IMG/VR virus record: IMGVR_UViG_3300045988_167643
From: a virus
Length of the DNA stretch: 64,000 nucleotides
Strand: one strand, 5' to 3'
A model generated the notes under the pieces. The model searched no databases. It had not been told where the DNA came from and worked only from the letters and a program-made list of their open reading frames with translations. The translations under genes and the position numbers were made by a program. How positions within the stretch are numbered: position 1 is the first letter of the stretch; each line of letters starts with the position of its first letter. Positions 1-64,000 of this stretch are shown here, piece by piece.

Positions 1-10
1 CGTAAGGCAG

Positions 11-235
11 GTGGTGATAAATATGGCTATATTTTGTAGACATCCAAAAAGTGTAATTGTCGCAAAATCTAACGTAATTCAGTTTGATCAAAGTGGATTT
101 CCTATGAGACTGGAGACTATGGAGTGTTTGGTTTGCGGCAAAAGATATTATGCTTGGAATTATATTAAGAAAAGTGAACTTGATGAACTGAGCACAGGAA
201 AATCTGTGCTCTGTAAATGGGAGAACGTGGAATAA
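11..235 (+). CDS. hypothetical protein (CxxC-containing)
   Basis: ORF-track ORF, 74 aa, first ATG at 23; no domain recognised. Confidence 0.4.
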   Translation: MVINMAIFCRHPKSVIVAKSNVIQFDQSGFPMRLETMECLVCGKRYYAWNYIKKSELDELSTGKSVLCKWENVE

Positions 236-249
236 TTTGAGGTGATTTT

Positions 250-660
250 ATGATTATTATATGTCTATTGATTATTATATTATGTACAACATTTACACTT
301 CTGGGAACTATAGATGATATAAGTAGTAAATGGATATTCTCTATTTGTGTTATTGGATTTGCCATATCAATTGTAGGAATGATTATTTGTGTACCTGATA
401 TGATAATTACACATTGTAATACAAATAAAAAAATTTATACAAAACAACTTGAATATGAATCACTTGTAAAACAATGTCAGACTGTTTCAAGTAATTATGA
501 GGACGTTTCAAAGGCAAACGTAATCCAAAAAGTATACGAATGGAACGTAGAAGTATATGATGAAAAATATTGGGGAAATAACATTTGGACAAATTGGTTT
601 TTTAACAAAAAGGTCGTAGATTCATTAGAATATATTAATTTGGAAGATTATGGATTATAA
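250..660 (+). CDS. hypothetical membrane protein
   Basis: 136 aa; two N-terminal hydrophobic segments (IIICLLIIILC, FSICVIGFAISIVGMIICV). Confidence 0.55.
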   Translation: MIIICLLIIILCTTFTLLGTIDDISSKWIFSICVIGFAISIVGMIICVPDMIITHCNTNKKIYTKQLEYESLVKQCQTVSSNYEDVSKANVIQKVYEWNVEVYDEKYWGNNIWTNWFFNKKVVDSLEYINLEDYGL

Positions 661-677
661 GATAAAAGGAGAATTTT

Positions 678-1475
678 ATGGGTAAATTTAAAATTGGAGA
701 CAAAGTTATTGTAGCTGCACATAAAGACGAGATGGAATGTCCATACGTTTTGGGAATAAAAGATCCTTTTAATTTGACTGGAATAATATGTAGTATACAT
801 TCTACTTATGGGGACGGAAGTACATCTTATGGAGTTAAATTTGAAAAAAATATTGGTGGGCATGACTGTGCTGGAAATTGTAAATTTGGTTATGGACAGT
901 ATATAAATGAAAAATATTTAAAATTATACGATGAAAAGAAAAGTGAGGATAAAACTATGCAGAAAGAGAAACATGAAAAGAAACCACTGGAGCAGCAGAT
1001 TAAAGAGAAATACGAAAGTAAGAGAAATGTATTAAATGCAAGAATTGGATTTACATGTGGATGCGAACAAACTTTAGTTCCTAAAAAAGTTTATCACGAT
1101 CCAATAACAAGTACAATTGTAATTGATTTTGGAGATGTTGTTGGAAAAATTAAAGCAAAACCAATTGCTAATGATAAGTATGATCCAAGTGTAGCATTCA
1201 ATATTATTGCTGCCAAGGCAATTTATAAAAGATTTAGTTTTCCGTTTGAGTCTGATATGAGTTCTTTTGAAGCAAAAATAACTGCAAAATATTTATTACA
1301 TAAAAATGCCGGTATTGCACTTGATAAATACATTAAGTATCTTAAAAATATGGTGCAGACATTTTTACAGGAGGATGCAGAATTAGAAAAGGCAGAACAG
1401 ATTCGTAAAAATCAGAAAGCTAAAAACAAAATTCGAAAAGAAAGACAGAAACAGAAAAGACAGAATAGAAAATGA
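678..1475 (+). CDS. hypothetical protein, Lys-rich C-terminus
   Basis: 265-aa ORF with AAAGGAG upstream; followed by a terminator. Confidence 0.6.
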   Translation: MGKFKIGDKVIVAAHKDEMECPYVLGIKDPFNLTGIICSIHSTYGDGSTSYGVKFEKNIGGHDCAGNCKFGYGQYINEKYLKLYDEKKSEDKTMQKEKHEKKPLEQQIKEKYESKRNVLNARIGFTCGCEQTLVPKKVYHDPITSTIVIDFGDVVGKIKAKPIANDKYDPSVAFNIIAAKAIYKRFSFPFESDMSSFEAKITAKYLLHKNAGIALDKYIKYLKNMVQTFLQEDAELEKAEQIRKNQKAKNKIRKERQKQKRQNRK

Positions 1476-1503
1476 GATTAAATTAAATATTAAATAAGAA
1501 GAG

Positions 1504-1539
1504 TAGAGTGTCAGGTAATAAACTTGGCACTCTATTTTT
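1504..1539 (+). terminator. rho-independent terminator
   Basis: TAGAGTGTCAG / CTTGGCACTCTA stem (about 10 bp) followed by TTTTT, 29 nt after the stop at 1475. Confidence 0.7.
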
Positions 1540-1560
1540 ATATAAGGTAGGTGAGAATAT

Positions 1561-2301
1561 GTGAGTTGCTTAATTAGATGTGGTGAACAGTATGTTCATT
1601 TTGATAGAAAAAGCAAAATAAAACTTGGTCCTAAAATATGTGCAAAAACTTTTGAAGAACAAAAAGCAAAAAATCTCATTAAAAATCCTCCAAACAACCT
1701 AAAGAAATATAAGTTTGAAATTGAGCCATTATTTGAAGGAAAAACAGAATGTGAGATTAAGCAAGAGCAAATACTTCAAAGAGCTGCAGAACATGCAAAG
1801 AAAACTGGATGTTATACAGAGTTGAAAGAAAATCTGATCGTAGAAGCGAAACCTGAAGTAAAACAAGAGGAAAAAATTGAGAATAAGTCAACTATTAAAG
1901 AAGAAGATCATAACAACAACATAGATAATTGGCTTAAAAAGTTACATAGCTGTAATGAAATTAAAGAGGAAGCAAGAGAGCGAATGGAATATCTCTATAA
2001 GAAACTAAGCCTAATAGATCAGGCACAGGATGTTTTCTTGCATGTTATTGAAAGTAATGAGCATCCAAATGCATCTATGGCATATAAGGAGAGAATGAAA
2101 TTATCTGAGATAAGGAGAAAAAGAAGGCAAATTAAAAATGAGTTAGCCGTTGTACAAATGATCATATCTCATAATATATCCTCTAAATTATATGAACGAA
2201 TGGTTGCAGTGTCAGAAAGTATACAAAATCCTCAGAATATTAATATTAAATATACGAATGAGTTAACAGATGACTTATTGAATCAATTTGAAAGGATGTG
2301 A
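1561..2301 (+). CDS. hypothetical protein
   Basis: 246-aa ORF with GTG start after AGGTAGGTGAG; no domain recognised. Confidence 0.5.
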   Translation: MSCLIRCGEQYVHFDRKSKIKLGPKICAKTFEEQKAKNLIKNPPNNLKKYKFEIEPLFEGKTECEIKQEQILQRAAEHAKKTGCYTELKENLIVEAKPEVKQEEKIENKSTIKEEDHNNNIDNWLKKLHSCNEIKEEARERMEYLYKKLSLIDQAQDVFLHVIESNEHPNASMAYKERMKLSEIRRKRRQIKNELAVVQMIISHNISSKLYERMVAVSESIQNPQNINIKYTNELTDDLLNQFERM

Positions 2302-2956
2302 CGTATTGAGCAGGAAATTTAAAATTATCCGAAACTATTGGGAAGAAGATCAAATATTATACCGGAAGGCAAATATAGAAATTGATCCTGGATTAACAGT
2401 CCTGGTTGGATGTAATGGATCTGGTAAAACAACATTGATCAATCAATTAAAAAGGCTATTAGACAAGGAAAAAATTACATATACAAGTTTTGATAATCTT
2501 TTTGATGGTGGAGAAAACGCGCGAAGCTGGGCTGGTTATACAGGAGATTTTTCATTTTTAGCTGCTGCAGTAATGTCAAGTGAAGGTGAAAATATTCTAA
2601 TGAATATTGGAAACTATGCTGCAAAAATTGGTAAAGCGGTAACAAGTGTATTAACAAAAGAAAATAAAGAGTTATGGGCTTTCTTTGATGCAGCAGATAG
2701 TGGATTGAGCATTGATGGTATAAAAGAAATTAAGAATAAACTGTTTTCAATAATAGAAAAAGATTGTAAGACAAAGGGAATTGAACTTTATATTGTGGTT
2801 TCAACAAATGCTTATGAATTTACAAATGGAGAGCAGTGTTTTGATGTCTATAACTGCAAGTACAGAACATTTGAAAACTACGATGAATACTCAAAATTCA
2901 TTTGTAAATCAAGGGAAATTAAAGATAAAAGATATGGTGTAAAGAAAGGAGAATGA
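2288..2956 (+). CDS. P-loop ATPase (ABC/AAA_21-like)
   Basis: Walker A VLVGCNGSGKTTLINQLK; Walker B-like LWAFFDAADSGLS; start uncertain. Confidence 0.55.
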   Translation: MKGCDVLSRKFKIIRNYWEEDQILYRKANIEIDPGLTVLVGCNGSGKTTLINQLKRLLDKEKITYTSFDNLFDGGENARSWAGYTGDFSFLAAAVMSSEGENILMNIGNYAAKIGKAVTSVLTKENKELWAFFDAADSGLSIDGIKEIKNKLFSIIEKDCKTKGIELYIVVSTNAYEFTNGEQCFDVYNCKYRTFENYDEYSKFICKSREIKDKRYGVKKGE

Positions 2957-3255
2957 TTATGTTTGTTAGAACACAAGAGGGAGATAAAATTATCAACCTA
3001 AATAACGTAACAAATGTTCATTTTGGAAGAATAATTGATAACGGAAAACAGAAATATATATTGTACTTTGATAATTTTTCTGTGGGTGTATTCAAAAAGC
3101 AGGAAGATGTTGAAAAAATTCTCATGATTCTTGAAAGAAAAATTGGTGAAAGCTGCAGTGCACAAATTGTAGATGGCGATGGAGACGAACCACCTAAGAT
3201 TATTTACTATACAGATAGAGTATTCAAGATTCCAGGCGAGGATGAAATTGCATGA
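2953..3255 (+). CDS. hypothetical protein (distant paralogue of 30387-30734)
   Basis: 100 aa; ATGA overlap with upstream gene; N-terminal pattern shared with 30387 ORF. Confidence 0.55.
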   Translation: MIMFVRTQEGDKIINLNNVTNVHFGRIIDNGKQKYILYFDNFSVGVFKKQEDVEKILMILERKIGESCSAQIVDGDGDEPPKIIYYTDRVFKIPGEDEIA

Positions 3256-3416
3256 GAAAGAATAGAGCAATTGTATACATAATGATGTGGATCTGCTGCA
3301 GTATTGTTACCGCAATATCTATAGCAGCTACAAAGCAATATTGTTGTTTAAACACGATGGTAGTACCGTTGGCATTTATATTAATGGATTATATGTTTTT
3401 TGGAGGTGGAAAATGA
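3252..3416 (+). CDS. small membrane protein (54 aa)
   Basis: Below the track cutoff; ATG overlaps stop of 2953-3255 (ATGA). Hydrophobic (IVYIMMWICCSIVTAISIAA, MVVPLAFILMDYMFF). Own translation shows no internal stop. Confidence 0.35.
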   Translation: MRKNRAIVYIMMWICCSIVTAISIAATKQYCCLNTMVVPLAFILMDYMFFGGGK

Positions 3417-3565
3417 GATCTATAGCATGTGCAATTATTAGTTTTGTTATTTTCTATATGGAAAATAATGTAAAAAGTACAGAAATAAAACTTAGGGCGA
3501 TTTATTTAATTACATCTCATATATTTTTGATTGCTGCAATTATCTTAATGATGTTGGGGAGGTAG
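3413..3565 (+). CDS. small membrane protein (50 aa)
   Basis: Internal ATG of track ORF 3287-3565, preceded by GGAGGTGGA and overlapping the previous stop; hydrophobic. Confidence 0.4.
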   Translation: MRSIACAIISFVIFYMENNVKSTEIKLRAIYLITSHIFLIAAIILMMLGR

Positions 3566-3570
3566 AAAAG

Positions 3571-3783
3571 ATGAGATTGATTAGTTCTAAGGAAATTTGG
3601 TACGAAGAAGAATGTGTTGAATATGAAAATGAAGAAGAGTATAAGTCGGATCTTGATAAGCGAAAACATGAATATTGGATGCAGATGAAAATACCTGATT
3701 TTGAGAATGGAAAGATGAAACTACTTCAAAAAAAGACAAACAAAGGATTTTGTCAATTTTATAGAAAATATCATAGAATGTAA
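3571..3783 (+). CDS. hypothetical protein
   Basis: 70-aa ORF in the co-directional array. Confidence 0.5.
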   Translation: MRLISSKEIWYEEECVEYENEEEYKSDLDKRKHEYWMQMKIPDFENGKMKLLQKKTNKGFCQFYRKYHRM

Positions 3784-3797
3784 ATCGGAGATAGAAA

Positions 3798-4364
3798 ATG
3801 AGAGATCCAAAGAGAATTGATAAATTTTGTGATGAATTTAAAAGCATATGGAAAGGAAATGTTCCTGATTGGAGATTTGGACAGCTGATAGGTAATTTTG
3901 AATACTGGCTCAAAGGCAAAGGAATTGATATGTTCTTTCCGGAAGAAAAAGAAATGCTTAGATTATTTAAAGAATTTCTTGGCGTAAATGATACAGGAAA
4001 TGAAAAAAAGATATGGGACGAAATGATGTTTTGTTCGCCACTTGATTTCAAAGATCTTGATGGAAATAAATATGACCAATGGCCAGAGGGTGTCATTTAT
4101 ACTCCTGGAATAAAATTAACTGGAATATTAAAAAAGAAAGCGAGAACAGGTTATTGTGGAGTGACTACAAAAGATGCAAAAAAGATAATTGACAATATAT
4201 CTGATAAGCGAAAACAAAATGTAAAAGTTGTTATTGGAAATAGAGCAGAAGTCTGTGATGCAATTTTATATATTATCAAATCTAATTACGGATTAATTGT
4301 ATCTGTCGATGATGCTGAAGAAATTAAATTCTGTGAAGAACTTTTTGAAAAGGCAACAACTTAA
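3798..4364 (+). CDS. hypothetical protein
   Basis: 188-aa ORF; no domain recognised. Confidence 0.6.
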   Translation: MRDPKRIDKFCDEFKSIWKGNVPDWRFGQLIGNFEYWLKGKGIDMFFPEEKEMLRLFKEFLGVNDTGNEKKIWDEMMFCSPLDFKDLDGNKYDQWPEGVIYTPGIKLTGILKKKARTGYCGVTTKDAKKIIDNISDKRKQNVKVVIGNRAEVCDAILYIIKSNYGLIVSVDDAEEIKFCEELFEKATT

Positions 4365-4410
4365 AATTGGAGTTTTATCGGAAAATAATTTTATAAAAGG
4401 AGAATGGTAA

Positions 4411-4575
4411 ATGAGTAATTTAGTTGTTAAAAAATATGATTGCCAAAAATGTGTAAAAGATAATGGTTGTGTATATAAGAAACGTTATGACAAATTCAAA
4501 AGTAATGTAGAAGGGCGTGAATATGGAAAGACGATAATATTGAAAATAAGTTGTCCATTTTATAAAGAAGTATAA
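4411..4575 (+). CDS. small Cys-rich protein (54 aa)
   Basis: Below track cutoff; AAAGGAGAA RBS; CQKC...C...C pattern; lies just upstream of the CRISPR array. Confidence 0.45.
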   Translation: MSNLVVKKYDCQKCVKDNGCVYKKRYDKFKSNVEGREYGKTIILKISCPFYKEV

Positions 4576-4669
4576 GTTGAATTTCTGGAATAAGTGATAA
4601 TGAAAAATGGAAGTAGTAATTGTGAGGTGATGATAGATATGATTGATCGAGATTTAAATAAAAACGTTG

Positions 4670-4968
4670 TTTATTACAAAATGTAAATTAATAGGTATAC
4701 AAAACCAATTACCAGATTATCATAAATACCTACTGTTTTGTAACCATGTAAATTAAGAGGTATACAAAACCAGATCCCCTTACACGACTGACACGGCGTT
4801 GTTTTGTAGTCATGTAAATTAAGAGGTATACAAAAATATGGATGGACGATCACAAGTCCTACAGAAGTTTTGTAACCATGTAAATTAAGAGGTATACAAA
4901 ACCAAACGAAAAACTCAAAGTTGATACCAAATGTTTTGTAACCATATAAATTAAGAGGCATACAAAAC
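4670..4968. CRISPR. CRISPR mini-array, 5 repeats / 4 spacers
   Basis: 36-nt repeats at 4670-4705, 4735-4770, 4801-4836, 4867-4902 and 4933-4968. Consensus is GTTTTGTAACCATGTAAATTAAGAGGTATACAAAAC. Copies 2 and 4 are identical; copy 3 has 3 changes, copy 5 has 2, and copy 1 is degenerate in its first 11 nt. Unique spacers are 29, 30, 30 and 30 nt. Confidence 0.9.
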
Positions 4969-5212
4969 CTCAAAGTATAGTTTTATACCTCTTATTTTAA
5001 GGCACTTCTATGAAATAGACTAAGAGAAATCTACGTTATAAAAAGATAATATGTTATGGTGTCGCTCTAGCTGTAATTATATCGTTTGTACCTAAACATA
5101 CACTGTGCCGAACATGATTGGTGTAAGTGATACAAACATGTAACTTTTTATAACATTGTCGAAGAGCATGACCAATTTTAAATTGAGATTATATTATAAA
5201 GGAAATAAAAAT
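4969..5212 (+). ncRNA. putative tracrRNA / omega-RNA-like scaffold with anti-repeat
   Basis: ORF-free interval between the last repeat and the iscB-like start. 4980-5002 (GTTTTATACCTCTTATTTTAAGG) is complementary to the 3' two-thirds of the + strand repeat. Position and length match omega-RNA/tracrRNA loci. Ends and strand are not determined. Confidence 0.5.
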
Positions 5213-6952
5213 ATGAATTATATGGATTTTGTATTAATTGTGGATAAAAATAGTAAACCATGTATACCAATAAAAAATGGTAAAGCAGGTTATTTATTAA
5301 GAGAACATAAAGCAGAAATTATAAATCACGAGCCATTAGTTATCAAAAGAACTGATGATTATAATTCGGATTTAGAAAATAGAGATATATTTGAATTAAA
5401 AGTAGATAGTGGATATTTAAATATCGGATTTTCTGTAAGCGATAATGAGCATGAATATATTGCAGGTCAAGTTGAAATGCTAAACGGAATGAGTAATAGA
5501 TTGTTAGAAAGAAAATCTATGCGTAGTTTCAGAAGAAATCGTTTACGTTATAGAAAAAATAAGAACATTGATTATAAAACAGTACATAATCCTACTTATA
5601 AAAATGGAAATGAAGATGGATGGTTTGCACCGTCTATTGTACATAAAATGGAAACGCATATCAGAATCATTGAGCAATTAAAACAATGGGTTCCAATCGA
5701 TAAAGTTATTGTAGAGGTGGCAAATTTTGACATTGCTGCAATGGATGCATATTTAAAGGACGGAACTATTTTAAATGGAAAAGATTATCAAAATGGTGAA
5801 ATGAAAGGATATGAGAATGTTGTATCTTATGTAAGAGCCAGAGATAATTATTCTTGTTACTTTTGCAATAAGAAAAAGAAAAAAGATGGTACACTAAAAG
5901 AGAAACCAAAAAGAATAGAAGTGCACCATAAAATACCAAGATCCTGGGGTGGTACTAATAATCCAGGAAATTTGATTTGCGTATGTCAAGGATGTCATCA
6001 GAAAATACATTCGAATAATAATAACAACAAATATTTTAAAGAATTATTAGAACAAGCTTTACAAGAAAATACATTTAAAGATTCTACATATATGAATATT
6101 GTTAGATGGGAATTATTAAACAGACTTACTGAAAAATATCCAGAGCTTGATATTGAAGCTGAATATGGTTATAACACAAAAATTAATAGAAAAGAAGCAG
6201 GTTTGAGAAAATTCCATTATAATGATGCAGTTTGTATAAAAGAATTTAAGAATATAACTTTATCTAAAAAAGTATTTATTGTCGAACAAAAACGTTGTAA
6301 TGATAGAAAAATGGAAAGTTTTGCAGATGCAAAATATATAGATTCAAGAGATGGTAAAAAGAAAAAAGGAAATGATCTAAAAGTAATTAGGCATAGTACT
6401 AAATCAAAACGCTCTACAAATAAAGAACATATTGATAATGAAAGAATCTTTAGAAAAGAGAAAGTATCTAAGGGTAAAATACAATTTGAGTGTCATTCAT
6501 ATTGCGTAAAACCAGGAGATTTAATATACATAAAAGAAGGTAAACATAAAGGGAAAATTGCAGAAGTTTCTACAATACAGATTGTAGGCGAAAAAATTCC
6601 TAATCCGATAATTGATATTAATGAGATAAATAATAAAAAAATTGATTTCAACAGAGAGTTGAAAAAAAGAAAAACAACTTCTAATATGACTGATTATCAA
6701 AAACGTTTTGCAAAATATCAAATTAGATTTACATATAAAGAATCTGATGCAGATGGACCATCTATAACGCTTACGCAAAAAGAATATGAAAAGCTTAAAG
6801 AGAATAAATCAGATAGAGTAAAAATTATTCGTACCAGACGTGGATTAGTTTGGAGAGAGTACGACAGACTTACATATGAAGCCGAAAATATGGATCAGGA
6901 AGAAAAGAAATTAGAAGTAAAAAATAAGAAACAAGAATTAAAAGCTGCATAA
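5213..6952 (+). CDS. iscB: IscB-type RNA-guided nuclease (PLMP-RuvC-bridge helix-HNH-RuvC, no REC lobe), CRISPR-associated
   Basis: 579 aa from ATG 5213 (track ORF opens at TTG 5156). Motifs: PLMP-like DFVLIVDKNSKPCIPIKNGKAGYLL; RuvC-I LKVDSGYLNIGF; bridge helix RSFRRNRLRYRKNK; RuvC-II VIVEVANFD; HNH CYFCNKK...EVHHKIPRSWGGTNNPGNLICVCQGCHQKIH; RuvC-III KFHYNDAVCI. Confidence 0.8.
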   Translation: MNYMDFVLIVDKNSKPCIPIKNGKAGYLLREHKAEIINHEPLVIKRTDDYNSDLENRDIFELKVDSGYLNIGFSVSDNEHEYIAGQVEMLNGMSNRLLERKSMRSFRRNRLRYRKNKNIDYKTVHNPTYKNGNEDGWFAPSIVHKMETHIRIIEQLKQWVPIDKVIVEVANFDIAAMDAYLKDGTILNGKDYQNGEMKGYENVVSYVRARDNYSCYFCNKKKKKDGTLKEKPKRIEVHHKIPRSWGGTNNPGNLICVCQGCHQKIHSNNNNNKYFKELLEQALQENTFKDSTYMNIVRWELLNRLTEKYPELDIEAEYGYNTKINRKEAGLRKFHYNDAVCIKEFKNITLSKKVFIVEQKRCNDRKMESFADAKYIDSRDGKKKKGNDLKVIRHSTKSKRSTNKEHIDNERIFRKEKVSKGKIQFECHSYCVKPGDLIYIKEGKHKGKIAEVSTIQIVGEKIPNPIIDINEINNKKIDFNRELKKRKTTSNMTDYQKRFAKYQIRFTYKESDADGPSITLTQKEYEKLKENKSDRVKIIRTRRGLVWREYDRLTYEAENMDQEEKKLEVKNKKQELKAA

Positions 6953-6961
6953 AAAAAGGAG

Positions 6962-8785
6962 ATGATCATTATAGACTCAGAAGAGAAAAATACTCAACAG
7001 TCCATTCTGCGCAAGCATTTTGAGATGCTATATCCGGATAAACTAAAGGATGATGAATGGATAAGACTGGTACGGATAAATAAAATAAGCAATGAAACTT
7101 TTGTCGATTACATAAAAACTTATGATGAATATTACAATTATATTCAAACTTATAAATGGAATTTTGATTTATATAATCAACTTGCAACAAATATTGGACG
7201 TGATAAAGGAACAGAAAGTCAACAGAGAACAAGAAGAGTTTTGTTCCTGGATTTTGATCAGAAAGATTACGAACGATTATCTGGGGCAAAAGCATTTACA
7301 GGCTTCATAAAAAGTAAAATAAAAAAATTGTTTCTACATGCATGTATAAATTCAGGACATGGGTATCACTATTATATATGTATTGATGAAAAAGCTAATA
7401 ATGCAAAAGAAGTTGTAGAGCTTAATAAAACACTTGCAGATATCTTTAGAGCAGATCTTAAGGCAACATTATCAACGCAAATCGCGCGAATTCCATGCTC
7501 TTTTAATCACAAAACAGAAGATGGAGAATATGACTATCAAGATCCAGGTAAGTGGGAATATGTGAGAGTTGTCAATAATGCATATAAAAATGGACCACAG
7601 TATAGAGCATATCCATTATCTGAAATTAGAAGTTACATATCAGATTATTACAAAAATCTGGATAAAGAGGTAAATATTTTTGCCCTGAAAGAATGGAAAG
7701 AAGCGAAAAGCGGAAAAGAATTTAATTATTTCTGTATTGAGCGTGTTAAACATGAAGGAGCGGTTAAGGGACAGCGTAACTTCTGGCATGGTCGAATTGT
7801 TAAAAGTATGCAGAAACAGGGTTATAGTGAGCAAGAAATTTTTGCGGCATGTAAAGAATATAATGCAGCCTGTATTCCACCAAAATCTGATAGTGTAATT
7901 TTAGATGACACGGCAAGATTTTTGAAAAAGAAATATAACTTAACAGGATGTTATGGCGCTTTTCCAGAAAATGATGAAAGACATTGGTGGGTCGCTATGC
8001 AGTGTGATGAAGCAAAATGTAAGACTTTTAATTGTGGGCTTTGTATAACGGAAATGGATACCGATGAAAAACACAATCCACAAAGGGCTGCTGGAGCAAA
8101 AATAAATAAGAAGATTTTGAAGAATAGTACCATTAGAAAGATGACAGGAAACGATTATTTGGTCATAACTCTTATTGATGTTTATGAAGTATTATACGGA
8201 AGAAAAGGGTTTAGAGTAAGAGATTTAATTGACAAATTAAAATCAAAATATGCTAAGAGAAGATGTATTGGAGATAAAACGTTAAAGCCTCTTTTACTTA
8301 ATTTACAAGAAAAGAAATGGATTCAGATTGTCGAAGATAAAAAGAAACCAGGAGTATTTCTTGATTCCAGACTTGTACTGAACAGAAGATTAAAAGAAAT
8401 CCAGCAAGGCTATATTGAATTTTATTTTAATATAGCGAGAGCATTAATTGATGGTCGAATTGTTGCTAATGAATATTTAGTCTACATTACATTACTAAGA
8501 AATCTTGATAACGGAAGACCTGTTACATATGATGAACTAGCTTACGATTTAGATTTTTCGAGACAAAATGTTGCTAAGTATATTAAAAATTTGGAAGATG
8601 CAGGATGTATTTTTATCAGTAAAGGAACAACCGATAAAGGATTTGAATGTAATAAATATCGTGTAACTAATCCTCAATTATTTGACGAGATTGATAGAAA
8701 GAGAAGAAAAGAATTTGAGAAAGCATCAGTTACTCTTGCAGATGAACAGAGTAATGAGCTTAGTGAAGCAATATTAATAGCGTAG
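6962..8785 (+). CDS. AEP-superfamily primase-polymerase-like replication protein with C-terminal wHTH-like region
   Basis: VLFLDFDQKDY (DxD) and NSGHGYHYYICID (sGxGxH) blocks typical of Prim-Pol/plasmid primases; C-terminal RQNVAKYIKNLEDAGCI HTH-like segment. Confidence 0.5.
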   Translation: MIIIDSEEKNTQQSILRKHFEMLYPDKLKDDEWIRLVRINKISNETFVDYIKTYDEYYNYIQTYKWNFDLYNQLATNIGRDKGTESQQRTRRVLFLDFDQKDYERLSGAKAFTGFIKSKIKKLFLHACINSGHGYHYYICIDEKANNAKEVVELNKTLADIFRADLKATLSTQIARIPCSFNHKTEDGEYDYQDPGKWEYVRVVNNAYKNGPQYRAYPLSEIRSYISDYYKNLDKEVNIFALKEWKEAKSGKEFNYFCIERVKHEGAVKGQRNFWHGRIVKSMQKQGYSEQEIFAACKEYNAACIPPKSDSVILDDTARFLKKKYNLTGCYGAFPENDERHWWVAMQCDEAKCKTFNCGLCITEMDTDEKHNPQRAAGAKINKKILKNSTIRKMTGNDYLVITLIDVYEVLYGRKGFRVRDLIDKLKSKYAKRRCIGDKTLKPLLLNLQEKKWIQIVEDKKKPGVFLDSRLVLNRRLKEIQQGYIEFYFNIARALIDGRIVANEYLVYITLLRNLDNGRPVTYDELAYDLDFSRQNVAKYIKNLEDAGCIFISKGTTDKGFECNKYRVTNPQLFDEIDRKRRKEFEKASVTLADEQSNELSEAILIA

Positions 8786-9274
8786 TATCTAATCTATATG
8801 ACCTATAGGGAATATATATGGGGATTACCCTATATGCCCTGTAGTCATATATTATACATTCTATACAATGGTACTACTAACGGCAGGTAGAAAAATGAGC
8901 TACGTCTTATTTTCTATAGCATCTAAGCCAGTCGAAGTATGCAGTTTTTTGTACTACTAACGGCATGTACAAAAACGGCTTAAAGCCTTATTTTATAAGG
9001 GATCTAAGGCGATTTTTCGATTTATTTTATGAATGTTGTATAGGATTTGAGGGGTCAAAATTCCCGATGGCGATTTGCGATTAAGTCAATGTTTATAAGG
9101 GTTTAAAGCCATTTTTGACGTGCAGTAGAAAATCCGGTCAACCGATTTTTATCAGTCATAGTGACCAAATCGATTTCATACAAAACGCTTTTTAGCCTTA
9201 TAAAATAAGGGAAAGGTGCTTCGTATGACAGTATGTAGTACGGTACGACATTTGAACGACATACAGGAGTAGTT
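8786..9274. repeat. iteron/inverted-repeat-rich intergenic region (candidate replication origin)
   Basis: About 60-bp direct repeat units start with GTACTACTAACGGCA at 8871 and 8951. Inverted CCTTATTTTATAAGG (8988) / CCTTATAAAATAAGG (9196). Nested palindrome at 8795-8850. Several CGATTT motifs. Confidence 0.5.
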
Positions 9275-9622
9275 ATGGCAGATATATTTGATTGTGTAAA
9301 AGTATCGGACAATATACGTCCAAGATATACATCATATGAAATTATTTATATGATAAGAGAAAAACAAAAGCAGAGTGGATTATCACTTGAAGAATTTTGT
9401 GTAAAATACAATTTAACTTTAGAAGGATATGAAAAACTAATATCTTATAAAGGAGTATTTAATTGGAAAATATATTATAAGTGTGCAGAAATTTTAGAAG
9501 TGAATGTTGCTGAGTTATTAGAAGAACTTGCTGATGATATTCCTGCTTCTGACGATAGGACATTTCTTTTAGCAAATAAATTGTTTAATGAAATTATTAT
9601 GCAGGAAAAAATAGCTAAGTAA
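9275..9622 (+). CDS. possible HTH (XRE-like) protein
   Basis: SGLSLEEFCVKYNLTLEGYEKLISYKG resembles a helix-turn-helix; weak. Confidence 0.35.
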   Translation: MADIFDCVKVSDNIRPRYTSYEIIYMIREKQKQSGLSLEEFCVKYNLTLEGYEKLISYKGVFNWKIYYKCAEILEVNVAELLEELADDIPASDDRTFLLANKLFNEIIMQEKIAK

Positions 9623-9732
9623 TTAGCAACGATAAAACAACAGTTTTATGGGGAAATGACCCTCGTGAATCCCTTATTTTTAAAGGGATTGCGAAAATGG
9701 AATTTTGAGAAAATTCATAAAAAGGAGAAAAA

Positions 9733-10233
9733 ATGTTAGTTGCTATTATATTAACAATTATTTTTACAGTATCATTTAGGTTTTGCTTAAATGAAACAGA
9801 AATATCAGATCGAATTGTAATATTTAGCTTTAGCTATTTTGTATTATTTATTATAGGTATTTCTATTTTTATGATTATAGGAAATTCTGTCTTTTCTGGA
9901 ACTGCTAATCAAGAAATGATTACAAAAGAAGAATCTATTGTGTCGTTTATAGACAATAAGGATAACCCAGTTTACGTTAAATATTCATTTAAGTGGAATG
10001 GTGGAAGTACATATAGATATGTAGAACAGAACGGAAAATATCTTGAGTATAAAGAAATCCCAATTAGTGCAGACGTAAATATAGTAGAAGGAAATTATGA
10101 ACCGGTGTTAATTACTCATAGTTATAAAGCAAATAAAAATTGTGATCTATTATTTGGTCAAACTGCAAATAAGTTTACACATGATACTTGGTATGAATTT
10201 TATATACCGGAGGGGACTTTTATTACATATTAA
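9733..10233 (+). CDS. hypothetical membrane protein
   Basis: 166 aa; two N-terminal TM segments. Confidence 0.55.
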   Translation: MLVAIILTIIFTVSFRFCLNETEISDRIVIFSFSYFVLFIIGISIFMIIGNSVFSGTANQEMITKEESIVSFIDNKDNPVYVKYSFKWNGGSTYRYVEQNGKYLEYKEIPISADVNIVEGNYEPVLITHSYKANKNCDLLFGQTANKFTHDTWYEFYIPEGTFITY

Positions 10234-10715
10234 TGGAGGATAAGAAAATGTTATATGGGCTTAAACATCGTGATTATAGAACGATTAATTATACAGAAGA
10301 TTTGGATGAAGCATATAAATTTTGTGCAACGCATCCTGGATATGAGATTATAGCAGCTGAAAAGTTAAAAAAAGACATTGATTATAATGAAACTGAGTTT
10401 ATTTATAGATATATTGTTTCTTTTAATTTATCAATGGATGAAAAGTCTTATGTCATGATAAAACACTTAGAGAATGAACCAGAATTTAATTATTGTAATT
10501 GTTATACTAAAAATTTTGAATTCCATGATTCAGTAGGTGCTTATAGAGAAGGACGGCGTGTCTACTTCAATATTTTTATTGGAGAAAGAAATTATAGCAT
10601 TGCTTGTAAAATTGCTGAAGAGTATTTAAATAAATTAATTAATATGGGCAATGGAAAAGTTACAAAAGAAAACATTGAGTTGATGAATGAAGAATTACGA
10701 ATTGCTAAAAAATAA
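10233..10715 (+). CDS. hypothetical protein
   Basis: 160 aa; ATG overlaps previous stop (TAATG). Confidence 0.55.
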   Translation: MEDKKMLYGLKHRDYRTINYTEDLDEAYKFCATHPGYEIIAAEKLKKDIDYNETEFIYRYIVSFNLSMDEKSYVMIKHLENEPEFNYCNCYTKNFEFHDSVGAYREGRRVYFNIFIGERNYSIACKIAEEYLNKLINMGNGKVTKENIELMNEELRIAKK

Positions 10716-10894
10716 AGTATTTATATAAGGTTAGATATTTTGAAGATGCAATTCGCAAATCGAAAGTTTATATAAAAAATAAAGAAAACGATTTACAGAA
10801 ATTAAAAGAAGAATATGAAAAAGAAATTGGAAGTAAATAATAGCTGAAAAGCATTATAAAAAATATATAAATAAAAAAAGGAGAAAAGATAATT

Positions 10895-11500
10895 ATGATG
10901 AACAATTTTTTAAACGGTATGTTTGGTAAAGTAGGTAACGGAATGTGCAGACTTTCTATGAGTGGCGGTATTGCAGTAAAAACATCTAATGGTTATAAAA
11001 GTTATAATGTGAAGACTGGTAGACTTACAAATTGTGACAATTTTGCATTTGATATTGGACAGGATTTCTTCTTTATTATTCCAACAAACAAAGTTAGTGC
11101 AGGTGATATTATATTTGCAAATGGAAAGCCTAAATGTGTTATTAAAGTAGAGAAGAATATGATTACTGCAATCAATTATGAAGATTCTACTGTAGAGAAT
11201 ATTATTCCAGAGCGACACGTATTCATGGGAAATACATATTTTTATGGAAAGATTGTTTCTTTACTTGGAAGTAATATTACTAAGGGAAAAAACGGAATGA
11301 ACAATATTTTCAAATATATGATGCTATCTCAGATGATGAATGGAAATGGTTCTACCGGAACAGCGAACAATATAAACTCAATGCTTCCGTTTATGATGAT
11401 GGGCGGTAATATGGGTGATATGTTTGATGGTATGTTTGATTTTGATGAAGTAGACGATACTAATGAATTTAATGAAGTAGATACAGAGGAGGAAGAATAA
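10895..11500 (+). CDS. hypothetical protein, Met/Gly-rich, acidic C-terminus
   Basis: 201 aa; AAAGGAGAAAAG RBS; same frame as the downstream vWA ORF. Confidence 0.55.
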   Translation: MMNNFLNGMFGKVGNGMCRLSMSGGIAVKTSNGYKSYNVKTGRLTNCDNFAFDIGQDFFFIIPTNKVSAGDIIFANGKPKCVIKVEKNMITAINYEDSTVENIIPERHVFMGNTYFYGKIVSLLGSNITKGKNGMNNIFKYMMLSQMMNGNGSTGTANNINSMLPFMMMGGNMGDMFDGMFDFDEVDDTNEFNEVDTEEEE

Positions 11501-11611
11501 TTATGGGATGGGGGAGAATGGAATGCAAATAGTTTTATAAGATATTCAACATCAAAGGGATTAGCGACAGATTCATTAGGGTTTGTTACTTCAAGTGTTT
11601 CTAATCAGGAA

Positions 11612-12406
11612 ATGTTTAAGGCAAGATCTCTTGATCCAGTACTTGATCCAAAGAATGTTATTAGAGAATGTTGCGATTCAGAAGATCATCCAAACACATT
11701 ACCAGTTGTGATTGCACTTGATGTAACTGGATCTATGGGGCAAGCTGCAGTTGAGGTAGCAAAAAAACTTAATGGAATTATGACAAAACTTTATGAAAAA
11801 ATTGCAGATGTTGAATTTATGATTATGGGCATTGGAGATTTATCATATGATTATAATCCAATTCAAGCATCTCAATTTGAATCAGATATAAGGATTGCAG
11901 AGCAACTTGATAAAATTTACTTTGAATTTGGCGGTGGTGGAAATGGATTTGAGTCATATAGTGCTGCATGGTATTTTGGAACTCATCATAGTAAACTTGA
12001 TTGCTGGAATCGTGGTAAACGAGGAATTATTATTACAATCGGTGACGAGAGATTGAATCCTTATCTTCCAATCCGAAGTAGATGTTCTGGTTTAATTGCA
12101 ACACTTGGAGATAATTTAGAAAAAGATGTGGAAACTCCAGAGCTATTTGAAGAAGCTTCTAAGAAATTCGACATTTATCATATTCATGTAAATCATGGTA
12201 GTAACTATGACAAAGAAGGTATTGAAAAATCCTTTAAGTCTATTATTGAAGAAAATCATTTCAAAGAAGCGACTTTAGACAATATTGCAGAGACTATTGT
12301 AAATATTATTGTTGATGCAGCTGAGAACGATGTTAATACAATTATAACACCTGCGACAACACCTACTCAGGTAAGTACAAATGAGAATGGTGAAATTGTT
12401 TGGTAA
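11612..12406 (+). CDS. von Willebrand factor A (vWA) domain protein
   Basis: MIDAS-like VVIALDVTGSMG. Coordinates start at the first in-frame ATG; the true start may be ATG 11503 via a frameshift in a G5 run (see findings). Confidence 0.65.
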   Translation: MFKARSLDPVLDPKNVIRECCDSEDHPNTLPVVIALDVTGSMGQAAVEVAKKLNGIMTKLYEKIADVEFMIMGIGDLSYDYNPIQASQFESDIRIAEQLDKIYFEFGGGGNGFESYSAAWYFGTHHSKLDCWNRGKRGIIITIGDERLNPYLPIRSRCSGLIATLGDNLEKDVETPELFEEASKKFDIYHIHVNHGSNYDKEGIEKSFKSIIEENHFKEATLDNIAETIVNIIVDAAENDVNTIITPATTPTQVSTNENGEIVW

Positions 12407-12428
12407 AATAAAATAGGAGATAAAAACG

Positions 12429-13526
12429 ATGAAAGACATTAAGATTGTGGCTGGAGCAAACTGGGGAGACGAAGGAAAAGGACTAATGACTGATTACTTT
12501 TCACAGAAACCTAATAGTATTGTAGTATGTTCTAATGGTGGAAGTCAAAGAGGACATACTGTGGTAACACCGGACGGAATCAGACATGTCTTTCATCATT
12601 TTGGTTCTGGAACTTTTAATGGTGCTGCTACATATTTACCAAAAGAATTTATTGTAAATCCACTTATTTTTGCTCAAGAATATAAAGAACTGATAAATAA
12701 GAGAATTATTCCTAATATTTATGTTCATGGAGATTGTATGGTTTCGACTCCGTATGATATGATGGCAAACCAGGTCATCGAAGAGAGTCGTGGAAAACAA
12801 AAGCATGGTAGTTGTGGATTTGGAATTTTTGAAACCATTAAGAGATATAAAAATGGTATAACCGATTTTGATAAAGCAAAGGACTATTATCTTGAAAAAT
12901 TTGAACGAGATAAAATTCTACTATCAGACGACTGGAAAAGAATATTTAATGATCCAGGAATAAATGATCATTTTATAGAAGATTTGGATTTTATGAATGA
13001 TCACATTAAATCAATTAGAGATGAAAGCTTTCTAAATATGTTTGACCATATTATTTTTGAAGCTGCTCAAGGACTACTACTCGATCAGAATAATCTAAAA
13101 TATTTCCCATATCTTACACCATCTAATACAGGTCTGAAAAATCCTAAAAAAATTATTGAAAGAATTGATTGGTATGATGAATTAAATATAGAAGTATGTT
13201 ATGTGACACGTACATATTTAACGAGACATGGTGTCGGTCCGTTTCCAACAGAGTGTGATAAAGACGAAATTAATTCTGAAATGCACGATAATACAAATGT
13301 ACCTAATCCTCATCAGGATACTTTACGTTACGGAAAGTTAGATTTAAATGAGTTATATCAAAGAGTGATGGAAGATGTTGGAAATTTTAAATGTAAAAAA
13401 TCTATTGCCATTACACACTGTAATGAATTTAGAATGGATGAAGATAAGTTTGAGAAGTTATTTTTAGGATGGAATATTTATAAATCAGATGGTGAAACAC
13501 ATAATAGCATAAAGGAGACAAAATAA
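12429..13526 (+). CDS. adenylosuccinate synthetase (PurA)-family enzyme, divergent, PurZ-like candidate
   Basis: Blocks AGANWGDEGKGLMTDY, NGGSQRGHTV, FEAAQGLLLDQ, YLTPSNT and TRHGVGPFPTE align with PurA signature blocks. 365 aa, shorter than bacterial PurA. The TTGRxRR Asp-binding loop is not recognisable. Confidence 0.65.
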   Translation: MKDIKIVAGANWGDEGKGLMTDYFSQKPNSIVVCSNGGSQRGHTVVTPDGIRHVFHHFGSGTFNGAATYLPKEFIVNPLIFAQEYKELINKRIIPNIYVHGDCMVSTPYDMMANQVIEESRGKQKHGSCGFGIFETIKRYKNGITDFDKAKDYYLEKFERDKILLSDDWKRIFNDPGINDHFIEDLDFMNDHIKSIRDESFLNMFDHIIFEAAQGLLLDQNNLKYFPYLTPSNTGLKNPKKIIERIDWYDELNIEVCYVTRTYLTRHGVGPFPTECDKDEINSEMHDNTNVPNPHQDTLRYGKLDLNELYQRVMEDVGNFKCKKSIAITHCNEFRMDEDKFEKLFLGWNIYKSDGETHNSIKETK

Positions 13527-13528
13527 AA

Positions 13529-14092
13529 ATGAAAACCAAAAATTCAACCTGGAAAGTAGTATTAATCGTAATTGCAATTATTATTGCTGTCGCTCTTATG
13601 GCTGTATTTGGAGTCCAGAGTTACATGAATAGGGCAATCAGTATGGAAGAACAGGTATCAACCGCTAAGTCGGATGTAAATGTCCAGGAAAAAAGACGAG
13701 TGGATCTACTTGGAAATTTGGTTGATTGCGTAAAGAACTATGACAAACATGAATATGACACATTAAATGAAATTGTAGACGGTCGCTCATCTAATGATGA
13801 TAAGGCTGCAGAAATCAAAACTTCTATTAAGGCAGTATCTGAAGCATATCCGGAATTAAAATCCAACGAGAATTATAAACAGCTTATGAATGATCTGGCA
13901 ACAACCGAAAATCTGATTGCAAACTATAGGGAAAATTATAATAAACAGGTGAAAATTTATAATGCGTATGTGAGAAAATTTCCGCAGAGACTATTTCTTA
14001 ATTTCTTAGGTTACGAAGAACAGGATTATAAATTGTTAGACTTTGGTGACGACCTTCAGGACGCACCACAGGATTTGTTTGGAGAGGATTAA
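13529..14092 (+). CDS. lemA: LemA family protein
   Basis: N-terminal TM, then EKRRVDLLGNLVDCVKNYDKHE, SEAYPELKSNENYKQL, TENLIANYRENYN and FPQRLF blocks typical of LemA. Confidence 0.75.
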   Translation: MKTKNSTWKVVLIVIAIIIAVALMAVFGVQSYMNRAISMEEQVSTAKSDVNVQEKRRVDLLGNLVDCVKNYDKHEYDTLNEIVDGRSSNDDKAAEIKTSIKAVSEAYPELKSNENYKQLMNDLATTENLIANYRENYNKQVKIYNAYVRKFPQRLFLNFLGYEEQDYKLLDFGDDLQDAPQDLFGED

Positions 14093-14095
14093 TTT

Positions 14096-14410
14096 ATGAA
14101 AAAGAAGCAAAAATGTGATAGGCATTTTTATGTGGCACTTGGTTGTGGTAAATATTATGCAGTAATAGAAGAAAATGATTGTCATAAAATTTACATAATT
14201 TTACCTTGCATATGTGAAAAATGTAAAGATTTTGAATTTGGATCTTTGAATCCAAGCATATTTCCTCACACACAAGAAGGCTACGAAAATTACAAAAATG
14301 CGATTCAAGTTCTTAAGGATTGTAAGTATAAACCATTTGAAGAATTTGAAAAGGAATGCCCTGAATATTACGAAAAAATTGTAGATAAATTGAGGATTGA
14401 AAATGAATAA
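14096..14410 (+). CDS. hypothetical Cys-rich protein
   Basis: 104-aa ORF. Confidence 0.5.
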   Translation: MKKKQKCDRHFYVALGCGKYYAVIEENDCHKIYIILPCICEKCKDFEFGSLNPSIFPHTQEGYENYKNAIQVLKDCKYKPFEEFEKECPEYYEKIVDKLRIENE

Positions 14411-15143
14411 CATAAAGTTTCGGAACTTTACGATTACTAAAAGAGAAATTCTTGTAAGTATTGTAATCGCAGCCTTAATGATTATGTTTGGCTTTCTGAT
14501 CAGCACAAAATGGTCAGAGAGCCAACAGGAATCTGATATTAAATATAACAAGGCAATTCAAATAGATAATGATACAGATCTGTTCCAATATGGAATGGAT
14601 ACAAATGTTGGTAATGCATTTGTTTATGGGGAGCTGAAAGCAGTAGATTCAGTTACATATCCGGAAATTGGTGGAGAATACATGTATGTTCGAAAAGTAG
14701 AAGAACATTATAATATGCATACTCGAACTGTTACGACTACTGACTCAAAAGGGAAAAAACATACAAGAACAGAAACATATTGGACCTGGGATTATGCCGG
14801 AGAAGAAGATAAAAGTTGTAAAACAATTAATTTTTGTGGAATTGATTTTGATAGCAGTAAAATTCCATTTCCTGGTAAAGACTACATTGATACATTGAGT
14901 GGCGGTTATCATATCAGATTTGAATATTACGGTGTTCCTGCAGTTAATAAAGGGACTATATTTACGGATCTAAGGGGAAAAACCATAAATAATACAAAGT
15001 ACTATAACAATATGGATTTAGAAGAAGCTTTTAGATATGCTACAACTCATTTTCCAATGTGGTTATTTTGGGTACTATGGATTATGTTGATAGGAGCTGC
15101 CGTGTTCGGGTTTTGTTATTTAGAAAATAAATGGTTGGAGTAA
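14403..15143 (+). CDS. membrane protein (N- and C-terminal TM) downstream of LemA
   Basis: ATG 14403 inside track ORF 14397-15143; TM segments ILVSIVIAALMIMFGFLI and MWLFWVLWIMLIGAAVFGF. Confidence 0.55.
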   Translation: MNNIKFRNFTITKREILVSIVIAALMIMFGFLISTKWSESQQESDIKYNKAIQIDNDTDLFQYGMDTNVGNAFVYGELKAVDSVTYPEIGGEYMYVRKVEEHYNMHTRTVTTTDSKGKKHTRTETYWTWDYAGEEDKSCKTINFCGIDFDSSKIPFPGKDYIDTLSGGYHIRFEYYGVPAVNKGTIFTDLRGKTINNTKYYNNMDLEEAFRYATTHFPMWLFWVLWIMLIGAAVFGFCYLENKWLE

Positions 15144-15148
15144 AAAAT

Positions 15149-15499
15149 ATGGATAAAATTAATAACTTAGAATATAGAGGATTCCATGCAAAGCTTAATC
15201 ACGATTTAAATCAAGAAAAGATAACAGGATGTATTGCTGACATTGAGGATCTAGTAACATTTGAAGCCGAGCATAGCAGTGATATTGAGTTCGAATTTCA
15301 CAAAGCAGTAGATGATTACATGGCATTTTGTAAAGAAATTGGCAAAAAGAGAATTAAAAATTGTCCTGGTATTGCAATACAGTGTCGTGGAAAAATTGTA
15401 ATGGCAGAACCACATCCGAGGTTTAAAGGAGCTTGGAGATTTGAACTAAATGGTGAAACTTGGGTTTGTAGTAGTTGGGCGTTTGAAGAGGGTTATTGA
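15149..15499 (+). CDS. HicB-like antitoxin-fold domain protein
   Basis: YRGFHAKLNHD...ITGCIADIEDLVTFEAEHSSDIEFEFHKAVDDYMAFCKEIGKK matches the HicB N-terminal pattern (from memory); no HicA seen. Confidence 0.45.
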   Translation: MDKINNLEYRGFHAKLNHDLNQEKITGCIADIEDLVTFEAEHSSDIEFEFHKAVDDYMAFCKEIGKKRIKNCPGIAIQCRGKIVMAEPHPRFKGAWRFELNGETWVCSSWAFEEGY

Positions 15500-15780
15500 T
15501 GGATATTTTTAATGATAAGAATGTATATGTTTACACAGAAAATGACACAGTGTTTATTCTTCCTAAAGGTCAAGATAAGCCAGTGAAAATTTGTTATGAA
15601 GATCCTAATAGACGAATTATTGCAAACAATGATGGCTCTATAACAATTGAAGATACAGTATCATTGGAATGGCTTACAAATCATATTGTCGATAAGGAAG
15701 ATTATGAAAAAATAGAAAATGCTTTAAAAGAAGCTATAAGTAAAACAAAGTTTACTGTGTATGAAGTACAAGTACGATAA
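15499..15780 (+). CDS. hypothetical protein
   Basis: 93 aa; ATG overlaps previous stop. Confidence 0.5.
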   Translation: MDIFNDKNVYVYTENDTVFILPKGQDKPVKICYEDPNRRIIANNDGSITIEDTVSLEWLTNHIVDKEDYEKIENALKEAISKTKFTVYEVQVR

Positions 15781-15840
15781 AAGATATGTTTTACGAAAGT
15801 GTATATACTTATGGTTAAATTACAAAATATGGGGGTAAAA

Positions 15841-16131
15841 ATGGGCTGTACAGATATCAGTTATAAAATTATGTGCCAACGCTTTGATAAGCTGATTTAT
15901 AGTCGAAAGGATATTGATTTATCGGCTGATATAAAAGAGTTGGAAAACAGAATTCAAAGTAAAGAACATACGCCGGAATATTATTTTAATGCCGGAGTGA
16001 TTGCCAGAGGATATTTAGACGAAATACATGAGAATGGTGATGCTGTTAATGCTTACATTGGTGGATTAAATCAATTCTGTTGGCTAATTGGTTTAGATAA
16101 TGAAGAGGATGATAATGATGAGAATAACTAA
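15841..16131 (+). CDS. hypothetical protein
   Basis: Internal ATG of track ORF 15799-16131, preceded by a GGGGGT RBS-like run. Confidence 0.45.
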   Translation: MGCTDISYKIMCQRFDKLIYSRKDIDLSADIKELENRIQSKEHTPEYYFNAGVIARGYLDEIHENGDAVNAYIGGLNQFCWLIGLDNEEDDNDENN

Positions 16132-16450
16132 ATTTCCAGATAAATGTGATCCAAATAAAATAATGATGGATACAATTATAAAAAGAAATAGTGTGTGTCC
16201 ATGCTGTGGAGAGAATAGACTTTGTACATTTAAAGACGAATTAAATGCAATAAAGGAAGGTAAAAAAGCATCTGGTGTCAGACAAATTTGTGGTGTTTCC
16301 CATAGAAGATTAGGATTTCAAAAGCCTTGGTATAAACATATTTTCCAAGGAGAGAAGTGGTGGAATTCATTAAGTTTTAAATGTGAAACTTGCGGAGCAG
16401 AATGGGAATCGGAAGAGTTTCCGGATATTGAATGTTGTATTGAGGAATAA
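16100..16450 (+). CDS. zinc-ribbon protein
   Basis: CPCCGE...CETCG motifs; start could be 16115/16118. Confidence 0.5.
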   Translation: MKRMIMMRITKFPDKCDPNKIMMDTIIKRNSVCPCCGENRLCTFKDELNAIKEGKKASGVRQICGVSHRRLGFQKPWYKHIFQGEKWWNSLSFKCETCGAEWESEEFPDIECCIEE

Positions 16451-16451
16451 G

Positions 16452-16814
16452 ATGGATAAGATTATATATTTTGAACTAAATAATTGGATTCCTGGAATAT
16501 TCTATCCAGACGATGAACCGTTTAGATTATGGATGAAAAATGATTTACAAATCAAATTTGATGATGAGACTTGGGTAAAGAAAAGCAGATTATGTGTAGT
16601 TAGAGAATTAATTGATATGTCTTCAAATTATTGTATTACTGCTACACGAGAATGGGTCGTGAATAATTGTCCAAAACTGCTTACTGATTATGCAGAGTTT
16701 ATTAGATATAAAGAAGATGATGGTAAGGTATATGGACGGTTTGGGACGGAATTTAAAGAATACAGAGAAGAAAATATTGGTATATGGGATTTGGAGGAAA
16801 ACTATGAGCGATAA
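16452..16814 (+). CDS. hypothetical protein
   Basis: ATG 16452 after TGAGGAATAAG; internal start of track ORF 16383-16814. Confidence 0.5.
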   Translation: MDKIIYFELNNWIPGIFYPDDEPFRLWMKNDLQIKFDDETWVKKSRLCVVRELIDMSSNYCITATREWVVNNCPKLLTDYAEFIRYKEDDGKVYGRFGTEFKEYREENIGIWDLEENYER

Positions 16815-17181
16815 AAATTTTTTGGTTGGAGATACTGTTTGGTTTTATATTAGAAAACACGATTTTATGTCTAAGGGAATTATAAAAGAAATATTTATTT
16901 TAGATGAAATTCCTTTTGCACTTATTAGAAATGGACATATGGAAACTAAAATGCCTATTTCTCAAATATTTCATGACGATCTTGAACTTATTGCTTGGAT
17001 TGAAAAAGAAGAGAAAGCAAATGTAAAACGCATAAAAGATAATATTCATGATGCGAAAGAGCTGGTTGAACTTATGTATTCTGTAATTGAAGACTGTGAA
17101 TTCATGCCAGTAGCAGATTTAAATGATAAGAAGATTGCTATTAAAGAAAGAGCAAAAGAAATTTTTGATGTAAAAATTTAA
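16804..17181 (+). CDS. hypothetical protein (KNFxVGDxVWF family)
   Basis: ATG 16804 after GGAGGAAAAC; N-terminus paralogous to the next gene. Confidence 0.5.
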   Translation: MSDKNFLVGDTVWFYIRKHDFMSKGIIKEIFILDEIPFALIRNGHMETKMPISQIFHDDLELIAWIEKEEKANVKRIKDNIHDAKELVELMYSVIEDCEFMPVADLNDKKIAIKERAKEIFDVKI

Positions 17182-17193
17182 AGGACATTGATT

Positions 17194-17406
17194 ATGGATA
17201 GTAAAAATTTTAAAGTTGGCGATAAAGTTTGGTTTTGGGAGCGATGGCCAGAAAGACCTGTATTTGGTACTATTGAAAAAATTTATATTACTGGATCAAA
17301 ATTATGGGCCGAGTTAAATTATGATAATGGAAGACCTGCTGGACGATTTTTTGATTATTTATTTGAAACGAAAGAAGATTTATTGGAGTTTAAAAAAAAA
17401 GAATAA
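17194..17406 (+). CDS. hypothetical protein (KNFxVGDxVWF family)
   Basis: 70 aa; MDSKNFKVGDKVWFW is similar to MSDKNFLVGDTVWFY of the upstream gene. Confidence 0.5.
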   Translation: MDSKNFKVGDKVWFWERWPERPVFGTIEKIYITGSKLWAELNYDNGRPAGRFFDYLFETKEDLLEFKKKE

Positions 17407-17437
17407 AAGAAAAATTTGATTGGAGTGATTTCAAAGA

Positions 17438-17767
17438 ATGAAGAAGAAAATTTTAGCTGCGATTGTGGCCGGATTAATTTGTGTTTCTGCAGTTGGTTGT
17501 GATGATGGTAATACAACATATCAAGAAGCTACAAATACATTTGAAGATGATAATGAACTAGCACACATTGAAGGACATATTGAAGGTGATCTTTGTAATG
17601 GTTATTTTTCAAGATTGACTAAATGGAAAGACGAAGGCGCAACTTATTATATTGTTTATGCTAATGATACAAAAGTAAAATATTTTATGTATTTCGGTAT
17701 TAAGAGATTCGGTATCACTCCGCTTTACAACGCAGACGGAACATTGCAAATTTATGATGGAGAATAA
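17438..17767 (+). CDS. lipoprotein
   Basis: Signal peptide with lipobox MKKKILAAIVAGLICVSAVGC. Confidence 0.65.
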   Translation: MKKKILAAIVAGLICVSAVGCDDGNTTYQEATNTFEDDNELAHIEGHIEGDLCNGYFSRLTKWKDEGATYYIVYANDTKVKYFMYFGIKRFGITPLYNADGTLQIYDGE

Positions 17768-17770
17768 ATT

Positions 17771-18094
17771 ATGGAACTAAAGAGAAGAAAAATACATGGT
17801 GAAGTGCGCAAAGCATGGACCTGTGAAATTACATGGTTCTTGGATCAAGTTGCTGGACTGGATGAACGTCTTCACTATATTGTAATAAACGACCTAATAT
17901 TGTTCGATGACGAAGACGAGGGTCCTGCAACATATTATATTAGAGTTCCTGGTGGAATAGTCGGAAGCATCTTTTTGGATGATGATCATAATATTAAAGA
18001 GATTTTTATTGATCCGAATGATGTGGTAGAAAGTTATCCGGCGAACATTAATAAGCAGGTGAAAAAATTTATTGGTGAAAGGATGATTGAATAA
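17771..18094 (+). CDS. hypothetical protein
   Basis: 107-aa ORF. Confidence 0.5.
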   Translation: MELKRRKIHGEVRKAWTCEITWFLDQVAGLDERLHYIVINDLILFDDEDEGPATYYIRVPGGIVGSIFLDDDHNIKEIFIDPNDVVESYPANINKQVKKFIGERMIE

Positions 18095-18676
18095 ATGGAA
18101 TTTAAACCAGGTAATATTGTAAAAATGATTGATACATATTGGCATGGATCGTTAAACGAATCAAGAGAAGATATTGGTAAGTTATTTGTAATAGAATATT
18201 CTTATGGAGAAAGATTCGGTAACGGAAAATGTTACGGAGGATATTCAATTCTTAGTATGGAAAACGGATCTAGTTCTTCGTGGTGGGATGATAGTCAATT
18301 AGAGTTTGTAGAAGATGGAAGTGTCAATCTTATATACGAATTAAAAAGGAAATATGAAGAGATTACTAACCAAACAAAAGACATTAAATGGATAAAAGAA
18401 CATTTTTCAGAAAGTTTACCTACAAATTCTATATTGACATTATTTCATAAAATTGGATACGAGTCAGCATTTGAACGGAATGGCGAATTCTGTTGTTTAA
18501 CCCTGGATTGGTTATCTTTTTATTCTGTATTTTTTTTATTATTTAACAAAGAATTTGATTTAATGATAAAAATTCTTAAAACTGGAACAAATGAGAAATA
18601 TATAGATAAATATTTAAGAAATTTTACTGCCTTATATAATGAAATTCATGGCACAGATAAAAAGGTTGATGAGTAA
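18095..18676 (+). CDS. hypothetical protein
   Basis: 193-aa ORF abutting neighbours. Confidence 0.55.
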   Translation: MEFKPGNIVKMIDTYWHGSLNESREDIGKLFVIEYSYGERFGNGKCYGGYSILSMENGSSSSWWDDSQLEFVEDGSVNLIYELKRKYEEITNQTKDIKWIKEHFSESLPTNSILTLFHKIGYESAFERNGEFCCLTLDWLSFYSVFFLLFNKEFDLMIKILKTGTNEKYIDKYLRNFTALYNEIHGTDKKVDE

Positions 18677-18908
18677 ATGGAGCTGTTAAAATGTCCCTTT
18701 TGTGGGAGCGATAAACTAAAAGTTGGACACAAAACAAAATTCAAAGATCCATGGAAGAAAATTGTAAGGATGATTTTTTATGTAATGTGTAATAGATGCC
18801 ACAAAAGGAAGTACGATTACAAAAGATATTTCGTATAGTGATGAGACTATAGAAATTTCCAAAGCAAAGAATGAAGCTATTGAAAAATGGAATATGAGGG
18901 CAGAATAA
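18677..18908 (+). pseudogene. Lar-like zinc-ribbon (restriction alleviation-like) gene interrupted by a 1-nt frameshift
   Basis: Frame 1 (18677-18838) encodes MELLKCPFCGSDKL...CNRCH. A second frame continues GSTITKD...KNEAIEKWNMRAE to 18908. Total length is 232 nt (3n+1), and the shift sits at an A4 run (18803-18806). Confidence 0.45.
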
Positions 18909-18931
18909 AAACGATATTTTAAGGAGATCTT

Positions 18932-19141
18932 ATGAAAGAAATTAGAAGTTTTTTATGTGATAAGAGACCGGATTTGTTTGACTATATTGCATCCAGGGAT
19001 ATTGCACAAAAAGACAATTGTGTTATATGTCTTCAATGGATTGTCCCATATTCTGGTACATATAGTGAAGTGATTTATGGTAATGAAAGTGATGAAGACT
19101 TAGAAGCAATGGACAAGAAACACTATGTATATCCAGTGTAA
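18932..19141 (+). CDS. hypothetical protein
   Basis: 69 aa; AAGGAG RBS. Confidence 0.5.
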   Translation: MKEIRSFLCDKRPDLFDYIASRDIAQKDNCVICLQWIVPYSGTYSEVIYGNESDEDLEAMDKKHYVYPV

Positions 19142-19157
19142 GAAGGGAGAAAATAAT

Positions 19158-19460
19158 ATGCCAGTAAGCAGTGATAAATATTATAAACCTGAAGAAGCTC
19201 TACAGGATCTACAGGTACAGGAAACGATTTTAAATGTGGCAATAGACGTACAGGTGTTACTTAGAATTTTAGTTGATAAAGAAATTATCACTAGAGATGA
19301 AGTAGCAGAATATAGAGAAGAAGTTAGAAATTCACCCAAGTACAAAGTGGTAGCAGATGATATTCAAAGACAAAAAACTGGGTTTCAGGCTGCTAAAGAT
19401 AATCCACAGGAATATCTGAAAGCAATACTTAAAGCTAAAATGGATGGAAAAATTAATTAA
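19158..19460 (+). CDS. hypothetical protein
   Basis: ATG 19158 after AGAAGGGAGAA; internal start of track ORF 19125-19460. Confidence 0.5.
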   Translation: MPVSSDKYYKPEEALQDLQVQETILNVAIDVQVLLRILVDKEIITRDEVAEYREEVRNSPKYKVVADDIQRQKTGFQAAKDNPQEYLKAILKAKMDGKIN

Positions 19461-19522
19461 GAAAGGATAAGTTCGAGTCCCATGGGTTAAAATGCGCGCA
19501 GCTCTTACGATGGTAAGATAGG

Positions 19523-21721
19523 ATGAGAACTTTATTATTATTTCGTGGTGCACCAGGAGTTGGTAAGAGCACTTATATTGAGAAAAATGGTTTAAAGCCA
19601 TATACATTATGTGCAGATGATATTCGTTTACTTTGTCAGAGTCCGGTATTATCTGTAAATGGTAGTACAGAAATTACACAGAATAATGATGGCACTGTTT
19701 GGAAAACGTTATTTACTCTACTAGAGGTTAGAATGCAGCGTGGAGAATTTACAGTTATAGATGCAACTAATTCCAAGACTTCTGAAATGAACAAATATAA
19801 GAAATTATGTCAGGAATATAGGTACAGAATTTTTCTTGTTGATTTTACAGATGTTTCAATCGAGGAATGTAAGAAAAGAAATAGTCTTCGTGCCGCAATG
19901 AAACAGGTTCCTGAAGCTGTTATTGATAAGATGTACAGTAGATTTAAAACACAGGGGATTCCATCCGGTATTACAGTAATTAAGCCGGAAGAACTTGATA
20001 AAGTGTTTATGAAAAAAATTGATTTGTCCGAATATAAAGCGATTCATCACGTAGGAGATATACATGGTTGTAATACAGCTTTACAGAAATATTTGAACGC
20101 AATTAGCGGAATCAAGGACGATCACTTCTTTATATTTTGCGGAGACTATATTGATAGAGGAATTGAAAATGCGGAAGTGGTTCAGTTTCTCTTAAGCATT
20201 AAGGACAAACCAAACGTACTTTTGCTTGAGGGCAATCACGAAATTCATCTAAGAAAATATAGTGAAGATAAGAAGTCATTCTCAAAAGAATTTGAATTAT
20301 TTACAAAACCTGCATTAGATAAAGCCGGTTTTAGTAAGAAAGATCTGCGGCAGCTGTGTAGAAAATTTGCTCAGTGTGCCTATTATACATATCATGGAAA
20401 TACATATCTTGTTACTCACGGTGGTCTGAATACAATCCCACAAAATCTTACTTTTGTTGCAACCGATCAAATGATTCATGGAGTTGGTAGATATAATGAT
20501 GTAGAGCAAGTTGCTGATACATTTTTCACCACTACCGATGATCATACTTATCAGATTTTTGGTCATAGAAATACTAAAGGATTTGACATTAATGTTAATC
20601 CAAGAGTATACGATCTTGAAGGACAGGTTGAGTTTGGTGGCTGTCTGAGATGTATTGATATCGTTCCTGGTGGAAGTATAACCTATGAGGTTAAGAACAA
20701 TGTATTCAGAGAGCCAGAAAAATCAGCAAGAACTATGAGTAATAATGTATCTGATGCACTTATTGAACTGAGACATAATAAATATGTCACTGAAAAACAA
20801 TTTGGAAATATTTCTTCTTTCAACTTTAGTCCAACAGCTTTTCAAAAAAATATATGGGACGAGCAGACAACTAAGGCAAGAGGTTTGTTCTTAGATACTG
20901 AAAAATTTAAAGTTGTGGCAAGGTCCTACGACAAATTTTTCAATATAAATCAGCGTGAAGAAACTAAACTTGATGCTCTGCAGCGTACATTAGAGTTTCC
21001 AGTAGCTGCCTATGTTAAAGAAAATGGATTTCTTGGAATTGTTTCCTGGAATGAGTATACAGATGATTTGTTTATTACAAGTAAATCTGATCCTGAAGGA
21101 CCATTTTCCGAATGGCTAAGAGATATGGTTTATACGAAAATTTCTAAAGAGAATCTTGAGAAGATGAAGAAGTATATTGAAGAGAACGATGTTTCTTTTG
21201 TATTTGAGTGCTGCGACATGGAGCATGATCCACATATTATTGATTATCCAGAAAGTAAGTTGGTTTTGCTTGATATTGTATACAATACTTTGGATTTCCA
21301 GAAATATAACTATGAGGATATGGCTCATGTTGGTCGTGATCTTGGGCTAACAATCAAGAAACAGGCTTATGAGTTATCTACATGGCAGGAATTTTATGAT
21401 TGGTATTTTGAAGTTTTAGAAGAAGATTATGAATACAGAGGTGATAAGATCGAAGGATTTGTAATCGAAGATGCTAATGGATATATGGTTAAGCTGAAAC
21501 TTACATATTATAACTTCTGGAAGTTTATGCGTGGTATTGCTCATGAGACTTTAAAGAAAGGTTGTACAAACAGGACATCATTGTTGACTACGCCGGTAGC
21601 GAATGAATTTTACGCTTGGTGCAAGAAACAGTTTGAAAATGGTAAAGCTGATGAGCTGCCAAGAGATATTGTTACTTTAAGAAAAATGTTTTATGAGGAG
21701 AAAGAGAATAATGTGGATTAG
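19523..21721 (+). CDS. trifunctional RNA repair enzyme: polynucleotide kinase / metallophosphatase / RNA ligase-like (bacterial Pnkp architecture)
   Basis: P-loop LFRGAPGVGKST. Calcineurin-type blocks HHVGDIHGC, GDYIDRG, EGNHE, THGG and GHRN. Ligase motif I VKENGFLG (KxNG) and motifs IV/V EGFVIED...VKLK. Confidence 0.7.
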   Translation: MRTLLLFRGAPGVGKSTYIEKNGLKPYTLCADDIRLLCQSPVLSVNGSTEITQNNDGTVWKTLFTLLEVRMQRGEFTVIDATNSKTSEMNKYKKLCQEYRYRIFLVDFTDVSIEECKKRNSLRAAMKQVPEAVIDKMYSRFKTQGIPSGITVIKPEELDKVFMKKIDLSEYKAIHHVGDIHGCNTALQKYLNAISGIKDDHFFIFCGDYIDRGIENAEVVQFLLSIKDKPNVLLLEGNHEIHLRKYSEDKKSFSKEFELFTKPALDKAGFSKKDLRQLCRKFAQCAYYTYHGNTYLVTHGGLNTIPQNLTFVATDQMIHGVGRYNDVEQVADTFFTTTDDHTYQIFGHRNTKGFDINVNPRVYDLEGQVEFGGCLRCIDIVPGGSITYEVKNNVFREPEKSARTMSNNVSDALIELRHNKYVTEKQFGNISSFNFSPTAFQKNIWDEQTTKARGLFLDTEKFKVVARSYDKFFNINQREETKLDALQRTLEFPVAAYVKENGFLGIVSWNEYTDDLFITSKSDPEGPFSEWLRDMVYTKISKENLEKMKKYIEENDVSFVFECCDMEHDPHIIDYPESKLVLLDIVYNTLDFQKYNYEDMAHVGRDLGLTIKKQAYELSTWQEFYDWYFEVLEEDYEYRGDKIEGFVIEDANGYMVKLKLTYYNFWKFMRGIAHETLKKGCTNRTSLLTTPVANEFYAWCKKQFENGKADELPRDIVTLRKMFYEEKENNVD

Positions 21722-22145
21722 TAAGAAGAAATATGAAGAATTAATAAAAAGAATTAATACTATCGAGGAAAAAACTTCTAAGTTTACTCCTTATGGTCCA
21801 AAATGGTTCGACCACTGTCGTGATGATATAAATAATATTCAACGAGTTATGAAAAATAGTAAACTTGGAGAAATCGCATTCAAATCAATCTTCGATAAAA
21901 CATTGTTTATACCGTATGAAGAATACGATAAATCTAAAAGCTATACACTAATTTATAAAGATTTTAAAGAATATAAAATTGATGGACTATATTTATATAA
22001 GCCTATTTTTACAGTAGACGAAAATAATAATAATTTGATTTATGTAAAAGATAAATGCTATGTATATGATGGCGAGGTTAAAAAAGAAGCAAATATTGAA
22101 TTTATTGTAGACCTACAAAATCAGACTTTTATCAGAACAAAATAA
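21711..22145 (+). CDS. hypothetical protein
   Basis: ATG 21711 overlaps the end of the upstream gene. Confidence 0.5.
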   Translation: MWISKKKYEELIKRINTIEEKTSKFTPYGPKWFDHCRDDINNIQRVMKNSKLGEIAFKSIFDKTLFIPYEEYDKSKSYTLIYKDFKEYKIDGLYLYKPIFTVDENNNNLIYVKDKCYVYDGEVKKEANIEFIVDLQNQTFIRTK

Positions 22146-22204
22146 TAGATAAATGAAGAAGTAAATTGTGTGGTATGATGCCGCAGCTGGCGAAATCACC
22201 TATA

Positions 22205-22288
22205 TTATAGTAGTTTGGCGATAATACCAAATACTATACCTATAAAACTGAAGACTAAGCTCCAGCTGTTAAATAATTCCTTTAACAT
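22205..22288 (-). CDS. 27-aa hydrophobic peptide, type I toxin-like
   Basis: Minus-strand MLKELFNSWSLVFSFIGIVFGIIAKLL with GAAAGGAG 6 nt upstream of the ATG; sits in a 337-nt ORF-free island between + strand genes. Confidence 0.45.
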   Translation of the reverse strand: MLKELFNSWSLVFSFIGIVFGIIAKLL

Positions 22289-22482
22289 AGGCGACTCCTT
22301 TCAAACATAGCAAATTAACAAGTTACTAGCTAATATTTTACGCAGGAGCTGATCCGCCTTAACATCTAGCGGTTCCAATAGGTGATTTTAGATTTTGCCA
22401 GTCCCTTGGGTATGTATTGGATACCCAAACACCTTAGCAGGTATTGTACCACATATTTACCATATATTTCAAGGAGAAACTA

Positions 22483-23040
22483 ATGTCAAAGGATAGTACG
22501 TTTTCAAATACTAATAAAAAAATTTTCTTTTTAGGAGATGATATAGACAACGATTCTATAGGAAAACTAACTTGGAATCTTTTACATCAGATACTAGATG
22601 ATGATGAGAAAGATAAAAAGGAAAAGGATTATAAAAGAGACCCTATTAAACTTTATATAAATTCTTATGGCGGAAGTGTATATGATATGTGGGGCTTAAT
22701 TGATGTTATCCAAAATAGTAAAACACCAATTTATACATATTGTACCGGTTATGCTATGAGTGCGGCGTTTCAAATATTTCTTACTGGACATAAAAGATAT
22801 TGTTATAAACATTCCACATTTATGTACCATCAGCTAAGTCATGCTTTTGAAGGAAAATTTCAGGACCTTGTTGAAGATATGGAAGAGGTTAGTAGACAAA
22901 ATAAGATGATTGAAGATTATGTTTTAAGCAAAACAAAATTAACAAAAGATGATCTTAGGAACATTAAAGAAAAGAAAATTGATTTCTTTATTTCATCAGA
23001 TAAGGCAATTGAATATGAAATTGTAGACGAAATTTTATAA
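22483..23040 (+). CDS. clpP: ClpP-family serine protease
   Basis: INSYGGSVYDMWGLIDVI, CTGYAMSAAFQIFLTG (Ser), FMYHQ (His) and C-terminal IDFFISSDKAIEYEIVDEI blocks. Confidence 0.7.
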   Translation: MSKDSTFSNTNKKIFFLGDDIDNDSIGKLTWNLLHQILDDDEKDKKEKDYKRDPIKLYINSYGGSVYDMWGLIDVIQNSKTPIYTYCTGYAMSAAFQIFLTGHKRYCYKHSTFMYHQLSHAFEGKFQDLVEDMEEVSRQNKMIEDYVLSKTKLTKDDLRNIKEKKIDFFISSDKAIEYEIVDEIL

Positions 23041-23071
23041 CTGTAAAAACACTGTTTTACGGAGGAATAGT

Positions 23072-23293
23072 ATGAGTGAATTAGAAGAAGATAATACAGA
23101 CGAATATGATGTAGATGAAGACTACGATTATGATTTTGAAGAATATGATGAATATCAAGACGATTTAGATTATTGCGAAGAGTGTTGCATTTATGGAGAT
23201 GATTATTATATTGACGATGATGGCGAACATGTTTGCCGATGTCCTAAATGCAACATGAATCCTGACAGATTGGATGATGATTATATTGACTAA
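23072..23293 (+). CDS. hyper-acidic zinc-ribbon protein (possible DNA mimic)
   Basis: 73 aa, roughly half Asp/Glu plus many Tyr; CEECC...CRCPKC. Confidence 0.5.
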   Translation: MSELEEDNTDEYDVDEDYDYDFEEYDEYQDDLDYCEECCIYGDDYYIDDDGEHVCRCPKCNMNPDRLDDDYID

Positions 23294-23366
23294 TAAGTAT
23301 TTTCAATATCTTCGTCCAGGAGATAATTTATTGTATTGTCCTATTAAAAGTGAAGAGGTGGAAAAT

Positions 23367-23912
23367 ATGATTGATTTAAAAGAGAAGAATGTATTGTGTA
23401 CAACAAAAGATGAGGCTGCTGCTATTTTAAAAGAGGCAGAAAAACAAGGATTTAGATGGTACGATGGGAATTTAGCGACTGCATACAATCCATTAATTGA
23501 ACATGATGGACCTATTGTATTAACTTTTAAATATAATTGCATTAATTGGATTGGCGCAAGTGCTACAGATACTGCTAGAGATTTATTAGATACGGATCGA
23601 GAAATGACTGCCCATGAATTTCTTAACAAATTTTTAGATATGGCATATCATTGTTCTAACTGTGAAGAATGTAAAACTATTAAAGTGGATGGATGTGATT
23701 ACAGATGGTGTGATAGTGATTTATGGACCAAAGATAATATTGATCAGGTTTATGAAATTGTAAAAACAGGGAATAAATTAAAAGAAAAACCTGAGCAAAA
23801 AGCTATAAACAATATAACCAATTACTTAGATGGTAAAGAGCAATTGAATATTAATGCACTGAAATTAGCAATTAAAGTATTAGAGGAAAAAGTAAATGAA
23901 AAACAGAACTAA
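23367..23912 (+). CDS. hypothetical protein
   Basis: ATG 23367 after GAGGTGGAAAAT; internal start of track ORF 23274-23912. Confidence 0.5.
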   Translation: MIDLKEKNVLCTTKDEAAAILKEAEKQGFRWYDGNLATAYNPLIEHDGPIVLTFKYNCINWIGASATDTARDLLDTDREMTAHEFLNKFLDMAYHCSNCEECKTIKVDGCDYRWCDSDLWTKDNIDQVYEIVKTGNKLKEKPEQKAINNITNYLDGKEQLNINALKLAIKVLEEKVNEKQN

Positions 23913-24024
23913 ATTAAATTTTATACTTGCAACTGTCACTTATGTATGTACAGTGTTAGCCTATGTAATTGAAAAAAGAAGAACTCGTGAGTTCGAAGAG
24001 TGGGATTACGAAGATGAAGAATAA
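23896..24024 (+). CDS. small TM protein (42 aa)
   Basis: Below track cutoff; LNFILATVTYVCTVLAYVI TM; overlaps neighbours at both ends. Confidence 0.35.
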   Translation: MKNRTKLNFILATVTYVCTVLAYVIEKRRTREFEEWDYEDEE

Positions 24025-24181
24025 AGATGCTGCAGTTATATTGTTATCATTTTTATTTATGATATTGTTTACATTCCTACCTATATTTGTAAAAGCCCCT
24101 GGGCTTCAATGGGATTTTGGACTTCTGACAGGTTTGAGTTTTAGTATATTTGTTAAATACGGAGATAAGATAGATGAATAA
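24014..24181 (+). CDS. small membrane protein (55 aa)
   Basis: ATG 24014 within track ORF 23969-24181; AAVILLSFLFMILFTFLPIFV TM. Confidence 0.4.
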   Translation: MKNKDAAVILLSFLFMILFTFLPIFVKAPGLQWDFGLLTGLSFSIFVKYGDKIDE

Positions 24182-24449
24182 ACGACAGAAGAAAAAAGTT
24201 GAGGACAAATTATTAATTAGGCTTAGAAAATTACATCCTGGTAAAGGTGATTTTATTTTTGTTGAGTTTGATCCTGATAAAATCGATATCGATATAGTAT
24301 TAAAATATTTTGATGCAATATCGAACGCATTTAATAATATTGCAAACTTTGCTATGGTACCTGATGGAATTACTATAAAGAACATGAACAGAGATCGTAT
24401 ATTAAAATATATTGAAAAATTAAAGGAGTTAATTGAAAATGAGCGATAA
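24174..24449 (+). CDS. hypothetical protein
   Basis: 91-aa ORF. Confidence 0.5.
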   Translation: MNKRQKKKVEDKLLIRLRKLHPGKGDFIFVEFDPDKIDIDIVLKYFDAISNAFNNIANFAMVPDGITIKNMNRDRILKYIEKLKELIENER

Positions 24450-24702
24450 AACGGTAGTAAAAGAAAAAAGTTGGAAAGAGTTCCAGGAAAGCGGAATGTT
24501 ATGGATGGCAAATACAATTTTACAGGTGTTTGGATGGTCTATTGCTATTGACCAGGATGCAGATGGAAATATTATTAGCGTGTGTCCTGCTAGAGTAAAA
24601 TATAGAGGATTTACACACGAGACCAATACCAAGGGGTACATTAAGACTGCCAATTACATGAAAGAGAATGCAGAAGAGATTCTGAAAGAGGCAATGCAGT
24701 AA
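24439..24702 (+). CDS. hypothetical protein
   Basis: ATG 24439 after AAAGGAG; track ORF opens at TTG 24433. Confidence 0.5.
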   Translation: MSDKTVVKEKSWKEFQESGMLWMANTILQVFGWSIAIDQDADGNIISVCPARVKYRGFTHETNTKGYIKTANYMKENAEEILKEAMQ

Positions 24703-24735
24703 TACATAAAATATGTTTTTTATTGGAGAGAATAA

Positions 24736-25110
24736 ATGAAAATTTTAACTAAAAAAGAATTGCTTGAGGCTCCATCCGGTACTGTTTATGTAAGATATAC
24801 ACCTGAAATAACAGATGGAGAAATTAAGATTAAAGTTGAAAATAATTGTAATTTAGATTTGATTCCAGGTTTTGATTGGGTTAATAAAACCAATAAAGAA
24901 ACTAATTGGGCAACTGATGATCTAAATATTCAAGTAGATTATGACGAAGGTGATTTATTTGCAGCGTTCAGTAAAGCCGAAGTTATGAAAATGATTAATT
25001 GTCTATCATGGGCATTAGCAGATTGTGAACCAGATTTCAATATGGATGAAGTATATTATCCAAGTGGAATTATTGGGTATGATCCGCACTGGACTCCAGA
25101 TGAGGAATGA
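24736..25110 (+). CDS. hypothetical protein
   Basis: 124-aa ORF. Confidence 0.55.
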   Translation: MKILTKKELLEAPSGTVYVRYTPEITDGEIKIKVENNCNLDLIPGFDWVNKTNKETNWATDDLNIQVDYDEGDLFAAFSKAEVMKMINCLSWALADCEPDFNMDEVYYPSGIIGYDPHWTPDEE

Positions 25111-25409
25111 TAATGAAAGAATATTATAAAGATGAATTTAAGAAATTAATGCAGGAGTATCCTGAAGGTGGAATTGTATTTACAGCAGTTGATGAAAGAA
25201 ATCTTATGGTCACAGATGGTCCGTTTGGTGCAACAGAAGTAATTCCATACGAAGGAGAAGTATTCGATTTTGATTGGAATATTGATGAATACAGAGATGA
25301 TGATTGGTTCACTGTGTATGATAACAATGATGTACTTCAGATGATTCAAACATTAACTAAAGGATTAAAAATTCCGTTAAAAGATGAAGGTTTACATTTT
25401 CTAATCTGA
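25107..25409 (+). CDS. hypothetical protein
   Basis: 100 aa; ATGA overlap. A 7-bp hairpin CTGACAA/TTGTCAG (25406-25423) spans the stop. Confidence 0.5.
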   Translation: MIMKEYYKDEFKKLMQEYPEGGIVFTAVDERNLMVTDGPFGATEVIPYEGEVFDFDWNIDEYRDDDWFTVYDNNDVLQMIQTLTKGLKIPLKDEGLHFLI

Positions 25410-25472
25410 CAAATTCTTGTCAGAAAATCCACGTTTTATTTGAAAATTGAATAGAGAAAAGAGGTAAGTGCA

Positions 25473-25715
25473 ATGAAAATTAAAAACATTAAAGATGTAG
25501 AAACATTTCTTAAAGTAGTAGATGAGTGTAAGGGTGACGTTACTTTAACATCCGTTTACGGAGATAAGTTTAATCTTAAATCTAAATTAACACAGTATAT
25601 AGCAGTTTCTGCTCTAATCGGTGATCATGGCGAAGATCTGGAGCTGTGGTGTACTAGCAAAGAAGATGAAATGAAGTTTTTACAGATGTTTAAAGAAAAT
25701 CCGGAAATGGTGTAA
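25473..25715 (+). CDS. hypothetical protein
   Basis: 80 aa; AAGAGGTAAG RBS. Confidence 0.5.
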   Translation: MKIKNIKDVETFLKVVDECKGDVTLTSVYGDKFNLKSKLTQYIAVSALIGDHGEDLELWCTSKEDEMKFLQMFKENPEMV

Positions 25716-25789
25716 GAGTATTTTAGAAATATATAAAAAATAAGGAGTAGTGAGATTTGCTGCAGCGATAAAATCATGGTTTGCTCCGT

Positions 25790-26572
25790 ATGAAAATGTT
25801 AGAAATAAATAAAATTTATAATGAAGATTGCCTTATTGGATTAAAAAAACTTGACTCAGACATAGTTGATCTTACAGTAACAAGCCCGCCATATGATGAT
25901 TTGAGAAAATATAATGGATATTCATTTGATTTTGATGCAATTTCTTATGAGTTATTCCGTGTAACTAAACCAGGTGGTGTTTTGGTTTGGGTTGTTGGAG
26001 ATAAGACTAAGAATGGATCTGAAACAGGGACCTCGTTTAAACAGGCGTTACAGTTTATGAAAGTTGGATTTAAGTTGCATGATACTATGATTTTTGAAAA
26101 AACCAATCCAATTCCGCAAAATCATAATCGTTACGAGCAATGTTTTGAGTATATGTTTGTATTTAGTAAGGGTAAGCCAAGTACATTTAATCCAATAAAG
26201 GTTCCAACTAAAAATGCCGGAAAAGTGTTTAATTGGGGAGATAGAAAAACTGTTATGGATGATAATCAATGTCGTAGGGACAGGACGACAGATTTATACA
26301 CAGTAAAGTCAGAAAAGATACATAATAATATATTTACGTATAGTATTGGTGGTGGAAAATCAGGGCATCCTGCTGTATTTCCAGAACAATTGGCGAAAGA
26401 TCATATTTTATCATGGTCAAATCCTGGTGATTTAATTCTTGATCCGTTTATTGGAAGCGGAACTACTGCAAAAGCTGCCATTGAGCTTGATAGAAATTAT
26501 ATTGGATTCGAGATTAGTAAAGAATATTGTGATATTGCAGAAGAAAGATTAAGAGGAAGTGAAAAGGTATGA
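25790..26572 (+). CDS. DNA methyltransferase, N6-adenine/N4-cytosine (beta class)
   Basis: Motif IV DLTVTSPPYDD precedes motif I DPFIGSGTTAKAA; no cognate endonuclease recognised. Confidence 0.8.
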   Translation: MKMLEINKIYNEDCLIGLKKLDSDIVDLTVTSPPYDDLRKYNGYSFDFDAISYELFRVTKPGGVLVWVVGDKTKNGSETGTSFKQALQFMKVGFKLHDTMIFEKTNPIPQNHNRYEQCFEYMFVFSKGKPSTFNPIKVPTKNAGKVFNWGDRKTVMDDNQCRRDRTTDLYTVKSEKIHNNIFTYSIGGGKSGHPAVFPEQLAKDHILSWSNPGDLILDPFIGSGTTAKAAIELDRNYIGFEISKEYCDIAEERLRGSEKV

Positions 26573-26853
26573 CAATTAAATCAATGAATCATTTTCAGAA
26601 TGTATGTAAGAACAAATTTGTAGAATGGTATAACAAAAGCAGTTATGCCAATAAAGGACCAAATGACATCCAGGAAATTGGTGTCGATGACGTATTTGTA
26701 AGTTGGTTGTGTAAGACTCCGCAGAACTATAAATGTATTATAGGTACTAGTGCTGCAGCCATCTTAGCAGAATATACGTACAATGGTAATGATGGAGTCT
26801 TATACGAAGGTATTTATAAGAAGATTGTGAATACAAGTCATTCAGTAGAGTAA
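26569..26853 (+). CDS. hypothetical protein
   Basis: 94 aa; ATGA overlap with the methyltransferase. Confidence 0.5.
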   Translation: MTIKSMNHFQNVCKNKFVEWYNKSSYANKGPNDIQEIGVDDVFVSWLCKTPQNYKCIIGTSAAAILAEYTYNGNDGVLYEGIYKKIVNTSHSVE

Positions 26854-26925
26854 CAATAGAATCTGGATTTTATCTGGATTAAAAGATCTGGAAAATTAGA
26901 AGTAAGCAATATCAAACAATAAAGG

Positions 26926-27810
26926 ATGGAAAATAAAATGCAGATTACAGCGAAAAGCTATTTTAGTGGTGCAGGTGGAATGGATCTTGGAATTGAAGAA
27001 GCAGGGATCAATATTCTTGAATCATACGAAATTGATAAGAAATGTTGTGATACGTTAAGAAAAAATTTTAAGCACAAGGTTAACGAAGCTGATATTACTA
27101 AAATTACAGTTCTTGATCAGCAAGATGCAGATGTGTATATTGGAACTTTTCCATGTACAAAATACTCGATTGCTGCAGATATTAATGGTACAAGAACCGG
27201 TGATGATTTATTTCTTCATTTCTTTAGGCATATTGCATTGGCACAACCAGAAATGTATATAGTTGAGAATGTTCCTGGGATGATTAAGTTTAAAGTAGTT
27301 ATGGAGGCGTTGACTAAATTGCCAGATTATTATGTAAGAATTGAATGTCCTGTGAACGCAAATATGTGGCTTCCACAAGAACGTAAGAGATTAATTCTTA
27401 TTGGTAGTAAAAAGCCGTTAACTAATCTTGATTATCCAGATGAAACTCCATTACGACTGAAAGATATTATTCAAACAGATAGTGAAATAAATATTCCGCA
27501 GTATGTGTTAAATCGTATTAATGGTAATTACAGAGATAAACCAATTGTTTCTGATCCTGAATGTGATGATCTTGCACCAACATGTGTAGCACACTATTCA
27601 AAAGATAGAGGAACTAGATTAATTAAAGACGGTAATAGAATCCGACCATATACAGTCAGAGAGTATGCAAGACTACAGGGTTTTCCAGATTGGTTTGAAT
27701 TTTGTGGAAGTGATAGTGATGCTTATAGACAGATTGGTAATGCTGTTGCCGTTCCAATGGGACGCTGGGTTGGAAGTCAGATTGTAAAATATTTTAATGG
27801 AGCGAGGTAA
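26926..27810 (+). CDS. dcm: DNA (cytosine-5)-methyltransferase
   Basis: Motif I FSGAGGMDLG, motif IV GTFPCTKYS, motif VI VENVPG, QERKR, motif X RQIGNAVAVPM. Confidence 0.85.
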   Translation: MENKMQITAKSYFSGAGGMDLGIEEAGINILESYEIDKKCCDTLRKNFKHKVNEADITKITVLDQQDADVYIGTFPCTKYSIAADINGTRTGDDLFLHFFRHIALAQPEMYIVENVPGMIKFKVVMEALTKLPDYYVRIECPVNANMWLPQERKRLILIGSKKPLTNLDYPDETPLRLKDIIQTDSEINIPQYVLNRINGNYRDKPIVSDPECDDLAPTCVAHYSKDRGTRLIKDGNRIRPYTVREYARLQGFPDWFEFCGSDSDAYRQIGNAVAVPMGRWVGSQIVKYFNGAR

Positions 27811-27815
27811 ATAAA

Positions 27816-28064
27816 ATGGAAATTGTACAGATAAAAAATAACCATCTTTATAAAGAGGGTGGAGAAAAAGAATATGGATGTAGATGTAAAAATTGTGGAA
27901 CAAAATTTATTTTTCAGGAGCATGAAGGAAGTGTGCCGAGATGTATAAATCCAAAACCAGAACAATGTAGTATTTACTGCCCAAATTGCAAACAGATTAT
28001 CAGATATAGTGAGTGTACTGAGTTAAAAGGAATATTTGAAAAAGCAGATTTTAAAAGGATATGA
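27816..28064 (+). CDS. zinc-ribbon protein
   Basis: CRCKNCG...CPNC; 82 aa. Confidence 0.5.
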   Translation: MEIVQIKNNHLYKEGGEKEYGCRCKNCGTKFIFQEHEGSVPRCINPKPEQCSIYCPNCKQIIRYSECTELKGIFEKADFKRI

Positions 28065-28072
28065 TGTAATTT

Positions 28073-28456
28073 ATGGGTTGGTTAAAATGTAAGATAAAAA
28101 ATTGGCTTCGAGAAGAAGTATTTAAGGAAGAACTTGAAAATTTCAGATTTATGAAATTACAGTGTATGAACGCATCAGCTCACAGTGATCGCGCATTACA
28201 TGAAGTCGATGAAATGAAATTATTATATCAGTCAATCACTAATGTTGGTGTTGATGTCGATTATAATAGGCATTCTTGGGCTGTTATATGTATTGATGGT
28301 AGACCTGAATATGTAAAATTTGTTGATTTAACTGGAGCTGAAGCACGAGATATAAAAAGTTTTATAAACCGATTTAATAAGAAGAAAGTTATGGTGGATA
28401 GTCCATTTGGAACTGCTTTTAGAGACTATATAGATGGATATGAAATGAGGATTTAA
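28073..28456 (+). CDS. hypothetical protein
   Basis: 127-aa ORF. Confidence 0.55.
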   Translation: MGWLKCKIKNWLREEVFKEELENFRFMKLQCMNASAHSDRALHEVDEMKLLYQSITNVGVDVDYNRHSWAVICIDGRPEYVKFVDLTGAEARDIKSFINRFNKKKVMVDSPFGTAFRDYIDGYEMRI

Positions 28457-28457
28457 T

Positions 28458-28637
28458 GTGAATGCTATTTATGTAATTGATACAGTTGTAAATATCGCAG
28501 GACCGATTGGCTGCGTAGTCTGTGCTGTTAAAGCTCATAAGAGACATAATACATATGCTAGAAATGGTTGGTTTGCAAGTGCAGCTCTTTGGGCAGAAAT
28601 ATTTTTCTTGATGCTTAAATTAGATTTTTGTAGATGA
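28458..28637 (+). CDS. small membrane protein (59 aa, GTG start)
   Basis: Own translation, below track cutoff; hydrophobic IAGPIGCVVCAV and FASAALWAEIFFLML. Confidence 0.3.
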   Translation: MNAIYVIDTVVNIAGPIGCVVCAVKAHKRHNTYARNGWFASAALWAEIFFLMLKLDFCR

Positions 28638-28647
28638 GGTGTGAAAT

Positions 28648-28755
28648 ATGAATAAAGAAAAAAGACCATATATAATTGGGTATGCACCTGATATGGATAT
28701 ATTTTTTATTACTAAAAGAAATACAACATATCTAGTATTCGGAGAAAAAAGATGA
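28648..28755 (+). CDS. small protein (35 aa)
   Basis: GAGGTG RBS; own translation. Confidence 0.3.
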   Translation: MNKEKRPYIIGYAPDMDIFFITKRNTTYLVFGEKR

Positions 28756-28916
28756 TTATTCTTATAATCATTATGGTAATATTATTTATAATTTCATTAG
28801 TTATTTCACATTATGATTCTTATGATAATCCAGAGTCAATTATTTGGCCATCATTAACTATAGTCTGTTTTAGCACCATGATTTTTATTATTATTTTATC
28901 TTTAGTTGTATTATAA
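28752..28916 (+). CDS. small membrane protein (54 aa)
   Basis: ATGA overlap with previous; two TM segments (IILIIIMVILFIISLVI, LTIVCFSTMIFIIILSLVV). Confidence 0.35.
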   Translation: MIILIIIMVILFIISLVISHYDSYDNPESIIWPSLTIVCFSTMIFIIILSLVVL

Positions 28917-28948
28917 ATTGTTTTTTATATAAGGAAAGGATGTAAAAT

Positions 28949-29080
28949 ATGCTATTACTTATAATTAAAATATTGGGATTAATTTGCTCAATAGTTTGCG
29001 CAGTGTATAATTTTAAGTCTAAAGATAAAAAAGACGGTTTTGGAGCTTATGTTACACTTTTTTATGGCTATATACGATAG
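28949..29080 (+). CDS. small membrane protein (43 aa)
   Basis: AAGGAAAGGA RBS; LLLIIKILGLICSIVCAV TM. Confidence 0.35.
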   Translation: MLLLIIKILGLICSIVCAVYNFKSKDKKDGFGAYVTLFYGYIR

Positions 29081-29126
29081 TTTCTTTAAATTGGATAAAA
29101 GAAACATTTTATGGGAGAAAATTGGA

Positions 29127-29492
29127 ATGAAAATAGAAGAATGTAAAGAAATAGTACATAAGTGTAAAAAATTTAGTGGAAACGAATATACTTTGGAAGA
29201 CAAAGATATTTTATTAAATTCAATTAAGATATTAGCCCATATAGATTACTTTAAATGTAGTAGAGATGATCTTATATTTAAAAATAATATCTATTTTAAT
29301 ATAAGTAAAATATCTGAAAATAAATATAGAGTTTATATTTCTACTGTTGTCGATTGTAATGAATTCTTTATTAATTATGACGTATTAAGAGATGTCAAAA
29401 AAATAACCTTAGATAAAGATGAACGTTCAGATATAACTAAAAAAGAAGATGGAAGCTTAGAAATTGTTTTTCAAAAAAATGTAGGTGAATAA
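29127..29492 (+). CDS. hypothetical protein
   Basis: ATG 29127 within track ORF 29040-29492. Confidence 0.5.
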   Translation: MKIEECKEIVHKCKKFSGNEYTLEDKDILLNSIKILAHIDYFKCSRDDLIFKNNIYFNISKISENKYRVYISTVVDCNEFFINYDVLRDVKKITLDKDERSDITKKEDGSLEIVFQKNVGE

Positions 29493-29495
29493 AAA

Positions 29496-29849
29496 TTGAT
29501 AATTAAAAAGGATGTGTCAAAAACATACGAAAGATTATTTGTGCAATCATCAATATTTCTTGGTAACCATATTGGTATTTATGAAAGACCATATATAACA
29601 TTAAGTGCATATAAAGATGCCATTTCAGAATGGTATGGTCCATACGAAATCTATATGCATGTTTGTGGATATGATAACTTTGGTTATGCATATGTTTATA
29701 GAATGCAAAATGAAGAAGATTTTTTTAATATACTGCATGAGCTTATAAATTGGATGAGAGATCATGAGCAAGGAATTACATACTGGGATGATATTATTAG
29801 TGATAATTTATTTCCGGAATTTAGAAATGCTGAGAAGGTGATGTGGTAG
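29496..29849 (+). CDS. hypothetical protein
   Basis: 117 aa; TTG start per track. Confidence 0.5.
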   Translation: MIIKKDVSKTYERLFVQSSIFLGNHIGIYERPYITLSAYKDAISEWYGPYEIYMHVCGYDNFGYAYVYRMQNEEDFFNILHELINWMRDHEQGITYWDDIISDNLFPEFRNAEKVMW

Positions 29850-29851
29850 AT

Positions 29852-30106
29852 ATGAATTTTGGAGTAACAGGTGTTAATCAAAAAGAAGAGTTACTTAAAC
29901 AATTAAAGACTATTTCAGAAGCACTTGATAAGCAAACTGAGAAGAAAGTATCAAAGATGCGTCCTGTTATAGATTTTAATGGAAATGAAGTATATAAACG
30001 TGGAGAATGTCCTGTATGTGGATTTGAATTTAGCTGCTCTAATAATATGAAATACTGCTTTTATTGTGGACAGAAACTTGATTGGAGTGAGAATACAAAA
30101 TGTTAA
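29852..30106 (+). CDS. zinc-ribbon protein
   Basis: CPVCG...CFYCG; ATG 29852 within track ORF. Confidence 0.5.
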   Translation: MNFGVTGVNQKEELLKQLKTISEALDKQTEKKVSKMRPVIDFNGNEVYKRGECPVCGFEFSCSNNMKYCFYCGQKLDWSENTKC

Positions 30107-30393
30107 TACCAACAGTACCGGCTAAAGAATTTAAAAAATTTGGTTTCAAAAAATGTGTAGGAGAGTATGGAAAATCAGAATGTTATTACCTTTGTGTCGC
30201 CAGAGGAACCAAAATGCTTTTCGTGAGTAATAAATATTTTGATGTAAATGCTTGGAGAGACGATGATCCGAGGATTCATAAAAAACCAAATTGCAGATAC
30301 AGAGATAAAAGAACATATCTAGATATTATTTATGAATTGATTAAAGCTGGAATGTTAAAGAGTAAGTTTGATAAGGAGAGCACAAAATGTTAA
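30100..30393 (+). CDS. hypothetical protein
   Basis: 97-aa ORF overlapping neighbours. Confidence 0.5.
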   Translation: MLIPTVPAKEFKKFGFKKCVGEYGKSECYYLCVARGTKMLFVSNKYFDVNAWRDDDPRIHKKPNCRYRDKRTYLDIIYELIKAGMLKSKFDKESTKC

Positions 30394-30734
30394 TTAGAAG
30401 TCAAGATAAAGCATTTTTATTAAATTTTAATAATTTAACTGCAATTTACGTGGAAAAAATTAATAAAGATTTTGCTATTGTATATAACGATTTTGAAGAC
30501 GCGTATACACTTGGAAAATATTCTACAGAAGCAAAAGCCATAAAAGCGCTTGATATGATACAGAAAAGATATGTCGATTATAAAACAACACATACTGTTA
30601 CAAACTGTCTTGCAACAATGTCACTTTTCATTAATGAATCAAACGATATAGATAAAATATATACGAAAGCACAAAATGTTTTAAAAGAAACTGTAGTATT
30701 CCAGATGCCAAATGATAATGAGGTAAAGGTATGA
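30387..30734 (+). CDS. hypothetical protein (paralogue of 2953-3255)
   Basis: 115 aa. Confidence 0.5.
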   Translation: MLIRSQDKAFLLNFNNLTAIYVEKINKDFAIVYNDFEDAYTLGKYSTEAKAIKALDMIQKRYVDYKTTHTVTNCLATMSLFINESNDIDKIYTKAQNVLKETVVFQMPNDNEVKV

Positions 30735-31042
30735 GACTGATAGATGCAGACTTATTAATCGAAGAAATGTCAAAATGGTACTGGGATAAAGAAAGGCAGA
30801 AAGCTACGGAAGAAGATATAAGTCCAATGGACTTGTTTACACATCTTGCAATTACAACTGTTCAGAAACAGCCTACAGCCTATGATGTTAATAGAATTGT
30901 TGAGCAGCTAGAAGAAACAAAGGGTATATATTCCGAACTGTCACTTATATTTAGAGATAATACTGAGATAAAAAAATACATAGGTATGGAACAGGCAATT
31001 GCATTAGCACTTGAAATCGTGAAAGGCGGTGGAGTTGAATGA
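30731..31042 (+). CDS. hypothetical protein
   Basis: 103 aa; ATGA overlap. Confidence 0.5.
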   Translation: MRLIDADLLIEEMSKWYWDKERQKATEEDISPMDLFTHLAITTVQKQPTAYDVNRIVEQLEETKGIYSELSLIFRDNTEIKKYIGMEQAIALALEIVKGGGVE

Positions 31043-31467
31043 GAGAAATTCTTTTCAAGGCAAAGCGGAAAGATGACGGCAAATGGATTGAGGGATATTA
31101 TCAGAAAAGATATGACCTTTTAGGCAATGAAGAACATTTAATCTTCCATGCTGATAGTTATAAAGTGTGGGAATATGCGGAAATTGTTCCAGAAACCCTC
31201 TGCCAGTTCACAGGTCTGACTGGCAAAAACGGAAACAAGATTTGGGAAAATGATATTATCAAATATCATTTCGGAGAAATCTATGCTCCAATCAAATATG
31301 GATATTATCAAAATTGTTTTGATTCTCAGAAAACAGAACATGTCGGATTCTATGTAGATTGGATGGGCAGCAAATGCCTTAGAAAAGATTTAGGATATTG
31401 GATTGACATGGTATACGCTATGCCAGTTGGGAACATTTTTGATAATCCAGAATTTTTTGAACCTTAA
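31039..31467 (+). CDS. YopX-family protein
   Basis: FKAKRKDDGKWIEGY, LCQFTGLTGKNGNKIWENDII and terminal VGNIFDNPE match the YopX pattern. Confidence 0.65.
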   Translation: MREILFKAKRKDDGKWIEGYYQKRYDLLGNEEHLIFHADSYKVWEYAEIVPETLCQFTGLTGKNGNKIWENDIIKYHFGEIYAPIKYGYYQNCFDSQKTEHVGFYVDWMGSKCLRKDLGYWIDMVYAMPVGNIFDNPEFFEP

Positions 31468-31561
31468 AAATGCGATTGCAGAGTATGAAAAAGAAAATTT
31501 TGTGGAAGTAGACGAATCATGGAAAGCTCATTTTATGAGAAGATTTCAAGAGGTGAAGTAG

Positions 31562-31987
31562 ATGGAGAGATTAACACTTGATGAAGCTATTAAACACGCA
31601 AAAGAAGTAGCAGATATGAATTATAATGACGCAGAAAAATTTGACTCAAATGATTCTGTAGAAAATTATATGAAGGCTAATTGTATAAAATGTGCAGAAG
31701 AACATGAGCAACTTGCGGAGTGGCTTGAAGAATTAAAATCTTACAAAGACTTGGAAGAACAGGGCTTGCTTGTGAGATTGCCGTGTAAGGTTGGAGATAC
31801 AATGTATGATATTGTAGGAAAACCTCTTAGAATTGTAGAACACAAAGTGGATGCTTTTCATATTGATAAAAAAGGCTTTCATTTACAAATTATTAACGGA
31901 GTTTTAGAAAAGAAGCAAGAAGCAAAGGTTTATTTTTCTCGTGAAGAAGCTGAGAAGAAATTGGAGAAGATGAAGAATGAAATTTAA
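31562..31987 (+). CDS. hypothetical protein (paralogue of 32192-32482)
   Basis: N-terminal LTLDEAIKHAKE...CAEEHEQLAEWLEELKSYKDLEEQGL is shared with the 32192 ORF. Confidence 0.55.
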   Translation: MERLTLDEAIKHAKEVADMNYNDAEKFDSNDSVENYMKANCIKCAEEHEQLAEWLEELKSYKDLEEQGLLVRLPCKVGDTMYDIVGKPLRIVEHKVDAFHIDKKGFHLQIINGVLEKKQEAKVYFSREEAEKKLEKMKNEI

Positions 31988-32198
31988 AGAATTTGTAAAC
32001 TGGTGCAATGAAAGAGCATGTGACGGATGCTGGGGAACACTGACAGCTATGGCGTGTATTGATTTAATAGGTGAAGTTAAAAAAGTTCCGTTTTGGAAAA
32101 GAGAGAAATTTTGGAAAGAAAATTACGAGCAGCAGGTATTGGAAGAGATTATTAATCCGATAGAGAAGAAGTTAGAGGAGATGAAGAAAAAATGTTAA
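31977..32198 (+). CDS. hypothetical protein
   Basis: 73-aa ORF. Confidence 0.5.
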   Translation: MKFKEFVNWCNERACDGCWGTLTAMACIDLIGEVKKVPFWKREKFWKENYEQQVLEEIINPIEKKLEEMKKKC

Positions 32199-32482
32199 GA
32201 ATAACGCTAGATGAAGCAATTGCTTATGAAGAAGAAATAGTGGAAAGAGCACGTAGCGCTATGAATTTTGAGTCAGTTGATTCTATTGATAATGATATAA
32301 AATCAAATTGCAAAATAATAGAGATACAACATTGGCAACTCATTAAATGGCTGAAAGAACTAAAGTTATATAGAGAGGCAGAAGAAAAAGGGTTAATTAA
32401 GCTAACTTCAAATATTGATAATTTTATATACTGTCCGTATTGTGGAAGAAAATTAGAAAGAAATGAGAAAAATAATGAATAA
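32192..32482 (+). CDS. hypothetical protein (paralogue of 31562-31987)
   Basis: ITLDEAIAYEEE...HWQLIKWLKELKLYREAEEKGL; C-terminal CPYCG. Confidence 0.55.
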   Translation: MLRITLDEAIAYEEEIVERARSAMNFESVDSIDNDIKSNCKIIEIQHWQLIKWLKELKLYREAEEKGLIKLTSNIDNFIYCPYCGRKLERNEKNNE

Positions 32483-32609
32483 TAATACAGTAAGTAAGGT
32501 AGCAGCATGGGTTGGCACTGCAATAGCAATATCTGTAGCGTTATATTTTACAAAAAATCCAATTTGTTTATGGGCATTTGCATTTCCAATGATTGCTATG
32601 GGAGTATAG
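32475..32609 (+). CDS. small membrane protein (44 aa)
   Basis: Own translation; AAWVGTAIAISVALYF and LWAFAFPMIAMGV. Confidence 0.35.
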   Translation: MNNNTVSKVAAWVGTAIAISVALYFTKNPICLWAFAFPMIAMGV

Positions 32610-32635
32610 AATAAACTTTTTATCGGAGATAAATA

Positions 32636-33451
32636 ATGGAAGAATTAAAGAATGAAAAAAAACGTTTTGTTGATAAAATTTATATAATAACTGATGAAAT
32701 GGACTCGTATAGTGGAAACACTGATGTCATTGGATGGTACGACTCTAATGGAAGAAAATATTACAGTCCTGATGAAATTAAGGAACTATACGAAAATGGA
32801 GAGACAGAAAATGTATTTATAGATCCTAGTGGTAAACTAAATATGAGACAAACTTGGTTAGTTTTTAGAGTTGCTTTTACAGTTCAATGCGGCATTCCAT
32901 TTGGGAACTATGATAAATATCCTAATCTATTAGAATACGCTAAGAAAGTTGGAATTGTTGCTAATAATCCAAGACCAATTAAAATGCTTGCAGGTATTAA
33001 AACTGTAAATGAGTATTATGGGGAATATGGTGAAGGTCCAACAGGCACATATAAAATTACATACAAAATAAATGATGATGTTGTTTCTTCATTCAACCAG
33101 GAATATCTGACTAAGATTGCAAATGGATTTATTAATAGAATCACTCAAGATAATAGCTTAATTTCTATATGCAATAAATGCAAATATTATGAGTGGACTC
33201 ATACAATATGTATCTATTTGGTGTCTGAAAAAGACATGGAAAAATCAGAACTAATTAGAGAGTTCAAAGTTTTTGATATGGAATTGTTGATGTTAAAATC
33301 AAATAATTTTACAACTATTATGAATGCTTGTAAAATGGCTTGTCGTGATCAAGGGCAGTATCATTGGATAAAAGAAAAAGGTACTGAGAATGACGAGAAG
33401 AAATCTAATTATTATTGGTATGATAAAACTGGAAAGAAAGAAGAAAAATGA
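32636..33451 (+). CDS. hypothetical protein
   Basis: 271-aa ORF. Confidence 0.6.
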   Translation: MEELKNEKKRFVDKIYIITDEMDSYSGNTDVIGWYDSNGRKYYSPDEIKELYENGETENVFIDPSGKLNMRQTWLVFRVAFTVQCGIPFGNYDKYPNLLEYAKKVGIVANNPRPIKMLAGIKTVNEYYGEYGEGPTGTYKITYKINDDVVSSFNQEYLTKIANGFINRITQDNSLISICNKCKYYEWTHTICIYLVSEKDMEKSELIREFKVFDMELLMLKSNNFTTIMNACKMACRDQGQYHWIKEKGTENDEKKSNYYWYDKTGKKEEK

Positions 33452-33801
33452 AGAATAAGGATAGAATCAAATATACATCAGATCATAGAAAAGCTTTTAG
33501 AAAAATTGAGAAACAGTTATTGGGATATAATACTTTTAGAAGCTTATTTCATGATTTAGATAAAATGTTCTTATATATGTTTTTTGATTATAAGAAAGTA
33601 CGCTATTGGCACAGACTCCATATGCCTCATCATAATGTTAAAGCAAAAACACATTCTGATTTTATACAAATGGTAATTGACTGGGAGTGTGCAAGATATA
33701 CAAAACCAGACAAGCCATTAAATGCTAGAGAGACGTTAGCAAAATTTTATCCAGAATTAACAGATAAGGTATTGCCGGTAATTGAAGAACTTGGATTGTA
33801 A
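33448..33801 (+). CDS. hypothetical protein
   Basis: 117 aa; ATGA overlap; His-rich (HDLDK, HRLHMPHHN), function unclear. Confidence 0.5.
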   Translation: MKNKDRIKYTSDHRKAFRKIEKQLLGYNTFRSLFHDLDKMFLYMFFDYKKVRYWHRLHMPHHNVKAKTHSDFIQMVIDWECARYTKPDKPLNARETLAKFYPELTDKVLPVIEELGL

Positions 33802-33811
33802 AGGAGAATAT

Positions 33812-34156
33812 ATGAGTACAAATTTGATTATCAAAGATCGAGGTACCGGAAAGAGTGCACAGTTACTTTATACAAGCGCAACAACTCAATATCCTATATT
33901 AACCAAAACAAAAGATAGGGCTGTTAATTTGCTAAAAATGGCTGAAGACTTAGACTTGTGTATTCCGGTACCGTTAACTGAGAATGACATTAAATCAAGG
34001 GGAATCAGATTGCCTGAGAATATCCTTGTAGATGAGGGATATGATCTAATCGGTACTGCCCTTAATTATTACCTTGGAACACATGTTGTGGCAGTAACAC
34101 TAACAGATAAACTTAAGGAGAGATACGGTAAAAATGATTATAGCAGCTGCAGTTAA
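33812..34156 (+). CDS. hypothetical protein
   Basis: ATG 33812 after AAAGGAGAATAT; DRGTGKS P-loop-like. Confidence 0.5.
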   Translation: MSTNLIIKDRGTGKSAQLLYTSATTQYPILTKTKDRAVNLLKMAEDLDLCIPVPLTENDIKSRGIRLPENILVDEGYDLIGTALNYYLGTHVVAVTLTDKLKERYGKNDYSSCS

Positions 34157-34400
34157 ATTTTATATTGAGAAAACTGATCAAGAGGTTATCCTATGTGGAT
34201 TGAGACACGATGCTCCATTTAGGCAATTGGCAGCACTTGGTTTTGAACCAAAAGTAGGATACAAAGAACTTGAGCAAGGATTTATAACAACTGATGGAGA
34301 ATTTCTGAATAGAGAACAGGCTTATTATCATGCTGTGAGTTGTAGGCAGATCAAACCTGATGATGGACCGGCTTGGCTCATTTCAGAAATGTTGTGGTAA
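34134..34400 (+). CDS. hypothetical protein
   Basis: 88-aa ORF. Confidence 0.5.
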   Translation: MIIAAAVKFYIEKTDQEVILCGLRHDAPFRQLAALGFEPKVGYKELEQGFITTDGEFLNREQAYYHAVSCRQIKPDDGPAWLISEMLW

Positions 34401-34412
34401 AATTTAGTTTTT

Positions 34413-34679
34413 ATGGAGATTAAAATGTGGAATAGATTTGATTTAAAACAATGGAATAAATATCTTACATATAATCAAAATTTGAATAATGGTATAAATC
34501 TTCCGGAAAAGGATATCCCTGTCCTTATCCACAATTTTGATAACTGCAAATACTATGTAGGAAGATTTTCAAAAGGCATAAATGGTGAACTTAGATTGCA
34601 TTCTTGTGAGACAGGAAATGAGTTTTATTGTTTCTATATAGAATGGCAATATTTTGATATAGGAGACACTTATGAGTAA
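34413..34679 (+). CDS. hypothetical protein
   Basis: 88-aa ORF. Confidence 0.5.
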   Translation: MEIKMWNRFDLKQWNKYLTYNQNLNNGINLPEKDIPVLIHNFDNCKYYVGRFSKGINGELRLHSCETGNEFYCFYIEWQYFDIGDTYE

Positions 34680-34872
34680 AAGAAAATTGACTATTAGCAG
34701 CAAGTACAGAAGTGTTATAAAGAGTGCTTTAATGATTACAACGAAGAAGAGTTTATGAGTTTCTTTAGCAAGGTTATGAAGAAATGCGATGAAGGATATT
34801 CGTTGAATAATGCATTTCGTTATTGCCAGATTGATAAAATCAAAGAAGATATGGGTAAGGAGTTTTTGAAAA

Positions 34873-35697
34873 ATGAGTAAAAATAATTCTGTTGTAAGGT
34901 ATAATGATGAACTATATACTCTGTTAAATAAAATATCAGTGAGTTTATCATCATGTTTTAATAAGAAAAGTATAGCGTCTTGTTGTTGGCGTTCAAATAT
35001 ATATGCAGAGAAATTATTAGAATACTGTTATGGAGATGAACCACTTTCATTACCTATTGATCTTGATAAAATAGAAAACAAATTAAAAATATTTACTGGG
35101 CAAGTAGATATGAAAGATTTCTCAAATGATAATATTAAAAGACCAAATCGTAAAGTTTCTCAGTTATTGATAGAGAAGAACCCTATTACACAGGAAAACG
35201 AAGTGATTATTTATGTTGACAAGAACATACCAACTTTACAAAAAAGATATGCAGTAACAAATGAAATAGCAAAATATATACTACATATAGATGATAAAAA
35301 GATATATGAAAATTATTTTGTAATGCCCATACTTCCAGCAAATTCTTACGATTTGATTGCAGATATTTTTTCAATCTTTTTATTAGTTCCTATGAAACTT
35401 TTTCTTGATGAGTTTTATGAATATGTAAAATATAGGAGTGATACTCAGAAAATTCCAATAAGTACAGAAGAGTGGATAAAATATCTTGCAGAAAGGGCTG
35501 GCGTACCAGAATACTATGTTGCTTATGGGTATCAATATTTAAGGAGCTGCGCATTTTTGATTTATCAGGCTTGGACTGCAGATTCGGAAAAAATAAAAGA
35601 AATTAAAATGACAAAGACTGAATTAAAAGAAATTAAAAATTGTATTTCAGAAGAAAAATTTAATAAATTAAAGTATTTGCTATATCAAATTGAATAA
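34873..35697 (+). CDS. hypothetical protein
   Basis: 274-aa ORF; no clear catalytic motif. Confidence 0.55.
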   Translation: MSKNNSVVRYNDELYTLLNKISVSLSSCFNKKSIASCCWRSNIYAEKLLEYCYGDEPLSLPIDLDKIENKLKIFTGQVDMKDFSNDNIKRPNRKVSQLLIEKNPITQENEVIIYVDKNIPTLQKRYAVTNEIAKYILHIDDKKIYENYFVMPILPANSYDLIADIFSIFLLVPMKLFLDEFYEYVKYRSDTQKIPISTEEWIKYLAERAGVPEYYVAYGYQYLRSCAFLIYQAWTADSEKIKEIKMTKTELKEIKNCISEEKFNKLKYLLYQIE

Positions 35698-35723
35698 CAT
35701 AGAAAGCTTAAGAGGTAATTATT

Positions 35724-36098
35724 ATGTTACATTATAAAGTTGATAAATATACTATTGGCGGTACGCTTCAATATTATACTCATAAAATTTTTGAAGAGAC
35801 AGGATTGCAATATAGAGAAGATGAAATTAAAGATGGAGATGTTTTTGCATTTGCTTACTTAGAAGATGAAAGGGCGACCAATTTTTTCTGTAAACCAGTA
35901 AAAGGTAGAATAGATGGTTATATGTTTTTTGAGTATAAAAAGAATGGTGAATTAAAGAAAAATGGTGTAGGTATTGGAGCCAGAATATATGCAGATACAT
36001 ATGAGGAAGCGGTAGAAGGCTTTAATATCCTTATTCAGAATAGAATTAAACGATTAAAAGAAGAGATTAATAGAGTAGAGAATTTTTTAATCGAATAA
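35724..36098 (+). CDS. hypothetical protein
   Basis: 124-aa ORF. Confidence 0.55.
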   Translation: MLHYKVDKYTIGGTLQYYTHKIFEETGLQYREDEIKDGDVFAFAYLEDERATNFFCKPVKGRIDGYMFFEYKKNGELKKNGVGIGARIYADTYEEAVEGFNILIQNRIKRLKEEINRVENFLIE

Positions 36099-36123
36099 AA
36101 ATTTAGTTTGATTGGAGAAATTT

Positions 36124-36501
36124 ATGTTCAGTACAATTATAGCTATTATTGGTATTATGGTTTTTACCATTTTAATAATTTTTCTTATATGTTTAATGCT
36201 GCAAGAAAAAATTGAAAAAAGTATATATAAAATTCCTTTTATTACTAAAAAAGTAGAATGTTACAAAATTAATAAACGTATAAAAGATGTATTTAATAGT
36301 GCTGTTTATGACCAAAATAGAAGAATATCTATGGCAATGATGGAAGGTAAAAAACATACAATATTTATATTTGCAAACGATGAATATTATTTTAATCCAT
36401 GGAATACGTATAAGAAGCAATATAGACAAATTTTGTTTGACATGGGAATGAAATATTACAAAAGATACAAAATAGATGGAGATAAAATCTCCTGGGATTA
36501 A
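36124..36501 (+). CDS. membrane-anchored hypothetical protein
   Basis: ATG 36124; N-terminal TM FSTIIAIIGIMVFTILIIFLICLML. Confidence 0.5.
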   Translation: MFSTIIAIIGIMVFTILIIFLICLMLQEKIEKSIYKIPFITKKVECYKINKRIKDVFNSAVYDQNRRISMAMMEGKKHTIFIFANDEYYFNPWNTYKKQYRQILFDMGMKYYKRYKIDGDKISWD

Positions 36502-36572
36502 TTCTTATAGCTGCGATTCCGCAGTTAATTTCCAGAATAAATAAAAATTGAATAGGGAAGAAGGTATTGTAG

Positions 36573-36950
36573 ATGAAATATTTCATTATTTTAATCACTA
36601 TGATTTTTTGCCATATAGTGGATGACTATTATCTTCAAGGATGGTTAGCGTCTGCGAAACAAAAATCGTGGTGGAAGAAAAATGCTCCAGATGATTTATA
36701 TAAGCATGATTATCTGATGGCGTTATTTATGCATAGTTTTAGCTGGACATTTATGATGATGCTTGCACCAACATTGTATGTAATTATATTTGGTGGACAT
36801 TATTATCCGTTAGTGTTTGTGCTTAATGTAATAATTCACATGATCACTGATAATATGAAAGCCAATAAGAAAGAGATTAATTTGATTCAGGATCAGTTAA
36901 TTCATTTAGCACAAATTGCTGCAACATTTTTAGTTTTATTTTGGAAGTAG
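36573..36950 (+). CDS. integral membrane protein (DUF3307-like)
   Basis: FCHIVDDYYLQGW motif plus multiple TM segments. Confidence 0.45.
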   Translation: MKYFIILITMIFCHIVDDYYLQGWLASAKQKSWWKKNAPDDLYKHDYLMALFMHSFSWTFMMMLAPTLYVIIFGGHYYPLVFVLNVIIHMITDNMKANKKEINLIQDQLIHLAQIAATFLVLFWK

Positions 36951-36957
36951 GTAATGA

Positions 36958-37248
36958 ATGGATAGAGCAGAAAGACGTAAGGAAACTTTTAGAGTAATTA
37001 GGCAGAGAAAAAGGAAGTTAAAAGCATACCAACATAATTCAGATGATTCTCTATGTGATGGGAAATTAAAAAACAATAATGAGATGAATGCATTTCGTTA
37101 TACAAAGAAAAAAACCAATTGGAAAAAGCGACATGCAAATTGGAGAACAAATTTTGGATATGGTGTTGGTATGGATTGGAAAAAGCATGACAAACAACAA
37201 TTAGAGGACATGGATCACCAAGAGGAGGAATGGAAAAATGAACAATAA
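36958..37248 (+). CDS. basic hypothetical protein
   Basis: 96 aa, Arg/Lys-rich. Confidence 0.5.
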   Translation: MDRAERRKETFRVIRQRKRKLKAYQHNSDDSLCDGKLKNNNEMNAFRYTKKKTNWKKRHANWRTNFGYGVGMDWKKHDKQQLEDMDHQEEEWKNEQ

Positions 37249-37447
37249 AAGAAATAGTAGCAGTTCAAGTGGTATGGGAATTTTAGGTGTTTTGCAGATT
37301 GTGTTTCTGGTACTTAAGCTTACCGGACTGATCACATGGTCGTGGCCAGTTGTTCTAATTCCGTTATGGATTAGTCTTGGAATATTTGTGATTTTCCTTA
37401 TTTTTGTGATTATTGCAGTAACAGGTCATTACAAATGGAAACGATAA
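37238..37447 (+). CDS. small membrane protein
   Basis: 69 aa, two TM segments. Confidence 0.5.
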   Translation: MNNKRNSSSSSGMGILGVLQIVFLVLKLTGLITWSWPVVLIPLWISLGIFVIFLIFVIIAVTGHYKWKR

Positions 37448-37479
37448 AGGTTTGGTTTTATGAGCAAGCACCATTTGCT

Positions 37480-37518
37480 ATTAAAAATAAAAGAGGACTG
37501 TCGTGATGACCAGCCCTC
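37480..37518 (-). terminator. rho-independent terminator for the minus-strand gene
   Basis: GAGGGCTG/CAGTCCTC stem (one mismatch) at 37493-37518, followed on the minus strand by a TTTTATTTTT tract. Confidence 0.55.
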
Positions 37519-37553
37519 ATAAAAGGAGAAACATATGTTCAATCAAGACAGCG

Positions 37554-37763
37554 TTATTTTGGGATATTAATATTTATATCTTTGGACATCATTTTGGCTA
37601 TTGACTTCACTTGTTCATCAGACAAGTTGGATTCAGTGACTTTGTGCACCAAATAGCACTTTCCGACTACAGAAGTAATATGACAAATAGCATAAATGAT
37701 AGCAATTCCAAAACTACCATATAATAATATCGTCATTATAACGTTCTGTCCTTTCTTATTCAT
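37554..37763 (-). CDS. minus-strand small membrane protein (69 aa)
   Basis: One of only three credible minus-strand genes. N-terminal TM VIMTILLYGSFGIAIIYAICHI; own terminator downstream. Confidence 0.55.
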   Translation of the reverse strand: MNKKGQNVIMTILLYGSFGIAIIYAICHITSVVGKCYLVHKVTESNLSDEQVKSIAKMMSKDININIPK

Positions 37764-37913
37764 ATGTTAAAACGTGCTTTTAGCACTCCCACAGGTTCCT
37801 CACCAGGATACAGTAGCGTGCAACGTTCCTGGTGTGGTATCCATGGAACTACTAATATCTTAATTGATAACTGTAATACAATTCTCTTGAAAAATCAATA
37901 AAGGAGTATACAA

Positions 37914-38081
37914 ATGACGGTAAAAACTGTAAAAGAATTAATTGATGTTCTGAAAGATTATCCTCAGAACATGCGTGTTGCATCTGCGTGTCTTCCATTT
38001 GATGATTTAGAAGTTAATTTGCGTCATTATGAGAGCGATAATTATAAAGTAGAAGAATTTGATTTTATAGCAATTGATTAG
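37914..38081 (+). CDS. small hypothetical protein (55 aa)
   Basis: Below track cutoff; AAAGGAG RBS 8 nt upstream. Confidence 0.45.
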   Translation: MTVKTVKELIDVLKDYPQNMRVASACLPFDDLEVNLRHYESDNYKVEEFDFIAID

Positions 38082-38101
38082 TTTTAAAAAGGAGAATATA
38101 T

Positions 38102-38536
38102 ATGACAAAAGCAGAATTAATTTTCTATGAAATGACAGATAGAGAAATTTTCAGTAGAGCTAAAACAGTTTATGAGAAGTTAGGAATGAGTGAAAAAGGA
38201 CTTCTCTCAGTTATGCGTCCAACGATGGGTGCTGTAACAATTCTTTCAGTGGATCTCACAAATAAGATCAGAGATGCTGTAAGTATGCAGTATGACGATT
38301 TTCTTGCAGATGACTATATTGAAAGAGCAAAGAAAATTCAGAATGAAATGAAAGAAAAGAGAGAAGAAAGTATTAAGGGGCAGAAAGTAAGTAATTCATA
38401 TATTGATAAATTCAATAAAGAGGTACAGGACTCAGACAATGATTTTGAGAGAGAATGTACTAAAGAAATTATCAGACTTATAAAATTACTTCCTGATAAA
38501 TCTGCCAAGAAACTCATTAAAAAATATTTTGAATAA
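38102..38536 (+). CDS. hypothetical protein
   Basis: 144 aa; AAAGGAG RBS. Confidence 0.55.
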   Translation: MTKAELIFYEMTDREIFSRAKTVYEKLGMSEKGLLSVMRPTMGAVTILSVDLTNKIRDAVSMQYDDFLADDYIERAKKIQNEMKEKREESIKGQKVSNSYIDKFNKEVQDSDNDFERECTKEIIRLIKLLPDKSAKKLIKKYFE

Positions 38537-38555
38537 AAAATAAGGAGAAAAAATT

Positions 38556-40604
38556 ATGAAGATGTATGATCCGGAAATCTGGAAAAATGAGAACAATGGA
38601 TATGAGGAACTTATTGAAAACATTAAGAAAACTTTTGCATCAAAATTGAAAGACAATGTAAAAACACCATTATTCAGAACAAGCGTATCTGACTTATTTG
38701 ACACATTTCTTTACTATCTTCCAGATGCTTGCAAACAGGAATATACATGTAGAGCTTGTAAACACTTTGTAGATCGATTTGGTGGACTTGTATTTATTAA
38801 AGAAGATGGAACAACTGAGTCTGCTATTTGGAATGTTGAAAATATTCCTGGAATGTTTATTGAGCCAATTACACAGATGAAAGAGATTGTTGAATCTGCA
38901 CAGGTCCAGGATATATTCGTATCAGACTATGTGGATCTTGGAACATATGATACTAATGGATTCCATCATTTTTCTGTAAAACTTCCAAGAGTAATGATCA
39001 ATACATCAAGAGTAAAAAATGCATCACAGGTATCTGCTGAGAAAGCTGAAGATTATGGAATGCTGAAAAGAGCACTTGAGAAGTATTCCATGCCACAGAT
39101 TGATCAGGCACTTAATTTATTAGAATCCGGAAGTTTATATAGAGGTAGCAGCTATGTAGCAATGTGCAAATGGTTTAAGGAAACAAAAGAGAAGATTGCT
39201 TCTATCAATGATCAGCCACAGCACACTAATATGATTTGGAAATATGCTGCTACAGCTCCAAATGGATTTACTCACATTTCCGGAAGTATGTTAGGTACAT
39301 TACTTGACTATATTGTAGATGGTGATGACTTTGATACTATCAAGCGTAAATTTGAGACTAATATGAGTGCCGAGAATTATAGACGTTCACAGTCTGCACC
39401 TACTCAGAGAGCTGTTGAAAGTGCTGAAAAACTTATTGAAAAACTTGGTCTTGCAGATTCACTTAGAAGAAGATATGCAAAACTGGATGAGCTTCCTGAG
39501 AATGAATTTATTTGGAAGAGTAAAACTGAAAAGAAAGATGAAGTAAAGACTGGAGTATTTGCAGGAGTTCAGACTAAAGCTGTAGATAGTAATGAAACAA
39601 AATCTGTAATTCCACAGGTAACTATGACATGGGATAAATTCGGAAAAACAATTCTTCCTACCGCAGATAAATTGGAAGTAAAGGTTGATGGAACAACTCA
39701 TCTTATGGGAATGGTAACAGCTGCGGTTCCGGAATCTGAAAATATTATGAACTGGGATAATCCATTTTCTTGGTATTATCAGAGTGGTATTGATTCTGTG
39801 ATTCGTGAGCGACTTGAAGCAAAAGGTGCAAAATATGAAGGTTGTGAGATCAGATGCTCTCTAATCTGGAATACACGAACAGATTTAGATTTGCATTGTA
39901 TTTGTCCTGATGGAGTAGAAATTTATTTTGGACATAAGAATCACGGATATGGTTCATTGGATGTTGATGCAAATGTTCATGGTGAGACAGTAACACCTGT
40001 TGAGAACATTCGTTGGCCACTTGGTAAAGTTCCAGAAGGACGTTATAAATTCTTTGTTAATAACTATACAAATAGAGCAACCCAGAATCCATATAAATTA
40101 GAGCTTGAAGTAAATGGAAAAATTTATACTTATGATGGAAATCTTATAAGTGATAGTTGTAGAAAAAATACAGACGTAGTATTTGAATTTGATTATTGTC
40201 ATGGCGAAGATCCTAAGTTTACTGCAAATTCTAAAAAGACAGAAACTAAAGAAACTTGGGGAATTAGCAACGGATTCTCAGAAGTTGTTGCAATTATTCC
40301 GTCTCCAAACATGTGGGGAGAAAATCCATATAAACGATCTGGTGAACATACTTTCTTCTTATTGAAAGACTGCAAAGATATGACAGGCGGAGTTGGACGT
40401 GGTTTCTTTACTGAAATGCTTAAGGGTGATTTACAGGAAATTAGAAAAACACTTGAGGCATATACAGCTTCAACACCTATTGAAGGTGAAGATGAAGCAA
40501 GTGCTTGTGGTGTTGGCTACAGTAAAGATAAAGAGTGGAATCTGATTGTAAAAGTGACTACCGGCAACATTGTAAAAATGATTAAGATTGATAGGTTTGA
40601 CTGA
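38556..40604 (+). CDS. large hypothetical protein (682 aa)
   Basis: AAGGAG RBS; N-terminal CxxC; beta-rich segment LIWNTRTDLDLHCICPDGVEIYF...LDVDANV; family not recognised. Confidence 0.65.
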   Translation: MKMYDPEIWKNENNGYEELIENIKKTFASKLKDNVKTPLFRTSVSDLFDTFLYYLPDACKQEYTCRACKHFVDRFGGLVFIKEDGTTESAIWNVENIPGMFIEPITQMKEIVESAQVQDIFVSDYVDLGTYDTNGFHHFSVKLPRVMINTSRVKNASQVSAEKAEDYGMLKRALEKYSMPQIDQALNLLESGSLYRGSSYVAMCKWFKETKEKIASINDQPQHTNMIWKYAATAPNGFTHISGSMLGTLLDYIVDGDDFDTIKRKFETNMSAENYRRSQSAPTQRAVESAEKLIEKLGLADSLRRRYAKLDELPENEFIWKSKTEKKDEVKTGVFAGVQTKAVDSNETKSVIPQVTMTWDKFGKTILPTADKLEVKVDGTTHLMGMVTAAVPESENIMNWDNPFSWYYQSGIDSVIRERLEAKGAKYEGCEIRCSLIWNTRTDLDLHCICPDGVEIYFGHKNHGYGSLDVDANVHGETVTPVENIRWPLGKVPEGRYKFFVNNYTNRATQNPYKLELEVNGKIYTYDGNLISDSCRKNTDVVFEFDYCHGEDPKFTANSKKTETKETWGISNGFSEVVAIIPSPNMWGENPYKRSGEHTFFLLKDCKDMTGGVGRGFFTEMLKGDLQEIRKTLEAYTASTPIEGEDEASACGVGYSKDKEWNLIVKVTTGNIVKMIKIDRFD

Positions 40605-40605
40605 T

Positions 40606-41640
40606 ATGAACATTGAAGAGATTAAGAAAAAAGTAGCTGGTCCGGACTATGATTTTCTGAGAAACAATGAACACCTTGGCTCCAACATTATTTTGTTGGG
40701 GTTAGGTGGAAGCTATAGCTATGGTACTCAAAAATCTGACGGAACGAGCGATTTGGATTTGAGGGGAATTTGCTTAAATAAAAAGCATGAAATTCTTACT
40801 AACCAGAATTTTGAACAATTTATCAACGAAGATACAGATACAACTATTTATGCGTTTAATAAGATTATTTATCTTATGGCAGCTTGCAACCCTAATGTTA
40901 TTGAGCTAGGAGGGCTTAAACCAGAACATTATTTATATATTCATCCAATTGGACAAGAAATATTAGATAATGCACATATGTTTTTATCTAAAAGGGCAAT
41001 TCATTCATTTGGTGGTTATGCCTCGCAACAATTAAGAAGAACAAATAACAAGGCAGCTCGTTTAGTAGGACAAACAGAGCGTGAACAACATATTTTAAAT
41101 TCGATAAACAATGCATTTTATACTTTTCCTACAAAATATTTTACATTTCCGGATGATTCTATAAAACTATATGTAGATAAGGCGGTTCAAGAAGACTATG
41201 ATACCGAAGTATTTATGGATATTAATCTAAAGCATTATCCGTTACGTGACTATAAATCTATGTGGTCCGAAATGAATAATATTGTTAAAGATTACTCGAA
41301 AATTGGTAAGCGTAATAAACATGCGGTAGAGCATGGAAAATTAGGTAAGCACATGATGCATTTGGTTCGCCTGTACTATATGTGTTTTGATATTTTGGAA
41401 AATGAGAAGATTATTACATACAGAGAAAAAGAACATTATTTGTTGATGGACATTAGAAATGGTAAATATTTAGATGAAAACAAACAGCCAATTCCAGAAT
41501 TCTTTGAGATGGTAAATGAGTTGGAAAAGAGACTGGAATATGATGCAGAAAACACATCACTTCCAGACAGTCCGGATTATAAAAGAATCAATGAGTTTGT
41601 TATGTCTGTAAACGAAAGAATTGTGAAAGGAGAAATTTAA
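40606..41640 (+). CDS. Pol-beta-superfamily nucleotidyltransferase (RlaP-like)
   Basis: LGLGGSYSYGTQKSDGTSDLDLRGI matches the GS...G...SD.D.RG nucleotidyltransferase motif of the RNA-repair-associated RlaP family (from memory). Confidence 0.5.
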   Translation: MNIEEIKKKVAGPDYDFLRNNEHLGSNIILLGLGGSYSYGTQKSDGTSDLDLRGICLNKKHEILTNQNFEQFINEDTDTTIYAFNKIIYLMAACNPNVIELGGLKPEHYLYIHPIGQEILDNAHMFLSKRAIHSFGGYASQQLRRTNNKAARLVGQTEREQHILNSINNAFYTFPTKYFTFPDDSIKLYVDKAVQEDYDTEVFMDINLKHYPLRDYKSMWSEMNNIVKDYSKIGKRNKHAVEHGKLGKHMMHLVRLYYMCFDILENEKIITYREKEHYLLMDIRNGKYLDENKQPIPEFFEMVNELEKRLEYDAENTSLPDSPDYKRINEFVMSVNERIVKGEI

Positions 41641-41642
41641 TT

Positions 41643-44270
41643 TTGTACGGTTTAAAAAGTAGTGAAGTAGAAAAGCAGAGAGAAAAGTATGGTAGTAATA
41701 AACTGCCAGAGAAAAAGCTGAAAACATGGTTTCAGTTCTTTATGGAAACATTTAAAGATCACATAAATCAGATTCTATTAGCAATGATGATTGTATTTAC
41801 AGTTATTGCAGTGTTTGGACAGGGATCTTATTCAGAACCGATTGGTGTAGCAGTAGTATTATTGGCAATCGCATTGTTAGGAATGAACACCGGACTGAAA
41901 AGCCAGAAAAGTACAAAAGAGTTGAAGGATAGGACATCAGTTCATTATTGTAATGTAATCAGAAATGGAAAAATCGAGCATATCAATACAAATGATTTGG
42001 TTGTCGGTGATCTGGTTATCATTCAGTCCGGAGAAGCCATTCATGCAGATGGTTATCTGGTAGAAGGAAATATAAAAGTTGACAACTCTGTATTGAATGG
42101 AGAGTCAGAGCCTTGCAAAAAAACAGCATGGGATAAAGAAGATTCACCTATCGCATTTGGTGGTCAGAGAAAAGCGGATTCAAGTGATTATACAAATTCT
42201 TACGCACTGTTTTCCGGAACAACGGTAACAGACGGTGAAGGAAAGATGATCGTAACTAATGTTGGTGTTGACACAGTAAACGGTCAGACAATTTCGACCA
42301 TTGATGAAATCGAAGAAACAAAGACTTCCCTGGAAATCCAGTTGGAGGATCTTGCTGGACAGATTAGTAAATTCGGGTATATCGGAGCTTTAATCATTGT
42401 TGTAGCATTGATTATCACAAACATTATCCAGTACGGCGGTATCGCTGAATACTTTGGAATGGGTTGGATTGGTATTTTGAAAAATATTCTTACCATTGCA
42501 GTAACTGCGCTTACCATTATTGTCGCAGCAGTACCAGAAGGACTTCCGTTGATTATTAACCTTATTACCGCGCAGAATGCAAAAGTAATGATTAAACACA
42601 ATGTCCTAGCTAAACACACTAACAAGATTCCAGAAGCAGGTAATATTCAGTTACTTTGTACCGACAAAACAGGAACGCTTACAGTTGGGAAACTTGTTCC
42701 AGTAGAGAATGTAATGGGTGATGGAAAATCTATTATAGAAGATGAAAATACATATAATTTGTTTAAATATAATGTCATCTTAAATAGTAGTGCAATGTTT
42801 GATGAAAATAATAAAATTGTTGGTGGAAATGCCACAGAGAGAGCATTACTTTCTTTAGTTAATGCAGATGAGTATAAGAAAATCACTGGATCTACAACTA
42901 TTGTAAACAAGAAGAGTTTTAATAGTGCAAATAAATTTAGTGCTGTTGAAACAGAATATAACGGTGAGACATTTACATATTATAAAGGTGCTCCAGAGAG
43001 ATTGATTGATGCAGCAACAAAATGCGTGACTCTAAACGGTCTTGAGCCTATTGATAAAGATAAACTTAAAATGATTGTAAGATCATATACCGTTAAAGCA
43101 ATGAGAGTAATTGCTACTGGTTATAGTTCTTCTAAGCTTCCAGAAGATGGATTCCCAAATGATCTTATTATTACATCTTTGGTTGCAATTCGTGATGATG
43201 TTCGTCCGGAAGTACCAGAAGCAGTGGCAAAAATGCACGATGCAGGAGTCCAAGTAATGATGGTAACTGGCGACGTTATCGACACAGCGAAAGCTATCGC
43301 AAAAGATGCTGGATTGATCACAAGTGAATCTGATATTGCAATGTCTGCTATTGACTTTGATGCATTGTCAGATGAAGAGGCAAAAGAAAAACTTCCTTAT
43401 ATTAAAGTTATTGCTAGAGCAACACCAAACACTAAACTTAGAATTGTACGTTTAGCTCAAGAACTTGGTCTTTGTGTAGGTATGACTGGCGATGGAACAA
43501 ATGATGCACCAGCACTGAAAGCTGCAGATGTTGGATTCTCAATGGGATCTGGAACAGACGTATGTAAAGAAGCTGGAGATATTATTATCACAGATGACAA
43601 CTTTGTATCTATCACAGATGCGGTTCTTCTTGGAAGAACATTCATGCACAACGTTATGAAGTTCCTGAAATTCCAATTGCCTATCAATGTAGGTCTGGTA
43701 ATTCTAAGTATTTTATATCCGATCATCATGGCTGTAGAAGCAGTCGCAGCAGTACAGATTCTTGTAATTAACATTGTTATGGATTCTCTTAATTCACTTT
43801 CCTTTGGTGGAGAACCGGCGAAAGATGAATATATGAAAGAAAAGCCTATTCCGAAAGGATCAAAACTTCTTTCAAAAGAAACTATCGGTCAGATTGCAGT
43901 ATCAGTTGTGGCATTTATTGGAATCTTTGGTATTACTTTATTACCACCGGTACAGAAAATTTTCGGAAACAATGAGTCTGTTTATGCCACAGTCAGATTT
44001 GCACTACTCATTATGATGGCAACATTCAACGGATTTAATATTAGAACAGACGGATTCAATCTGTTTAAGGGTATCGGCAAAAATAAACTTTTCATCGAAA
44101 TTGCAGTTGTAATTTTCGCCTTAACATTTGCTCTGGCACAGTTCGGGGGAGATATTATGGGATGTACAGCAATGACGCTTATGCAGTGGGGTGTAACAGT
44201 TGTTTTGGCATTTATGATTATCCCAATTGATTTAGTACGAAAAGCTGTTATAAAAATTAAAAGAAAGTAG
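41643..44270 (+). CDS. P-type cation-transporting ATPase (P2, Ca2+-ATPase-like)
   Basis: CTDKTGTLT phosphorylation site, AVPEGLP (TM4), MVTGDVIDTA, GMTGDGTNDAPALK; 875 aa; TTG start. Confidence 0.85.
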   Translation: MYGLKSSEVEKQREKYGSNKLPEKKLKTWFQFFMETFKDHINQILLAMMIVFTVIAVFGQGSYSEPIGVAVVLLAIALLGMNTGLKSQKSTKELKDRTSVHYCNVIRNGKIEHINTNDLVVGDLVIIQSGEAIHADGYLVEGNIKVDNSVLNGESEPCKKTAWDKEDSPIAFGGQRKADSSDYTNSYALFSGTTVTDGEGKMIVTNVGVDTVNGQTISTIDEIEETKTSLEIQLEDLAGQISKFGYIGALIIVVALIITNIIQYGGIAEYFGMGWIGILKNILTIAVTALTIIVAAVPEGLPLIINLITAQNAKVMIKHNVLAKHTNKIPEAGNIQLLCTDKTGTLTVGKLVPVENVMGDGKSIIEDENTYNLFKYNVILNSSAMFDENNKIVGGNATERALLSLVNADEYKKITGSTTIVNKKSFNSANKFSAVETEYNGETFTYYKGAPERLIDAATKCVTLNGLEPIDKDKLKMIVRSYTVKAMRVIATGYSSSKLPEDGFPNDLIITSLVAIRDDVRPEVPEAVAKMHDAGVQVMMVTGDVIDTAKAIAKDAGLITSESDIAMSAIDFDALSDEEAKEKLPYIKVIARATPNTKLRIVRLAQELGLCVGMTGDGTNDAPALKAADVGFSMGSGTDVCKEAGDIIITDDNFVSITDAVLLGRTFMHNVMKFLKFQLPINVGLVILSILYPIIMAVEAVAAVQILVINIVMDSLNSLSFGGEPAKDEYMKEKPIPKGSKLLSKETIGQIAVSVVAFIGIFGITLLPPVQKIFGNNESVYATVRFALLIMMATFNGFNIRTDGFNLFKGIGKNKLFIEIAVVIFALTFALAQFGGDIMGCTAMTLMQWGVTVVLAFMIIPIDLVRKAVIKIKRK

Positions 44271-44278
44271 GAAAGTAT

Positions 44279-44467
44279 ATGGTTAAAAGAGATAAAGAGT
44301 ACAAGAAAATTGAAAATATAACCTTGTGTTGTTACGCCGTAGGGCTGGGGCTTGCATGTGCAACAAAGTTTCTGCCATTTATCCTTTTAACTGTTATGGC
44401 ATATCCTATTTCATTTCGAGTAGTAGATAATAAATGGAGTGGTAAAAATGCCACTCCTAGAAAATAA
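44279..44467 (+). CDS. small membrane protein
   Basis: 62 aa; [29 protein letters not shown]. Confidence 0.45.
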
Positions 44468-44481
44468 AAGGAGAAAATATT

Positions 44482-45048
44482 ATGGTAAGTTTAGTAAAAG
44501 GACAGAAAGTAGATCTTACAAAAGGAAACGCAGGATTAAAGCAGATTATCGTTGGTTTGGGATGGGATGCAAATAAGTACGATGGTGATAATTTTGATCT
44601 GGATTCGGCAGCATTTCTTCTTGGAACAAATGGAAAAGTAAGAAATTCAGATGATTTCGTATATTATAACAATCTCAAACATTCAAGTTGTGCAGTTCAG
44701 CATATGGGTGACAATCTTACTGGTTTAGGCAATGGAGACGATGAGCAGATTATCGTTGATTTGACAAAGATTCCGGCTGATGTTGAAAAAATTGCATTTA
44801 CAGTAACTATCTATATGGCAGAAGAGAGACTGCAGAACTTCGGTATGGTTTCCAATTCATACATTAGAATGGTAAACAAAGACAATGATGAAGAGATGAT
44901 CCGCTACGACCTGGGAGAAGATTATTCCACAGAAACAGCAATGGTTCTTGGCGAACTGTATCGCCACAACGGAGAATGGAAATTCAATGCTATTGGACAG
45001 GGATATTCCGGTGGTTTACAGGCACTTTGCAGTAGTTTTGGAGTTTAA
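44482..45048 (+). CDS. terD: TerD-domain protein
   Basis: [57 protein letters not shown]. Confidence 0.85.
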
Positions 45049-45066
45049 TGTAGGAGGAAATAAATA

Positions 45067-45720
45067 ATGGCAGTAAGTTTAACAAAAGGGCAAAAAGTAA
45101 ATCTTTCAAAAGCAGTAGAGAAACTGGCAAATGTAACTGTAGGACTTGGATGGGATATGGCACAGAGCGGAAGCAGAATTGATTGTGATTCTTCTGTATT
45201 TGTACTTCGTGAATCCACAAAACGAATTTCAAAGAAAGTGAAATCTGGACTGTTCGGACTTTTTTCAAAGGTAGAAACAGATGAAGTTACAGAATGTAGT
45301 CTGACAAGATCTGATGATATTATTTATTATGGAAATCTTACACATGATAGCGGTTGCGTTAAACATAGGGGTGACAATCTTGTTGGTGGAAAGGGCAAAA
45401 GAAATGATGACGAACAGATTGCGATTGATTTGAAGAAAATGCCGCCGGATATTAAGAAGTTGGTAGTGGTTGTGAATATCTACAACTGTAGAGTTAAGGG
45501 GCAGCATTTTGGAATGATCAAAAACTGTTATGCAAGAATTGTAGATGATGCAACCAAAGAAGAAATTTGTCGCTACAATCTTACAGATGGTTATGACAAA
45601 TGTACAGCACTTATCGTTGGAGAGCTGTATCGTGACGAAAATGATGAATGGCAGTTTAAAGCTATCGGTGAGGGAACACAGGATGGTAGTATTTCTGATA
45701 TGGCAAAAAGATACAAATAA
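45067..45720 (+). CDS. terD: TerD-domain protein with internal insertion
   Basis: VGLGWD, IDCDSSVFVL, HRGDNLVGGKGKRNDDEQI, DEWQFKAIGEG; about 30 extra residues after the first block. Confidence 0.8.
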   Translation: MAVSLTKGQKVNLSKAVEKLANVTVGLGWDMAQSGSRIDCDSSVFVLRESTKRISKKVKSGLFGLFSKVETDEVTECSLTRSDDIIYYGNLTHDSGCVKHRGDNLVGGKGKRNDDEQIAIDLKKMPPDIKKLVVVVNIYNCRVKGQHFGMIKNCYARIVDDATKEEICRYNLTDGYDKCTALIVGELYRDENDEWQFKAIGEGTQDGSISDMAKRYK

Positions 45721-45750
45721 CGAAGGAAATAATGAAGGAGATAAAGTGAT

Positions 45751-46329
45751 ATGTCAGTAAGTCTTAAAAAGGGAGATAAAGTTGCACTGTCAAAGGACAG
45801 TATTGTAAATAGAATTTCCGTTTGCCTTGGTTGGGACACAGCAAAGTATGATGATGATGGAGATTTTGATTTGGATGCTTCTGCATTTGTTGTTACCAAA
45901 GCTGGTATAACAAGATCTGATAATGATTTTGTATTTTACAATAACCTGAAACATCCGAGTGGTGGAGTAATCCATAGCGGAGATAATTTAACAGGCTTTG
46001 GAGAGGGTGATGATGAAGTCATCAAAGTGGATCTTGAAAAACTTCCAAAATATGCGGACAGAGTAGTATTTTGTGTGACCATTTTTGAGGCAGAACGCCG
46101 TATGCAGAATTTTGGCATGGTGGAAAACTCATATATCCGTATTGTAGATGATGTAACTGGAAACGAAATTATGAGATACGATCTCAAAGAGAAGTTCGGA
46201 AATTCTACAGCTATCATTGCTGGTGAAATTTATCGTGATGAATCAAAATGGAAGTTTCATGCAGTAGGAGAAGGACGGGATGGCGGTCTTTTAGAACTGT
46301 GCAAAGAATTTGAAGTAGAGGTAGAATAA
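45751..46329 (+). CDS. terD: TerD-domain protein
   Basis: VCLGWD, DFDLDASAFVV, HSGDNLTGFGEGDDEVI, NFGMVENSYIRI, SKWKFHAVGEG. Confidence 0.85.
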   Translation: MSVSLKKGDKVALSKDSIVNRISVCLGWDTAKYDDDGDFDLDASAFVVTKAGITRSDNDFVFYNNLKHPSGGVIHSGDNLTGFGEGDDEVIKVDLEKLPKYADRVVFCVTIFEAERRMQNFGMVENSYIRIVDDVTGNEIMRYDLKEKFGNSTAIIAGEIYRDESKWKFHAVGEGRDGGLLELCKEFEVEVE

Positions 46330-46330
46330 A

Positions 46331-47098
46331 ATGACAGTAGGAACAAGTAATGTAGTTATCTTTTGTCTCTCAATCTTGGGAGTAATTATTATTGCGGCAC
46401 TGATTTTAAACAAAACATTTTTCAAGCAACTCGTAATTAAGTTCAGAGGAAGAACGGAAGAAATCGCAAGACAGGACGCTTCTACGCCGGATGGTGCAAG
46501 AGATTATTTCAATAATGCGATCAGAGAAAAAGAGACTCTGTACAGCAAAGCAGAACAGTCTTATACAGAGATTGCCGGTAAACTGGATGAAGCAGAAAAA
46601 GAACAGTACGACCTCAAAAAAGAACTTATGAAGATTGATAAGTCTATCAATAATTGTCTGGATTCTGGTGATGATGATACTGCAAGACAGTATGCTATGA
46701 AGAAGATTACTATTCAGGGTAAGATTGAGACGTTGAAAGATACTATTGAAGAATACAAAAAAGCAAAAGAGCAGCAGAATGAAATCCGTAGTGCTATTAA
46801 GCAGGAACTCGATGAACTCAAAGAGGAAAAAGAAAGAACGGTTTATCAAATGGAAGCAGATCAGCAGATTATTTCTCTGCATGAGGGCATGAATGCAAGT
46901 GCAAGCACAAACGAAAGTGACCGTATGCTTGAAAGAGTGCGCGAGGGTGCGAAGAAAACAAGAGAACGTGCAGCAGGAGCGCAGATTGCTTATGACACAA
47001 GTACAGAGGCAATGGATCGCAGAATGGAAACACAGGAAAGAAATCGTGCGGCTGATGAAGTACTTGCTGAGATGAAACGAAGGAGAAACAACAAATAA
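46331..47098 (+). CDS. PspA/IM30-like coiled-coil protein with N-terminal TM
   Basis: TM VVIFCLSILGVIIIAALIL, then heptad-rich region with CLDSGDDDTARQYAMKKITIQGKIETLK resembling the PspA ALxxGdEdLAreAL block. Confidence 0.45.
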   Translation: MTVGTSNVVIFCLSILGVIIIAALILNKTFFKQLVIKFRGRTEEIARQDASTPDGARDYFNNAIREKETLYSKAEQSYTEIAGKLDEAEKEQYDLKKELMKIDKSINNCLDSGDDDTARQYAMKKITIQGKIETLKDTIEEYKKAKEQQNEIRSAIKQELDELKEEKERTVYQMEADQQIISLHEGMNASASTNESDRMLERVREGAKKTRERAAGAQIAYDTSTEAMDRRMETQERNRAADEVLAEMKRRRNNK

Positions 47099-47193
47099 TG
47101 ATTGTTATAAATATCGGGGCATTTATCATTTGTATTGCAACAGCTTTTATTGTAGGTTTCTGCACTGGAAAAGTAAAGAAGAAAAAGAATTAA
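47098..47193 (+). CDS. 31-aa TM peptide
   Basis: ATG overlaps previous stop (TAATG); MIVINIGAFIICIATAFIVGFCTGKVKKKKN. Confidence 0.35.
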   Translation: MIVINIGAFIICIATAFIVGFCTGKVKKKKN

Positions 47194-47573
47194 GAAGTTG
47201 AATAGTGGAATGTTGGCTTAGAAGCAGCCATCATCTAAGGAGTAGGGCTTTAAGTCTAAAGGTATGAAAAACTTCAATCGAAGATAAACGAGTAAGAGAA
47301 TAGGATGTAAAGAGTTATGATACGTCACCCCTTAACAGGTAAGGACAAGTCCCCTTTTGGCGTAATAGCACACCACTATTAATATTTTAGATGCATTTAA
47401 AAAATTAGGTCGTGCAGTGGCAGAATGGACATATGCGTATAATAATGCTTTATTTACAAAATTAGGCATATTATAATGGCGAATTTATGTCAGTAAACAA
47501 AATTGATAAAATTTGCTTATATAGGGTTCAAATCCCTATCTGCACATTAAATCTTAAAGAAAGGAGAATAAAA

Positions 47574-48953
47574 ATGATAGAGGGTATTGTATTACCAGAG
47601 TCCGTAAAATCTATATTTTACGTACTTAATCGTAATGGTTATGAAGCCTATCTTGTAGGTGGAGCTGTACGAAATTCTATTATAGGATTACCTGTACACG
47701 ACTGGGATATCTGCACAAATGCCTTGCCGGAAGACGTATGTAAATTATTCCGTAGTAAAGGATTTCGTGTAGTAGAAACAGGCTTGCAGCATGGCACTGT
47801 AACTGTCATGGTAAATTATCGTGGATACGAGATAACTACTTATAGAACTGATGGAAAATATACTGATAGTCGCCATCCAGATTCTGTAAAATTTATCGGA
47901 AGTATTCACGAAGATTTAGCAAGACGTGATTTTACAATGAATGCAATTGCTTATAATGACGATGATGGATTTATTGATCCGTTCAATGGACTAAAAGATA
48001 TTGAGAATAAAGTTATACGATGTGTAGGCACACCTGTTGATAGATTCACAGAAGATCCGTTACGTATTATGAGAGCTGTAAGGTTTGCCGCCCAATTAGG
48101 ATTCCATATTGAAAACTATACCAATATTGCAATGGTACAAACAAATGATGGTTTGTCAAAGATTTCTGCAGAAAGAATACAATCAGAGCTGTGTAAGATT
48201 CTTATTTCAGATCATCCTGAGTATGTACTTGATTATTATATTGATATTTCACCGGCAATTCCTGAGTTAAGTAAGATGATGGGATGCTCTCAAAATAACA
48301 TGTATCACATTTATGATGTATGGAATCACACCAGATTTTCATTAACAGCTTGTAGAATACATGAATTAGAGACCAGACTTGCTATCTTATTGCACGATAT
48401 TGGTAAACCAGAATCAAAAACTGTAGATCGAGGAATTGAGCACTTCTATGGACATGCTGTTAAAAGTGCAGAGATTACTGAATCACTACTTCGTAGACTA
48501 AAATTTTCCAACGAGATTAGGGAATCTGTAGTAGAACTTGTAGCAAGTCATGATATGGAAATTGTACCAAAACCAAATAAAATTAAAAAATATCTGAATA
48601 AACTTGGTGAAGCACAACTTAGAAGACTGTTAGATGTAAGATTCTGCGATATTATGGCACACAATCCGTATTATGCAAAAGATCGTCTATGGGAAATTTT
48701 TCGTGCAGAAGAAATATTAAATGAAGTTCTGGCAGAAGCGAAGTGTTTTTCTATAAAAGATTTGGCTATAAATGGGAAGGATATTATGGAACTTGGCGTA
48801 CCGGAAGGACCAGATGTCGGAAAATGGCTTAAATATGCATTAGAGGAAGTAATTAATGACAGGTTGGATAACGGCAAAGAAGATATTCTAAACGATATTG
48901 AGGCTAAATTATTTGCAGAAAGAGAAGAAGGTAATGACGAGGAAATGTCCTAA
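47574..48953 (+). CDS. cca: CCA-adding tRNA nucleotidyltransferase
   Basis: ATG 47574 after AAAGGAGAATAAAA. Blocks GGAVRNSIIGLPVHDWDICT, RDFTMNA, EDPLRIMRAVRFA and HD motif LLHDIGKP. Confidence 0.85.
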   Translation: MIEGIVLPESVKSIFYVLNRNGYEAYLVGGAVRNSIIGLPVHDWDICTNALPEDVCKLFRSKGFRVVETGLQHGTVTVMVNYRGYEITTYRTDGKYTDSRHPDSVKFIGSIHEDLARRDFTMNAIAYNDDDGFIDPFNGLKDIENKVIRCVGTPVDRFTEDPLRIMRAVRFAAQLGFHIENYTNIAMVQTNDGLSKISAERIQSELCKILISDHPEYVLDYYIDISPAIPELSKMMGCSQNNMYHIYDVWNHTRFSLTACRIHELETRLAILLHDIGKPESKTVDRGIEHFYGHAVKSAEITESLLRRLKFSNEIRESVVELVASHDMEIVPKPNKIKKYLNKLGEAQLRRLLDVRFCDIMAHNPYYAKDRLWEIFRAEEILNEVLAEAKCFSIKDLAINGKDIMELGVPEGPDVGKWLKYALEEVINDRLDNGKEDILNDIEAKLFAEREEGNDEEMS

Positions 48954-49122
48954 ATGTGGTCAATATATGAGTTCTGCAATTAAATACGATTATGGACACC
49001 CTATTGTTGTACATGAGTGTTCATGTGGCTATTCTGAATTGCAAGAGTGGATGAAATATAGCGACAAACTAAATTATGATAATGTTACAAAAACTTGTAA
49101 AGATTCAATTGGAGGAATTTAA
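48934..49122 (+). CDS. zinc-ribbon protein
   Basis: CPKCG...CSCG; internal ATG of track ORF 48898-49122. Confidence 0.45.
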   Translation: MTRKCPKCGQYMSSAIKYDYGHPIVVHECSCGYSELQEWMKYSDKLNYDNVTKTCKDSIGGI

Positions 49123-49790
49123 TGAGATTTTATATTGCAGACAATCATTTTCATCATGCAAAAATGAATACTGCTATGGATAAACGTGGTTTTGAATCAC
49201 TGGAAGCAATGCATGATTACATGATTAAGCAGTGGAATTCTGTTGTAAGAAAGAACGATGAAGTTGTAATCCTTGGAGATTTTTCACTTGGGAAGGGTGA
49301 GGAAACAAATGGAATACTTCGTCAGTTAAATGGGAAGAAGTTTTTAGTAAATGGTGGACATGACAAGTTTTTACAAGACAGGAAATTTGACCAGTCACTA
49401 TTTCAGTGGATTAAGCCTTATGCAGAAATGCATGATGATGGAAGAAAAGTAGTCTTATGTCACTATCCAATATTTTGCTATAATGGACAGTTTCGTACTG
49501 ATAAAGATGGTAAACCCATTACCTGGATGCTGCATGGACACACTCATCTTACGGAAGATCAGGAATTAGTGGAACAGTTCAAAGACATAACGAGAAGTAC
49601 ATTACGTAAATCAAAATATGATAATGAATCAAAAACAATTCCGGTACAGATGATTGATTGTTTTTGCATGTTATCTGATTATAAACCACTTACATTGGAC
49701 CAGTGGATTGAAATGGAACAAAGTGGTGTTATCAAGGATTTGATTGATCGAAAATGGTATTACAGTGACAATAAGAGGAGCAGTGAATGA
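49122..49790 (+). CDS. calcineurin-like metallophosphoesterase
   Basis: FYIADNHFHH, ILGDFS, NGGHD, LHGHTH. Confidence 0.7.
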   Translation: MRFYIADNHFHHAKMNTAMDKRGFESLEAMHDYMIKQWNSVVRKNDEVVILGDFSLGKGEETNGILRQLNGKKFLVNGGHDKFLQDRKFDQSLFQWIKPYAEMHDDGRKVVLCHYPIFCYNGQFRTDKDGKPITWMLHGHTHLTEDQELVEQFKDITRSTLRKSKYDNESKTIPVQMIDCFCMLSDYKPLTLDQWIEMEQSGVIKDLIDRKWYYSDNKRSSE

Positions 49791-50908
49791 GTATTTATAT
49801 TCCTAAGAAGATTAAAGTGGGGTATCAGGATCGTAGTGATACTTATACAGGAAAACTTGCGTATGTAATTTATTATGATGAGAAGAATAAATTGCGTAAG
49901 GAGAAGAGTTGGAATGGTTGGAGAGATAATACAATCGATCCAAATGATTTTGATAACGAACCAACCAGAGGTTTTGTATTAAATAAAAAGGTTGGCGACT
50001 ATGGTGGCAGTTGGGGCGAACACCGACATGCATATTGTAGAATTTACGATCCAAGAGGATTTGAGTTTGAGATTACAATTGAAAATTTGCTTTTCATTTT
50101 GGAACATGCGGATTGCTTAAAAGGTAAGGGACTTGACGGAGAATTTGTATATGGTTGGGATGGTAAAGATTTAGTGCTCATTCCTGTGGATTCTCCGGAT
50201 TATAGAGAAATAAAAGCTTATACAGAAAAGATTCAAAATGGGAAGAAATTTAAAGGTAAAGATCTTATTATTGGAGCAACGTATCTGACAAAGAACAATG
50301 GAAAATGGATATATATGGGTAGATTCGATAAATGGGATACTGAAATTAACAGATACCATACTTATTGGCGAGAAAGTGGTGGATATTGGATTGAATCATT
50401 AGATGATACATGGACCATACGAAACGATGATAAACATAGTGCATACAAACAAATAAATAAAGGGGAATATTATTGGTTCTGTACAGGTAAAAATAATGGA
50501 TGGTGTAGATATCAAAATTATACTTTTGAGAGTAGAAAAAGTATTGGAGACATATTGATTGATTGCATTGATGAAAAACCAAATCAAAAGTATTCTGAAA
50601 TGTTTTCTGATCTTGAGAATAATCACTTTAGCTATAACCCAATAGATTATAATTCTATGACATATGCTAATTTATCTTATGAAAAACTTTTGGAAATAAC
50701 AAATTTTGAAAATTTTTATAAAATGGATGCATACGATAAAGATTTAAATTACTTTGAAGCGTATAAAAATCGTGAAACTGGATTGTTTAAATACAATAAA
50801 AAAGACTATTTATTATCAGAATTATATAATTTATTAAAACCAAAATATAGAATATATAAGCATCTGGATGGTAAAGAATTCCATGATTATGCCAAAAATA
50901 TATATTAA
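49787..50908 (+). CDS. hypothetical protein
   Basis: 373 aa; ATGA overlap. Confidence 0.6.
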   Translation: MSIYIPKKIKVGYQDRSDTYTGKLAYVIYYDEKNKLRKEKSWNGWRDNTIDPNDFDNEPTRGFVLNKKVGDYGGSWGEHRHAYCRIYDPRGFEFEITIENLLFILEHADCLKGKGLDGEFVYGWDGKDLVLIPVDSPDYREIKAYTEKIQNGKKFKGKDLIIGATYLTKNNGKWIYMGRFDKWDTEINRYHTYWRESGGYWIESLDDTWTIRNDDKHSAYKQINKGEYYWFCTGKNNGWCRYQNYTFESRKSIGDILIDCIDEKPNQKYSEMFSDLENNHFSYNPIDYNSMTYANLSYEKLLEITNFENFYKMDAYDKDLNYFEAYKNRETGLFKYNKKDYLLSELYNLLKPKYRIYKHLDGKEFHDYAKNIY

Positions 50909-50928
50909 ATAAAAAAGGAGATAAAACT

Positions 50929-51345
50929 ATGGCAAACAAAAATGACGAAACAATCTTATTATTAAAAAAGAAGGTAGAATTACAGAGAGAAGAACTTGCG
51001 AAGCTTCCAAGATCACTGCAGTCTGAAACTTCTACTGTGTTTAGACCTGATACAGAAAATATGAATCTTCGTGTAATGAGTGTTGAACAGCTTAAATTAT
51101 TAAAGGTAAAATTACATACTTATAAGATGGCAGCACTTGATTTAAATATGGATCTTGATGAGTTTACAATTTCTGGATTTACTATTGACAAATGGATGCA
51201 TGATATTGATATGCAGATTTCTGTATTAACTAGAGCAGAAAAAGAGAAGAAATTAAAAGAGACAGAAAACACTTTGAATAAGCTTTTATCTGATGATAAG
51301 CGTACAGAGCTTGAACTTGAAGCTTTGGCAAAAATGCTTATGTAA
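50929..51345 (+). CDS. hypothetical coiled-coil protein
   Basis: 138 aa; AAAGGAG RBS. Confidence 0.55.
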   Translation: MANKNDETILLLKKKVELQREELAKLPRSLQSETSTVFRPDTENMNLRVMSVEQLKLLKVKLHTYKMAALDLNMDLDEFTISGFTIDKWMHDIDMQISVLTRAEKEKKLKETENTLNKLLSDDKRTELELEALAKMLM

Positions 51346-51406
51346 AAAAATTTATAGCTTTTGTGCTATATATCATAAAACAATTATATCAATATGAGGT
51401 GAAAAC

Positions 51407-51625
51407 ATGACAAAGAAAAATGCATGGAACAAAGTTTATGAAGAAACAGAAAAAACTTACAAGGTGAAAGGTGAAGATGGTAAATGGACAAAAGTTACTG
51501 AAAATGTGACTGTTCTTGCACAGTCTGGGATGAAACCTGGTAAGAAGGAGATTGCTTTTGGAAGAGCTATCCAGAAAATCAAGACAGAGAAGCCAAAAGC
51601 ATTTGCAGGCGATTGGACAAAATAA
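51407..51625 (+). CDS. hypothetical protein
   Basis: 72 aa; GAGGTGAAAAC RBS. Confidence 0.5.
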   Translation: MTKKNAWNKVYEETEKTYKVKGEDGKWTKVTENVTVLAQSGMKPGKKEIAFGRAIQKIKTEKPKAFAGDWTK

Positions 51626-51637
51626 GAGGGGATTAGT

Positions 51638-51811
51638 ATGATTTCGTTCTACATTTTAGTAATTATTGGAGCAATTTTATTATGGATTTTACTTGCAAAT
51701 ATCGGTACATTCAAGTTTATCGGATGGATTTCATCACATTTAAGTAATGGTGTTAAAGATGCAATGGAAGATAAAGAAAATGAAAACAAAGAGGATAAAA
51801 AAGATGAGTAA
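51638..51811 (+). CDS. small membrane protein (57 aa)
   Basis: Below track cutoff; AGAGGGG RBS; FYILVIIGAILLWILLANIG TM; overlaps the SPFH start. Confidence 0.4.
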   Translation: MISFYILVIIGAILLWILLANIGTFKFIGWISSHLSNGVKDAMEDKENENKEDKKDE

Positions 51812-52766
51812 AAAAAGAACTGGTGGAATTATTGCTGGAGCTGTTATTGTTGGTGGACTTGCATTGGGTGGTTTAAACACAGTTAAGATTGACCCTGGTT
51901 ATATTGGGATTATATACGATGCTACTCATGGTGGAGTTAATGGCGAAACTATGAAAGAGGGATGGAACTTTAAAACGCCTACACAGAAAGTAACGGAATA
52001 TTCAATCGCCCTCGAGCAGTCTTATCTTACTAAAGATGATAAGGGGGATTCTGATAAAGACGAAAGCTTTAATATTCCAACATCTGATGGAAAATCAATC
52101 AATGTAGATGTGGAATTCTCATATCGTTTTGATGAGGATAGAATTACAGAAATTTTCAAAACATTTAAAGGTAAGAGTGGTGAAAGTATTAAAAATACAT
52201 TCATTAAACCTAAGATTATTGCGTGGTCTCAGGAAGTATCTGCAAAATATCCTGTAACTGATGTATTTGGTGATAAAAGGCAGGAGCTTAATCAGGCACT
52301 TGATGATTATCTCAAAGCAAAATTCGACAAATACGGAATTATTATTGATACTGTAAACTTTACAAGAATTGAAACAGATGAAGAGACTACAGCTGCAATT
52401 CAGAAAAAGGTAACAGCACAGCAGGATCAGGAGCTTGCAACAATTGAAGCTAAGACTGCGAAGATTAATGCTGAAAAAGAGAAAGAAGTTGCTCTTATCA
52501 CAGCAGAGCAGAATAAAGAAACCGCACAGATTAATGCTGAACAGGCAAAAATCAAAGCAGAAGGTCAGGCAGAAGCTACTAAGATTGCTGCAGAAGCCGA
52601 AGCAGAAGCAAACAAGAAGATTGCAGAGAGCTTAACTCCAGAACTTATTGAGAAAATTAAGATGGAGCGTTGGAATGGCGAACTTCCAATGGTTAGTGGA
52701 TCTTCCGGAACAATTATTAATATGACAGACGATGCCAATGAAACAACTGTCGAAGAAGAGAAATAA
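51804..52766 (+). CDS. SPFH/band-7 (prohibitin-like) membrane protein
   Basis: ATG 51804; N-terminal TM GGIIAGAVIVGGLALGG; SPFH blocks IDPGYIGIIYD, INVDVEFSYRF, IIIDTVNFTRIE; Ala/Glu/Lys-rich coiled-coil tail. Confidence 0.7.
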   Translation: MSKKRTGGIIAGAVIVGGLALGGLNTVKIDPGYIGIIYDATHGGVNGETMKEGWNFKTPTQKVTEYSIALEQSYLTKDDKGDSDKDESFNIPTSDGKSINVDVEFSYRFDEDRITEIFKTFKGKSGESIKNTFIKPKIIAWSQEVSAKYPVTDVFGDKRQELNQALDDYLKAKFDKYGIIIDTVNFTRIETDEETTAAIQKKVTAQQDQELATIEAKTAKINAEKEKEVALITAEQNKETAQINAEQAKIKAEGQAEATKIAAEAEAEANKKIAESLTPELIEKIKMERWNGELPMVSGSSGTIINMTDDANETTVEEEK

Positions 52767-52767
52767 T

Positions 52768-52923
52768 ATGGATAAAAGAGAATTACATAATAATATTATT
52801 TACGCTTTAACCGAGGCTGATAGTGTAAATGAGTCTATTAATATCTTATGCGAATGTGGTATTTACATTGATAAAGCCGAATCGTTTAAAGATGTTTTAG
52901 AGAAAATTTATGAAGTTTGGTAA
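52768..52923 (+). CDS. small hypothetical protein
   Basis: ATG 52768 immediately after the SPFH stop. Confidence 0.4.
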   Translation: MDKRELHNNIIYALTEADSVNESINILCECGIYIDKAESFKDVLEKIYEVW

Positions 52924-52975
52924 TAAATAACAATCTGGTCTGCCTTAACCGGTGGACCAGAGAAATGGAGAAGAT

Positions 52976-53227
52976 ATGATAATAATTAAAACATTTATTA
53001 TGTTGATTTTATGTGTAGTATTTCCGATTTGCTTATTTACATGGATATTGGCAATGATCTGGATGTTTACACCATTTGATCCATTAAAAAGATTATGTCA
53101 TGACATTCTAGGTTGGCATAAGCCAAGTGGAGTATATCATCATTTTTCAAAAGGTGTTCGGAAGAAATGTAAAATTTGCGGATGCGATATTGTATCTGAT
53201 GGAGCCGGTGGTTGGAGAAAATGGTAA
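52976..53227 (+). CDS. membrane protein with C-terminal CxxC
   Basis: ATG 52976 after GGAGAAG; two TM segments. Confidence 0.45.
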   Translation: MIIIKTFIMLILCVVFPICLFTWILAMIWMFTPFDPLKRLCHDILGWHKPSGVYHHFSKGVRKKCKICGCDIVSDGAGGWRKW

Positions 53228-53240
53228 AAGGATGGATCTT

Positions 53241-53492
53241 ATGAGTAAAAATAATAAGGATTACGAGGTTTTATACGCATTAAGAGATAAAAAAACTAAA
53301 AAAATTGTCAGAGCAACAAAATGCAAGGGCGGATCATTTTATAAAAACCGATATATGTGCGAAAAACGTTGCACTCAGTTTAATGATGTACATAAATTAG
53401 CAAATTGTACAAATGATTTTGAATATGAAGTCGGTGAATATGCAGTTGTAGATATTGAAAAATATAAAGAATTAATTGGAGAAAAGCAGTGA
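53241..53492 (+). CDS. hypothetical protein
   Basis: Internal ATG (53232 or 53241) of track ORF 53127-53492. Confidence 0.45.
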   Translation: MSKNNKDYEVLYALRDKKTKKIVRATKCKGGSFYKNRYMCEKRCTQFNDVHKLANCTNDFEYEVGEYAVVDIEKYKELIGEKQ

Positions 53493-54247
53493 TTTATATA
53501 ACAGGTGACACGCATGGTGATGTAACAAGACTAAGTATGGATAATTTTCCAGAGCAGAAAACGTTTACCGATCAAAATGAAAATTATGTAATTATTTGTG
53601 GTGACTTCGGATTGGTTTGGAATTATCTAACTGAAACACATTCAGAAAAGTATTGGCTTAACTGGCTTGAGAATAAAAAGTTTACAACTCTTTTTGTTGA
53701 TGGTAATCACGATTGTCATCCTAGACTTGCAGACTATCCTGTAAAAGAATGGAATAGTGGACTGGTCCATGAGATTAGACCACATGTATTGCATCTGATG
53801 AGAGGACAAGTTTTTAATATTGATGGCTGCACAATATTTACTTTTGGTGGTGCAAGATCCCATGATATTGAGAATTTGCTTGATTTAGATGATCCAGACT
53901 TTACAGAGAAACAAAAACAACTTAGAAAAGATAATTTATTTTATAGAGTAAAAGGCATCTCATGGTGGGAAGAAGAAATGCCAACTCAAGAAGAGATGCA
54001 AATTGGATTAGATAATTTAGAAAATAACAACTGGAAAGTTGATTATATAATTACACATGACTGTACTTCAAGTACAAAAGCTTTGTATAGTCATGGGTCT
54101 TTTAAGACAGATGAACTAAATGCATATTTAGAAGAAATTAAATATAAGTGTGAATTTAAGAAATGGTTCTTCGGACACTTACATGATGATAAGCAGATAA
54201 ATGATAAAGAAATTTTACTATATCACCAGATTGTGAGGATTTGGTAA
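53489..54247 (+). CDS. calcineurin-like metallophosphoesterase
   Basis: IYITGDTHGD, ICGDFG, VDGNHD, ITHDC, GHLH; GTG start overlapping the upstream stop. Confidence 0.7.
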   Translation: MIYITGDTHGDVTRLSMDNFPEQKTFTDQNENYVIICGDFGLVWNYLTETHSEKYWLNWLENKKFTTLFVDGNHDCHPRLADYPVKEWNSGLVHEIRPHVLHLMRGQVFNIDGCTIFTFGGARSHDIENLLDLDDPDFTEKQKQLRKDNLFYRVKGISWWEEEMPTQEEMQIGLDNLENNNWKVDYIITHDCTSSTKALYSHGSFKTDELNAYLEEIKYKCEFKKWFFGHLHDDKQINDKEILLYHQIVRIW

Positions 54248-55023
54248 TGGGATATTGGAATAGGAAAACTGAATTAAAGAAAAAGGCGAATGTTCATACA
54301 AATAAAATGGAAGAGCTATATAGCTTGGAAATTACAGAATGTGTAAACAATACAAAAGTATATGACCAAGAGTTCTATTGTAAAAAAGAATGCGATAGTA
54401 AGCCGGATTTTCATCAGAAAATCACTGTAGAAGATATGGATAGTGTACAGGCAATATTTTCTTATGAAAACACAGGTAAAACAGCAGTTCTTAATTTTGC
54501 AAGCTATAAAAATCCAGGTGGCAAATTTTTAGATGGATCTTCTGCACAGGAAGAAATGCTTTGCCACAGTTCCTTCCTATATAATGTGTTATCTGAATTT
54601 GATGAAGATTATTATGAATTCAATAGAATGACTAAGAACTTCGCATTATATACAAATCGTGCATTATATAGTCATGATGTTTTATTCATAAGAGGCGATG
54701 AAGAGATTTGTGTAGATGTTATTACTTGTGCAGCACCAAACAAAACTGCAGCTCAGAAATATTGTGGTAAATCTGATTTTGATTGTAATTCTGCAATGGT
54801 TGATCGTATACATTTTATGCTTGATATTGCACAAGAAGAGGAAGTTAATACATTAATTCTTGGCGCATGGGGATGTGGTGTATTTGGTAATGATGCAGAA
54901 TTTGTTGCGAATAGTTTCAAAAAAGAATTAGAAGAATATTATACCGATACTTTTGAGAATATTATATTTGCGATTCCTGGCGGTACGAACTATATGGTAT
55001 TCAAGAGGGTGTTTGGTAAATAA
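54247..55023 (+). CDS. microbial PARG-like macrodomain protein (TIGR02452/DUF2263-like)
   Basis: VLNFASYKNPGGKFLDGSSAQEEMLCHSS, ITCAAPN, LILGAWGCGVFGNDAEFVA. Confidence 0.7.
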   Translation: MGYWNRKTELKKKANVHTNKMEELYSLEITECVNNTKVYDQEFYCKKECDSKPDFHQKITVEDMDSVQAIFSYENTGKTAVLNFASYKNPGGKFLDGSSAQEEMLCHSSFLYNVLSEFDEDYYEFNRMTKNFALYTNRALYSHDVLFIRGDEEICVDVITCAAPNKTAAQKYCGKSDFDCNSAMVDRIHFMLDIAQEEEVNTLILGAWGCGVFGNDAEFVANSFKKELEEYYTDTFENIIFAIPGGTNYMVFKRVFGK

Positions 55024-55041
55024 ATAGATTGGAGATATTAA

Positions 55042-56274
55042 ATGTTAAATTATACACGATATTTTAATGCCGGTGCTTTGCTACATAATTTCCAAGATGC
55101 AGCAAATTTAACAAAACAGCTTGGAATTAAAAATGCCATTGAATACAACGTGAATGATTTTTTATTTACGATTGGAAAAAATTATTTTGTTGATAAGATT
55201 AATAGGCTTCAAGACAAATTAATTGTTGGATTTTTTACATCATATTCTGATGATATTAAAAATATTTGCTGGTATTTAAATAAACTCGATCCAAAACTAT
55301 ACAAAAAATATATTGGTGATATAGAGGAATATAAACAGTGCTTTGTGAGAAACGATAGAGTTTATTATATGCTTCCATATGAACGAAAATTTGTATTTAC
55401 TTGCAAAGATAAAACTAAAGTGGTTGCCAAATTAAGTAAGGGTAGTTTTTTAGATTATGCAAATATTTATTTTATCGGTCCTCATAGAAAAGAACATGCA
55501 GATTTTTTTAGAAAATTTTGCGATAAATATAATAGTAAATATATGACAATAGATACTCTGCAAATTGATAAAACAGATAAGATGACAAATGAACTTGACG
55601 ATGAAATTGATGGTATTTCAGAAAACGCAATTATATTCCCAGAAAAAAATGAAATATTTAGCTATTTGGACGCATGGTTGAATTCTGAAACGTATTTTAC
55701 ATCATGTGGAATTAATCACAAAATTGGCATCCTTCTTTATGGTGAACCTGGTACTGGTAAAACCACTTTTGCCAAGGTCTTGGCAACAAAGTACGACTTA
55801 ACTCTTGTTAAGTTCACATTGAATGATTTATCAAAATTAATTTCAAAGAATGAATTTTGGAAAAAATTAGAAGATTCTGTTGTAGTGTTAGAAGATATCG
55901 ATGTTCTGGTAAGCAAACGTGATAATAGTGTTACCTCTGCAGACAAAGAAAATTTTCAAGCATTATTGCAACTCTTAGATGGAATTAACTCATGTAAGAA
56001 AACAATATTTTTAGCAACAACAAATTATATTGATAGACTAGATCCTGCTCTTATTCGAGATGGACGATTTGACATTAAGATTGAAATGAAAAATTTTGAT
56101 CACGATGAAGCGGTAAAAATGTGTAATAAATTTGAAGCAGATTCGGAAGTAATTCTTAGAGATGAACAGTTTCCAATTAATCCTGCTTACTTGCAGAACA
56201 AAATCATTACGCTGCAGATGAAAGAGATTAATGAAAAACTAAAACAAAAAGCTCAAAGAATTGGAAATAAATAA
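55042..56274 (+). CDS. AAA+ ATPase (BCS1-like C-terminal module)
   Basis: Walker A GILLYGEPGTGKTTFAKVLA, Walker B VVVLEDIDVL, ATTNYIDRLDPALIRDGRFD. Confidence 0.75.
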   Translation: MLNYTRYFNAGALLHNFQDAANLTKQLGIKNAIEYNVNDFLFTIGKNYFVDKINRLQDKLIVGFFTSYSDDIKNICWYLNKLDPKLYKKYIGDIEEYKQCFVRNDRVYYMLPYERKFVFTCKDKTKVVAKLSKGSFLDYANIYFIGPHRKEHADFFRKFCDKYNSKYMTIDTLQIDKTDKMTNELDDEIDGISENAIIFPEKNEIFSYLDAWLNSETYFTSCGINHKIGILLYGEPGTGKTTFAKVLATKYDLTLVKFTLNDLSKLISKNEFWKKLEDSVVVLEDIDVLVSKRDNSVTSADKENFQALLQLLDGINSCKKTIFLATTNYIDRLDPALIRDGRFDIKIEMKNFDHDEAVKMCNKFEADSEVILRDEQFPINPAYLQNKIITLQMKEINEKLKQKAQRIGNK

Positions 56275-56289
56275 TAGAGGTGATAATAA

Positions 56290-56811
56290 ATGATAAAAGT
56301 TACATCTGATGCAGCCAATAAACTGATTAAGAAGTTAGAGCAAGAAAAAGGTATTCTCACAGATAAGATTTCTAAAATGTCAACATTCATTGTGGCAATA
56401 ACTGAGAATTACGACCAGATCAAAGCAGAGCAGGAAGCAGAATTCAATCTGAATGAGACTATCTCACAGATTGATGAGATTGATAAGAAAATTATTACAA
56501 TCAGACATGCAAAATCTGTGTTTAATAACTCAGTAGTTATGAAGAATGGATTGACTGTCGGTGACAACATTATTAGATTAGCTATACTCGAAAGAGAGAA
56601 GAGTATTTATAGCAAACTTGCTACCAGACAGAAAAAGATAAGAAACACTTCAATAAACAAAGATATTGAATACACTTATTTGAATTATGATCTTGAGGAC
56701 GCAAAGAAAAAATATGACAGTGTGTATACCGAAATTTCAGAAATTCAGGAAGAACTTAATATTGTAAACAGTTCAGCAGAGTACAAATTTGAGATTGATA
56801 TTGACCTCTAA
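56290..56811 (+). CDS. hypothetical coiled-coil protein
   Basis: 173-aa ORF. Confidence 0.55.
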   Translation: MIKVTSDAANKLIKKLEQEKGILTDKISKMSTFIVAITENYDQIKAEQEAEFNLNETISQIDEIDKKIITIRHAKSVFNNSVVMKNGLTVGDNIIRLAILEREKSIYSKLATRQKKIRNTSINKDIEYTYLNYDLEDAKKKYDSVYTEISEIQEELNIVNSSAEYKFEIDIDL

Positions 56812-57145
56812 TGGGAAGTAGTTAATGTAATCAATCTTCCGTATTACAGTTACTTTTACATATAGATTATTTATATAAAAGTAAATATACATTTAATACA
56901 AGTATGGTAGGTTATTGATTGAGTTTATAGATAGAGTTAAAGTTCAGTAAGGTATTTATTCAATAGTAATGCAGCAAGGTTAATTGATAGGTCTGCATAT
57001 TTAATTCTTAAATCCAGATTATAAAGGCTCAAATTAATTAGTAACTGTAATTAAAAACTTTTCGGTATCAAGTTCGGTTAGAGATACTTTTTAAGAATAG
57101 ATGAAGAAACAATTGAGAAGTAAATAATAGAGAGTCCAGATAAGA

Positions 57146-57313
57146 ATGACGATAAACTTAACTTACGACCCTCATATAAATGAGGCGAAGCCTAACTTGG
57201 AAAATAGAGAGTACATACAAGTGATTGGTATGGAACAAGGGCGATACTGCCAGGTAACTGTAGCAGCAGTTCATAAGAGAACGGTTCAGAAAGTAGCGAA
57301 TCTGAGTGAATAA
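57146..57313 (+). CDS. possible small protein (55 aa)
   Basis: Own translation, below track cutoff; weak RBS; lies in an otherwise ORF-free stretch. Confidence 0.25.
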   Translation: MTINLTYDPHINEAKPNLENREYIQVIGMEQGRYCQVTVAAVHKRTVQKVANLSE

Positions 57314-57363
57314 AAATTTGTCTGACGAAGACATATATGGCGGTGTAGCAACCGTCAATATAA

Positions 57364-57435
57364 AGCATCTTAGTGTAATGGTTATCACGGATGACCTTGG
57401 ATCATCAGATGTTGGTTCGATTCCAACAGGTGCCG
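57364..57435 (+). tRNA. tRNA-like gene, anticodon position UUG (Gln) but non-canonical
   Basis: Cloverleaf: acceptor AGCATCT/AGGTGCC (A1:C72 mismatch), D arm GTGT..TCAC, anticodon stem GATGA/TCATC, loop CCTTGGA (C at position 33), T arm GTTGG-TTCGATT-CCAAC; no encoded CCA. Confidence 0.5.
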
Positions 57436-57506
57436 TTAACTCAGAAATGAGTATTTCAAAGTTAAAAATTTAAAGAATAAAATTCAATTTAAAGGAGAAG
57501 AAAATT

Positions 57507-58157
57507 ATGACAAAAGAAACTATGACAGTACATAAAGCGTTAGCAGAAATTAAAATCCTTAAAGACAGAATCCAGAGTGAGATTTACAATTCAATTTTTG
57601 TATCTTGCAAAAAAAATTCTCAGTCAAAAATTTCTGGAATGGATGTTGATGAATATGAGAAGATTATTACAGGATGTTACGACAAAGATGTAGATCTTAT
57701 GAGTAGACTTGAAGCTCTGCAGAGAGCAGTAATGCTTTCAAATGCAGTAACAAAAGTTAAGATTAAAATTGGAGAAAATGAAGAAGAACGTACTGTAGCA
57801 GAAGCAATCAACATGAAAAATAACAGTATGATGTTCAAGAGACAGATGCTTGACAGAATGCAGCAACAGCTTTCTCAGGCACAGGCAAAAACAAACAAAG
57901 AGAATGAGATTCTTGAAAGTAAGTCAGAAAATTATGTAACTGGTCTTTTTGGACAGAAAGAGGGTAAAACTTCTACCGATGAAGTTACAAAAGCCAAACA
58001 GCAGTACATTGATCTTAACACATGGGAGTTGATTGATCCGATAAATGTGCAAAATAAAATCCGTGTTTTATCTGACGAAATTTCATCATTTGAAGCAGAA
58101 GTAGACTCTGTTTTAAGCACAAGTAACGCATTAACAACAGTTACAATTGAGTATTAA
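57507..58157 (+). CDS. hypothetical coiled-coil protein
   Basis: 216 aa; AAAGGAGAAG RBS. Confidence 0.6.
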   Translation: MTKETMTVHKALAEIKILKDRIQSEIYNSIFVSCKKNSQSKISGMDVDEYEKIITGCYDKDVDLMSRLEALQRAVMLSNAVTKVKIKIGENEEERTVAEAINMKNNSMMFKRQMLDRMQQQLSQAQAKTNKENEILESKSENYVTGLFGQKEGKTSTDEVTKAKQQYIDLNTWELIDPINVQNKIRVLSDEISSFEAEVDSVLSTSNALTTVTIEY

Positions 58158-58435
58158 AGAATGGTTAGTGAATTATTTGCTGAAAATTGTATAAACGATT
58201 TTTGACCAATATGATAGCTAAATAGCCATTGCTATACGAACAGTTGTATAAAAGATTTCCTTCATTGCTTATCGAAAATCACTGAACTATAATCCTTTAG
58301 TCTTTCAGTCAGCATAGAGTAAAGTAAAAAATTAAACAAGCTGGCCTTAAAAATTAAATGGTTTAGACTCATACTCTAAATAATTTTACTAAGTTAGATA
58401 AAATTGTGCAGAAGTGCATTATTACTAATGCATGT

Positions 58436-58554
58436 AAAGTTTAAAGATAGAAAGTTCAAACCTTAAAGTTCAAAATTCAAAGCTTATTTTTGATATAAAG
58501 TTCACGTAGTAAAGTTGATAAGTTCCAAAGTTTGATAAAAACCTTGAGAAAGTT
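58436..58554. repeat. cluster of seven AAAGTT motifs
   Basis: AAAGTT at 58436, 58451, 58465, 58497, 58511, 58527 and 58549, in the extended form (T/G)AAAGTT(C/G/T)A; preceded by the TGCATTA/TAATGCA inverted repeat. Confidence 0.6.
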
Positions 58555-58683
58555 TTGGTAGCATGATTATATCGGCTCTGTGGTTTGTACAAGGCTGATA
58601 AGTGGTGAAGTTCATCTTATAAATAAATCAATGCGGTTATTAAAACCTTGTTTCTTAGTTCTAACAAAGCCGCAGTTGGAACG

Positions 58684-58752
58684 TCCTGGATAGTTAAATG
58701 GTTATAACACATGAAACCCATGTATTTGCCGGTTCGAATCCGCATTCAGGAT
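58684..58752 (+). pseudogene. tRNA-like element with truncated anticodon arm
   Basis: Acceptor TCCTGGA/TTCAGGA, D arm GTTA-AATGGTTA-TAAC, and a T arm with canonical TTCGAAT loop but a bulged C. The anticodon arm is reduced to CATG-AAACC-CATG. Confidence 0.45.
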
Positions 58753-58813
58753 TTGGGTTAGTTACCCAAAAAAGATTTCTTATTTCTTATACCTCCTAAA
58801 GTGTTGATGAGGT

Positions 58814-58880
58814 GGGGCATGACTTCGATGGCGAAGAGACTTTAAATAGTCTGTACTGGGTTCGACTCCCAGATGTCCTA
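58814..58880 (+). pseudogene. tRNA-like element with 6-nt anticodon loop
   Basis: Acceptor GGGGCAT/ATGTCCT, D arm CTTC-GATGGC-GAAG, stem AGACT/AGTCT closing the loop TTAAAT, perfect T arm CTGGG-TTCGACT-CCCAG; 67 nt. Confidence 0.45.
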
Positions 58881-59227
58881 TTAGAGATTTCAGATATGTG
58901 GTGCCACAAAAACGCTTCTCAATATCCGAGTTGCCGTACCGTTTGACTACACAATATCGTGTATGATCCACCTACAGAGCGCAGTAGTTCTGGAATCTCG
59001 AAGCTATACGAAAGATTTGTTTACTGCTAGAGCAATCGAATAGTACGGTTAAACTTTTACATATTTAGTAACAGCAGAGTAGCAGCTGTGCGTGAAAAAG
59101 TGTATATATCTTCGGAAGTTCAATCAAACTTACAGTATGTGGTTATGGTTCTTGTGGCGATGAGCCTTATAAGAAGATCAGAGTACTCTAAAAAGGTTTG
59201 GTTTACAAAGTTGTTTCAATTTTAGCA

Positions 59228-59284
59228 GACACATTCCAGATGGGGAGCCTTAATTGGTTCTGAGTTCAACCCTCAGATGTGTCT
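59228..59284 (+). other. 57-nt tRNA-like minimal element (acceptor + T arm only)
   Basis: Acceptor GACACAT/ATGTGTC (7 bp) and T arm CTGAG-TTCAACC-CTCAG. Only 25 nt lie between them, which cannot form both D and anticodon arms. Confidence 0.4.
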
Positions 59285-59815
59285 CTTAGGAAGAGTTTCT
59301 TCCTATTATAAATTGAATAGCATAGTTGCGAATATAGGCGGTGCAAAACAATCATCGACATAATAAATCCCAAAGTCATCGTTAGGGAACTCCGTGGAGT
59401 CTGCTCCTATGGCTGATGGACTCTTATGCTATCCATTTTGAATAAGGCGTAGTTAACCTGTGGATGTGGTGAAACGATATATCCCTCCAAAGTTCTGACA
59501 CTTATCAGATATTCAAATGGCGTTATAGCTCTACACATACGTTAAATGTGGGAATTGTAATTAAGGAGCATTATATATTTTATGTATATGGATATAATAA
59601 AATTCTTTTGATGAACTTCTAATGTAGATTACACTATGTTGTTACCATATAGACTTAATAGAAGGAATTTGAAAGAGAAATAATTTCATATTGGAAGTAG
59701 CTATTGTAGATACATATCATCTGAGGTGTGGATGTGAAGATGGCTACGCAGATCTCTCGAAGAAAGTCTAGGCGTAAAGTAAGATGAGTAGATACTGAAG
59801 ATATGAAATTGTTTT

Positions 59816-59888
59816 TGGGTTGTGATGAAGCGGTCAACATCCGGAGCTTTGACCTCCGTATTCGTAGGTTCAAATCCTACCAGCCCAG
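59816..59888 (+). tRNA. tRNA-Gln (anticodon UUG)
   Basis: Canonical cloverleaf: U1:A72, G73, anticodon stem CGGAG/CTCCG, loop CTTTGAC, T arm GTAGG-TTCAAAT-CCTAC; no encoded CCA. Confidence 0.85.
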
Positions 59889-60055
59889 CTAGTGTTATAA
59901 GTATGCAACGGTAATTGAATATAAATAATAGTAATATGTCACCTTCAAGATAATCCTAGGACTTGAAGTAAAATAAATTACACCTGTGATTAAAGTATTA
60001 TAAAATATATTTATTTATTGGAGGTCGTGCATGGCTTCGCTTATAACACAACCAA

Positions 60056-60129
60056 GGACCATTAGCCAAACGGTTAAGGCAGTCGCCTCATAAGCGAAAG
60101 ATTTCTGTGTTCGAATCACAGATGGTCCA
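60056..60129 (+). tRNA. tRNA with CAU anticodon (elongator Met or lysidine Ile2)
   Basis: Acceptor GGACCAT/ATGGTCC, anticodon loop CTCATAA, T arm CTGTG-TTCGAAT-CACAG; lacks initiator features; no encoded CCA. Confidence 0.85.
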
Positions 60130-60487
60130 TATCCACTACGTAACGTATTCCTCATAAATACGTTAGCGATAAAAACTTGACTACTTGATATGAGCAAGCA
60201 GAAGAGATATGCTAAGTTCTTGGTTATAGGCATATCAAAAACGCACAAAAATACAAAATACAATTTAATAACATGCAAAAACCGTTGTCAAAAATATCTC
60301 ATATAAATCCTGTGTGGATTTTACGATAGTCCGAAACTGAGAGGGATTGGTTCAGCGTAAGAGATATACGAGACCTTTAAGTATCAGAAAGTAGGCGGTA
60401 GGTTTTCACAATGGTCACCTACAAAATAGTATGTAAGCCTATACTGATGATGTGCGCAGTTGTCAGTATAGCAGTACTTAAAAAATA

Positions 60488-60571
60488 AACGGATGTGGCG
60501 AAATCAGGAAAACGCACCAGACTTAGGAACTGGTGGCTAACAGCCTTGTGGGTTCGAGTCCCATCATCCGT
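60488..60571 (+). tRNA. tRNA-Leu (anticodon UAG), long variable arm
   Basis: Acceptor ACGGATG/CATCCGT, anticodon loop CTTAGGA, variable arm GGCT-AAC-AGCC, T arm GTGGG-TTCGAGT-CCCAT; no encoded CCA. Confidence 0.85.
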
Positions 60572-60645
60572 ATTTGCTCAGAGATGAGCAGATTAAACAG
60601 AAGTATGATATGGTATTTCCCTCACCAAAGAGAATACTTTAAGAA

Positions 60646-60729
60646 TTAGGCGTGTCTCACATGATCGTAGATCATAAATCCGACCATGATAACACTACAG
60701 ATAAAAGTACCTATATTGAATATGTCCAT
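60646..60729 (-). CDS. 27-aa hydrophobic peptide, type I toxin-like
   Basis: Minus-strand MDIFNIGTFICSVIMVGFMIYDHVRHA with AAGGAGG 8 nt upstream of the ATG; internal start of track ORF 60646-60876. Confidence 0.45.
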   Translation of the reverse strand: MDIFNIGTFICSVIMVGFMIYDHVRHA

Positions 60730-60950
60730 ATCTATTGCCTCCTTTGTAAGCTTATCTATACGATAAAAGCCTATGCGGAAAGGTAAGGTATACAGACTGA
60801 AACATGCCCGATTTACGGTGGCCGTAATAAAGTATTCTCTCTGGTTCCCTGATCGATTCCTTTTGGGAATCACCACCTCAACGAGGAACTATATCATATT
60901 TCTACAATAAATTCAAGATAAAATTAAACTAAAATAAGGAAGTATAAGTT

Positions 60951-61631
60951 ATGAAGAAACCATTAGATTATACTATTTTAAAAGAACAATATGATTGGCT
61001 TGATCAATATAATACTGTAAATGATTTTATAATGGCAAAAATAAATTTGTTTTCGTATTTATTGATGAAGAAAGTAAATGAAAAATTTCCTTATGTAGAA
61101 GAGAATAATAAGGCTTTAGTTGTGGATATAAGAAATTGTTTATTAGAGAATATAAATAATACAAATCCAGAAATAAAGAATTTTTATAAAAGTTTATTAC
61201 AAATTGGAGACCATGATGATTGTGGCTATTATGATGGAATTGTAATTGATATAAATACATCATGTGGACTTGATTGTATTAACTGTGACGATATTCAGGA
61301 TTCAATAGATATTATTTGTTCTTTTACTGATGGATTTGGAAATATTTACAGTTCATTTGATATAATTATTTATTTGAGTTCATTTGACCAATGTGATTAT
61401 ACTACTGCAGAAAAAGAGTTAAAGATACCAGTAACTGAAGATGTTAATATATATTATTCGAAAGAAGATGGACTTGAAACTGAATTTTCAATGTATATTA
61501 CAGAAAATAAAAAAAATTGTATTTGGACATTTACCACTGTTGATTATGTAGATTCAGTAAGCGAATTGGATAATATATTAAAAGAAACGAAAGGTGTTAG
61601 AGATGCGAATATTAACAAATATCGAAATTAA
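60951..61631 (+). CDS. hypothetical protein
   Basis: 226 aa; AAGGAAG RBS. Confidence 0.55.
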   Translation: MKKPLDYTILKEQYDWLDQYNTVNDFIMAKINLFSYLLMKKVNEKFPYVEENNKALVVDIRNCLLENINNTNPEIKNFYKSLLQIGDHDDCGYYDGIVIDINTSCGLDCINCDDIQDSIDIICSFTDGFGNIYSSFDIIIYLSSFDQCDYTTAEKELKIPVTEDVNIYYSKEDGLETEFSMYITENKKNCIWTFTTVDYVDSVSELDNILKETKGVRDANINKYRN

Positions 61632-62118
61632 AAAACGTATGAGTCAGATCGTACAAAAGTGCATTGATCTTCATGGTGGTGGAGAAGAATATTTCAACGA
61701 ACTAGATGATTTAATTAAACATGATGAAGATTTTCTAATATCGTATCTAATACACATCTCGCAATCAAGTGTAAAAAATATCATTGTTTCCGGTGAAATT
61801 GGTTCCAGAATTGCAGAATTAAAAAAAGAACACCCATGGTTTTTAGAAGGATGTAATATAGAATATGTGAATGGTAGCTTAAGAAAAGGTGTACCAATTC
61901 AATATTCTAACTGGAAATTGGATTCTTATAAGAATCAGCCATTTATTTTCGTAGATGACAGCTATTATTCTGGTAAAACTTTAAGAATAGTAAGGGTATA
62001 CATTGAAGAAGTACTTGGTGGTTATTTGCAAAACTCATATGTTTTCTATGACGGGTCAGAAGATAATCTTGACAATGTAGTAAGTCTTTATCGGTATTAT
62101 GATCATTTTGATTATTAA
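61603..62118 (+). CDS. possible phosphoribosyltransferase-fold protein
   Basis: PFIFVDDSYYSGKTLRIV resembles the PRPP-binding loop of type I PRTases; otherwise unassigned. Confidence 0.35.
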   Translation: MRILTNIEIKKRMSQIVQKCIDLHGGGEEYFNELDDLIKHDEDFLISYLIHISQSSVKNIIVSGEIGSRIAELKKEHPWFLEGCNIEYVNGSLRKGVPIQYSNWKLDSYKNQPFIFVDDSYYSGKTLRIVRVYIEEVLGGYLQNSYVFYDGSEDNLDNVVSLYRYYDHFDY

Positions 62119-62229
62119 AAATTCTAATTGGTGATTTTCTTCACCAACATTTCCAAAAAAAAATTTCAATTTTATATAGTTCGATTTCAGCCACTGGGCT
62201 GTTTATCTTATAAATTTCCCTTTTATTAT

Positions 62230-62246
62230 CCTAGTAACTTACTAGG
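62230..62246. promoter_or_regulatory. perfect 17-nt palindrome (candidate operator)
   Basis: CCTAGTAACTTACTAGG, 8+8 bp around a central C, 57 nt upstream of the TTG start at 62303. Confidence 0.4.
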
Positions 62247-62302
62247 TTTATATACAGGTTACAATTAAAAAATTTATATATATTCAAAGGAGGTCTCTAA
62301 AT

Positions 62303-63400
62303 TTGGAGAACAATACTAAAAAACAGAGATTATTTAATCTCCCAGAAACAAAAGGTAATTTTATGATCAAAGGTGTAGTTAAGGGAACTAAGAAAGATAA
62401 CTTCTACACAGAAAAACAGACACGTACTGGTAAAGAAATGCGAATTGTAAACTTCGGTCTTGAATATGATGAGGGTCGAGATTTGTACATCGGATTTACA
62501 GGAATTGAGCAGGAGAAAGTTTATTTCTATAAAAAGCCAGAAGAAAAAGGTAAGAAAGGAACATCACAGCCGGTATCCTGGGCAAACAGATTTAAATTTG
62601 CGGAAGACCCAAAGAACGAAGGATTTAGACTTATTGGTAAAAATCTTGGACTTACTAAAGTAACCAATGAAAAAGGCGAACAGGTAAACGATAAAAAAGT
62701 ACTTACCGACTATGATGCTTGTGCCGAGATTCGTAATAATCTTAAAGACGGAGAAAGCGTTTTTGTAAAAGGTAGCATTTCTTATCGCAGTAATCGCGAT
62801 GATAAAGGTAACATCAAACGATACAAATCTATGGAACCATCTCAGATTTCTCTTTGTGCCCCATGTGAATTTGACAGTGAAAAATTTAAAGCTCAGAACA
62901 ACTTCAACCAGGTAATTGTCTTTATGGGAATTGAAAAAGAAGTTGAAAACGACAAAGAAACTGGAAGATATATTATTTCAGGAAAGGTTGTAACTTATTC
63001 AAACATTGAAGATGTTGAATTTATCCTCGACCCTGTTGATGAAAAGCAGAAAAAACTTGCAATGACGTTTAGGAAGAAAGTGAAACCATACTGGGCACTT
63101 AAAGTATCAGGTCATGTACAGGCTTCTGTTCAGGTAGAAGAAGTTGTTGAAGATGATGGTTGGGGAGAAGAGGACGAAATTGAAAAGGTTCCTACTCCTG
63201 TTAAGCGTGAATATATTGTGACTGGTGCCGATCCGACTACTATTGAAAAAGACCTGTATTCTAAGGATGCTATCGAAGAAGCAATGCAGAAGATTAGAAA
63301 TGCTAATAAAGCTGAGGAAAGTTATGGTAGCGATTCTGACGATAGCGGATGGGGAGATAGTAGCCTCGGAGAAGCTGACGAAGAGGATGAAGAGTGGTAA
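62303..63400 (+). CDS. possible single-stranded DNA-binding protein
   Basis: 365 aa; AAGGAGG RBS; TTG start. The strongly acidic C-terminal tail ends in an aromatic residue (GEADEEDEEW), as in phage SSBs; the OB fold was not verified. Confidence 0.4.
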   Translation: MENNTKKQRLFNLPETKGNFMIKGVVKGTKKDNFYTEKQTRTGKEMRIVNFGLEYDEGRDLYIGFTGIEQEKVYFYKKPEEKGKKGTSQPVSWANRFKFAEDPKNEGFRLIGKNLGLTKVTNEKGEQVNDKKVLTDYDACAEIRNNLKDGESVFVKGSISYRSNRDDKGNIKRYKSMEPSQISLCAPCEFDSEKFKAQNNFNQVIVFMGIEKEVENDKETGRYIISGKVVTYSNIEDVEFILDPVDEKQKKLAMTFRKKVKPYWALKVSGHVQASVQVEEVVEDDGWGEEDEIEKVPTPVKREYIVTGADPTTIEKDLYSKDAIEEAMQKIRNANKAEESYGSDSDDSGWGDSSLGEADEEDEEW

Positions 63401-63412
63401 GAGTTGATGTAA

Positions 63413-64000
63413 ATGAGTGATTTTCAGAATAGAGTTGGCGAGGTGTCATATACAAAAAATGGCACCAAAGCCACGATTATTGAATATGTGAATACTCATA
63501 AAATTTTAGTGGAATTTGATGATAAGTATAAGTATCGGTATTGGACAAGTTATGGAAATTTTCAAAGAGGTCAACTTACCAATCCATATGAGTGTAGAAG
63601 TAAAGATGGACTTGGCTTTATAGGTATAGGTGATTACAGCTCTAAAGACCATAAAGTCGCTTATGCAAAATGGAGGGCTATGTTGCAAAGGTGCACAAAT
63701 CCGATGGCAGATAAAAGCACTGAATCATACGTTGAATGCGAAGTCTGTAATGAATGGATGAACTTTCAAAATTTTGCAAAATGGTATTGCGAGAATGAAT
63801 ATTCTTGCAATAATGAACCGCTATGCGTTGATAAAGATATTTTGATTCATGGAAATAAAATATACTCATCAGACACATGCATATTAGTTCCGCAACGAAT
63901 AAATTTGTTGTTTATCAAAGAATACGCAAGACGCGGAGATCTGCCTATTGGAGTTCAAAAGCATACAAGCGATGGAAAATATGCATCAGTTTTATCTACA
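63413..64000 (+). CDS. putative free-standing homing endonuclease (HNH/AP2-type), 3' partial
   Basis: Open from ATG 63413 to the window end (196 codons, absent from the track because there is no stop). Blocks YAKWRAMLQRC, VCNEWMNFQNFAKWY and CVDKDIL..GNKIYSSDTCILVPQRIN resemble phage homing endonucleases (from memory). Confidence 0.4.
   Translation, partial: MSDFQNRVGEVSYTKNGTKATIIEYVNTHKILVEFDDKYKYRYWTSYGNFQRGQLTNPYECRSKDGLGFIGIGDYSSKDHKVAYAKWRAMLQRCTNPMADKSTESYVECEVCNEWMNFQNFAKWYCENEYSCNNEPLCVDKDILIHGNKIYSSDTCILVPQRINLLFIKEYARRGDLPIGVQKHTSDGKYASVLST

What the first reader, a model, noticed from the sequence alone, without database searches (positions are those of the whole stretch)
4670..6952. 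Phage-encoded REC-less IscB-type nuclease sitting directly behind its own CRISPR mini-array
The 579-aa ORF (5213-6952) shows the full IscB domain order by eye:
- PLMP-like N-terminus (DFVLIVDKNSKPCIPIKNGKAGYLL).
- RuvC-I Asp (LKVDSGYLNIGF).
- Arg-rich bridge helix (RSFRRNRLRYRKNK), followed directly by GWFAPSIVHK...VIVEVANFD (RuvC-II) with no REC insertion.
- Intact HNH (EVHHKIP...NLICVCQGCHQKIH).
- RuvC-III (KFHYNDAVCI).

About 245 nt upstream lies a 5-repeat/4-spacer array of 36-nt GTTTT...AAAAC repeats in type II style. No cas1, cas2, cas4, csn2 or tnpA-like ORF is visible anywhere in the 64 kb.

IscB is normally guided by a single omega-RNA inside IS200/IS605 elements. CRISPR-linked IscBs have been described only as rare, sporadic cases, viewed as snapshots of the IscB-to-Cas9 transition. 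One in the accessory region of a phage would be a compact, multiplexed RNA-guided nuclease. It is plausibly used against host defence islands, plasmids or competing phages.
Basis: partly seen in the sequence, partly recalled or inferred. Interest (0 to 1): 0.9.

Follow-up and report, generated by a model that had tools for sequence, protein, structure and literature searches.

The report
Phage IscB nuclease with CRISPR array
A large phage of gut Clostridia-type bacteria carries a miniature Cas9-ancestor nuclease (IscB) whose guide RNA has been split into a small CRISPR array plus a tracrRNA-like scaffold, and in related phages the same module holds spacers that match rival phages, so it looks like a compact, multi-guide weapon used in phage-versus-phage conflict.

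Summary
Window 4669-4968 holds five 36-nt repeats and four 29-30-nt spacers. The 579-aa ORF at 5213-6952 is a catalytically intact, REC-less IscB (Pfam RRXRR 3e-32; OgeuIscB fold, E 9e-24). Across 19 lineages, 27 of 55 base pairs covary, including the repeat:anti-repeat helix. This is not a one-off. All 28 IMG/VR viral loci whose IscB is at least 48% identical carry the module with 1-8 repeats, while about 50 more distant viral IscBs lack it (one exception). No cas1, cas2, cas4, csn2 or tnpA is present in the window. The repeats resemble type II-A repeats of Clostridia/Christensenellaceae MAGs. The conserved CTCAAA after the last repeat is the reverse complement of the II-A leader-end motif ATTTGAG, and arrays degenerate at the opposite end. 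This suggests host Cas1-Cas2 adds spacers in trans (inferred). Spacers of relatives match small temperate phages and a sibling phage's strain-specific island (25-27 of 30-31 nt). No target was found for the window's own spacers. Verdict: new variant of a known kind (CRISPR-associated IscB); interest about 0.7.

The parts
4669..4968 (+). CRISPR mini-array with five 36-nt repeats and four spacers. Repeats: 4669/70-4705 (degenerate), 4735-4770, 4801-4836, 4867-4902, 4933-4968. Spacers: 4706-4734, 4771-4800, 4837-4866, 4903-4932.
   Evidence: The same architecture occurs in 27 related viral loci. Spacers 2 and 3 have GC 0.57 and 0.43, against 0.32 for the window.
4969..4974 (+). Conserved CTCAAA motif immediately after the last repeat. 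Its reverse complement, TTTGAG followed by GTTTT, reproduces the type II-A leader-repeat junction (ATTTGAG/GTTT). It may be a leader-anchoring-type site, or alternatively an RNA-level element in the loop between the last repeat and the anti-repeat.
   Evidence: Present after the last repeat in 26 of 28 clade loci despite divergent flanks. Host II-A loci L009 and L012 have ...ATTTGAG|GTTTTAGAA. The motif's role in II-A adaptation is described in PMC5382924.
4976..4999 (+). Anti-repeat (upper-stem strand), complementary to repeat positions about 15-36.
   Evidence: I1, I4, I5: 19-24 nt arms, 83-89% complementary. Cofold. Five of 7 core pairs show compensatory changes across lineages.
5009..5016 (+). 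Lower-stem strand (UAUGAAAU), which pairs with repeat positions 1-8 (GUUUUGUA). It lies immediately 5' of the conserved AGACUAAG core.
   Evidence: Cofold. Pairs 1-5 are invariant and position 6 covaries, A-U in 13 sequences and G-C in 3.
4976..5187 (+). tracrRNA-like omega (HEARO-type) scaffold RNA. The Rfam HEARO match covers 4981-5172, the pseudoknot arms are 5018-5022 and 5156-5160, and the terminal hairpin is 5173-5185.
   Evidence: 56.4 bits, E 1.9e-10, model positions 1-211 of 211, gathering score 83. Relatives score similarly. Covariation: 93.4% of cells paired versus 37-43% in slid controls, and 27 pairs with changes on both sides versus 3-8.
5199..5203 (+). Ribosome-binding site AAGGA.
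   Evidence: Read from the sequence. An A/G-rich stretch lies in the same place in relatives.
5213..6952 (+). IscB-type RNA-guided nuclease, 579 aa, with PLMP-like N-terminus, RuvC-I, Arg-rich bridge helix, RuvC-II, HNH, RuvC-III and a C-terminal TAM-interaction-type region. The C-terminal region has a clade-specific extension, and the window's sub-lineage has a further ~48-aa insertion.
   Evidence: (phrog_119, 1e-52).

Best explanation
This is a phage-encoded, adaptation-module-free CRISPR-IscB system.

Shown:
- The nuclease is a catalytically intact IscB without a REC lobe.
- The omega-RNA that normally carries one fixed guide has its first helix (P1) split. One strand of P1 is the CRISPR repeat. 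The other strand is the 5' anti-repeat of a HEARO-type scaffold encoded between the array and the gene.
- The duplex has a Cas9-like layout: lower stem (repeat 1-8), internal loop, upper stem (repeat 15-36).

Inferred mechanism:
- The + strand is transcribed through the array and the scaffold.
- The last repeat folds in cis onto the anti-repeat. This gives a natural single-guide RNA whose guide is the last spacer.
- Upstream spacer-repeat units pair in trans with further scaffold molecules and are probably cut by host RNase III, as in type II systems.
- Each IscB-guide complex then binds DNA complementary to its spacer next to a still unknown target-adjacent motif (TAM). It cleaves that DNA with the HNH and RuvC sites.

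Biological role (shown for relatives, inferred for this window): destroying or excluding competing phages that share the host. Relatives' spacers match small temperate phages and a sibling phage's strain-specific island.

Origin of spacers (inferred): the host's type II-A Cas1-Cas2(-Csn2) acts in trans on a leader-end mimic next to the last repeat. New spacers therefore enter at the scaffold-proximal end.
For: Protein identity.

RNA:
- HEARO match at E 1.9e-10 over the full model and similar matches in relatives.
- Anti-repeat found, and cofolds give lower stem, loop and upper stem.
- RNAalifold finds 25 of 43 pairs with compensatory changes.
- My structure, which adds the lower stem and pseudoknot, has 93.4% of cells paired versus 37-43% in slid controls, and 27 pairs changed on both sides versus 3-8.

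Conservation:
- 28 of 28 loci with at least 48% identical IscB have the module with 1-8 repeats, ending 228-287 nt before the ATG.
- 50 of 51 more distant viral IscBs have no array.
- L016 has a single repeat plus anti-repeat, which is the plain omega-RNA layout.

Spacers are real acquisitions:
- Spacer content differs between phages whose IscB is 98-100% identical, except for the spacer next to the degenerate repeat.
- Spacers 2 and 3 are more GC-rich than the window.
- Two arrays hold pairs of spacers that are homologous coding variants.

Targets in relatives:
- L030_sp2 matches 27/30 (22 of them exact and contiguous), L040_sp2 27/31 and L035_sp2 21/30, all on the 36-kb integrase-bearing phage L100.
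- L026_sp1 (27/30) and L020_sp1 (25/30) hit a 68-aa ORF inside a 1.4-kb island that only sibling phage L025 carries.

No adaptation or transposase genes in the window.

Host link:
- Similar repeats occur only in Clostridia, Christensenellaceae and Oscillospiraceae MAGs. Two of these loci have Cas9, Cas1, Cas2, Csn2 and an ATTTGAG leader end.
- The function of the ATTTGAG motif in adaptation is reported in PMC5382924.
- Repeat degeneracy increases toward the scaffold-distal end in nearly all arrays.
Against: - There are no expression or processing data. Promoter and terminator scans were uninformative.
- The HEARO score of 56.4 bits is below Rfam's gathering score of 83.
- No protospacer was found for the window's spacers in INPHARED phages, PLSDB plasmids, IMG/VR or JGI metagenomes. 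Spacer 1 was tested only in the first two collections. The role of this particular array is therefore extrapolated from relatives.
- The best family protospacers carry 3-5 mismatches, none is perfect, and their flanks give no shared TAM.
- In the window, repeats 3 and 5 carry substitutions, and repeat 5 has a C-A mismatch in the upper stem. This could mean relaxed selection.
- The leader-like motif lies on the opposite strand and at the opposite end compared with type II-A arrays. Canonical II-A spacer orientation would then put the host PAM on the wrong side for a 3' TAM.
- One sibling pair (L023 and L027) shares a scaffold-proximal spacer. This fits the proposed polarity only if internal spacers were deleted.
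Confidence: 0.75

Rival explanations
1. Repeat mimic or decoy. The array and anti-repeat mainly act against the host's type II-A Cas9, either as an RNA anti-CRISPR that soaks up Cas9 or tracrRNA, or as a way to hijack host Cas9 with phage-chosen guides. On this view they do not mainly guide the phage IscB.
For: - Phage repeats are same-sense and up to 29/36 identical to II-A repeats of candidate host MAGs.
- Positions 1-14 of the phage repeat closely resemble the part of a II-A repeat that pairs with tracrRNA.
- Phage-borne repeat mimics that inhibit Cas proteins have been described (from my own knowledge, not checked here).
Against: - The anti-repeat covaries with the phage repeat, not with a host sequence, and it is physically fused to an IscB-type scaffold with conserved structure.
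- The array is found only with this IscB clade and at a fixed distance from the gene.
- Spacers turn over and match rival phages. A pure decoy would not need this.
- No host genome in GTDB carries the window's exact repeat.
Confidence: 0.08
2. Ordinary selfish IscB element. The gene and RNA are an IS200/IS605-type or homing-type OMEGA module that happens to sit in a phage. The guides would serve the element's own retention or spread rather than conflict between phages.
For: - IscB is typically transposon-borne. About 16% of HEARO/IscB contigs are viral or prophage-derived and were reported as not CRISPR-associated (PMC9755519).
- The locus lies in a mosaic, hypervariable region.
Against: - No Y1 transposase is present anywhere in the window.
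- The locus is syntenic in the close lineage.
- Multiple spacers differ between near-identical phages.
- Spacers match foreign phage genes rather than the element's own flanks.
Confidence: 0.05
3. Decaying relic. The module was functional in an ancestor, but in this phage it is drifting and no longer used.
For: - Repeats 1, 3 and 5 of the window carry 8, 3 and 2 substitutions.
- No targets were found for the window's spacers.
- Three independent sequencing runs carry the same terminal spacer, so no turnover is visible among them.
Against: - All catalytic and zinc-binding residues are intact and invariant.
- The ORF is uninterrupted and 98-100% conserved across samples.
- The scaffold RNA is identical or nearly so in L001-L003 and keeps its pairing.
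- Sister phages with a 98-100% identical protein have different spacers.
Confidence: 0.07
4. Spacers enter by recombination, not integration. This is a rival only for the acquisition step. Arrays would gain spacers by homologous recombination with host type II-A arrays or with other phages' arrays through the similar repeats, and not through Cas1-Cas2 acting on the CTCAAA junction. CTCAAA would then be conserved for an RNA-level reason, for example as the loop of the P1 hairpin or by pairing with the invariant GAG after the terminal hairpin.
For: - The repeats are same-sense relative to host II-A repeats, so recombination would preserve guide orientation and any PAM/TAM side.
- Two L040 spacers from the same site share their 3' end.
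- UUGAG at 5183-5187 is complementary to CUCAA at 4969-4973 (read).
- The L027/L028 variant has GCCAAAG but still keeps an array.
Against: - Best repeat identity to any genome in GTDB is 29/36, which is poor for homologous recombination.
- The array polarity is the mirror image of host arrays: the degenerate repeat is at the 5' end and the leader-like motif at the 3' end. Phage arrays are therefore not simple copies of host arrays.
- The junction TTTGAG|GTTTT matches the II-A leader-repeat junction exactly.
Confidence: 0.3

Closest known systems
CRISPR-associated IscB, e.g. DelIscB (first reported by Altae-Tran et al. 2021; characterised in PMC12660989)
   Same: - An IscB without a REC lobe.
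- A guide RNA encoded upstream of the ORF that contains repeats, spacers and an anti-repeat fused to an omega-type scaffold.
- No adaptation genes nearby.
   Different: - DelIscB has 457 aa, comes from an aquatic metagenome, is used with 16-nt guides and has TAM NAC. Whether its RNA is processed into crRNA and tracrRNA is stated to be unknown.
- The protein here has 579 aa (513-579 across the clade) with a C-terminal extension, and its spacers are 28-31 nt.
- The module here sits on large phage genomes and is conserved through a whole clade.
- The repeats and leader-end motif resemble host type II-A systems, and natural targets can be traced in relatives.
- I could not obtain the DelIscB sequence, so the phylogenetic relation between the two is untested.
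Canonical transposon-borne IscB with omega RNA (OgeuIscB; Rfam HEARO RF02033)
   Same: - Same fold and domain order (Foldseek E 9e-24).
- Same RNA core: pseudoknot, long-range helix and internal hairpins.
- Guide 5' of the scaffold, RNA encoded directly upstream of the ORF.
- L016 even retains the one-guide layout.
   Different: - The first helix is split into a repeat and an anti-repeat and is multiplied into an array.
- No IS200/IS605 TnpA is present.
- The guides are diverse foreign sequences.
Type II-D CRISPR-Cas9 (Cas9d, e.g. YnpsCas9 9k31, 9lgi)
   Same: A small RuvC-HNH effector with an array and a long structured tracrRNA, often without adaptation genes (PMC9755519).
   Different: - Cas9d proteins have a REC lobe and are about 650-780 aa.
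- Similarity to the protein here is weak (phmmer 5e-6, Foldseek 1e-9 to 6e-7), compared with 1e-21 to 1e-24 for IscBs.
Type II-A CRISPR-Cas of Clostridia/Christensenellaceae (loci L009, L012)
   Same: - Repeat family GTTTTAGA...AAAAC, 36 nt, with about 30-nt spacers.
- The leader-end junction sequence ATTTGAG|GTTTT.
- A lower-stem/bulge/upper-stem repeat:anti-repeat layout.
   Different: - The effector is an IscB, not a Cas9.
- There is no cas1, cas2 or csn2.
- The leader-like motif is on the other strand, at the 3' (scaffold-proximal) end of the array.
Phage-encoded CRISPR-Cas systems and virus-borne mini-arrays (Vibrio phage ICP1 type I-F, Cas-phi and Cas-lambda of huge phages, archaeal virus mini-arrays), and plasmid type IV-A3 systems that acquire spacers in trans (bioRxiv 10.1101/2023.06.23.546257)
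   Same: - A mobile element carries a compact effector and a short array.
- It usually lacks adaptation genes, and its spacers target competing mobile elements.
- Dependence on host Cas1-Cas2 has been proposed or shown.

Mostly from my own knowledge. The IV-A3 title and abstract were seen.
   Different: - The effector family here is IscB. The library searches I ran found no description of a phage clade with CRISPR-linked IscB.
- Goltsman et al. describe viral HEARO/IscB as not CRISPR-associated.
- Al-Shayeb et al. 2022 mention phage 'Cas9-like' proteins, as far as I recall. That paper is not in the library, so an overlap cannot be excluded.

Membership tests
IscB (OMEGA RuvC-HNH nuclease; Pfam RRXRR PF14239) | Split RuvC domain (motifs I, II, III) with an inserted HNH domain and an Arg-rich bridge helix, with catalytic residues present | tested here: met
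   PF14239 at 3e-32 over its full length and HNH at 2e-7. D65, E168, H238/H239, N253, H335/D338 and the zinc-binding cysteines are invariant in 43 sequences. IscB structures are the top sequence hits and fold hits.
IscB (OMEGA RuvC-HNH nuclease; Pfam RRXRR PF14239) | [quoted passage not shown] | tested here: met
   Residues 4-60 align to the N-terminal domain of HfmIscB and other IscBs. The N-terminus is modelled at pLDDT above 90. Only about 55 residues separate the bridge helix from E168, as in OgeuIscB.
IscB (OMEGA RuvC-HNH nuclease; Pfam RRXRR PF14239) | A cognate omega (HEARO) RNA encoded immediately upstream on the same strand | tested here: met
   RF02033 matches 4981-5172 at E 1.9e-10 over the whole model. 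Structure is supported by covariation.
IscB (OMEGA RuvC-HNH nuclease; Pfam RRXRR PF14239) | Residence in an IS200/IS605-type transposon with TnpA (typical of the family, not universal) | tested here: not met
   No Y1 transposase domain was found in the scanned + strand ORFs of the window at E <= 1e-4. The locus is syntenic in close relatives.
Rfam HEARO RNA (RF02033) | Score at or above the curated gathering threshold (83 bits) | tested here: not met
   56.4 bits, and 53.6-56.4 bits in relatives. The first helix of the model is replaced here by the intermolecular repeat:anti-repeat duplex, which costs score. The remaining helices and the pseudoknot are conserved and covary. I therefore treat this RNA as a divergent relative of HEARO, not a curated member.
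CRISPR-Cas type II (Cas9 systems) | CRISPR array of direct repeats with unique spacers next to the effector gene | tested here: met
   Spacers differ between near-identical phages.
CRISPR-Cas type II (Cas9 systems) | tracrRNA with an anti-repeat that pairs with the repeat | tested here: met
   This is shown at the sequence and covariation level only. Expression and RNase III processing were not tested.
CRISPR-Cas type II (Cas9 systems) | Cas9 effector with a REC lobe | tested here: not met
   There is no REC insertion. Similarity to Cas9s is much weaker than to IscBs.
CRISPR-Cas type II (Cas9 systems) | Adaptation module (cas1, cas2, with or without csn2 or cas4) in the locus | tested here: not met
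   None in the scanned + strand ORFs of the 64-kb window.
Functional RNA-guided DNA nuclease (activity) | Spacer-dependent, TAM-dependent DNA cleavage, with crRNA bound by the protein | not testable with these tools
   This needs small-RNA sequencing, RNA co-purification and a TAM-depletion or cleavage assay.

The most novel reading that the evidence does not exclude
These phages have turned the IscB omega-RNA into an adaptive, host-serviced CRISPR locus. The repeat and a reverse-complement copy of the type II-A leader-anchoring motif (ATTTGAG) mimic the host's leader-repeat junction. The host's Cas1-Cas2-Csn2 would therefore insert new spacers in trans at the scaffold-proximal end of the phage array. 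Because that end abuts the anti-repeat, the newest spacer is automatically fused in cis to the scaffold as a natural single-guide RNA. The phage would thus borrow the host's immune memory machinery to arm a 0.5-kDa-per-residue-scale miniature nuclease (513-579 aa) against rival phages. The clade would also preserve every step from one-guide omega-RNA (L016) to an 8-repeat array. That makes it a living model of how a guide RNA becomes a CRISPR array, whether or not it lies on the actual lineage leading to Cas9.
Probability: 0.35. Interest if true: 0.85.

Novelty: new variant of a known kind. Interest (0 to 1): 0.72.

Why it matters
- It adds IscB to the effectors that phages use with CRISPR arrays. 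It does so as a conserved clade on 17-222-kb viral contigs, not as an oddity, and with traceable natural targets: rival temperate phages and a sibling phage's private island. This gives the OMEGA/IscB family a documented candidate role outside transposon maintenance.
- The clade spans 1 to 8 repeats on one homologous scaffold. The question of how a fixed-guide omega-RNA becomes a crRNA:tracrRNA pair with an array can therefore be tested by comparison and by experiment.
- The host-like repeat and the mirrored leader-end motif give a concrete, falsifiable hypothesis for acquisition in trans by type II-A machinery.
- Practically, it is a 513-579-aa RuvC-HNH nuclease with native multiplex guides, about 30-nt spacers and a naturally split guide. 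That is of interest as a compact editor if its TAM is permissive.

Tried and rejected
- Megablast of window 1-25000 against deposited phages found no match, so the phage cannot be named.
- All 25 spacers from the window and L001-L006 were searched against INPHARED phages and PLSDB plasmids with blastn at word size 11. Nothing was found.
- Exact cores of window spacers 2, 3 and 4 against IMG/VR, and of spacers 3 and 2 against JGI metagenomes, gave nothing.
- No window spacer matches the window itself, so self-targeting or self-regulation by the window's spacers is rejected.
- TAM inference from four family protospacers failed. The 3' flanks GCAAGCG, AAGAAGT, GAAAATG and TGTATCT and the 5' flanks show no common motif. 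The NAGAAG flank of the L040 target is a single case.
- The promoter and terminator scan around the array was no better than shuffled sequence.
- The hit of L015/L013 spacer 1 inside the iscB gene of L017 is only 18-21 of 30. I do not count it as a target.
- The hit of L038 spacers on L093 is 20-21 contiguous nt and then diverges (22/30). It is possibly a remote homolog and is not counted.
- Contigs carrying the identical protein all break inside repeat 4. I first read this as population heterogeneity. All three carry the same terminal spacer, however, and the break is explained by k-mer assembly at a repeat.
- Altae-Tran 2021 and Al-Shayeb 2022 could not be read. The DelIscB sequence is not held. 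Direct comparison with published CRISPR-associated IscBs was therefore not possible.
- A second structure job for the C-terminal extension was dropped. The extension is only about 40 residues beyond the array-less IscBs, plus a 48-aa lineage-specific insert.

Full report
**1. What is in the sequence**

Window 4669-4968 contains five direct repeats with a period of 65-66 nt. The consensus is GTTTTGTAACCATGTAAATTAAGAGGTATACAAAAC. The first copy (4669/70-4705) is degenerate with 8 mismatches. Copies 3 and 5 carry 3 and 2 substitutions. The four spacers (4706-4734, 4771-4800, 4837-4866, 4903-4932) are 29-30 nt long and unrelated to each other. Spacers 2 and 3 have GC contents of 0.57 and 0.43, against 0.32 for the window.

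The ORF at 5213-6952 encodes 579 aa. An AAGGA ribosome-binding site lies 9-10 nt upstream of the ATG, and homologs are 576-579 aa, so this start is the right one.

**2. The protein is an IscB**

- Pfam RRXRR (PF14239, the IscB family) matches over its full length at 3e-32, and HNH matches at 2e-7.
- The best solved relatives by sequence are HfmIscB (1e-24) and OgeuIscB and other IscBs (about 1e-21). The type II-D YnpsCas9 scores only 5e-6.
- In a 43-sequence family alignment these residues are invariant: D65, E168, H335/D338 (RuvC), H238/H239/N253 (HNH) and the zinc-binding cysteines.
- An AlphaFold2 model (pLDDT 75, pTM 0.63) finds OgeuIscB-omega RNA-DNA complexes first in the PDB (E 9e-24). 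IsrB and TbaIscB follow, and II-D Cas9s come only at 1e-9 to 6e-7.
- The C-terminal region is about 40 residues longer than in the ~450-aa viral IscBs. The window's sub-lineage has a further ~48-aa insert.

**3. The missing link: a tracrRNA-like omega RNA**

Immediately after the last repeat comes CTCAAA (4969-4974). Next is a 24-nt stretch (4976-4999) complementary to repeat positions 15-36. From 4981 to 5172 there is a full-length match to Rfam HEARO, the omega RNA of IscB, at 56.4 bits and E 1.9e-10. This is below the gathering score of 83.

At first the anti-repeat seemed to pair with the 'wrong', 3' half of the repeat. Cofolding resolved this. Repeat positions 1-8 pair with 5009-5016, directly 5' of the conserved AGACUAAG core. 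The duplex therefore consists of a lower stem, an internal loop and an upper stem, as in Cas9 crRNA:tracrRNA, and the guide sits exactly where an omega-RNA guide sits.

The structure is well supported across 19 distinct sequences from the clade (alignment A2):
- RNAalifold predicts 43 pairs, and 25 of them show compensatory changes.
- With the lower stem and the HEARO pseudoknot added (5018-5022 with 5156-5160), 93.4% of cells are paired, against 37-43% when partners are slid by 1-3 columns.
- In that structure, 27 pairs change on both sides, against 3-8 in the slid controls.
- Five of the 7 core repeat:anti-repeat pairs covary.
- The middle pair of the pseudoknot occurs as C-G, A-U and U-A.
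- Lower-stem position 6 switches between A-U and G-C.

**4. It is a clade, and it is viral**

All substantial ORFs of the window lie on the + strand. Many match phage protein families strongly, for example phrog_8238 at 3e-223. There are four tRNA genes.

Copies of the protein that are 98-100% identical lie on IMG/VR viral contigs of 88, 188 and 222 kb. Homologs at 55-57% identity lie on contigs of 102-175 kb. No virion gene falls inside the window, so 'phage' rests on these matches and on the IMG/VR classification.

A profile-based scan of IMG/VR returned 79 loci:
- All 28 loci with at least 48% identity carry the repeat/anti-repeat/scaffold module, ending 228-287 nt before the ATG. Twenty-seven have 2-8 repeats.
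- L016 has exactly one repeat followed by CTCAAAA and the anti-repeat. That is the plain single-guide omega-RNA layout.
- Of the 51 more distant viral IscBs (31-40% identity, shorter), none has an array except L051, whose repeat is unrelated.

Deposited phage genomes contain only the array-less relatives. The best is Clostridium phage c-st at 36% identity, annotated as 'HNH endonuclease'.

**5. No adaptation genes or transposase**

Pfam scans of nearly all + strand ORFs of the window found no Cas1, Cas2, Cas4, Csn2 or Y1 transposase domain at E <= 1e-4. Minus-strand ORFs were not scanned. The neighbours of the module are unrelated accessory genes. The locus is syntenic in L001-L003 but has mosaic flanks, and the flanks are unrelated in L004-L006.

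**6. Relation to host type II-A systems**

A degenerate consensus of the four repeat types was scanned against 185,579 GTDB species genomes. It hit only six contigs, all from Clostridia, Christensenella/Christensenellaceae or Oscillospiraceae MAGs.

Two of these are bona fide II-A loci. They carry the Cas9 PI domain, Cas1, Cas2 and Csn2. Their leaders end in ATTTGAG directly before repeats such as GTTTTAGAAGGATGTAATTTCAAATGGATATAAAAC. That repeat is 29/36 identical, in the same sense, to the L006/L040 phage repeat.

ATTTGAG is the group-1 II-A leader-end motif needed for adaptation, and the junction is conserved as GAG/GTTT (PMC5382924). The phage motif CTCAAA(T) after the last repeat is its exact reverse complement. 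Because the repeat termini are palindromic (GTTTTAGA...TCTAAAAC), the minus strand reads ATTTGAG|GTTTTAGA, which is identical to the host junction.

The motif is present in 26 of 28 clade loci even though the neighbouring repeat and anti-repeat sequences have diverged.

**7. Polarity and turnover**

In almost every array, repeat mismatches increase toward the scaffold-distal (5') end, for example 10,1,1,1,0 and 5,3,3,3,3,1,1,0 and 6,3,2,0,0,0.

The window and L002 have 100% identical proteins. They share only the spacer next to the degenerate repeat and differ in all the others. L001 and L003 behave the same way. This is the usual signature of growth at the other end of the array, here the end carrying the leader-like motif.

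One pair, L023 and L027, shares a scaffold-proximal spacer. This fits only if internal spacers were deleted in L027.

From this I infer, but have not shown, that host II-A Cas1-Cas2 adds spacers in trans. One problem is unresolved. With the leader mirrored, canonical II-A orientation would place the host PAM on the 5' side of the + strand guide, whereas IscB and Cas9 read a 3' motif. Recombination with other arrays, or an RNA-level role for CUCAAA, remain alternatives. Note that UUGAG at 5183-5187 is complementary to the motif.

**8. What the spacers target**

No target was found for the window's own spacers.

In relatives, two arrays contain pairs of spacers that are coding-sequence variants of one site. 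L040 sp2/sp3 encode K-M-W-F/Y-W-H-N/D-P, and L038 sp3/sp4 encode M-Y-P-A-D-E. A degenerate pattern for the L040 pair found 15 other viral contigs of 27-52 kb, mostly from the same metagenome. Identity over the whole spacer was 25-27 of 31, and the site lies in a 155-aa ORF of phrog_15863.

Independently, spacers of two other lineages hit one of those phages, L100. It is 36 kb and has an integrase and a DnaD-like initiator, so it is temperate. L030_sp2 matches 27/30, with 22 contiguous exact bases and the mismatches at wobble spacing. L035_sp2 matches an overlapping site at 21/30.

The clearest case concerns sibling phages. L026_sp1 (27/30) and L020_sp1 (25/30) both map inside a 68-aa ORF of a 1.4-kb insertion (L025:1178-2600). 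The insertion also carries a Sir2-like gene. It sits right upstream of L025's array and is absent from the siblings L020, L023, L026, L027 and L028. These spacers therefore match a rival at precisely the place where it differs from the spacer-bearing phage. None of these matches is perfect, and the flanks do not yet reveal a TAM.

**9. Mechanism**

Shown:
- An intact IscB.
- A structured HEARO-type scaffold whose first helix is formed between repeat and anti-repeat.
- An array with turnover.
- Spacers related to rival phages.

Inferred:
- The + strand is transcribed through the array and the scaffold.
- The last repeat folds in cis onto the anti-repeat, giving a natural single guide. Upstream units pair in trans, with RNase III-type processing.
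- DNA is cleaved in a TAM-dependent way by HNH and RuvC.
- The system serves to exclude competitor phages.
- The host's II-A machinery supplies spacers in trans.

**10. Comparison with what is known, and novelty**

The closest known system is the CRISPR-associated IscB of Altae-Tran et al. 2021, exemplified by DelIscB (457 aa, aquatic, 16-nt guides, TAM NAC). Whether its RNA is processed into two parts is explicitly described as unknown (PMC12660989).

Viral IscB/HEARO genes are known, but they were described as not CRISPR-associated (PMC9755519). Phage-encoded CRISPR-Cas systems that lack adaptation modules and target rival elements are known for other effector types.

My library searches found no description of a phage clade of CRISPR-linked IscBs, of its II-A-like repeat and leader mimicry, or of its natural targets. 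Two key papers could not be read, so prior mention cannot be excluded.

I file it as a new variant of a known kind. It is a member of the IscB family, since every structural criterion was met and only the transposon context was not. It works like a minimal type II CRISPR system without being a Cas9 system, since it has no REC lobe and no adaptation genes.

Interest is 0.72. The find is not categorically new. It does give IscB a likely biological role in conflict between phages, it offers a graded natural series from omega-RNA to array, and it yields a testable model of acquisition in trans.

Noticed in passing
L025:1178-2600 (IMGVR_UViG_3300045988_130106): A 1.4-kb strain-specific insertion lies directly upstream of the IscB array. 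It contains a 106-aa ORF, a 68-aa ORF and a Sir2-like gene (phrog_2162, 8e-46). Five sibling phages lack it, and spacers of two of those siblings match it. The array-adjacent position may be a hotspot for accessory or defence-type cargo.
   Followed up: partly
L016:2723-2790 (IMGVR_UViG_3300045988_147192): This clade member has a single repeat followed by CTCAAAA and the anti-repeat, with no spacer-repeat unit. It is either a collapsed array or the ancestral one-guide omega-RNA state. The sequence 5' of the repeat (…AATAGGTTGA) would be its only guide, and I did not search for a target of it.
   Followed up: partly
L051:2241-2685 (IMGVR_UViG_3300035208_002098, 248 kb): A distant viral IscB (33% identity) has an unrelated array of 5-7 copies of GTTGTAAATGGGTTTCAAAATAAGGTATTAAACAAC, about 316 nt upstream of the gene. 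This may be an independent CRISPR association of a phage IscB. I did not look for an anti-repeat or a HEARO match.
   Followed up: no
L011:1080-1270, minus strand (Oscillospiraceae MAG JAUNJJ010000335.1): A short contig has repeats of a similar type ending ...CTCTAAAAC, then CTCAAAA and an anti-repeat-like stretch (TCATGATATTACATAG). No recognisable HEARO core follows. It is unclear whether it belongs to an IscB, a Cas9 tracrRNA or something else.
   Followed up: no
window 12429-13526: This ORF matches adenylosuccinate synthetase (Pfam 1.6e-36). Its best PHROG is phrog_1211, the PurZ-type family of phages that replace adenine with 2-aminoadenine. If it is a true PurZ, the phage DNA may be base-modified, which would matter for self versus non-self discrimination by nucleases. 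PurZ and PurA were not distinguished here.
   Followed up: no
window 19523-21721, 40588-41640, 47487-48953, 57364-60572: The window holds an RNA-repair and tRNA toolkit. It includes a Pnkp-like kinase-phosphatase-ligase (phrog_8238, 3e-223), an RlaP-type nucleotidyltransferase, a CCA-adding enzyme and four tRNA genes (Gln x2, Met, Leu). This suggests a counter-defence against host anticodon nucleases.
   Followed up: no
window 41643-46329: A P-type cation ATPase (875 aa) is followed by three TerD-domain paralogs at 44482-45048, 45067-45720 and 45751-46329. This is unusual stress or tellurite-resistance-type cargo for a phage.
   Followed up: no
window 22444-23040, 25781-27810, 51747-52766, ~54241-56274: Further accessory genes are present: a ClpP-like protease, adjacent N6/N4 and C5 DNA methyltransferases, an SPFH/Band-7 protein, a microbial PARG-type domain and an AAA ATPase.
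   Followed up: no
L004:7761-7841 and L006:969-1350: In relatives, a 'skipping-rope' RNA (RF02924, 71 bits, above its gathering score) lies about 200 nt after the end of the iscB match in L004. A tmRNA gene (RF00023, 78.5 bits) lies upstream of the module in L006.
   Followed up: no
L038 spacers 3 and 4; L040 spacers 2 and 3: Neighbouring spacers within one array are diverged copies of the same coding site, with synonymous and conservative differences. This suggests repeated sampling of one conserved gene from variant rivals, or a hotspot defined by a flanking motif. Both L040 spacers share the same 3' end, next to AAGAAG in the targets.
   Followed up: partly
L110-L112 (Logan contigs from SRR32878187, SRR18845059, SRR21969624): The identical 579-aa protein occurs on 12 contigs. 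In three independent sequencing runs the contig ends inside repeat 4 and carries the window's terminal spacer. This array variant is therefore widespread, and short-read assemblies systematically break at it, so such arrays will be under-reported in contig-based surveys.
   Followed up: partly

Follow-up and report, generated by a model that had tools for sequence, protein, structure and literature searches.

The locus at positions 4670-6952 of the window, i.e., the 64-kb stretch of DNA that was analysed, is a CRISPR-associated IscB locus of a large gut phage of ~216 kb. From 5' to 3', it consists of an array of five repeats (36 nt each) and four spacers (29-30 nt), an 11-nt loop, a 37-nt anti-repeat (4980-5016), an omega-RNA-type scaffold extending to ~5172 and iscB, all of which lie on the + strand. 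Repeat 1 (4670-4705), which has no spacer 5' of it, carries eight mismatches, seven of them within nt 1-11, confirming the degeneracy described in the earlier note. It is followed by spacer 1 (4706-4734; 29 nt), presumably the oldest spacer, which is common to the phages L002 and L007 with one mismatch. Repeats 2 (4735-4770) and 4 (4867-4902) have the consensus sequence GTTTTGTAACCATGTAAATTAAGAGGTATACAAAAC, and repeat 3 (4801-4836) has three mismatches. Spacer 2 (4771-4800), which is G+C-rich, spacer 3 (4837-4866) and the IscB-proximal spacer 4 (4903-4932), which contains CTCAAAGT, are each 30 nt long. The last repeat, repeat 5 (4933-4968), carries the substitutions G14A and T27C and forms the 5' strand of a cis hairpin, whose loop CTCAAAGTATA (4969-4979) begins with the conserved seven-nucleotide motif (C)TCAA(A)N. 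The anti-repeat comprises an upper-helix strand, GTTTTATACCTCTTATTTTAAGG (4980-5002), the partner of repeat nt ~10-36, and a basal strand, UAUGAAAU (5009-5016), the partner of repeat nt 1-8 (GUUUUGUA), which is located directly 5' of the pseudoknot strand AGAC. The coordinates and sequences reported previously for repeat 5, the loop, the upper-helix strand and the iscB start codon (ATG at 5213) are exact.

The open reading frame at 5213-6952 encodes a protein of 579 amino acids, which matches the NCBIfam family guided_IscB (NF040563) over residues 7-342 with 250.2 bits (cutoff 175). The matched IscB regions are the N-terminal RRXRR (Pfam PF14239, E 3e-32), a split RuvC and an HNH domain (PF01844), which are followed by a C-terminal extension. 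D65, E168, H238/H239, H335 and D338, assigned to motifs by sequence inspection, are invariant in 22 members of the clade, and the RuvC and HNH catalytic residues appear intact. The closest solved structures are IscB chains of the PDB (E 1e-41 to 1e-42), whereas a YnpsCas9 chain matches the nuclease core only (E 5e-17 compared with 1e-42 for IscB), and the protein is therefore not classed as a Cas9.

The same layout is kept in ~40 related loci with 13 repeat types, and the distance between the last repeat and the ATG is conserved across them (231-293 nt). In the phage clade, the proteins have 513-579 amino acids and the arrays contain one to eight repeats; the array of L012 has collapsed to a one-repeat form, and in L026 a spacer is fused directly to the anti-repeat.

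The repeat:anti-repeat hairpin and the omega-RNA scaffold

An inverted-repeat search revealed that the repeat is 83-89% complementary to positions 4976-4999. The anti-repeat that had been proposed at 4980-5002 is real, but does not end there: it continues after a 6-nt internal loop with positions 5009-5016, which pair with repeat nt 1-8, and thus reaches 5016 with the whole repeat paired. The register of 5009-5016 is supported by the HEARO alignment, and the basal strand covaries across repeat types (A6:U with G6:C). Once this pairing is counted, the spacer abuts the stem, and the earlier objection of an anti-repeat spanning no more than two-thirds of the repeat no longer applies. The anti-repeat corresponds to an inverted and diverged copy of the entire repeat. 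In the minimum free energy (MFE) fold of 4933-5018 (86 nt), it forms a two-part stem with the repeat, which replaces the first hairpin of the canonical omega-RNA, thereby placing the spacer exactly at the omega-RNA guide position. The co-folding check that had been proposed for the locus thus gives the expected stem for the 86-nt unit, but the MFE of all 310 nt of 4903-5212 is no better than that of shuffled sequences (z -1.4), and the 86-nt unit was therefore used together with comparative analysis.

The duplex of repeat and tail has a predicted energy of -18.0 kcal/mol in the window, compared with -8.7 +/- 2.7 kcal/mol for shuffled tails, and the observed value is reached by two of 300 shuffles (zero to four of 300 for the other 12 repeat types). 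RNAalifold over repeat and scaffold of 18 loci did not recover the repeat:anti-repeat stem and paired the repeat's own palindromic ends instead, since MAFFT misaligns the variable loop. Pairs were therefore counted from duplexes predicted one repeat type at a time, with non-cognate and shuffle controls. Across the 13 types, the mean duplex energy is -20.1 kcal/mol for cognate and -11.2 kcal/mol for non-cognate combinations; in a ranking of all partners, each of the 13 repeats has its cognate tail in first or second place, and each of the 13 tails has its cognate repeat within the top three. Compensatory, double-sided changes are found at 20 of the 36 repeat positions, and both they and the layout span IscB proteins down to 47% identity. 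The repeat:anti-repeat pairing is maintained by selection. Lack of conservation and covariation in related phages had been named in the earlier note as grounds for abandoning its proposal; the pairing is kept and covaries across all 13 repeat types, and the hard-wired, single-guide-like unit of + strand spacer 4, repeat 5, loop, anti-repeat and a scaffold of ~190 nt in front of a bona fide iscB withstood this comparison.

The two substitutions in the last repeat of the window weaken the cis hairpin (-11.4 compared with -17.0 kcal/mol). In trans, the consensus repeat forms a duplex of -18.7 kcal/mol with the anti-repeat, the mutated last repeat one of -13.1 kcal/mol and repeat 1 one of -10.6 kcal/mol, in agreement with the suggestion that upstream repeats are able to use the same anti-repeat in trans.

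The scaffold matches the HEARO family (Rfam RF02033) at 4981-5172 on the + strand over the full length of the model (positions 1-211; E 1e-10), with a score of 56.4 bits that stays below the gathering threshold of 83. L001-L004 have similar HEARO matches, and canonical relatives with 31-39% protein identity score 80-118 bits. An RNAalifold analysis of 18 loci gave 48 consensus pairs, 23 of which show double-sided changes; these covarying pairs include a long-range helix and pseudoknot-type pairs of the form AGA(C)...GTC. The scaffold thus resembles the HEARO/IscB omega-RNA in its co-directional position immediately upstream of iscB and in a full-length alignment that includes the pseudoknot strands. 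It differs in that the first hairpin is opened, with a CRISPR repeat as its 5' strand and the array junction as its loop, and in that the guide, which is fixed in the omega-RNA, is exchangeable.

Transcription strand, spacer turnover and the loop motif

The RNA evidence favours transcription of the + strand. The + strand duplex is the better one in 11 of 13 repeat types (summed energies of -260.9 vs. -204.4 kcal/mol), although the asymmetry does not discriminate between the strands for the window's own type (+ strand, -18.0 kcal/mol; - strand, -20.2 kcal/mol). When compared with 167 genuine type II-A repeats, the repeats of the window family reach a mean best match of 28.1/36 in + orientation and of 24.8/36 in the opposite one. 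A consensus promoter scan yielded 10 sites, where 7.0 +/- 2.7 were expected, with no enrichment over shuffled sequences and no repeat-periodic sites that would point to promoters embedded in each repeat, as in type II-C systems. Terminators were likewise not enriched over shuffles, and the one terminator-like site depends on a mutation that is private to the window's last repeat. A tracr promoter within the loop was considered and rejected, as the -10-like TATAGT of the window is not kept in the other repeat types. The array is most plausibly transcribed in + direction.

Spacer content changes at the IscB-proximal end. In four informative comparisons (the window vs. L002, L001 vs. L003, L004 vs. 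L014 and L016 vs. L017), shared spacers are IscB-distal and novel spacers IscB-proximal, and the comparison of L026 with L027 is compatible with the same polarity. Repeat decay rises toward the IscB-distal end, and a 5'-degenerate distal repeat is also found in related loci. In type II-C systems, new spacers are taken up at the last repeat, and mutations of the oldest, first 'extra' repeat cluster within its initial ~15 nt, which weakens its pairing with the tracrRNA (PMC12080349; PMC12638026). The spacer-sharing pattern, the decay gradient and the positions of the mutations correspond to this configuration, with the direction of transcription itself being deduced; in repeat 1, seven of the eight mutations lie in nt 1-11, and the duplex is weakened to -10.6 from -18.7 kcal/mol. 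The degenerate first repeat and the proximal gain of spacers are thus explained by the polarity of acquisition, as in type II-C, and not by that of transcription. The features behind the strand conflict in the earlier note are real, but they do not count as evidence for - strand transcription. Unlike in type II-C, the effector is IscB instead of Cas9, no cas1 or cas2 is present in the locus, and the equivalent of the leader would be confined to the stretch of a few nucleotides that separates the last repeat from the anti-repeat. Repeat 1 would be the oldest, spacer-less 'extra' repeat, whose 5' mutations may serve to silence a guide without use, in line with a proposal made for type II-C. Spacer 4, in turn, is probably the newest spacer and the guide of the cis single-guide unit.

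The family comprises 82 different spacers with a uniform length of 29-30 nt and a GC content of 40.5%, compared with 32% for the phage. Type II-A arrays typically have spacers of 29-30 nt. According to our own translation of the spacers, the changes between adjacent similar spacers are codon-like, and two spacers of the family partially match genes of other viral contigs, with 27/30 positions in L016 and 27/31 in L099; the latter match was obtained by degenerate searches with two variant spacer pairs. A further protospacer candidate in L101 was discarded as too weak (22/30), and these two or three partial protospacers yielded no TAM. None of the 82 spacers matched the 50,697 cultured-phage records of INPHARED, IMG/VR gave no match to cores of 24 nt taken from window spacers 2, 3 and 4, and the databases searched contained no protospacer of any window spacer, from 1 to 4. 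Growth of the array by local duplication, at which the earlier note had hinted, was rejected as the source of spacers on account of their diversity, uniform length, distinct GC content, codon-like changes and partial viral targets. The 8-nt string CTCAAAGT that had given rise to this idea does occur twice (4914-4921 and 4969-4976); it is no evidence of duplication, because the copy in the loop is a motif that is conserved in 13 of 13 repeat types whatever their spacers.

The loop motif CTCAAA is present with variants after the last repeat in all 13 types; the TCAA is invariant, and conservation ends beyond position 8. The first seven nucleotides of the loop, (C)TCAA(A)N, are the reverse complement of the leader-anchoring end ATTTGAG described for type II-A systems (PMC5382924), and the junction reads GAG|GTTT. 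The leader-end match is 7/7, and the variants TTTGAT, ATTGAG and TTTGAC are also found in genuine II-A leaders. The resemblance includes the position of heptamer and junction directly against a 36-nt GTTTT...AAAAC repeat, repeats whose agreement with real II-A repeats reaches 31/36, and 30-nt spacers. In contrast to a type II-A array, where the leader end adjoins the 5' end of the first transcribed repeat, the motif lies on the opposite strand next to the 3' end of the last crRNA-sense repeat, and no Csn2, Cas1, Cas2 or Cas9 is encoded in the DNA examined. No ATTTGAG-type motif occurs upstream of the first repeat in the window or the related loci examined. The motif is also absent from L040, which belongs to another CRISPR-IscB lineage with unrelated repeats. 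By its sequence identity and polarity, the motif may function as a leader.

The search for adaptation genes in the phage covered the 64 kb of the window. No cas1, cas2, csn2 or cas4 was present among the PADLOC families listed (25 of 182, then 25 of 36) for 79-84 window ORFs; the first scan was dominated by methyltransferase families, and suspected methyltransferase ORFs and iscB were left out of the second. Within +/-10 kb in the relatives L090-L094, no Cas Pfam families were detected. A search of 185,579 species-representative genomes for host arrays with a strict degenerate 36-nt pattern covering four repeat types returned none, which is a weak negative.

Competing explanations

We put the probability at roughly 0.8 that 4670-6952 is a phage-borne CRISPR-associated IscB locus, which is read from the + strand, contains a cis single guide and obtains its spacers through acquisition functions supplied in trans. 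In a transcript that covers the array and continues into the scaffold, the last repeat would fold onto the anti-repeat in cis, and spacer 4 would then serve as a natural single guide for IscB, which could cut matching DNA of competing mobile elements. Upstream spacer-repeat units may share the anti-repeat either by alternative folding or in trans after processing. A Cas1-Cas2-type integrase acting in trans would add new spacers at the last repeat; since none is encoded nearby, its source would most likely be a type II system of the host, and this layout would drop each newest spacer straight into the cis single-guide position. More tentatively, it can be proposed that CTCAAA(T) is a working leader-anchoring site, through which host type II Cas1-Cas2 loads spacers into the cis single-guide position of a phage array without adaptation genes; we hold this specific mechanism to be possible rather than probable.

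It is also conceivable, if unlikely, that the guide layout is as described and CTCAAA is an RNA-level feature of the loop involved in processing or protein contact, with spacers being exchanged by recombination between phage arrays or by repeat-spacer capture. Such a mechanism would fit the lack of cas1, cas2 and csn2 among the families listed in the window and beside its relatives, the failure to find a host genome with matching repeats, and the location of the motif at the non-canonical end of a II-A-like repeat; moreover, repeat-mediated deletions clearly occur, as seen in L012 and in the spacer-anti-repeat fusion of L026. However, the 7/7 match to the II-A leader end, whose local variants occur in genuine II-A leaders, the strict spacer length of 29-30 nt, spacer gains beside the motif in every informative comparison, the gradient of repeat decay toward the distal end and the lack of the motif in the L040 lineage with its unrelated repeats all argue against it.

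A far less probable explanation is that of an ordinary type II mini-array, which is transcribed on the - strand from the intergenic 'leader' and used by host Cas9, with IscB having a fixed omega-RNA and the complementarity being incidental. In this case, the anti-repeat would not be expected to covary with 13 different repeats or to lie at the 5' end of a scaffold that is on the + strand and covaries as well, and the asymmetry of wobble pairing points to the + strand for 11 of the 13 types. Furthermore, the repeats resemble II-A crRNA-sense repeats in + orientation, and - strand transcripts would therefore be antisense to the partner of the host tracrRNA. The leader-like motif and the degenerate distal repeat do fit - strand transcription under the II-A rule, but the same polarity is normal for type II-C; the - strand duplex of the window's own repeat type is marginally better, and virus-borne mini-arrays that depend on host Cas proteins exist (PMC6858448). 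That the complementarity is due to chance or is a decaying relic without a guide role, e.g., an inverted partial repeat left by recombination, is very improbable. The sequence is AT-rich, the fold of the whole region is no better than shuffles and the last repeat of the window is mutated, yet the layout is conserved with compensatory changes across 13 repeat types and among IscB proteins sharing as little as 47% identity, last repeat and ATG stay 231-293 nt apart, and both the cognate and non-cognate energies and the double-sided changes contradict this idea.

Relation to known systems and implications

CRISPR-associated IscB was reportedly described by Altae-Tran et al. in 2021, as recounted by Zhang et al. 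in 2025. In these systems, e.g., DelIscB, an upstream non-coding RNA contains spacers, repeats and an anti-repeat, and the hairpin can be truncated to an engineered single guide; they are viewed as an intermediate between omega-RNA and crRNA:tracrRNA (PMC12660989). The phage locus belongs here, as its array is located directly upstream of and co-directional with iscB and its anti-repeat is joined to an omega-like scaffold. To see such a locus as standing between omega-RNA and dual-RNA guides, as in the earlier note, is not new, since this is the published description of CRISPR-associated IscB (PMC12660989), and a single-guide hairpin has already been published for DelIscB. Novelty lies in the phage clade, in a leader motif placed within the loop of the hairpin and in the apparent polarised uptake of spacers by loci for which no cas1/cas2 turned up in the DNA examined; the literature searched contained no account of IscB arrays carried by phages. 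DelIscB (PMC12660989) shares the IscB effector, the upstream array with an anti-repeat RNA and the direct-repeat/anti-repeat hairpin. The window clade differs in being phage-borne (the contigs with the window's own type measure 88 to 222 kb), in its larger proteins (513-579 aa compared with 457 aa), in its 36-nt repeats of II-A-like sequence, accompanied by a II-A leader-end motif within the loop of the hairpin, and in its polarised spacer turnover. Virus-borne mini-CRISPR arrays (PMC6858448) rely on host Cas proteins; they are likewise short, come without adaptation genes, as here in the DNA examined, and contain at least some spacers that resemble genes of other viruses. These mini-arrays use host effectors, whereas effector and scaffold are both supplied by the phage itself in the case of the window.

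The history of Cas9, whose ancestor IscB is considered to be, includes the step by which a fixed-guide omega-RNA nuclease was joined to a CRISPR array that can be updated. The phage clade provides many natural variants of this intermediate state, ranging from one to eight repeats, including the one-repeat form of L012 and the fusion in L026, and with 13 co-evolving pairs of repeat and anti-repeat. The covarying pairs define a minimal stem for compact guides of a nuclease family of ~520-580 amino acids. Spacer gain appears to be ongoing and polarised with no adaptation genes found in the DNA examined, and a putative integrase-type signal lies inside the guide hairpin; two questions thereby become testable, namely whether the phages borrow a host type II adaptation module and whether folding in cis favours the newest spacer. 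If the proposed loading of spacers by host Cas1-Cas2 is true, the locus would be a living example of IscB coupled to CRISPR adaptation in trans, with leader, tracr function and scaffold packed into one intergenic region of ~240 nt and used by a phage against rival mobile elements.

The predicted guide unit and its scaffold

A CRISPR array of five 36-nt repeats (consensus GTTTTGTAACCATGTAAATTAAGAGGTATACAAAAC; spacers of 29, 30, 30 and 30 nt) occupies positions 4670-4968 on the + strand, and all neighbouring open reading frames (ORFs) of the array are encoded on this strand. A 99-aa minus-strand ORF at 4674-4973 was rejected as a gene, since it lies wholly within the array and is a repeat artefact; the same artefact is called as a 95-aa 'gene' at the array position of the public contig that contains the window (L094, 9462-9749). 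By sequence inspection, the last repeat, repeat 5 (4933-4968, +), is directly followed by the loop CTCAAAGTATA (4969-4979, +), and the sequence confirms the earlier note's anti-repeat 11 nt after repeat 5. The upper strand of this anti-repeat, GTTTTATACCTCTTATTTTAAGG (4980-5002, +), pairs with repeat nucleotides 10 to 36, approximately, in the minimum-energy fold, and a repeat finder returned inverted arms of 19-24 nt with 83-89% complementarity between the repeats and 4976-4999. It had been thought that the anti-repeat covers only the 3' two-thirds of the repeat; a basal strand, UAUGAAAU (5009-5016, +), also pairs with repeat nucleotides 1-8 (GUUUUGUA) in the minimum-energy fold, and the doubt about the strand that arose from partial coverage thus falls. 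The minimum-energy fold of 4933-5018 is a two-part stem, the halves of which are split by a 6-nt internal loop.

In an alignment to HEARO, the IscB omega-RNA family of Rfam (RF02033), 5009-5016 forms the 3' strand of the first hairpin of the model, and the AGAC right after 5016 is the start of the scaffold pseudoknot strand. The 5' strand of the closed hairpin of a canonical omega-RNA is therefore supplied here by the repeat, and in the predicted structure the spacer adjoins the stem as the guide does in omega-RNA. The segment 4981-5172 (+) aligns to the full length of the HEARO model with 56.4 bits (E 1e-10). As the curated gathering score is 83, the scaffold is treated as homologous to the family without formal membership. 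Compensatory changes were found at 23 of the 48 consensus pairs of the scaffold (18 loci). The ORF at 5213-6952 (579 aa) scores 250 bits against a cutoff of 175 with the NCBI equivalog model for RNA-guided IscB (residues 7-342) and carries RRXRR and HNH domains (Pfam). Its best solved relatives are IscB chains (E 1e-41 to 1e-42), with compact Cas9 behind at 5e-17, and the putative RuvC and HNH active-site residues, by our own assignment, are invariant in 22 clade members.

The last repeat contains two substitutions private to the window, G14A and T27C. The cis hairpin has an energy of -11.4 kcal/mol with this native repeat, compared with -17.0 kcal/mol in cis and -18.7 kcal/mol in trans for the consensus repeat. 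The last repeat thus weakens the cis hairpin, and the unit is "hard-wired" by topology, not by superior pairing.

Conservation of the pairing and the probable transcribed strand

Six viral and 33 metagenomic loci were obtained by protein-based retrieval (IscB identity 47-100%, contigs of up to 222 kb), and more were added by exact-protein look-ups; going by accession prefixes, most of them presumably stem from gut or rumen-type assemblies. The layout is near-universal in these loci, with one to eight 36-nt repeats and 231-293 nt from the end of the last one to the iscB start. Thirteen sequence types can be told apart among the repeats; for each type, the most stable RNA duplex was computed that the repeat can form with the region extending from its loop as far as the AGA anchor. 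Cognate duplexes have a mean energy of -20.1 kcal/mol versus -11.2 kcal/mol for non-cognate ones; among all candidate partners, the cognate one is in the top two for each repeat and in the top three for each tail (the stretch 3' of the last repeat), and shuffled tails matched the observed energy in only 0-4 of 300 trials. The same two-part stem, covering nearly the whole repeat, is optimal in 12 of the 13 types. Both-sided pair changes occur at 20 of the 36 repeat positions, for instance at position 6, where four types have A:U and five have G:C; the underlying duplexes were predicted type by type and are biased towards pairing, which the non-cognate and shuffle controls counter. Covariation in related genomes is thus present in both the repeat and the scaffold, and the natural single-guide unit on the + strand proposed in the earlier note has a conserved, covarying stem.

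The HEARO match and the scaffold covariation are both on the + strand. The repeat:anti-repeat duplex is rich in G-U pairs, which are A-C mismatches on the other strand, and the + strand version has the lower energy in 11 of 13 types (sums of -260.9 versus -204.4 kcal/mol), with no meaningful strand difference for the window's own type. When compared with 167 first repeats from the genuine type II-A arrays that Van Orden et al. deposited, the phage repeats of 12 of the 13 types were best matched in the + orientation (up to 31/36 positions; mean best match 28.1 versus 24.8). A promoter scan was uninformative.

Several loci depart from this layout. In L012 (1140-1260), a deletion starts 87 nt before the array and extends as far as the last repeat; one repeat is left, and the guide position in front of the anti-repeat holds non-spacer sequence. 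An array with one repeat is also found in L018 (1217-1252). In L026 (1173-1290), a deletion has removed the last repeat together with the CTCAAA motif of the loop and the start of the anti-repeat, so that a spacer is fused directly to GTTTTGGAATTATATAAAATT...CCAAAAAT; the 5' end of this spacer, GTTTTGG, can pair with CCAAAA ahead of the pseudoknot strand, and the locus would in effect be a natural truncated, compact single guide. Two more distant IscB loci (33-38% identity), L040 (815-1030) and L047 (877-1280), carry arrays with unrelated repeats and look like independent CRISPR captures by IscB. The CTCAAA motif is absent from the L040 lineage, and in L047 the degenerate repeat is apparently IscB-proximal, adjoining the anti-repeat.

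Polarity, possible signal and source of spacer gain

Near-identical phages share spacers only at the IscB-distal end. With spacer numbers that restart for each repeat type and are comparable only between the two loci of one pair, the window (0,1,2,3) compares with L002/L007 (0,8,9), L001/L008 (4,5,6,7) with L003/L010 (4,10,11), L004 (0,1,2,3) with L014 (3,5,6) and L016 (1,2) with L017 (1). Repeat decay rises towards the distal end, as in L031 with 5, 3, 3, 3, 3, 1, 1 and 0 mismatches. Taken together, distal-only sharing and distal decay suggest that new spacers enter at the IscB-proximal repeat, which is the last in the presumed direction of transcription. In type II-C systems, the first repeat is the oldest, spacer-less "extra" repeat, whose mutations are concentrated in the first ~15 nt and reduce pairing with the tracrRNA (PMC12080349; PMC12638026). 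Like these systems, the IscB array would gain new spacers at the last repeat, and the first repeat of the window is mutated at its 5' end (8 mismatches, seven of them in nucleotides 1-11), with a duplex weakened to -10.6 kcal/mol versus -18.7 kcal/mol for the consensus. The "backwards" look of the array is best read as type II-C-like acquisition polarity. The features behind the conflicting strand evidence of the earlier note are real, and this polarity explains the conflict itself. Three independent short-read assemblies (L095, L096, L097) break 338 nt before iscB, near the array end; these breaks, which are placed approximately, fit several array versions coexisting in the samples.

All 13 types carry TCAA without variation directly 3' of the last repeat, preceded by C in 10 and followed by A in 10, and conservation is gone after loop position 8. 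On the opposite strand, the motif reads (A)TTTGA(G)|GTTTT, i.e., the type II-A leader end ATTTGAG with the GAG/GTTT junction, which 87 of 167 type II-A loci share and which were reported to be essential for adaptation (PMC5382924). The phage variants TTTGAT, ATTGAG and TTTGAC also occur in genuine II-A leaders. Unlike in canonical II-A arrays, the phage motif abuts the opposite repeat end, which the near-palindromic repeat termini would allow. The loop motif may be the integration signal. Cas1, Cas2, Csn2 and Cas9 were absent from the PADLOC families listed for the 79-84 window ORFs (25 of 182 in a first scan, 25 of 36 in a second) and from Pfam annotations within 10 kb on either side in four relatives. 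As adaptation genes were not found in the DNA examined, the integrase would have to be encoded by the host or in another part of the phage genome, and its recruitment in trans by the loop motif is the least certain part of this reading.

The family contains 82 distinct spacers, 76 of which are 29 or 30 nt long, with 40.5% G+C versus 32% in the phage. Growth by local duplication had been suggested in the earlier note, based on an 8-nt string shared by spacer 4 and the loop. This string, CTCAAAGT, is real and extends to 13 of 14 aligned positions between AAAAACTCAAAGT in spacer 4 (4908-4921) and AAAACCTCAAAGT at the repeat-end/loop junction (4964-4976); it gives no support for duplication, as phages whose spacers are entirely different have this loop motif too. 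The match may be due to chance, or the spacer may derive from the homologous junction of a rival phage, a source for which was searched without success. Two adjacent spacer pairs are indeed alike (L006, 3491-3585; L031/L092, the latter at 9380-9475). In our own codon split, the L006 pair reads ATG TGG TTC TGG CAC AAC CCG versus ATG TGG TAC TGG CAT GAT CCG, and such differences look like synonymous or conservative codon changes in homologous coding sequence, which suggests that one site was sampled more than once in diverging targets rather than duplicated within the array. Local duplication was rejected as a spacer source on the codon-like variation and the spacer-independent loop motif, and the adjacent pairs point to separate acquisitions from related targets. 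A spacer of L006 matches a 36-kb viral contig (L099, 2080-2110) at 27 of 31 positions, inside a small gene (1747-2217) whose HPD motif was taken to indicate a J-domain protein; the neighbouring ORF (2376-2972) was read by eye as a tyrosine-recombinase-like integrase, which makes temperate elements a candidate target class. The single spacer of L033 matches the related phage L016 at 27 of 30 positions. No targets for the window's own spacers were found in the viral and cultured-phage records searched.

Relation to known systems and phage setting

CRISPR-associated IscB has already been published, and its intermediate position between IscB and Cas9 is discussed explicitly (PMC12660989); the core idea of an omega-RNA/dual-RNA intermediate was hence correct and not new. 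No report was found in the searchable literature, which does not include the original 2021 paper, of a phage-borne clade of CRISPR-associated IscB, of II-A-like repeats with a II-A leader end within the guide hairpin, or of continuing, polarised uptake of spacers by an IscB array for which the DNA examined yielded no adaptation genes. Overall, the original observation is confirmed and its anatomy extended; its interpretation is partly supported, as regards the single-guide unit and the reading on the + strand.

The window is phage DNA, with PHROG matches to RNA ligase/kinase, tRNA nucleotidyltransferase, PurZ-type adenylosuccinate synthetase, methyltransferases and structural proteins. For a conserved 682-aa protein, the closest cultured relatives are Brevibacillus and Bacillus phages, and a metagenomic contig of 216.5 kb carries the identical array and IscB. 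A toolkit for RNA repair and tRNAs (19523-21718, 40588-41637 and 47487-48950, +) comprises a 732-aa RNA ligase/polynucleotide kinase-phosphatase fusion, a nucleotidyltransferase and a tRNA nucleotidyltransferase; Thg1, PARP and NAD-dependent DNA ligase adjoin iscB in relatives. A PemK-family toxin gene is located ~8 kb upstream of the array in L094 (1411-1851), and in a type-B phage, iscB is followed after ~200 nt by a skipping-rope RNA (L004, 5761-5841, +; RF02924, 71.3 bits, gathering score 36.7).

Candidate DNA methyltransferases with MTase-like motifs are encoded at 11612-12403, 25781-26569 and 26926-27807 (+), and MTase families account for many PADLOC matches in the window's ORF set as a whole (best E 4e-85). 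The candidate methyltransferases suggest heavy self-modification of the phage genome. A 365-aa ORF (12429-13523, +) matches the PHROG '2-aminooxy adenylosuccinate synthetase' (E 2e-69) and was read as PurZ-type; an adenylosuccinate synthetase gene is found near iscB in relatives too (Pfam Adenylsucc_synt, L090/L094). Judging from the PurZ-type gene, the phage DNA may contain 2-aminoadenine in place of adenine, which, if true, could bear on self/non-self discrimination by the phage's own nuclease.

What the first reader, a model, noticed from the sequence alone, without database searches (positions are those of the whole stretch)
12429..13526. Divergent short PurA-family enzyme: possible PurZ-type (2-aminoadenine genome) or other nucleotide-modifying activity
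The 365-aa protein keeps PurA signature blocks: GDEGKG P-loop, GGxxxGHT, FEAAQG..LD, PSNT and GVGPFPTE. It is about 65 aa shorter than bacterial PurA. The loop that binds aspartate/IMP phosphate in PurA (TTGRxRR) is replaced by NVPNPHQDTLRYGKLD.

Short phage-encoded PurA homologues include PurZ. PurZ converts dGMP to the precursor of dZTP, so phage DNA carries 2-aminoadenine instead of adenine and evades restriction. Some Z-genome phages replicate with a PrimPol, and a PrimPol-like gene is present at 6962.

Arguing against a simple PurZ call, I see no obvious DatZ-like (HD dATPase) or MazZ-like gene in this window. An N6/N4 methyltransferase is also present.
Basis: partly seen in the sequence, partly recalled or inferred. 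Interest (0 to 1): 0.65.

Follow-up and report, generated by a model that had tools for sequence, protein, structure and literature searches.

The report
Phage PurA-like enzyme with vWA partner
This phage gene is not the PurZ enzyme that makes 2-aminoadenine DNA; it belongs to a large, unstudied branch of the adenylosuccinate-synthetase family that has lost its aspartate-binding pocket and is always encoded next to a metal-binding vWA protein, so it probably makes a different, still unknown, modified purine nucleotide.

Summary

The PurZ interpretation fails on several tests:
- The protein keeps Asp13 (GDEGKG), whereas PurZ and PurZ0 have Ser.
- It scores 39 bits against the PurZ model (cutoff 300).
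- It falls in a separate clade with 100% bootstrap support.
- The window has no DatZ, MazZ or DpoZ homologue.

It is not a canonical PurA either. The catalytic residues Asp13, Lys16, His41 and Gln224 are kept. The aspartate pocket (Val273, Thr300, Thr301, Arg303-305) is replaced clade-wide by conserved TRHG and TNxPNxxQ motifs. The GTP-base motif TKLD becomes THx(N/D)E.

The main new result is a partner gene. The gene directly upstream encodes a vWA protein with an intact metal-binding (MIDAS) site. This pairing is essentially obligate:
- 79 of 80 viral loci.
- 46 of 46 testable bacterial loci, against 0 of 32 canonical purA loci.
- Matching record counts in GenBank phages.

Bacterial copies often add a J-domain/pseudokinase gene and an NrtR-type regulator. 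Phage copies often add a Met-rich protein instead.

I found no published description. The function is inferred: probably ligation of a 6-oxopurine nucleotide to an amine other than aspartate.

The parts
12429..13526 (+). PurA-like enzyme gene (365 aa), a member of the vWA-coupled PurA-like clade
   Evidence: ORF. PF00709 E=1.5e-37. PHROG 1211 E=1.9e-69. Clade placement with 100% bootstrap. AlphaFold2 model with pLDDT 74 matches only PurA/PurZ folds.
12465..12482 (+). P-loop GDEGKG. It keeps the equivalents of catalytic Asp13 and Lys16.
   Evidence: PurZ and PurZ0 have GS(T/E)(G/A)KG here. GD[EA]GKG is present in 143 of 146 representative clade members. Gly, Asp, Gly, Lys and Gly are invariant among the close relatives, with only the residue after Asp varying.
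12537..12560 (+). GGSQRGHT. The His41 equivalent is kept; the Asn38 equivalent is Gln, as in most of the clade.
   Evidence: GGxQxGHT is present in 241 of 265 full-length members.
13221..13232 (+). TRHG. The Val273 equivalent is replaced by a conserved His.
   Evidence: TRH[GC] is present in 259 of 265 members and TRVG in 0 of 265.
13296..13343 (+). Remodelled 'aspartate loop' NVPNPHQDTLRYGKLD. It replaces the PurA sequence GATTGRRRRTGWLD.
   Evidence: Asn290, Asn293, Gln296 and Arg300 are invariant or nearly so in a 17-sequence alignment with 30-70% identity to the window protein. TTGR or TT.T is present in 0 of 265 members.
13413..13427 (+). THCNE. It replaces the guanine-specificity motif TKLD (Lys331, Asp333).
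   Evidence: The residue at the Asp333 position is Asn in 160 family members and Asp in 62.
11503..12406 (+). vWA/MIDAS partner gene (about 300 aa in relatives). In the window its ATG at 11503 is out of frame, and the intact ORF starts at 11612 (264 aa).
   Evidence: PHROG 2971 E=4.8e-65. AlphaFold2 model plus Foldseek: integrin I-domain, TRAP and NorD vWA folds at probability 1.0. MIDAS residues D-x-T-x-S...T...D are conserved in 48-51 of 51 sequences. Homologues lie directly upstream of the PurA-like gene in Vibrio, Rhizobium and Mycobacterium phages.
11510..11514 (+). Run of 5 G where four close relatives have 4 G. This frameshifts the vWA gene near its start.
   Evidence: alignment with L011-L014. 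(translations).
10895..11500 (+). Third module gene (201 aa): an N-terminal beta-rich domain, a Met/Gly/Asn-rich region and an acidic tail.
   Evidence: Present and adjacent in 78 of 80 IMG/VR loci. hhalign against the Vibrio/Rhizobium-phage gene at the same position gives probability 91.4%, E=8.9e-7. No Pfam or PHROG match.
12415..12419 (+). Shine-Dalgarno AGGAG in front of the PurA-like ATG. The spacer after the vWA stop codon is 22 nt.
   Evidence: No terminator-like sites between 10500 and 15300, consistent with co-transcription.

Best explanation
The gene encodes a member of a distinct, uncharacterised branch of the adenylosuccinate-synthetase (PurA) superfamily that works together with the vWA/MIDAS protein encoded directly upstream.

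Shown:
- It is neither PurZ/PurZ0 nor canonical PurA.
- It retains the residues that in PurA transfer the NTP gamma-phosphate onto O6 of IMP: Asp13, Lys16, His41 and Gln224. It also keeps the P-loop and, probably, the 5'-phosphate contacts.
- The pocket that binds L-aspartate, and the loop that closes over it, are replaced by a different set of residues that is equally conserved (His, Asn, Asn, Gln).
- The guanine-recognition motif is changed.
- The vWA gene is an essentially obligate neighbour across very distant phages and bacteria.

Inferred:
- The enzyme still activates a 6-oxopurine nucleotide that lacks a 2-amino group (IMP- or dIMP-like) as a 6-phosphoryl intermediate.
- It then displaces the phosphate with an amine other than free L-aspartate, giving an N6-substituted (or simply aminated) adenine nucleotide.
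- The vWA protein, through its metal site, binds or presents a partner or substrate, or regulates the enzyme.
- In bacteria the cassette often has a J-domain/pseudokinase gene and an NrtR-type (ADP-ribose-sensing family) regulator gene as neighbours, which points to a role in virus-host conflict or stress rather than housekeeping purine synthesis.
For: Family and exclusion:
- PF00709 matches at E=1.5e-37, but every PurA equivalog model and the PurZ model score far below cutoff: 106 vs 402 bits and 39 vs 300 bits.
- A neighbour-joining tree of 30 sequences with 200 bootstraps gives this clade 100%, PurZ+PurZ0 100% and canonical PurA 79%.

Motifs:
- Catalytic motifs are retained and the Asp pocket and GTP motif are remodelled.
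- At family level, 0 of 265 full-length members have TTGR/TT.T or TRVG, 259 of 265 have TRH[GC], and 262 of 265 have TN..N..Q.
- The new loop residues are among only 29 invariant columns of a diverse alignment.
- Literature: Arg303 contacts both O2' of IMP and the aspartate, and the PurZ TTVT loop tip contacts aspartate.
- Phages that carry a canonical PurA keep all the PurA motifs: MT835471 and LR756503.

Partner:
- The upstream protein is homologous across gut, Vibrio, Rhizobium and Mycobacterium phages, E=1e-40 to 1e-53, and has a vWA fold.
- It is present in 79 of 80 IMG/VR loci and directly adjacent in 73.
- It is present in 46 of 48 clade-type genomic loci (the other two have no upstream DNA) and in 0 of 32 canonical purA loci.
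- GenBank phage record counts match: 201 Mycobacterium, 10 Rhizobium, 6 Vibrio, 1 Mycolicibacterium.
- It is the only other gene shared by all four distant neighbourhoods.

Wider cassette:
- A J-domain/kinase-like gene occurs in 28 loci and an NrtR-type NUDIX plus winged-helix gene in 24 loci.
- The flanking genes sampled in four cultured-bacterium loci are unrelated cellular genes.
Against: - No biochemical data exist for any member, so the substrate assignments are inference from sequence.
- The active-site loops of the AlphaFold2 model have pLDDT below 50, so I could not verify in three dimensions that the new conserved residues line the pocket.
- A divergent loop could still bind aspartate in another way, or the vWA metal site could supply carboxylate binding in trans.
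- The window and the viral loci lack the NrtR and J-domain genes, apart from the J-domain gene in mycobacteriophage. The conflict-system inference therefore comes from bacterial relatives.
- In this window the vWA gene carries a frameshift near its start.
- PADLOC has no model matching any module protein. This is neutral, but it gives no support for a defence role.
Confidence: 0.55

Rival explanations
1. PurZ-type enzyme: converts dGMP + Asp to the dZMP precursor, so that the phage genome carries 2-aminoadenine.
For: It is a short phage-encoded PurA homologue, and PHROG 1211 carries a PurZ-like label. The guanine-specificity motif is altered, as it is in ATP-using PurZ.
Against: - Asp13 is kept, whereas all 147 phage PurZ/PurZ0 sequences in the published survey have Ser.
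- The PurZ model scores 39 bits against a cutoff of 300.
- The clades are separate, each with 100% bootstrap.
- The aspartate loop that PurZ needs is lost.
- No DatZ, MazZ or DpoZ homologue was found in the window.
- PurZ phages and phages carrying this clade fall in different phage groups.
Confidence: 0.02
2. Ordinary adenylosuccinate synthetase used as an auxiliary metabolic gene: IMP + Asp + GTP gives adenylosuccinate, boosting dATP supply for an AT-rich genome. The loop is simply divergent, and the vWA protein is a regulator or is unrelated.
For: The catalytic core is conserved. The nearest solved structures are bacterial PurAs. The window is about 30% G+C. Databases annotate relatives as adenylosuccinate synthase.
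Against: - All residues known to bind aspartate (Val273, Thr300, Thr301, Arg303-305) are replaced, and the replacements are themselves invariant across deep divergence.
- Scores are 4-fold or more below every PurA equivalog cutoff.
- Phages that do carry a canonical PurA keep all the motifs.
- The obligate vWA partner is absent from all 32 canonical purA loci.
- Bacteria carrying the cassette have it as an isolated island next to a regulator gene, not within purine operons.
Confidence: 0.15
3. Counter-defence re-amination: the enzyme converts IMP or dIMP (or related inosine nucleotides) directly back to adenine nucleotides, using ammonia or another small neutral amine. This would undo adenosine-deaminase-based immunity such as RADAR or Kongming.
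For: - The pocket changes from Arg-rich to neutral polar residues (His/Asn/Asn/Gln), which would suit a small uncharged nucleophile.
- From my own knowledge, E. coli PurA accepts hydroxylamine in place of aspartate.
- Loss of Arg303, which reads the 2'-OH of IMP, would permit deoxy substrates.
- Deaminase-based defences that make dIMP and dITP exist.
Against: The only documented anti-Kongming factor is the Dmp nucleotidase. Nothing here explains the need for a vWA partner. The same cassette also sits in bacterial chromosomes next to a regulator gene. There is no direct evidence.
Confidence: 0.1
4. Catalytically inactive PurA-like scaffold or nucleotide sensor that functions only through binding, for example to the vWA protein.
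For: The substrate pockets are remodelled. The partner proteins are chaperone-like: vWA, J-domain and a pseudokinase.
Against: Asp13, Lys16, His41, Gln224 and the P-loop are invariant or nearly so across sequences only 30% identical. That pattern is typical of an active enzyme.
Confidence: 0.03

Closest known systems
Canonical adenylosuccinate synthetase PurA (EC 6.3.4.4; E. coli PurA, PDB 1ADE/1CG0; B. anthracis 4M0G)
   Same: Same fold and Pfam family. It shares the P-loop GDEGKG, the His41 motif GHT, Gln224 in FExxQG, the T239-region motif PSNT, GxGPFPTE, and a likely dimer-interface Arg.
   Different: - Val273 becomes His.
- The Asp loop ATTGRRRR becomes TNxPNxxQ(D/G)x(L/I)R.
- Asn38 becomes Gln.
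- T128/T129/R131 (TTGR) becomes S(C/T)Gx.
- TKLD becomes THx(N/D)E.
- It is 67 aa shorter than E. coli PurA.
- It falls below all equivalog cutoffs.
- It has an obligate vWA neighbour, which canonical purA loci lack.
PurZ / PurZ0 (2-aminoadenine pathway; phiVC8 6FM1, S-2L 7ODX, PurZ0 7VF6)
   Same: A phage-encoded, shortened PurA homologue with an altered NTP-base pocket.
   Different: PurZ has Ser in place of Asp13 and keeps the aspartate loop TTVT..RR. It is linked to datZ, mazZ and dpoZ, or to dutZ and dmtZ. This protein has none of these features and forms a separate clade.
P-loop NTPase + vWA pairs (MoxR-vWA type, e.g. NorQ/NorD, CbbQ/CbbO, BchI/BchD), and vWA 'peptide-binding chaperones' in conflict systems
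   Same: A nucleotide-using P-loop protein is encoded next to a MIDAS-containing vWA protein. NorD is among the structural matches to the partner. vWA proteins have been described as Mg-dependent peptide binders in NrtR-regulated conflict systems.
   Different: The NTPase here is a PurA-type ligase, not an AAA+ remodeller. I found no description of a PurA-vWA pairing.
NrtR-regulated operons (Nudix-related transcriptional regulators that sense ADP-ribose)
   Same: A NUDIX + NrtR winged-helix gene lies next to the bacterial cassette, often divergently transcribed.
   Different: Known NrtR regulons are NAD-synthesis or salvage genes, or ADP-ribose-processing conflict systems. None is reported with a PurA-like enzyme. 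The window phage has no NrtR gene.

Membership tests
PurZ / PurZ0 | Ser replaces the catalytic Asp13 of PurA (GSxxKG) | tested here: not met
   The window has GDEGKG. Reference PurZ and PurZ0 sequences have GSTGKG or GSEAKG. The criterion comes from PMC12884076.
PurZ / PurZ0 | Scores above the curated PurZ model cutoff and clusters with PurZ in a tree | tested here: not met
   NF038379 scores 39 bits against a cutoff of 300. The clades are separate with 100% bootstrap each. PDB PurZ chains match only at E~0.06-0.17.
PurZ / PurZ0 | Aspartate loop retained (TTVT..RR), because the reaction uses L-Asp | tested here: not met
   The loop is NVPNPHQDTLRY.
PurZ / PurZ0 | Genomic linkage to datZ and mazZ/DUF550 (or dutZ/dmtZ) and to dpoZ | tested here: not met
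   Sensitive phmmer searches with DatZ, MazZ and DpoZ against all six-frame ORFs of the window found nothing below E=0.1. No HD, MazG or DNA_pol_A Pfam domain was found. Only 64 kb of a genome of roughly 150-210 kb was visible.
PurZ / PurZ0 | 2-aminoadenine replaces adenine in virion DNA | not testable with these tools
   This needs nucleoside LC-MS or restriction assays.
Canonical PurA (adenylosuccinate synthetase) | PF00709 fold with catalytic Asp13, Lys16, His41 and Gln224 | tested here: met
Canonical PurA (adenylosuccinate synthetase) | L-aspartate pocket: Val273, Thr300, Thr301, Arg303, Arg304, Arg305 | tested here: not met
   TRVG becomes TRHG, and ATTGRRRR becomes PNPHQDTL. TTGR or TRVG is present in 0 of 265 family members.
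Canonical PurA (adenylosuccinate synthetase) | Guanine-specificity elements (T/N)KxD and S414-T-G-P | tested here: not met
   The window has THCNE and SDGET.
Canonical PurA (adenylosuccinate synthetase) | Reaches the NCBIfam/TIGRFAM equivalog cutoff | tested here: not met
   The best score is 105.8 bits against a cutoff of 402.
Canonical PurA (adenylosuccinate synthetase) | Forms adenylosuccinate from IMP + Asp + GTP | not testable with these tools
   This needs an enzyme assay or complementation test.
vWA-coupled PurA-like clade (defined in this work) | Signature motifs GGxQxGHT, TRHG, TNxxNxxQ and THx(N/D)E | tested here: met
   All four are present in the window protein.
vWA-coupled PurA-like clade (defined in this work) | MIDAS-containing vWA gene immediately upstream on the same strand | tested here: met
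   Window 11503-12406; the local vWA profile scores E=1.8e-152. The gene carries a 1-nt G-run frameshift near its start.
vWA-coupled PurA-like clade (defined in this work) | Falls inside the clade in a phylogeny | tested here: met
   100% bootstrap.

The most novel reading that the evidence does not exclude
The PurA-like enzyme and its vWA partner are the core of an undescribed nucleotide-amine ligase system shared by phages and bacteria.

The proposed mechanism has two steps. The enzyme phosphorylates O6 of an IMP- or dIMP-type nucleotide. It then couples C6 to a non-aspartate amine. That amine could be a small molecule, giving a new N6-modified adenine nucleotide that acts as a signal, an antimetabolite or a DNA-modification precursor. 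Alternatively it could be the amino group of a peptide or protein held on the vWA metal site, giving a new nucleotide-protein linkage.

In bacteria the cassette would be switched on by an NrtR-type ADP-ribose sensor, which would make it a new virus-host conflict module.
Probability: 0.3. Interest if true: 0.85.

Novelty: new variant of a known kind. Interest (0 to 1): 0.62.

Why it matters
Phage PurA homologues are currently sorted into 'PurZ' (Z-genomes) or 'just PurA'. This analysis shows a third, very abundant class. It has thousands of sequences, occurs in the Mycobacterium, Rhizobium and large Vibrio phage groups of GenBank in numbers matching the vWA partner, is common in human-gut phages, and is found in diverse bacteria. 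Its second-substrate pocket has been rebuilt and it never occurs without a vWA/MIDAS partner. If the enzyme uses a new amine substrate, it would define a new branch of purine-nucleotide chemistry, in the same way PurZ did. It may also point to a new conflict system. Practically, the result warns against calling Z-genomes, or 'adenylosuccinate synthase' auxiliary genes, from PF00709 hits alone. It also supplies simple discriminating motifs: GS vs GD, TTxT/TTGR vs TNxxNxxQ, and TRVG vs TRHG. Cultured members exist (Bxz1/Catera-type mycobacteriophages, Vibrio phage Va1), so the question can be tested directly.

Tried and rejected
1. PurZ hypothesis: rejected, as set out above.

2. LemA (13529-14092) and the membrane protein at 14397-15143 as module members: rejected. 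LemA is present in only 20 of 80 related loci, and usually about 5 kb away.

3. Domain fusions that might reveal function: Pfam found only PF00709 in six long representatives.

4. Known defence-system components: PADLOC has no hit for the PurA-like, vWA or third proteins. Only the mycobacteriophage kinase-like protein hits kinase models.

5. Sequence search of the vWA partner against the PDB: nothing significant. The fold was recognised only through the AlphaFold2 model plus Foldseek.

6. Homology between the Met-rich third protein and the J-domain/kinase-like protein: none (hhalign probability below 1%).

7. Structural mapping of the new pocket residues: not possible.

8. The first tree attempt with Biopython bootstrapping timed out. 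I redid it with numpy.

9. Literature: ten searches found no functional study of this clade or of a PurA-vWA pairing. The mentions I read are genome-announcement annotations, or group these proteins as 'other PurA homologs'.

10. Promoter and terminator scan around the module: promoter-like sites were below the chance expectation and there were no terminators, so no separate regulation is evident.
Full report
**Observation.** Window 12429-13526 (+) is an ATG-initiated ORF of 365 aa. It is preceded by an AGGAG ribosome-binding site at 12415-12419. Pfam PF00709 (adenylosuccinate synthetase) matches at E=1.5e-37, but only over profile positions 1-307 of 416. E. coli PurA is 432 aa.

**Is it PurZ? 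No.**
- A published survey reports that Asp13 is conserved in 99% of its E. coli-type PurA group, and that this residue is Ser in all 147 phage PurZ/PurZ0 sequences (PMC12884076).
- I fetched PurZ from phiVC8, S-2L and JeffCo, and PurZ0 from HunterDalle and Ghobes. They read GS(T/E)(G/A)KG, whereas the window protein reads GDEGKG.
- The NCBIfam PurZ model scores 39 bits against a cutoff of 300.
- Solved PurZ chains match at E~0.06-0.17, against 3e-21 for B. anthracis PurA.
- PurZ keeps the aspartate-contacting loop tip TTVT..RR. The window protein does not.
- phmmer at maximum sensitivity with DatZ (two versions), MazZ, DpoZ and the S-2L PrimPol found nothing below E=0.1 in any six-frame ORF of the window.
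- A Pfam survey of 44 ORFs between 0 and 37 kb found no HD, MazG, DNA_pol_A or NUDIX domain.
- tblastn with S-2L PurZ finds 201 GenBank phage records, mainly Arthrobacter, 40-kb Vibrio phages, Microbacterium and Acinetobacter. These phage groups differ from those carrying relatives of the window protein, which are Mycobacterium 201, Rhizobium 10 and large Vibrio phages 6.

**Is it an ordinary PurA? Also no.**
- All five PurA equivalog models score 54-106 bits against cutoffs of 368-700.
- I verified the E. coli literature numbering on the real sequence and aligned 30 sequences.
- Retained: D13 and K16 (GDEGKG), H41 (GHT), Q224 (FExxQG), the T239 region (PSNT), GxGPFPTE, and an Arg at the position of the dimer-interface R143.
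- Changed throughout the clade: N38 to Q (GGxQxGHT); T128/T129/R131 to S(C/T)Gx; V273 to H (TRHG); A299-R306 (ATTGRRRR) to (P/x)Nxx Q(D/G)x(L/I/M)(R/K); T330-D333 (TKLD) to THx(N/D); S414-P417 (STGP) to SDGE-like.
- In 265 full-length family members, none has TTGR/TT.T or TRVG, 259 have TRH[GC] and 262 have TN..N..Q.
- In a 17-sequence alignment with 30-70% identity to the window protein, N290, Q296, H267 and R266 are among only 29 invariant columns. The new pocket is therefore under strong constraint and is not decaying.
- The literature states that R303 contacts both O2' of IMP and the free aspartate, and that the equivalent PurZ loop tip contacts aspartate (PMC8342488).
- Two phage-derived records, MT835471 and the 735-kb LR756503, encode PurAs that keep every canonical motif. 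Phages that need PurA activity evidently retain it.

**Phylogeny.** I built a neighbour-joining tree of 30 sequences over 378 trimmed columns, with Kimura-corrected distances and 200 bootstraps. It separates three groups: PurZ+PurZ0 (100%), canonical PurA (79%), and the clade containing the window protein together with the Vibrio, Rhizobium and Mycobacterium phage proteins (100%). The family is large. There are 5,730 hits at E<=1e-5 in the 90%-identity clustered database. Among 50%-identity representatives, 8,189 match at E<=1e-3 and 2,613 at E<=1e-30. The AlphaFold2 model has mean pLDDT 74 and pTM 0.78, with the active-site loops below 50. It matches only PurA/PurZ folds.

**The partner gene.** In every related contig, a gene of about 292-300 aa lies directly upstream.
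- It is homologous to the 'hypothetical' gene directly upstream of the PurA-like gene in Vibrio phage phiKT1024 (E=1e-53), Rhizobium phage RHph_TM3_3_6 (E=7e-46) and Mycobacterium phage Sebata gp261 (E=1e-40).
- In an all-against-all comparison of five neighbourhoods, this gene and the PurA-like gene are the only genes shared by all.
- Its AlphaFold2 model (pTM 0.76) matches integrin I-domains, TRAP, Mfa5 and NorD vWA domains at probability 1.0.
- NCBI names one member 'VWA domain-containing protein'.
- The MIDAS residues D-x-T-x-S...T...D are conserved in 48-51 of 51 diverse members.

**Co-occurrence tests.**
- In 80 IMG/VR loci the vWA gene is present in 79 and directly adjacent in 73. Six more have a 0.8-1.1 kb insertion between the two genes.
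- In GenBank phages the vWA protein occurs in 220 records: Mycobacterium 201, Rhizobium 10, Vibrio 6, Mycolicibacterium 1, plus two uncultured. These are the same counts as for the PurA-like clade, and the coordinates are paired in every record that appears in both listings.
- In a scan of one genome per bacterial or archaeal species, 48 loci carry a clade-type gene. Of these, 46 have the vWA gene just upstream, and the other two start at a contig edge. All 32 canonical purA loci returned by the same scan lack it.

**Wider architecture.**
- In gut phages, including the window, a third gene (window 10895-11500) precedes the vWA gene in 78 of 80 loci. It has an N-terminal beta-rich domain and a Met/Gly/Asn-rich tail. 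It is homologous to the gene at the same position in the Vibrio and Rhizobium phages (hhalign probability 91.4%, E=8.9e-7).
- In 28 loci (27 bacterial loci plus mycobacteriophage Sebata gp260), the gene before vWA instead encodes a J-domain fused to a kinase-like domain (DnaJ E down to 1e-8; Pkinase E=1.7e-9 in Sebata). Its consensus lacks the HRD and DFG aspartates, so it is probably a pseudokinase.
- In 24 bacterial or metagenome-assembled loci a NUDIX + NrtR winged-helix regulator gene lies next to the cassette, often divergently transcribed.
- The flanking genes I sampled in Massilia, Methylobacterium, Hungatella and Oryzifoliimicrobium are unrelated cellular genes: an ABC ATPase, a fatty-acid hydroxylase, a beta-lactamase, a two-component system and a carboxyltransferase. 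In these bacteria the cassette is therefore a compact island rather than part of a prophage.
- NrtR-type factors sense ADP-ribose and regulate conflict systems, in which vWA proteins act as Mg-dependent peptide binders (PMC9503650).
- The window and the viral loci lack NrtR homologues. J-domain/kinase-like homologues are also absent from them, except for Sebata gp260.

**Window context.**
- The window is about 30% G+C, has positive GC skew throughout, and carries nearly all its ORFs on the + strand.
- It encodes C5 and N6/N4 DNA methylases, an Rnl1-type RNA ligase, a Pnkp-like protein, Clp protease, YopX, tRNA nucleotidyltransferase and a tail fibre protein.
- Contigs carrying close relatives are about 90-215 kb.
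- A copy of the three-gene module sits in a prophage-like region of Mediterraneibacter sp. NSJ-55. This suggests a Lachnospiraceae host.
- There are no terminator-like sites between 10.5 and 15.3 kb.
- The window's vWA gene has GGGGG at 11510-11514 where four close relatives have GGGG. This puts its conserved ATG (11503) out of frame. It may be an assembly error or a real variant.

**Mechanism (inferred).** The conserved phosphotransfer machinery argues that the enzyme still forms a 6-phosphoryl intermediate on a 6-oxopurine nucleotide. Retention of Asp13 argues that the substrate lacks a 2-amino group. Loss of R303, which reads the 2'-OH of IMP, leaves both ribo and deoxy substrates possible. 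The rebuilt, uncharged pocket argues for a nucleophile other than free L-aspartate. The altered base motif (His in place of Lys331, and Asn or Asp at the 333 position) leaves the phosphate donor uncertain. The role of the vWA partner is not established. It could present a substrate, regulate the enzyme or assemble a complex.

**Literature.** No paper in the searchable library describes this clade's function or the PurA-vWA pairing.

**Verdict.** The 'other nucleotide-modifying activity' alternative is supported by a clade-wide remodelled pocket and an obligate vWA partner. This is a new variant of a known enzyme kind. It is of moderately high interest, and its function remains to be determined experimentally.

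Noticed in passing
window 11510-11514: The vWA partner gene has a run of 5 G where four close relatives (L011-L014) have 4 G. This puts the conserved start codon (ATG 11503, protein MGWGEW...) out of frame and leaves a 264-aa ORF starting at 11612. It is either a homopolymer assembly error or a real frameshift or phase-type variant.
   Followed up: partly
window 10895-11500: A 201-aa protein with Met/Gly/Asn-rich low-complexity regions and an acidic C-terminal tail (…DFDEVDDTNEFNEVDTEEEE). Its Vibrio and Rhizobium phage counterparts have even longer 'MMMMGG'-type tails. It has no Pfam or PHROG match. The acidic tail could in principle be a ligand for the vWA metal site.
   Followed up: partly
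window 19523-21721, and ORFs in 38-64 kb: An RNA-repair toolkit: a 732-aa protein combining AAA_33 kinase, Metallophos and T4 Rnl1-type ligase domains, plus tRNA nucleotidyltransferase(s). Related contigs also carry Thg1-like, PTH2 and RNA-ligase genes. This suggests a counter-measure against tRNA-cleaving defences.
   Followed up: no
window 13529-14092 and 14397-15143: A LemA-family protein (PHROG 1383) and a two-TM-ended membrane protein (PHROG 3886) lie just downstream of the PurA-like gene. In most relatives LemA lies about 5 kb upstream instead (with a 250-aa gene beside it in L008 and L010), or is absent. It therefore appears to be movable and not part of the PurA-like module.
   Followed up: partly
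window 5156-6952: A 598-aa RRXRR + HNH endonuclease with a KOW-like segment. A similar gene is present in L013, but it is replaced by a different 600-aa gene in L011 and L012. This behaviour is consistent with a mobile homing endonuclease.
   Followed up: no
window 15131-15499: A HicB-like antitoxin homologue (PHROG 9151, E=3e-17). I did not identify an obvious adjacent HicA.
   Followed up: no
IMG/VR loci L018, L025-L027, L032, L072; GenBank mycobacteriophages such as Quasimodo and Sauce: Some relatives have a 0.8-1.1 kb insertion between the vWA and PurA-like genes. Some cluster C mycobacteriophages have an annotated HNH endonuclease at the vWA locus, and the vWA match there covers only residues 1-209. 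These look like homing-endonuclease or intein-type invasions of the module.
   Followed up: no
L134, L136, L141 (Oscillospiraceae, Ruminococcaceae and Saccharofermentans metagenome-assembled genomes): These loci have two tandem vWA-like genes upstream of the PurA-like gene instead of one.
   Followed up: no
L099 (MT835471, human faecal phage) and L098 (LR756503, 735-kb uncultured phage): These phage-derived records encode fully canonical PurA proteins (424 and 399 aa) that keep the GDEGKG, GGNNAGH(T/S), TTGRPRR and (T/N)KxD motifs. Phage PurA homologues therefore fall into three classes: canonical, PurZ/PurZ0 and vWA-coupled.
   Followed up: partly
whole window: G+C is about 30% up to roughly 42 kb and rises to about 37% between 42 and 48 kb. 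GC skew is positive throughout and nearly all ORFs are on the + strand.
   Followed up: no
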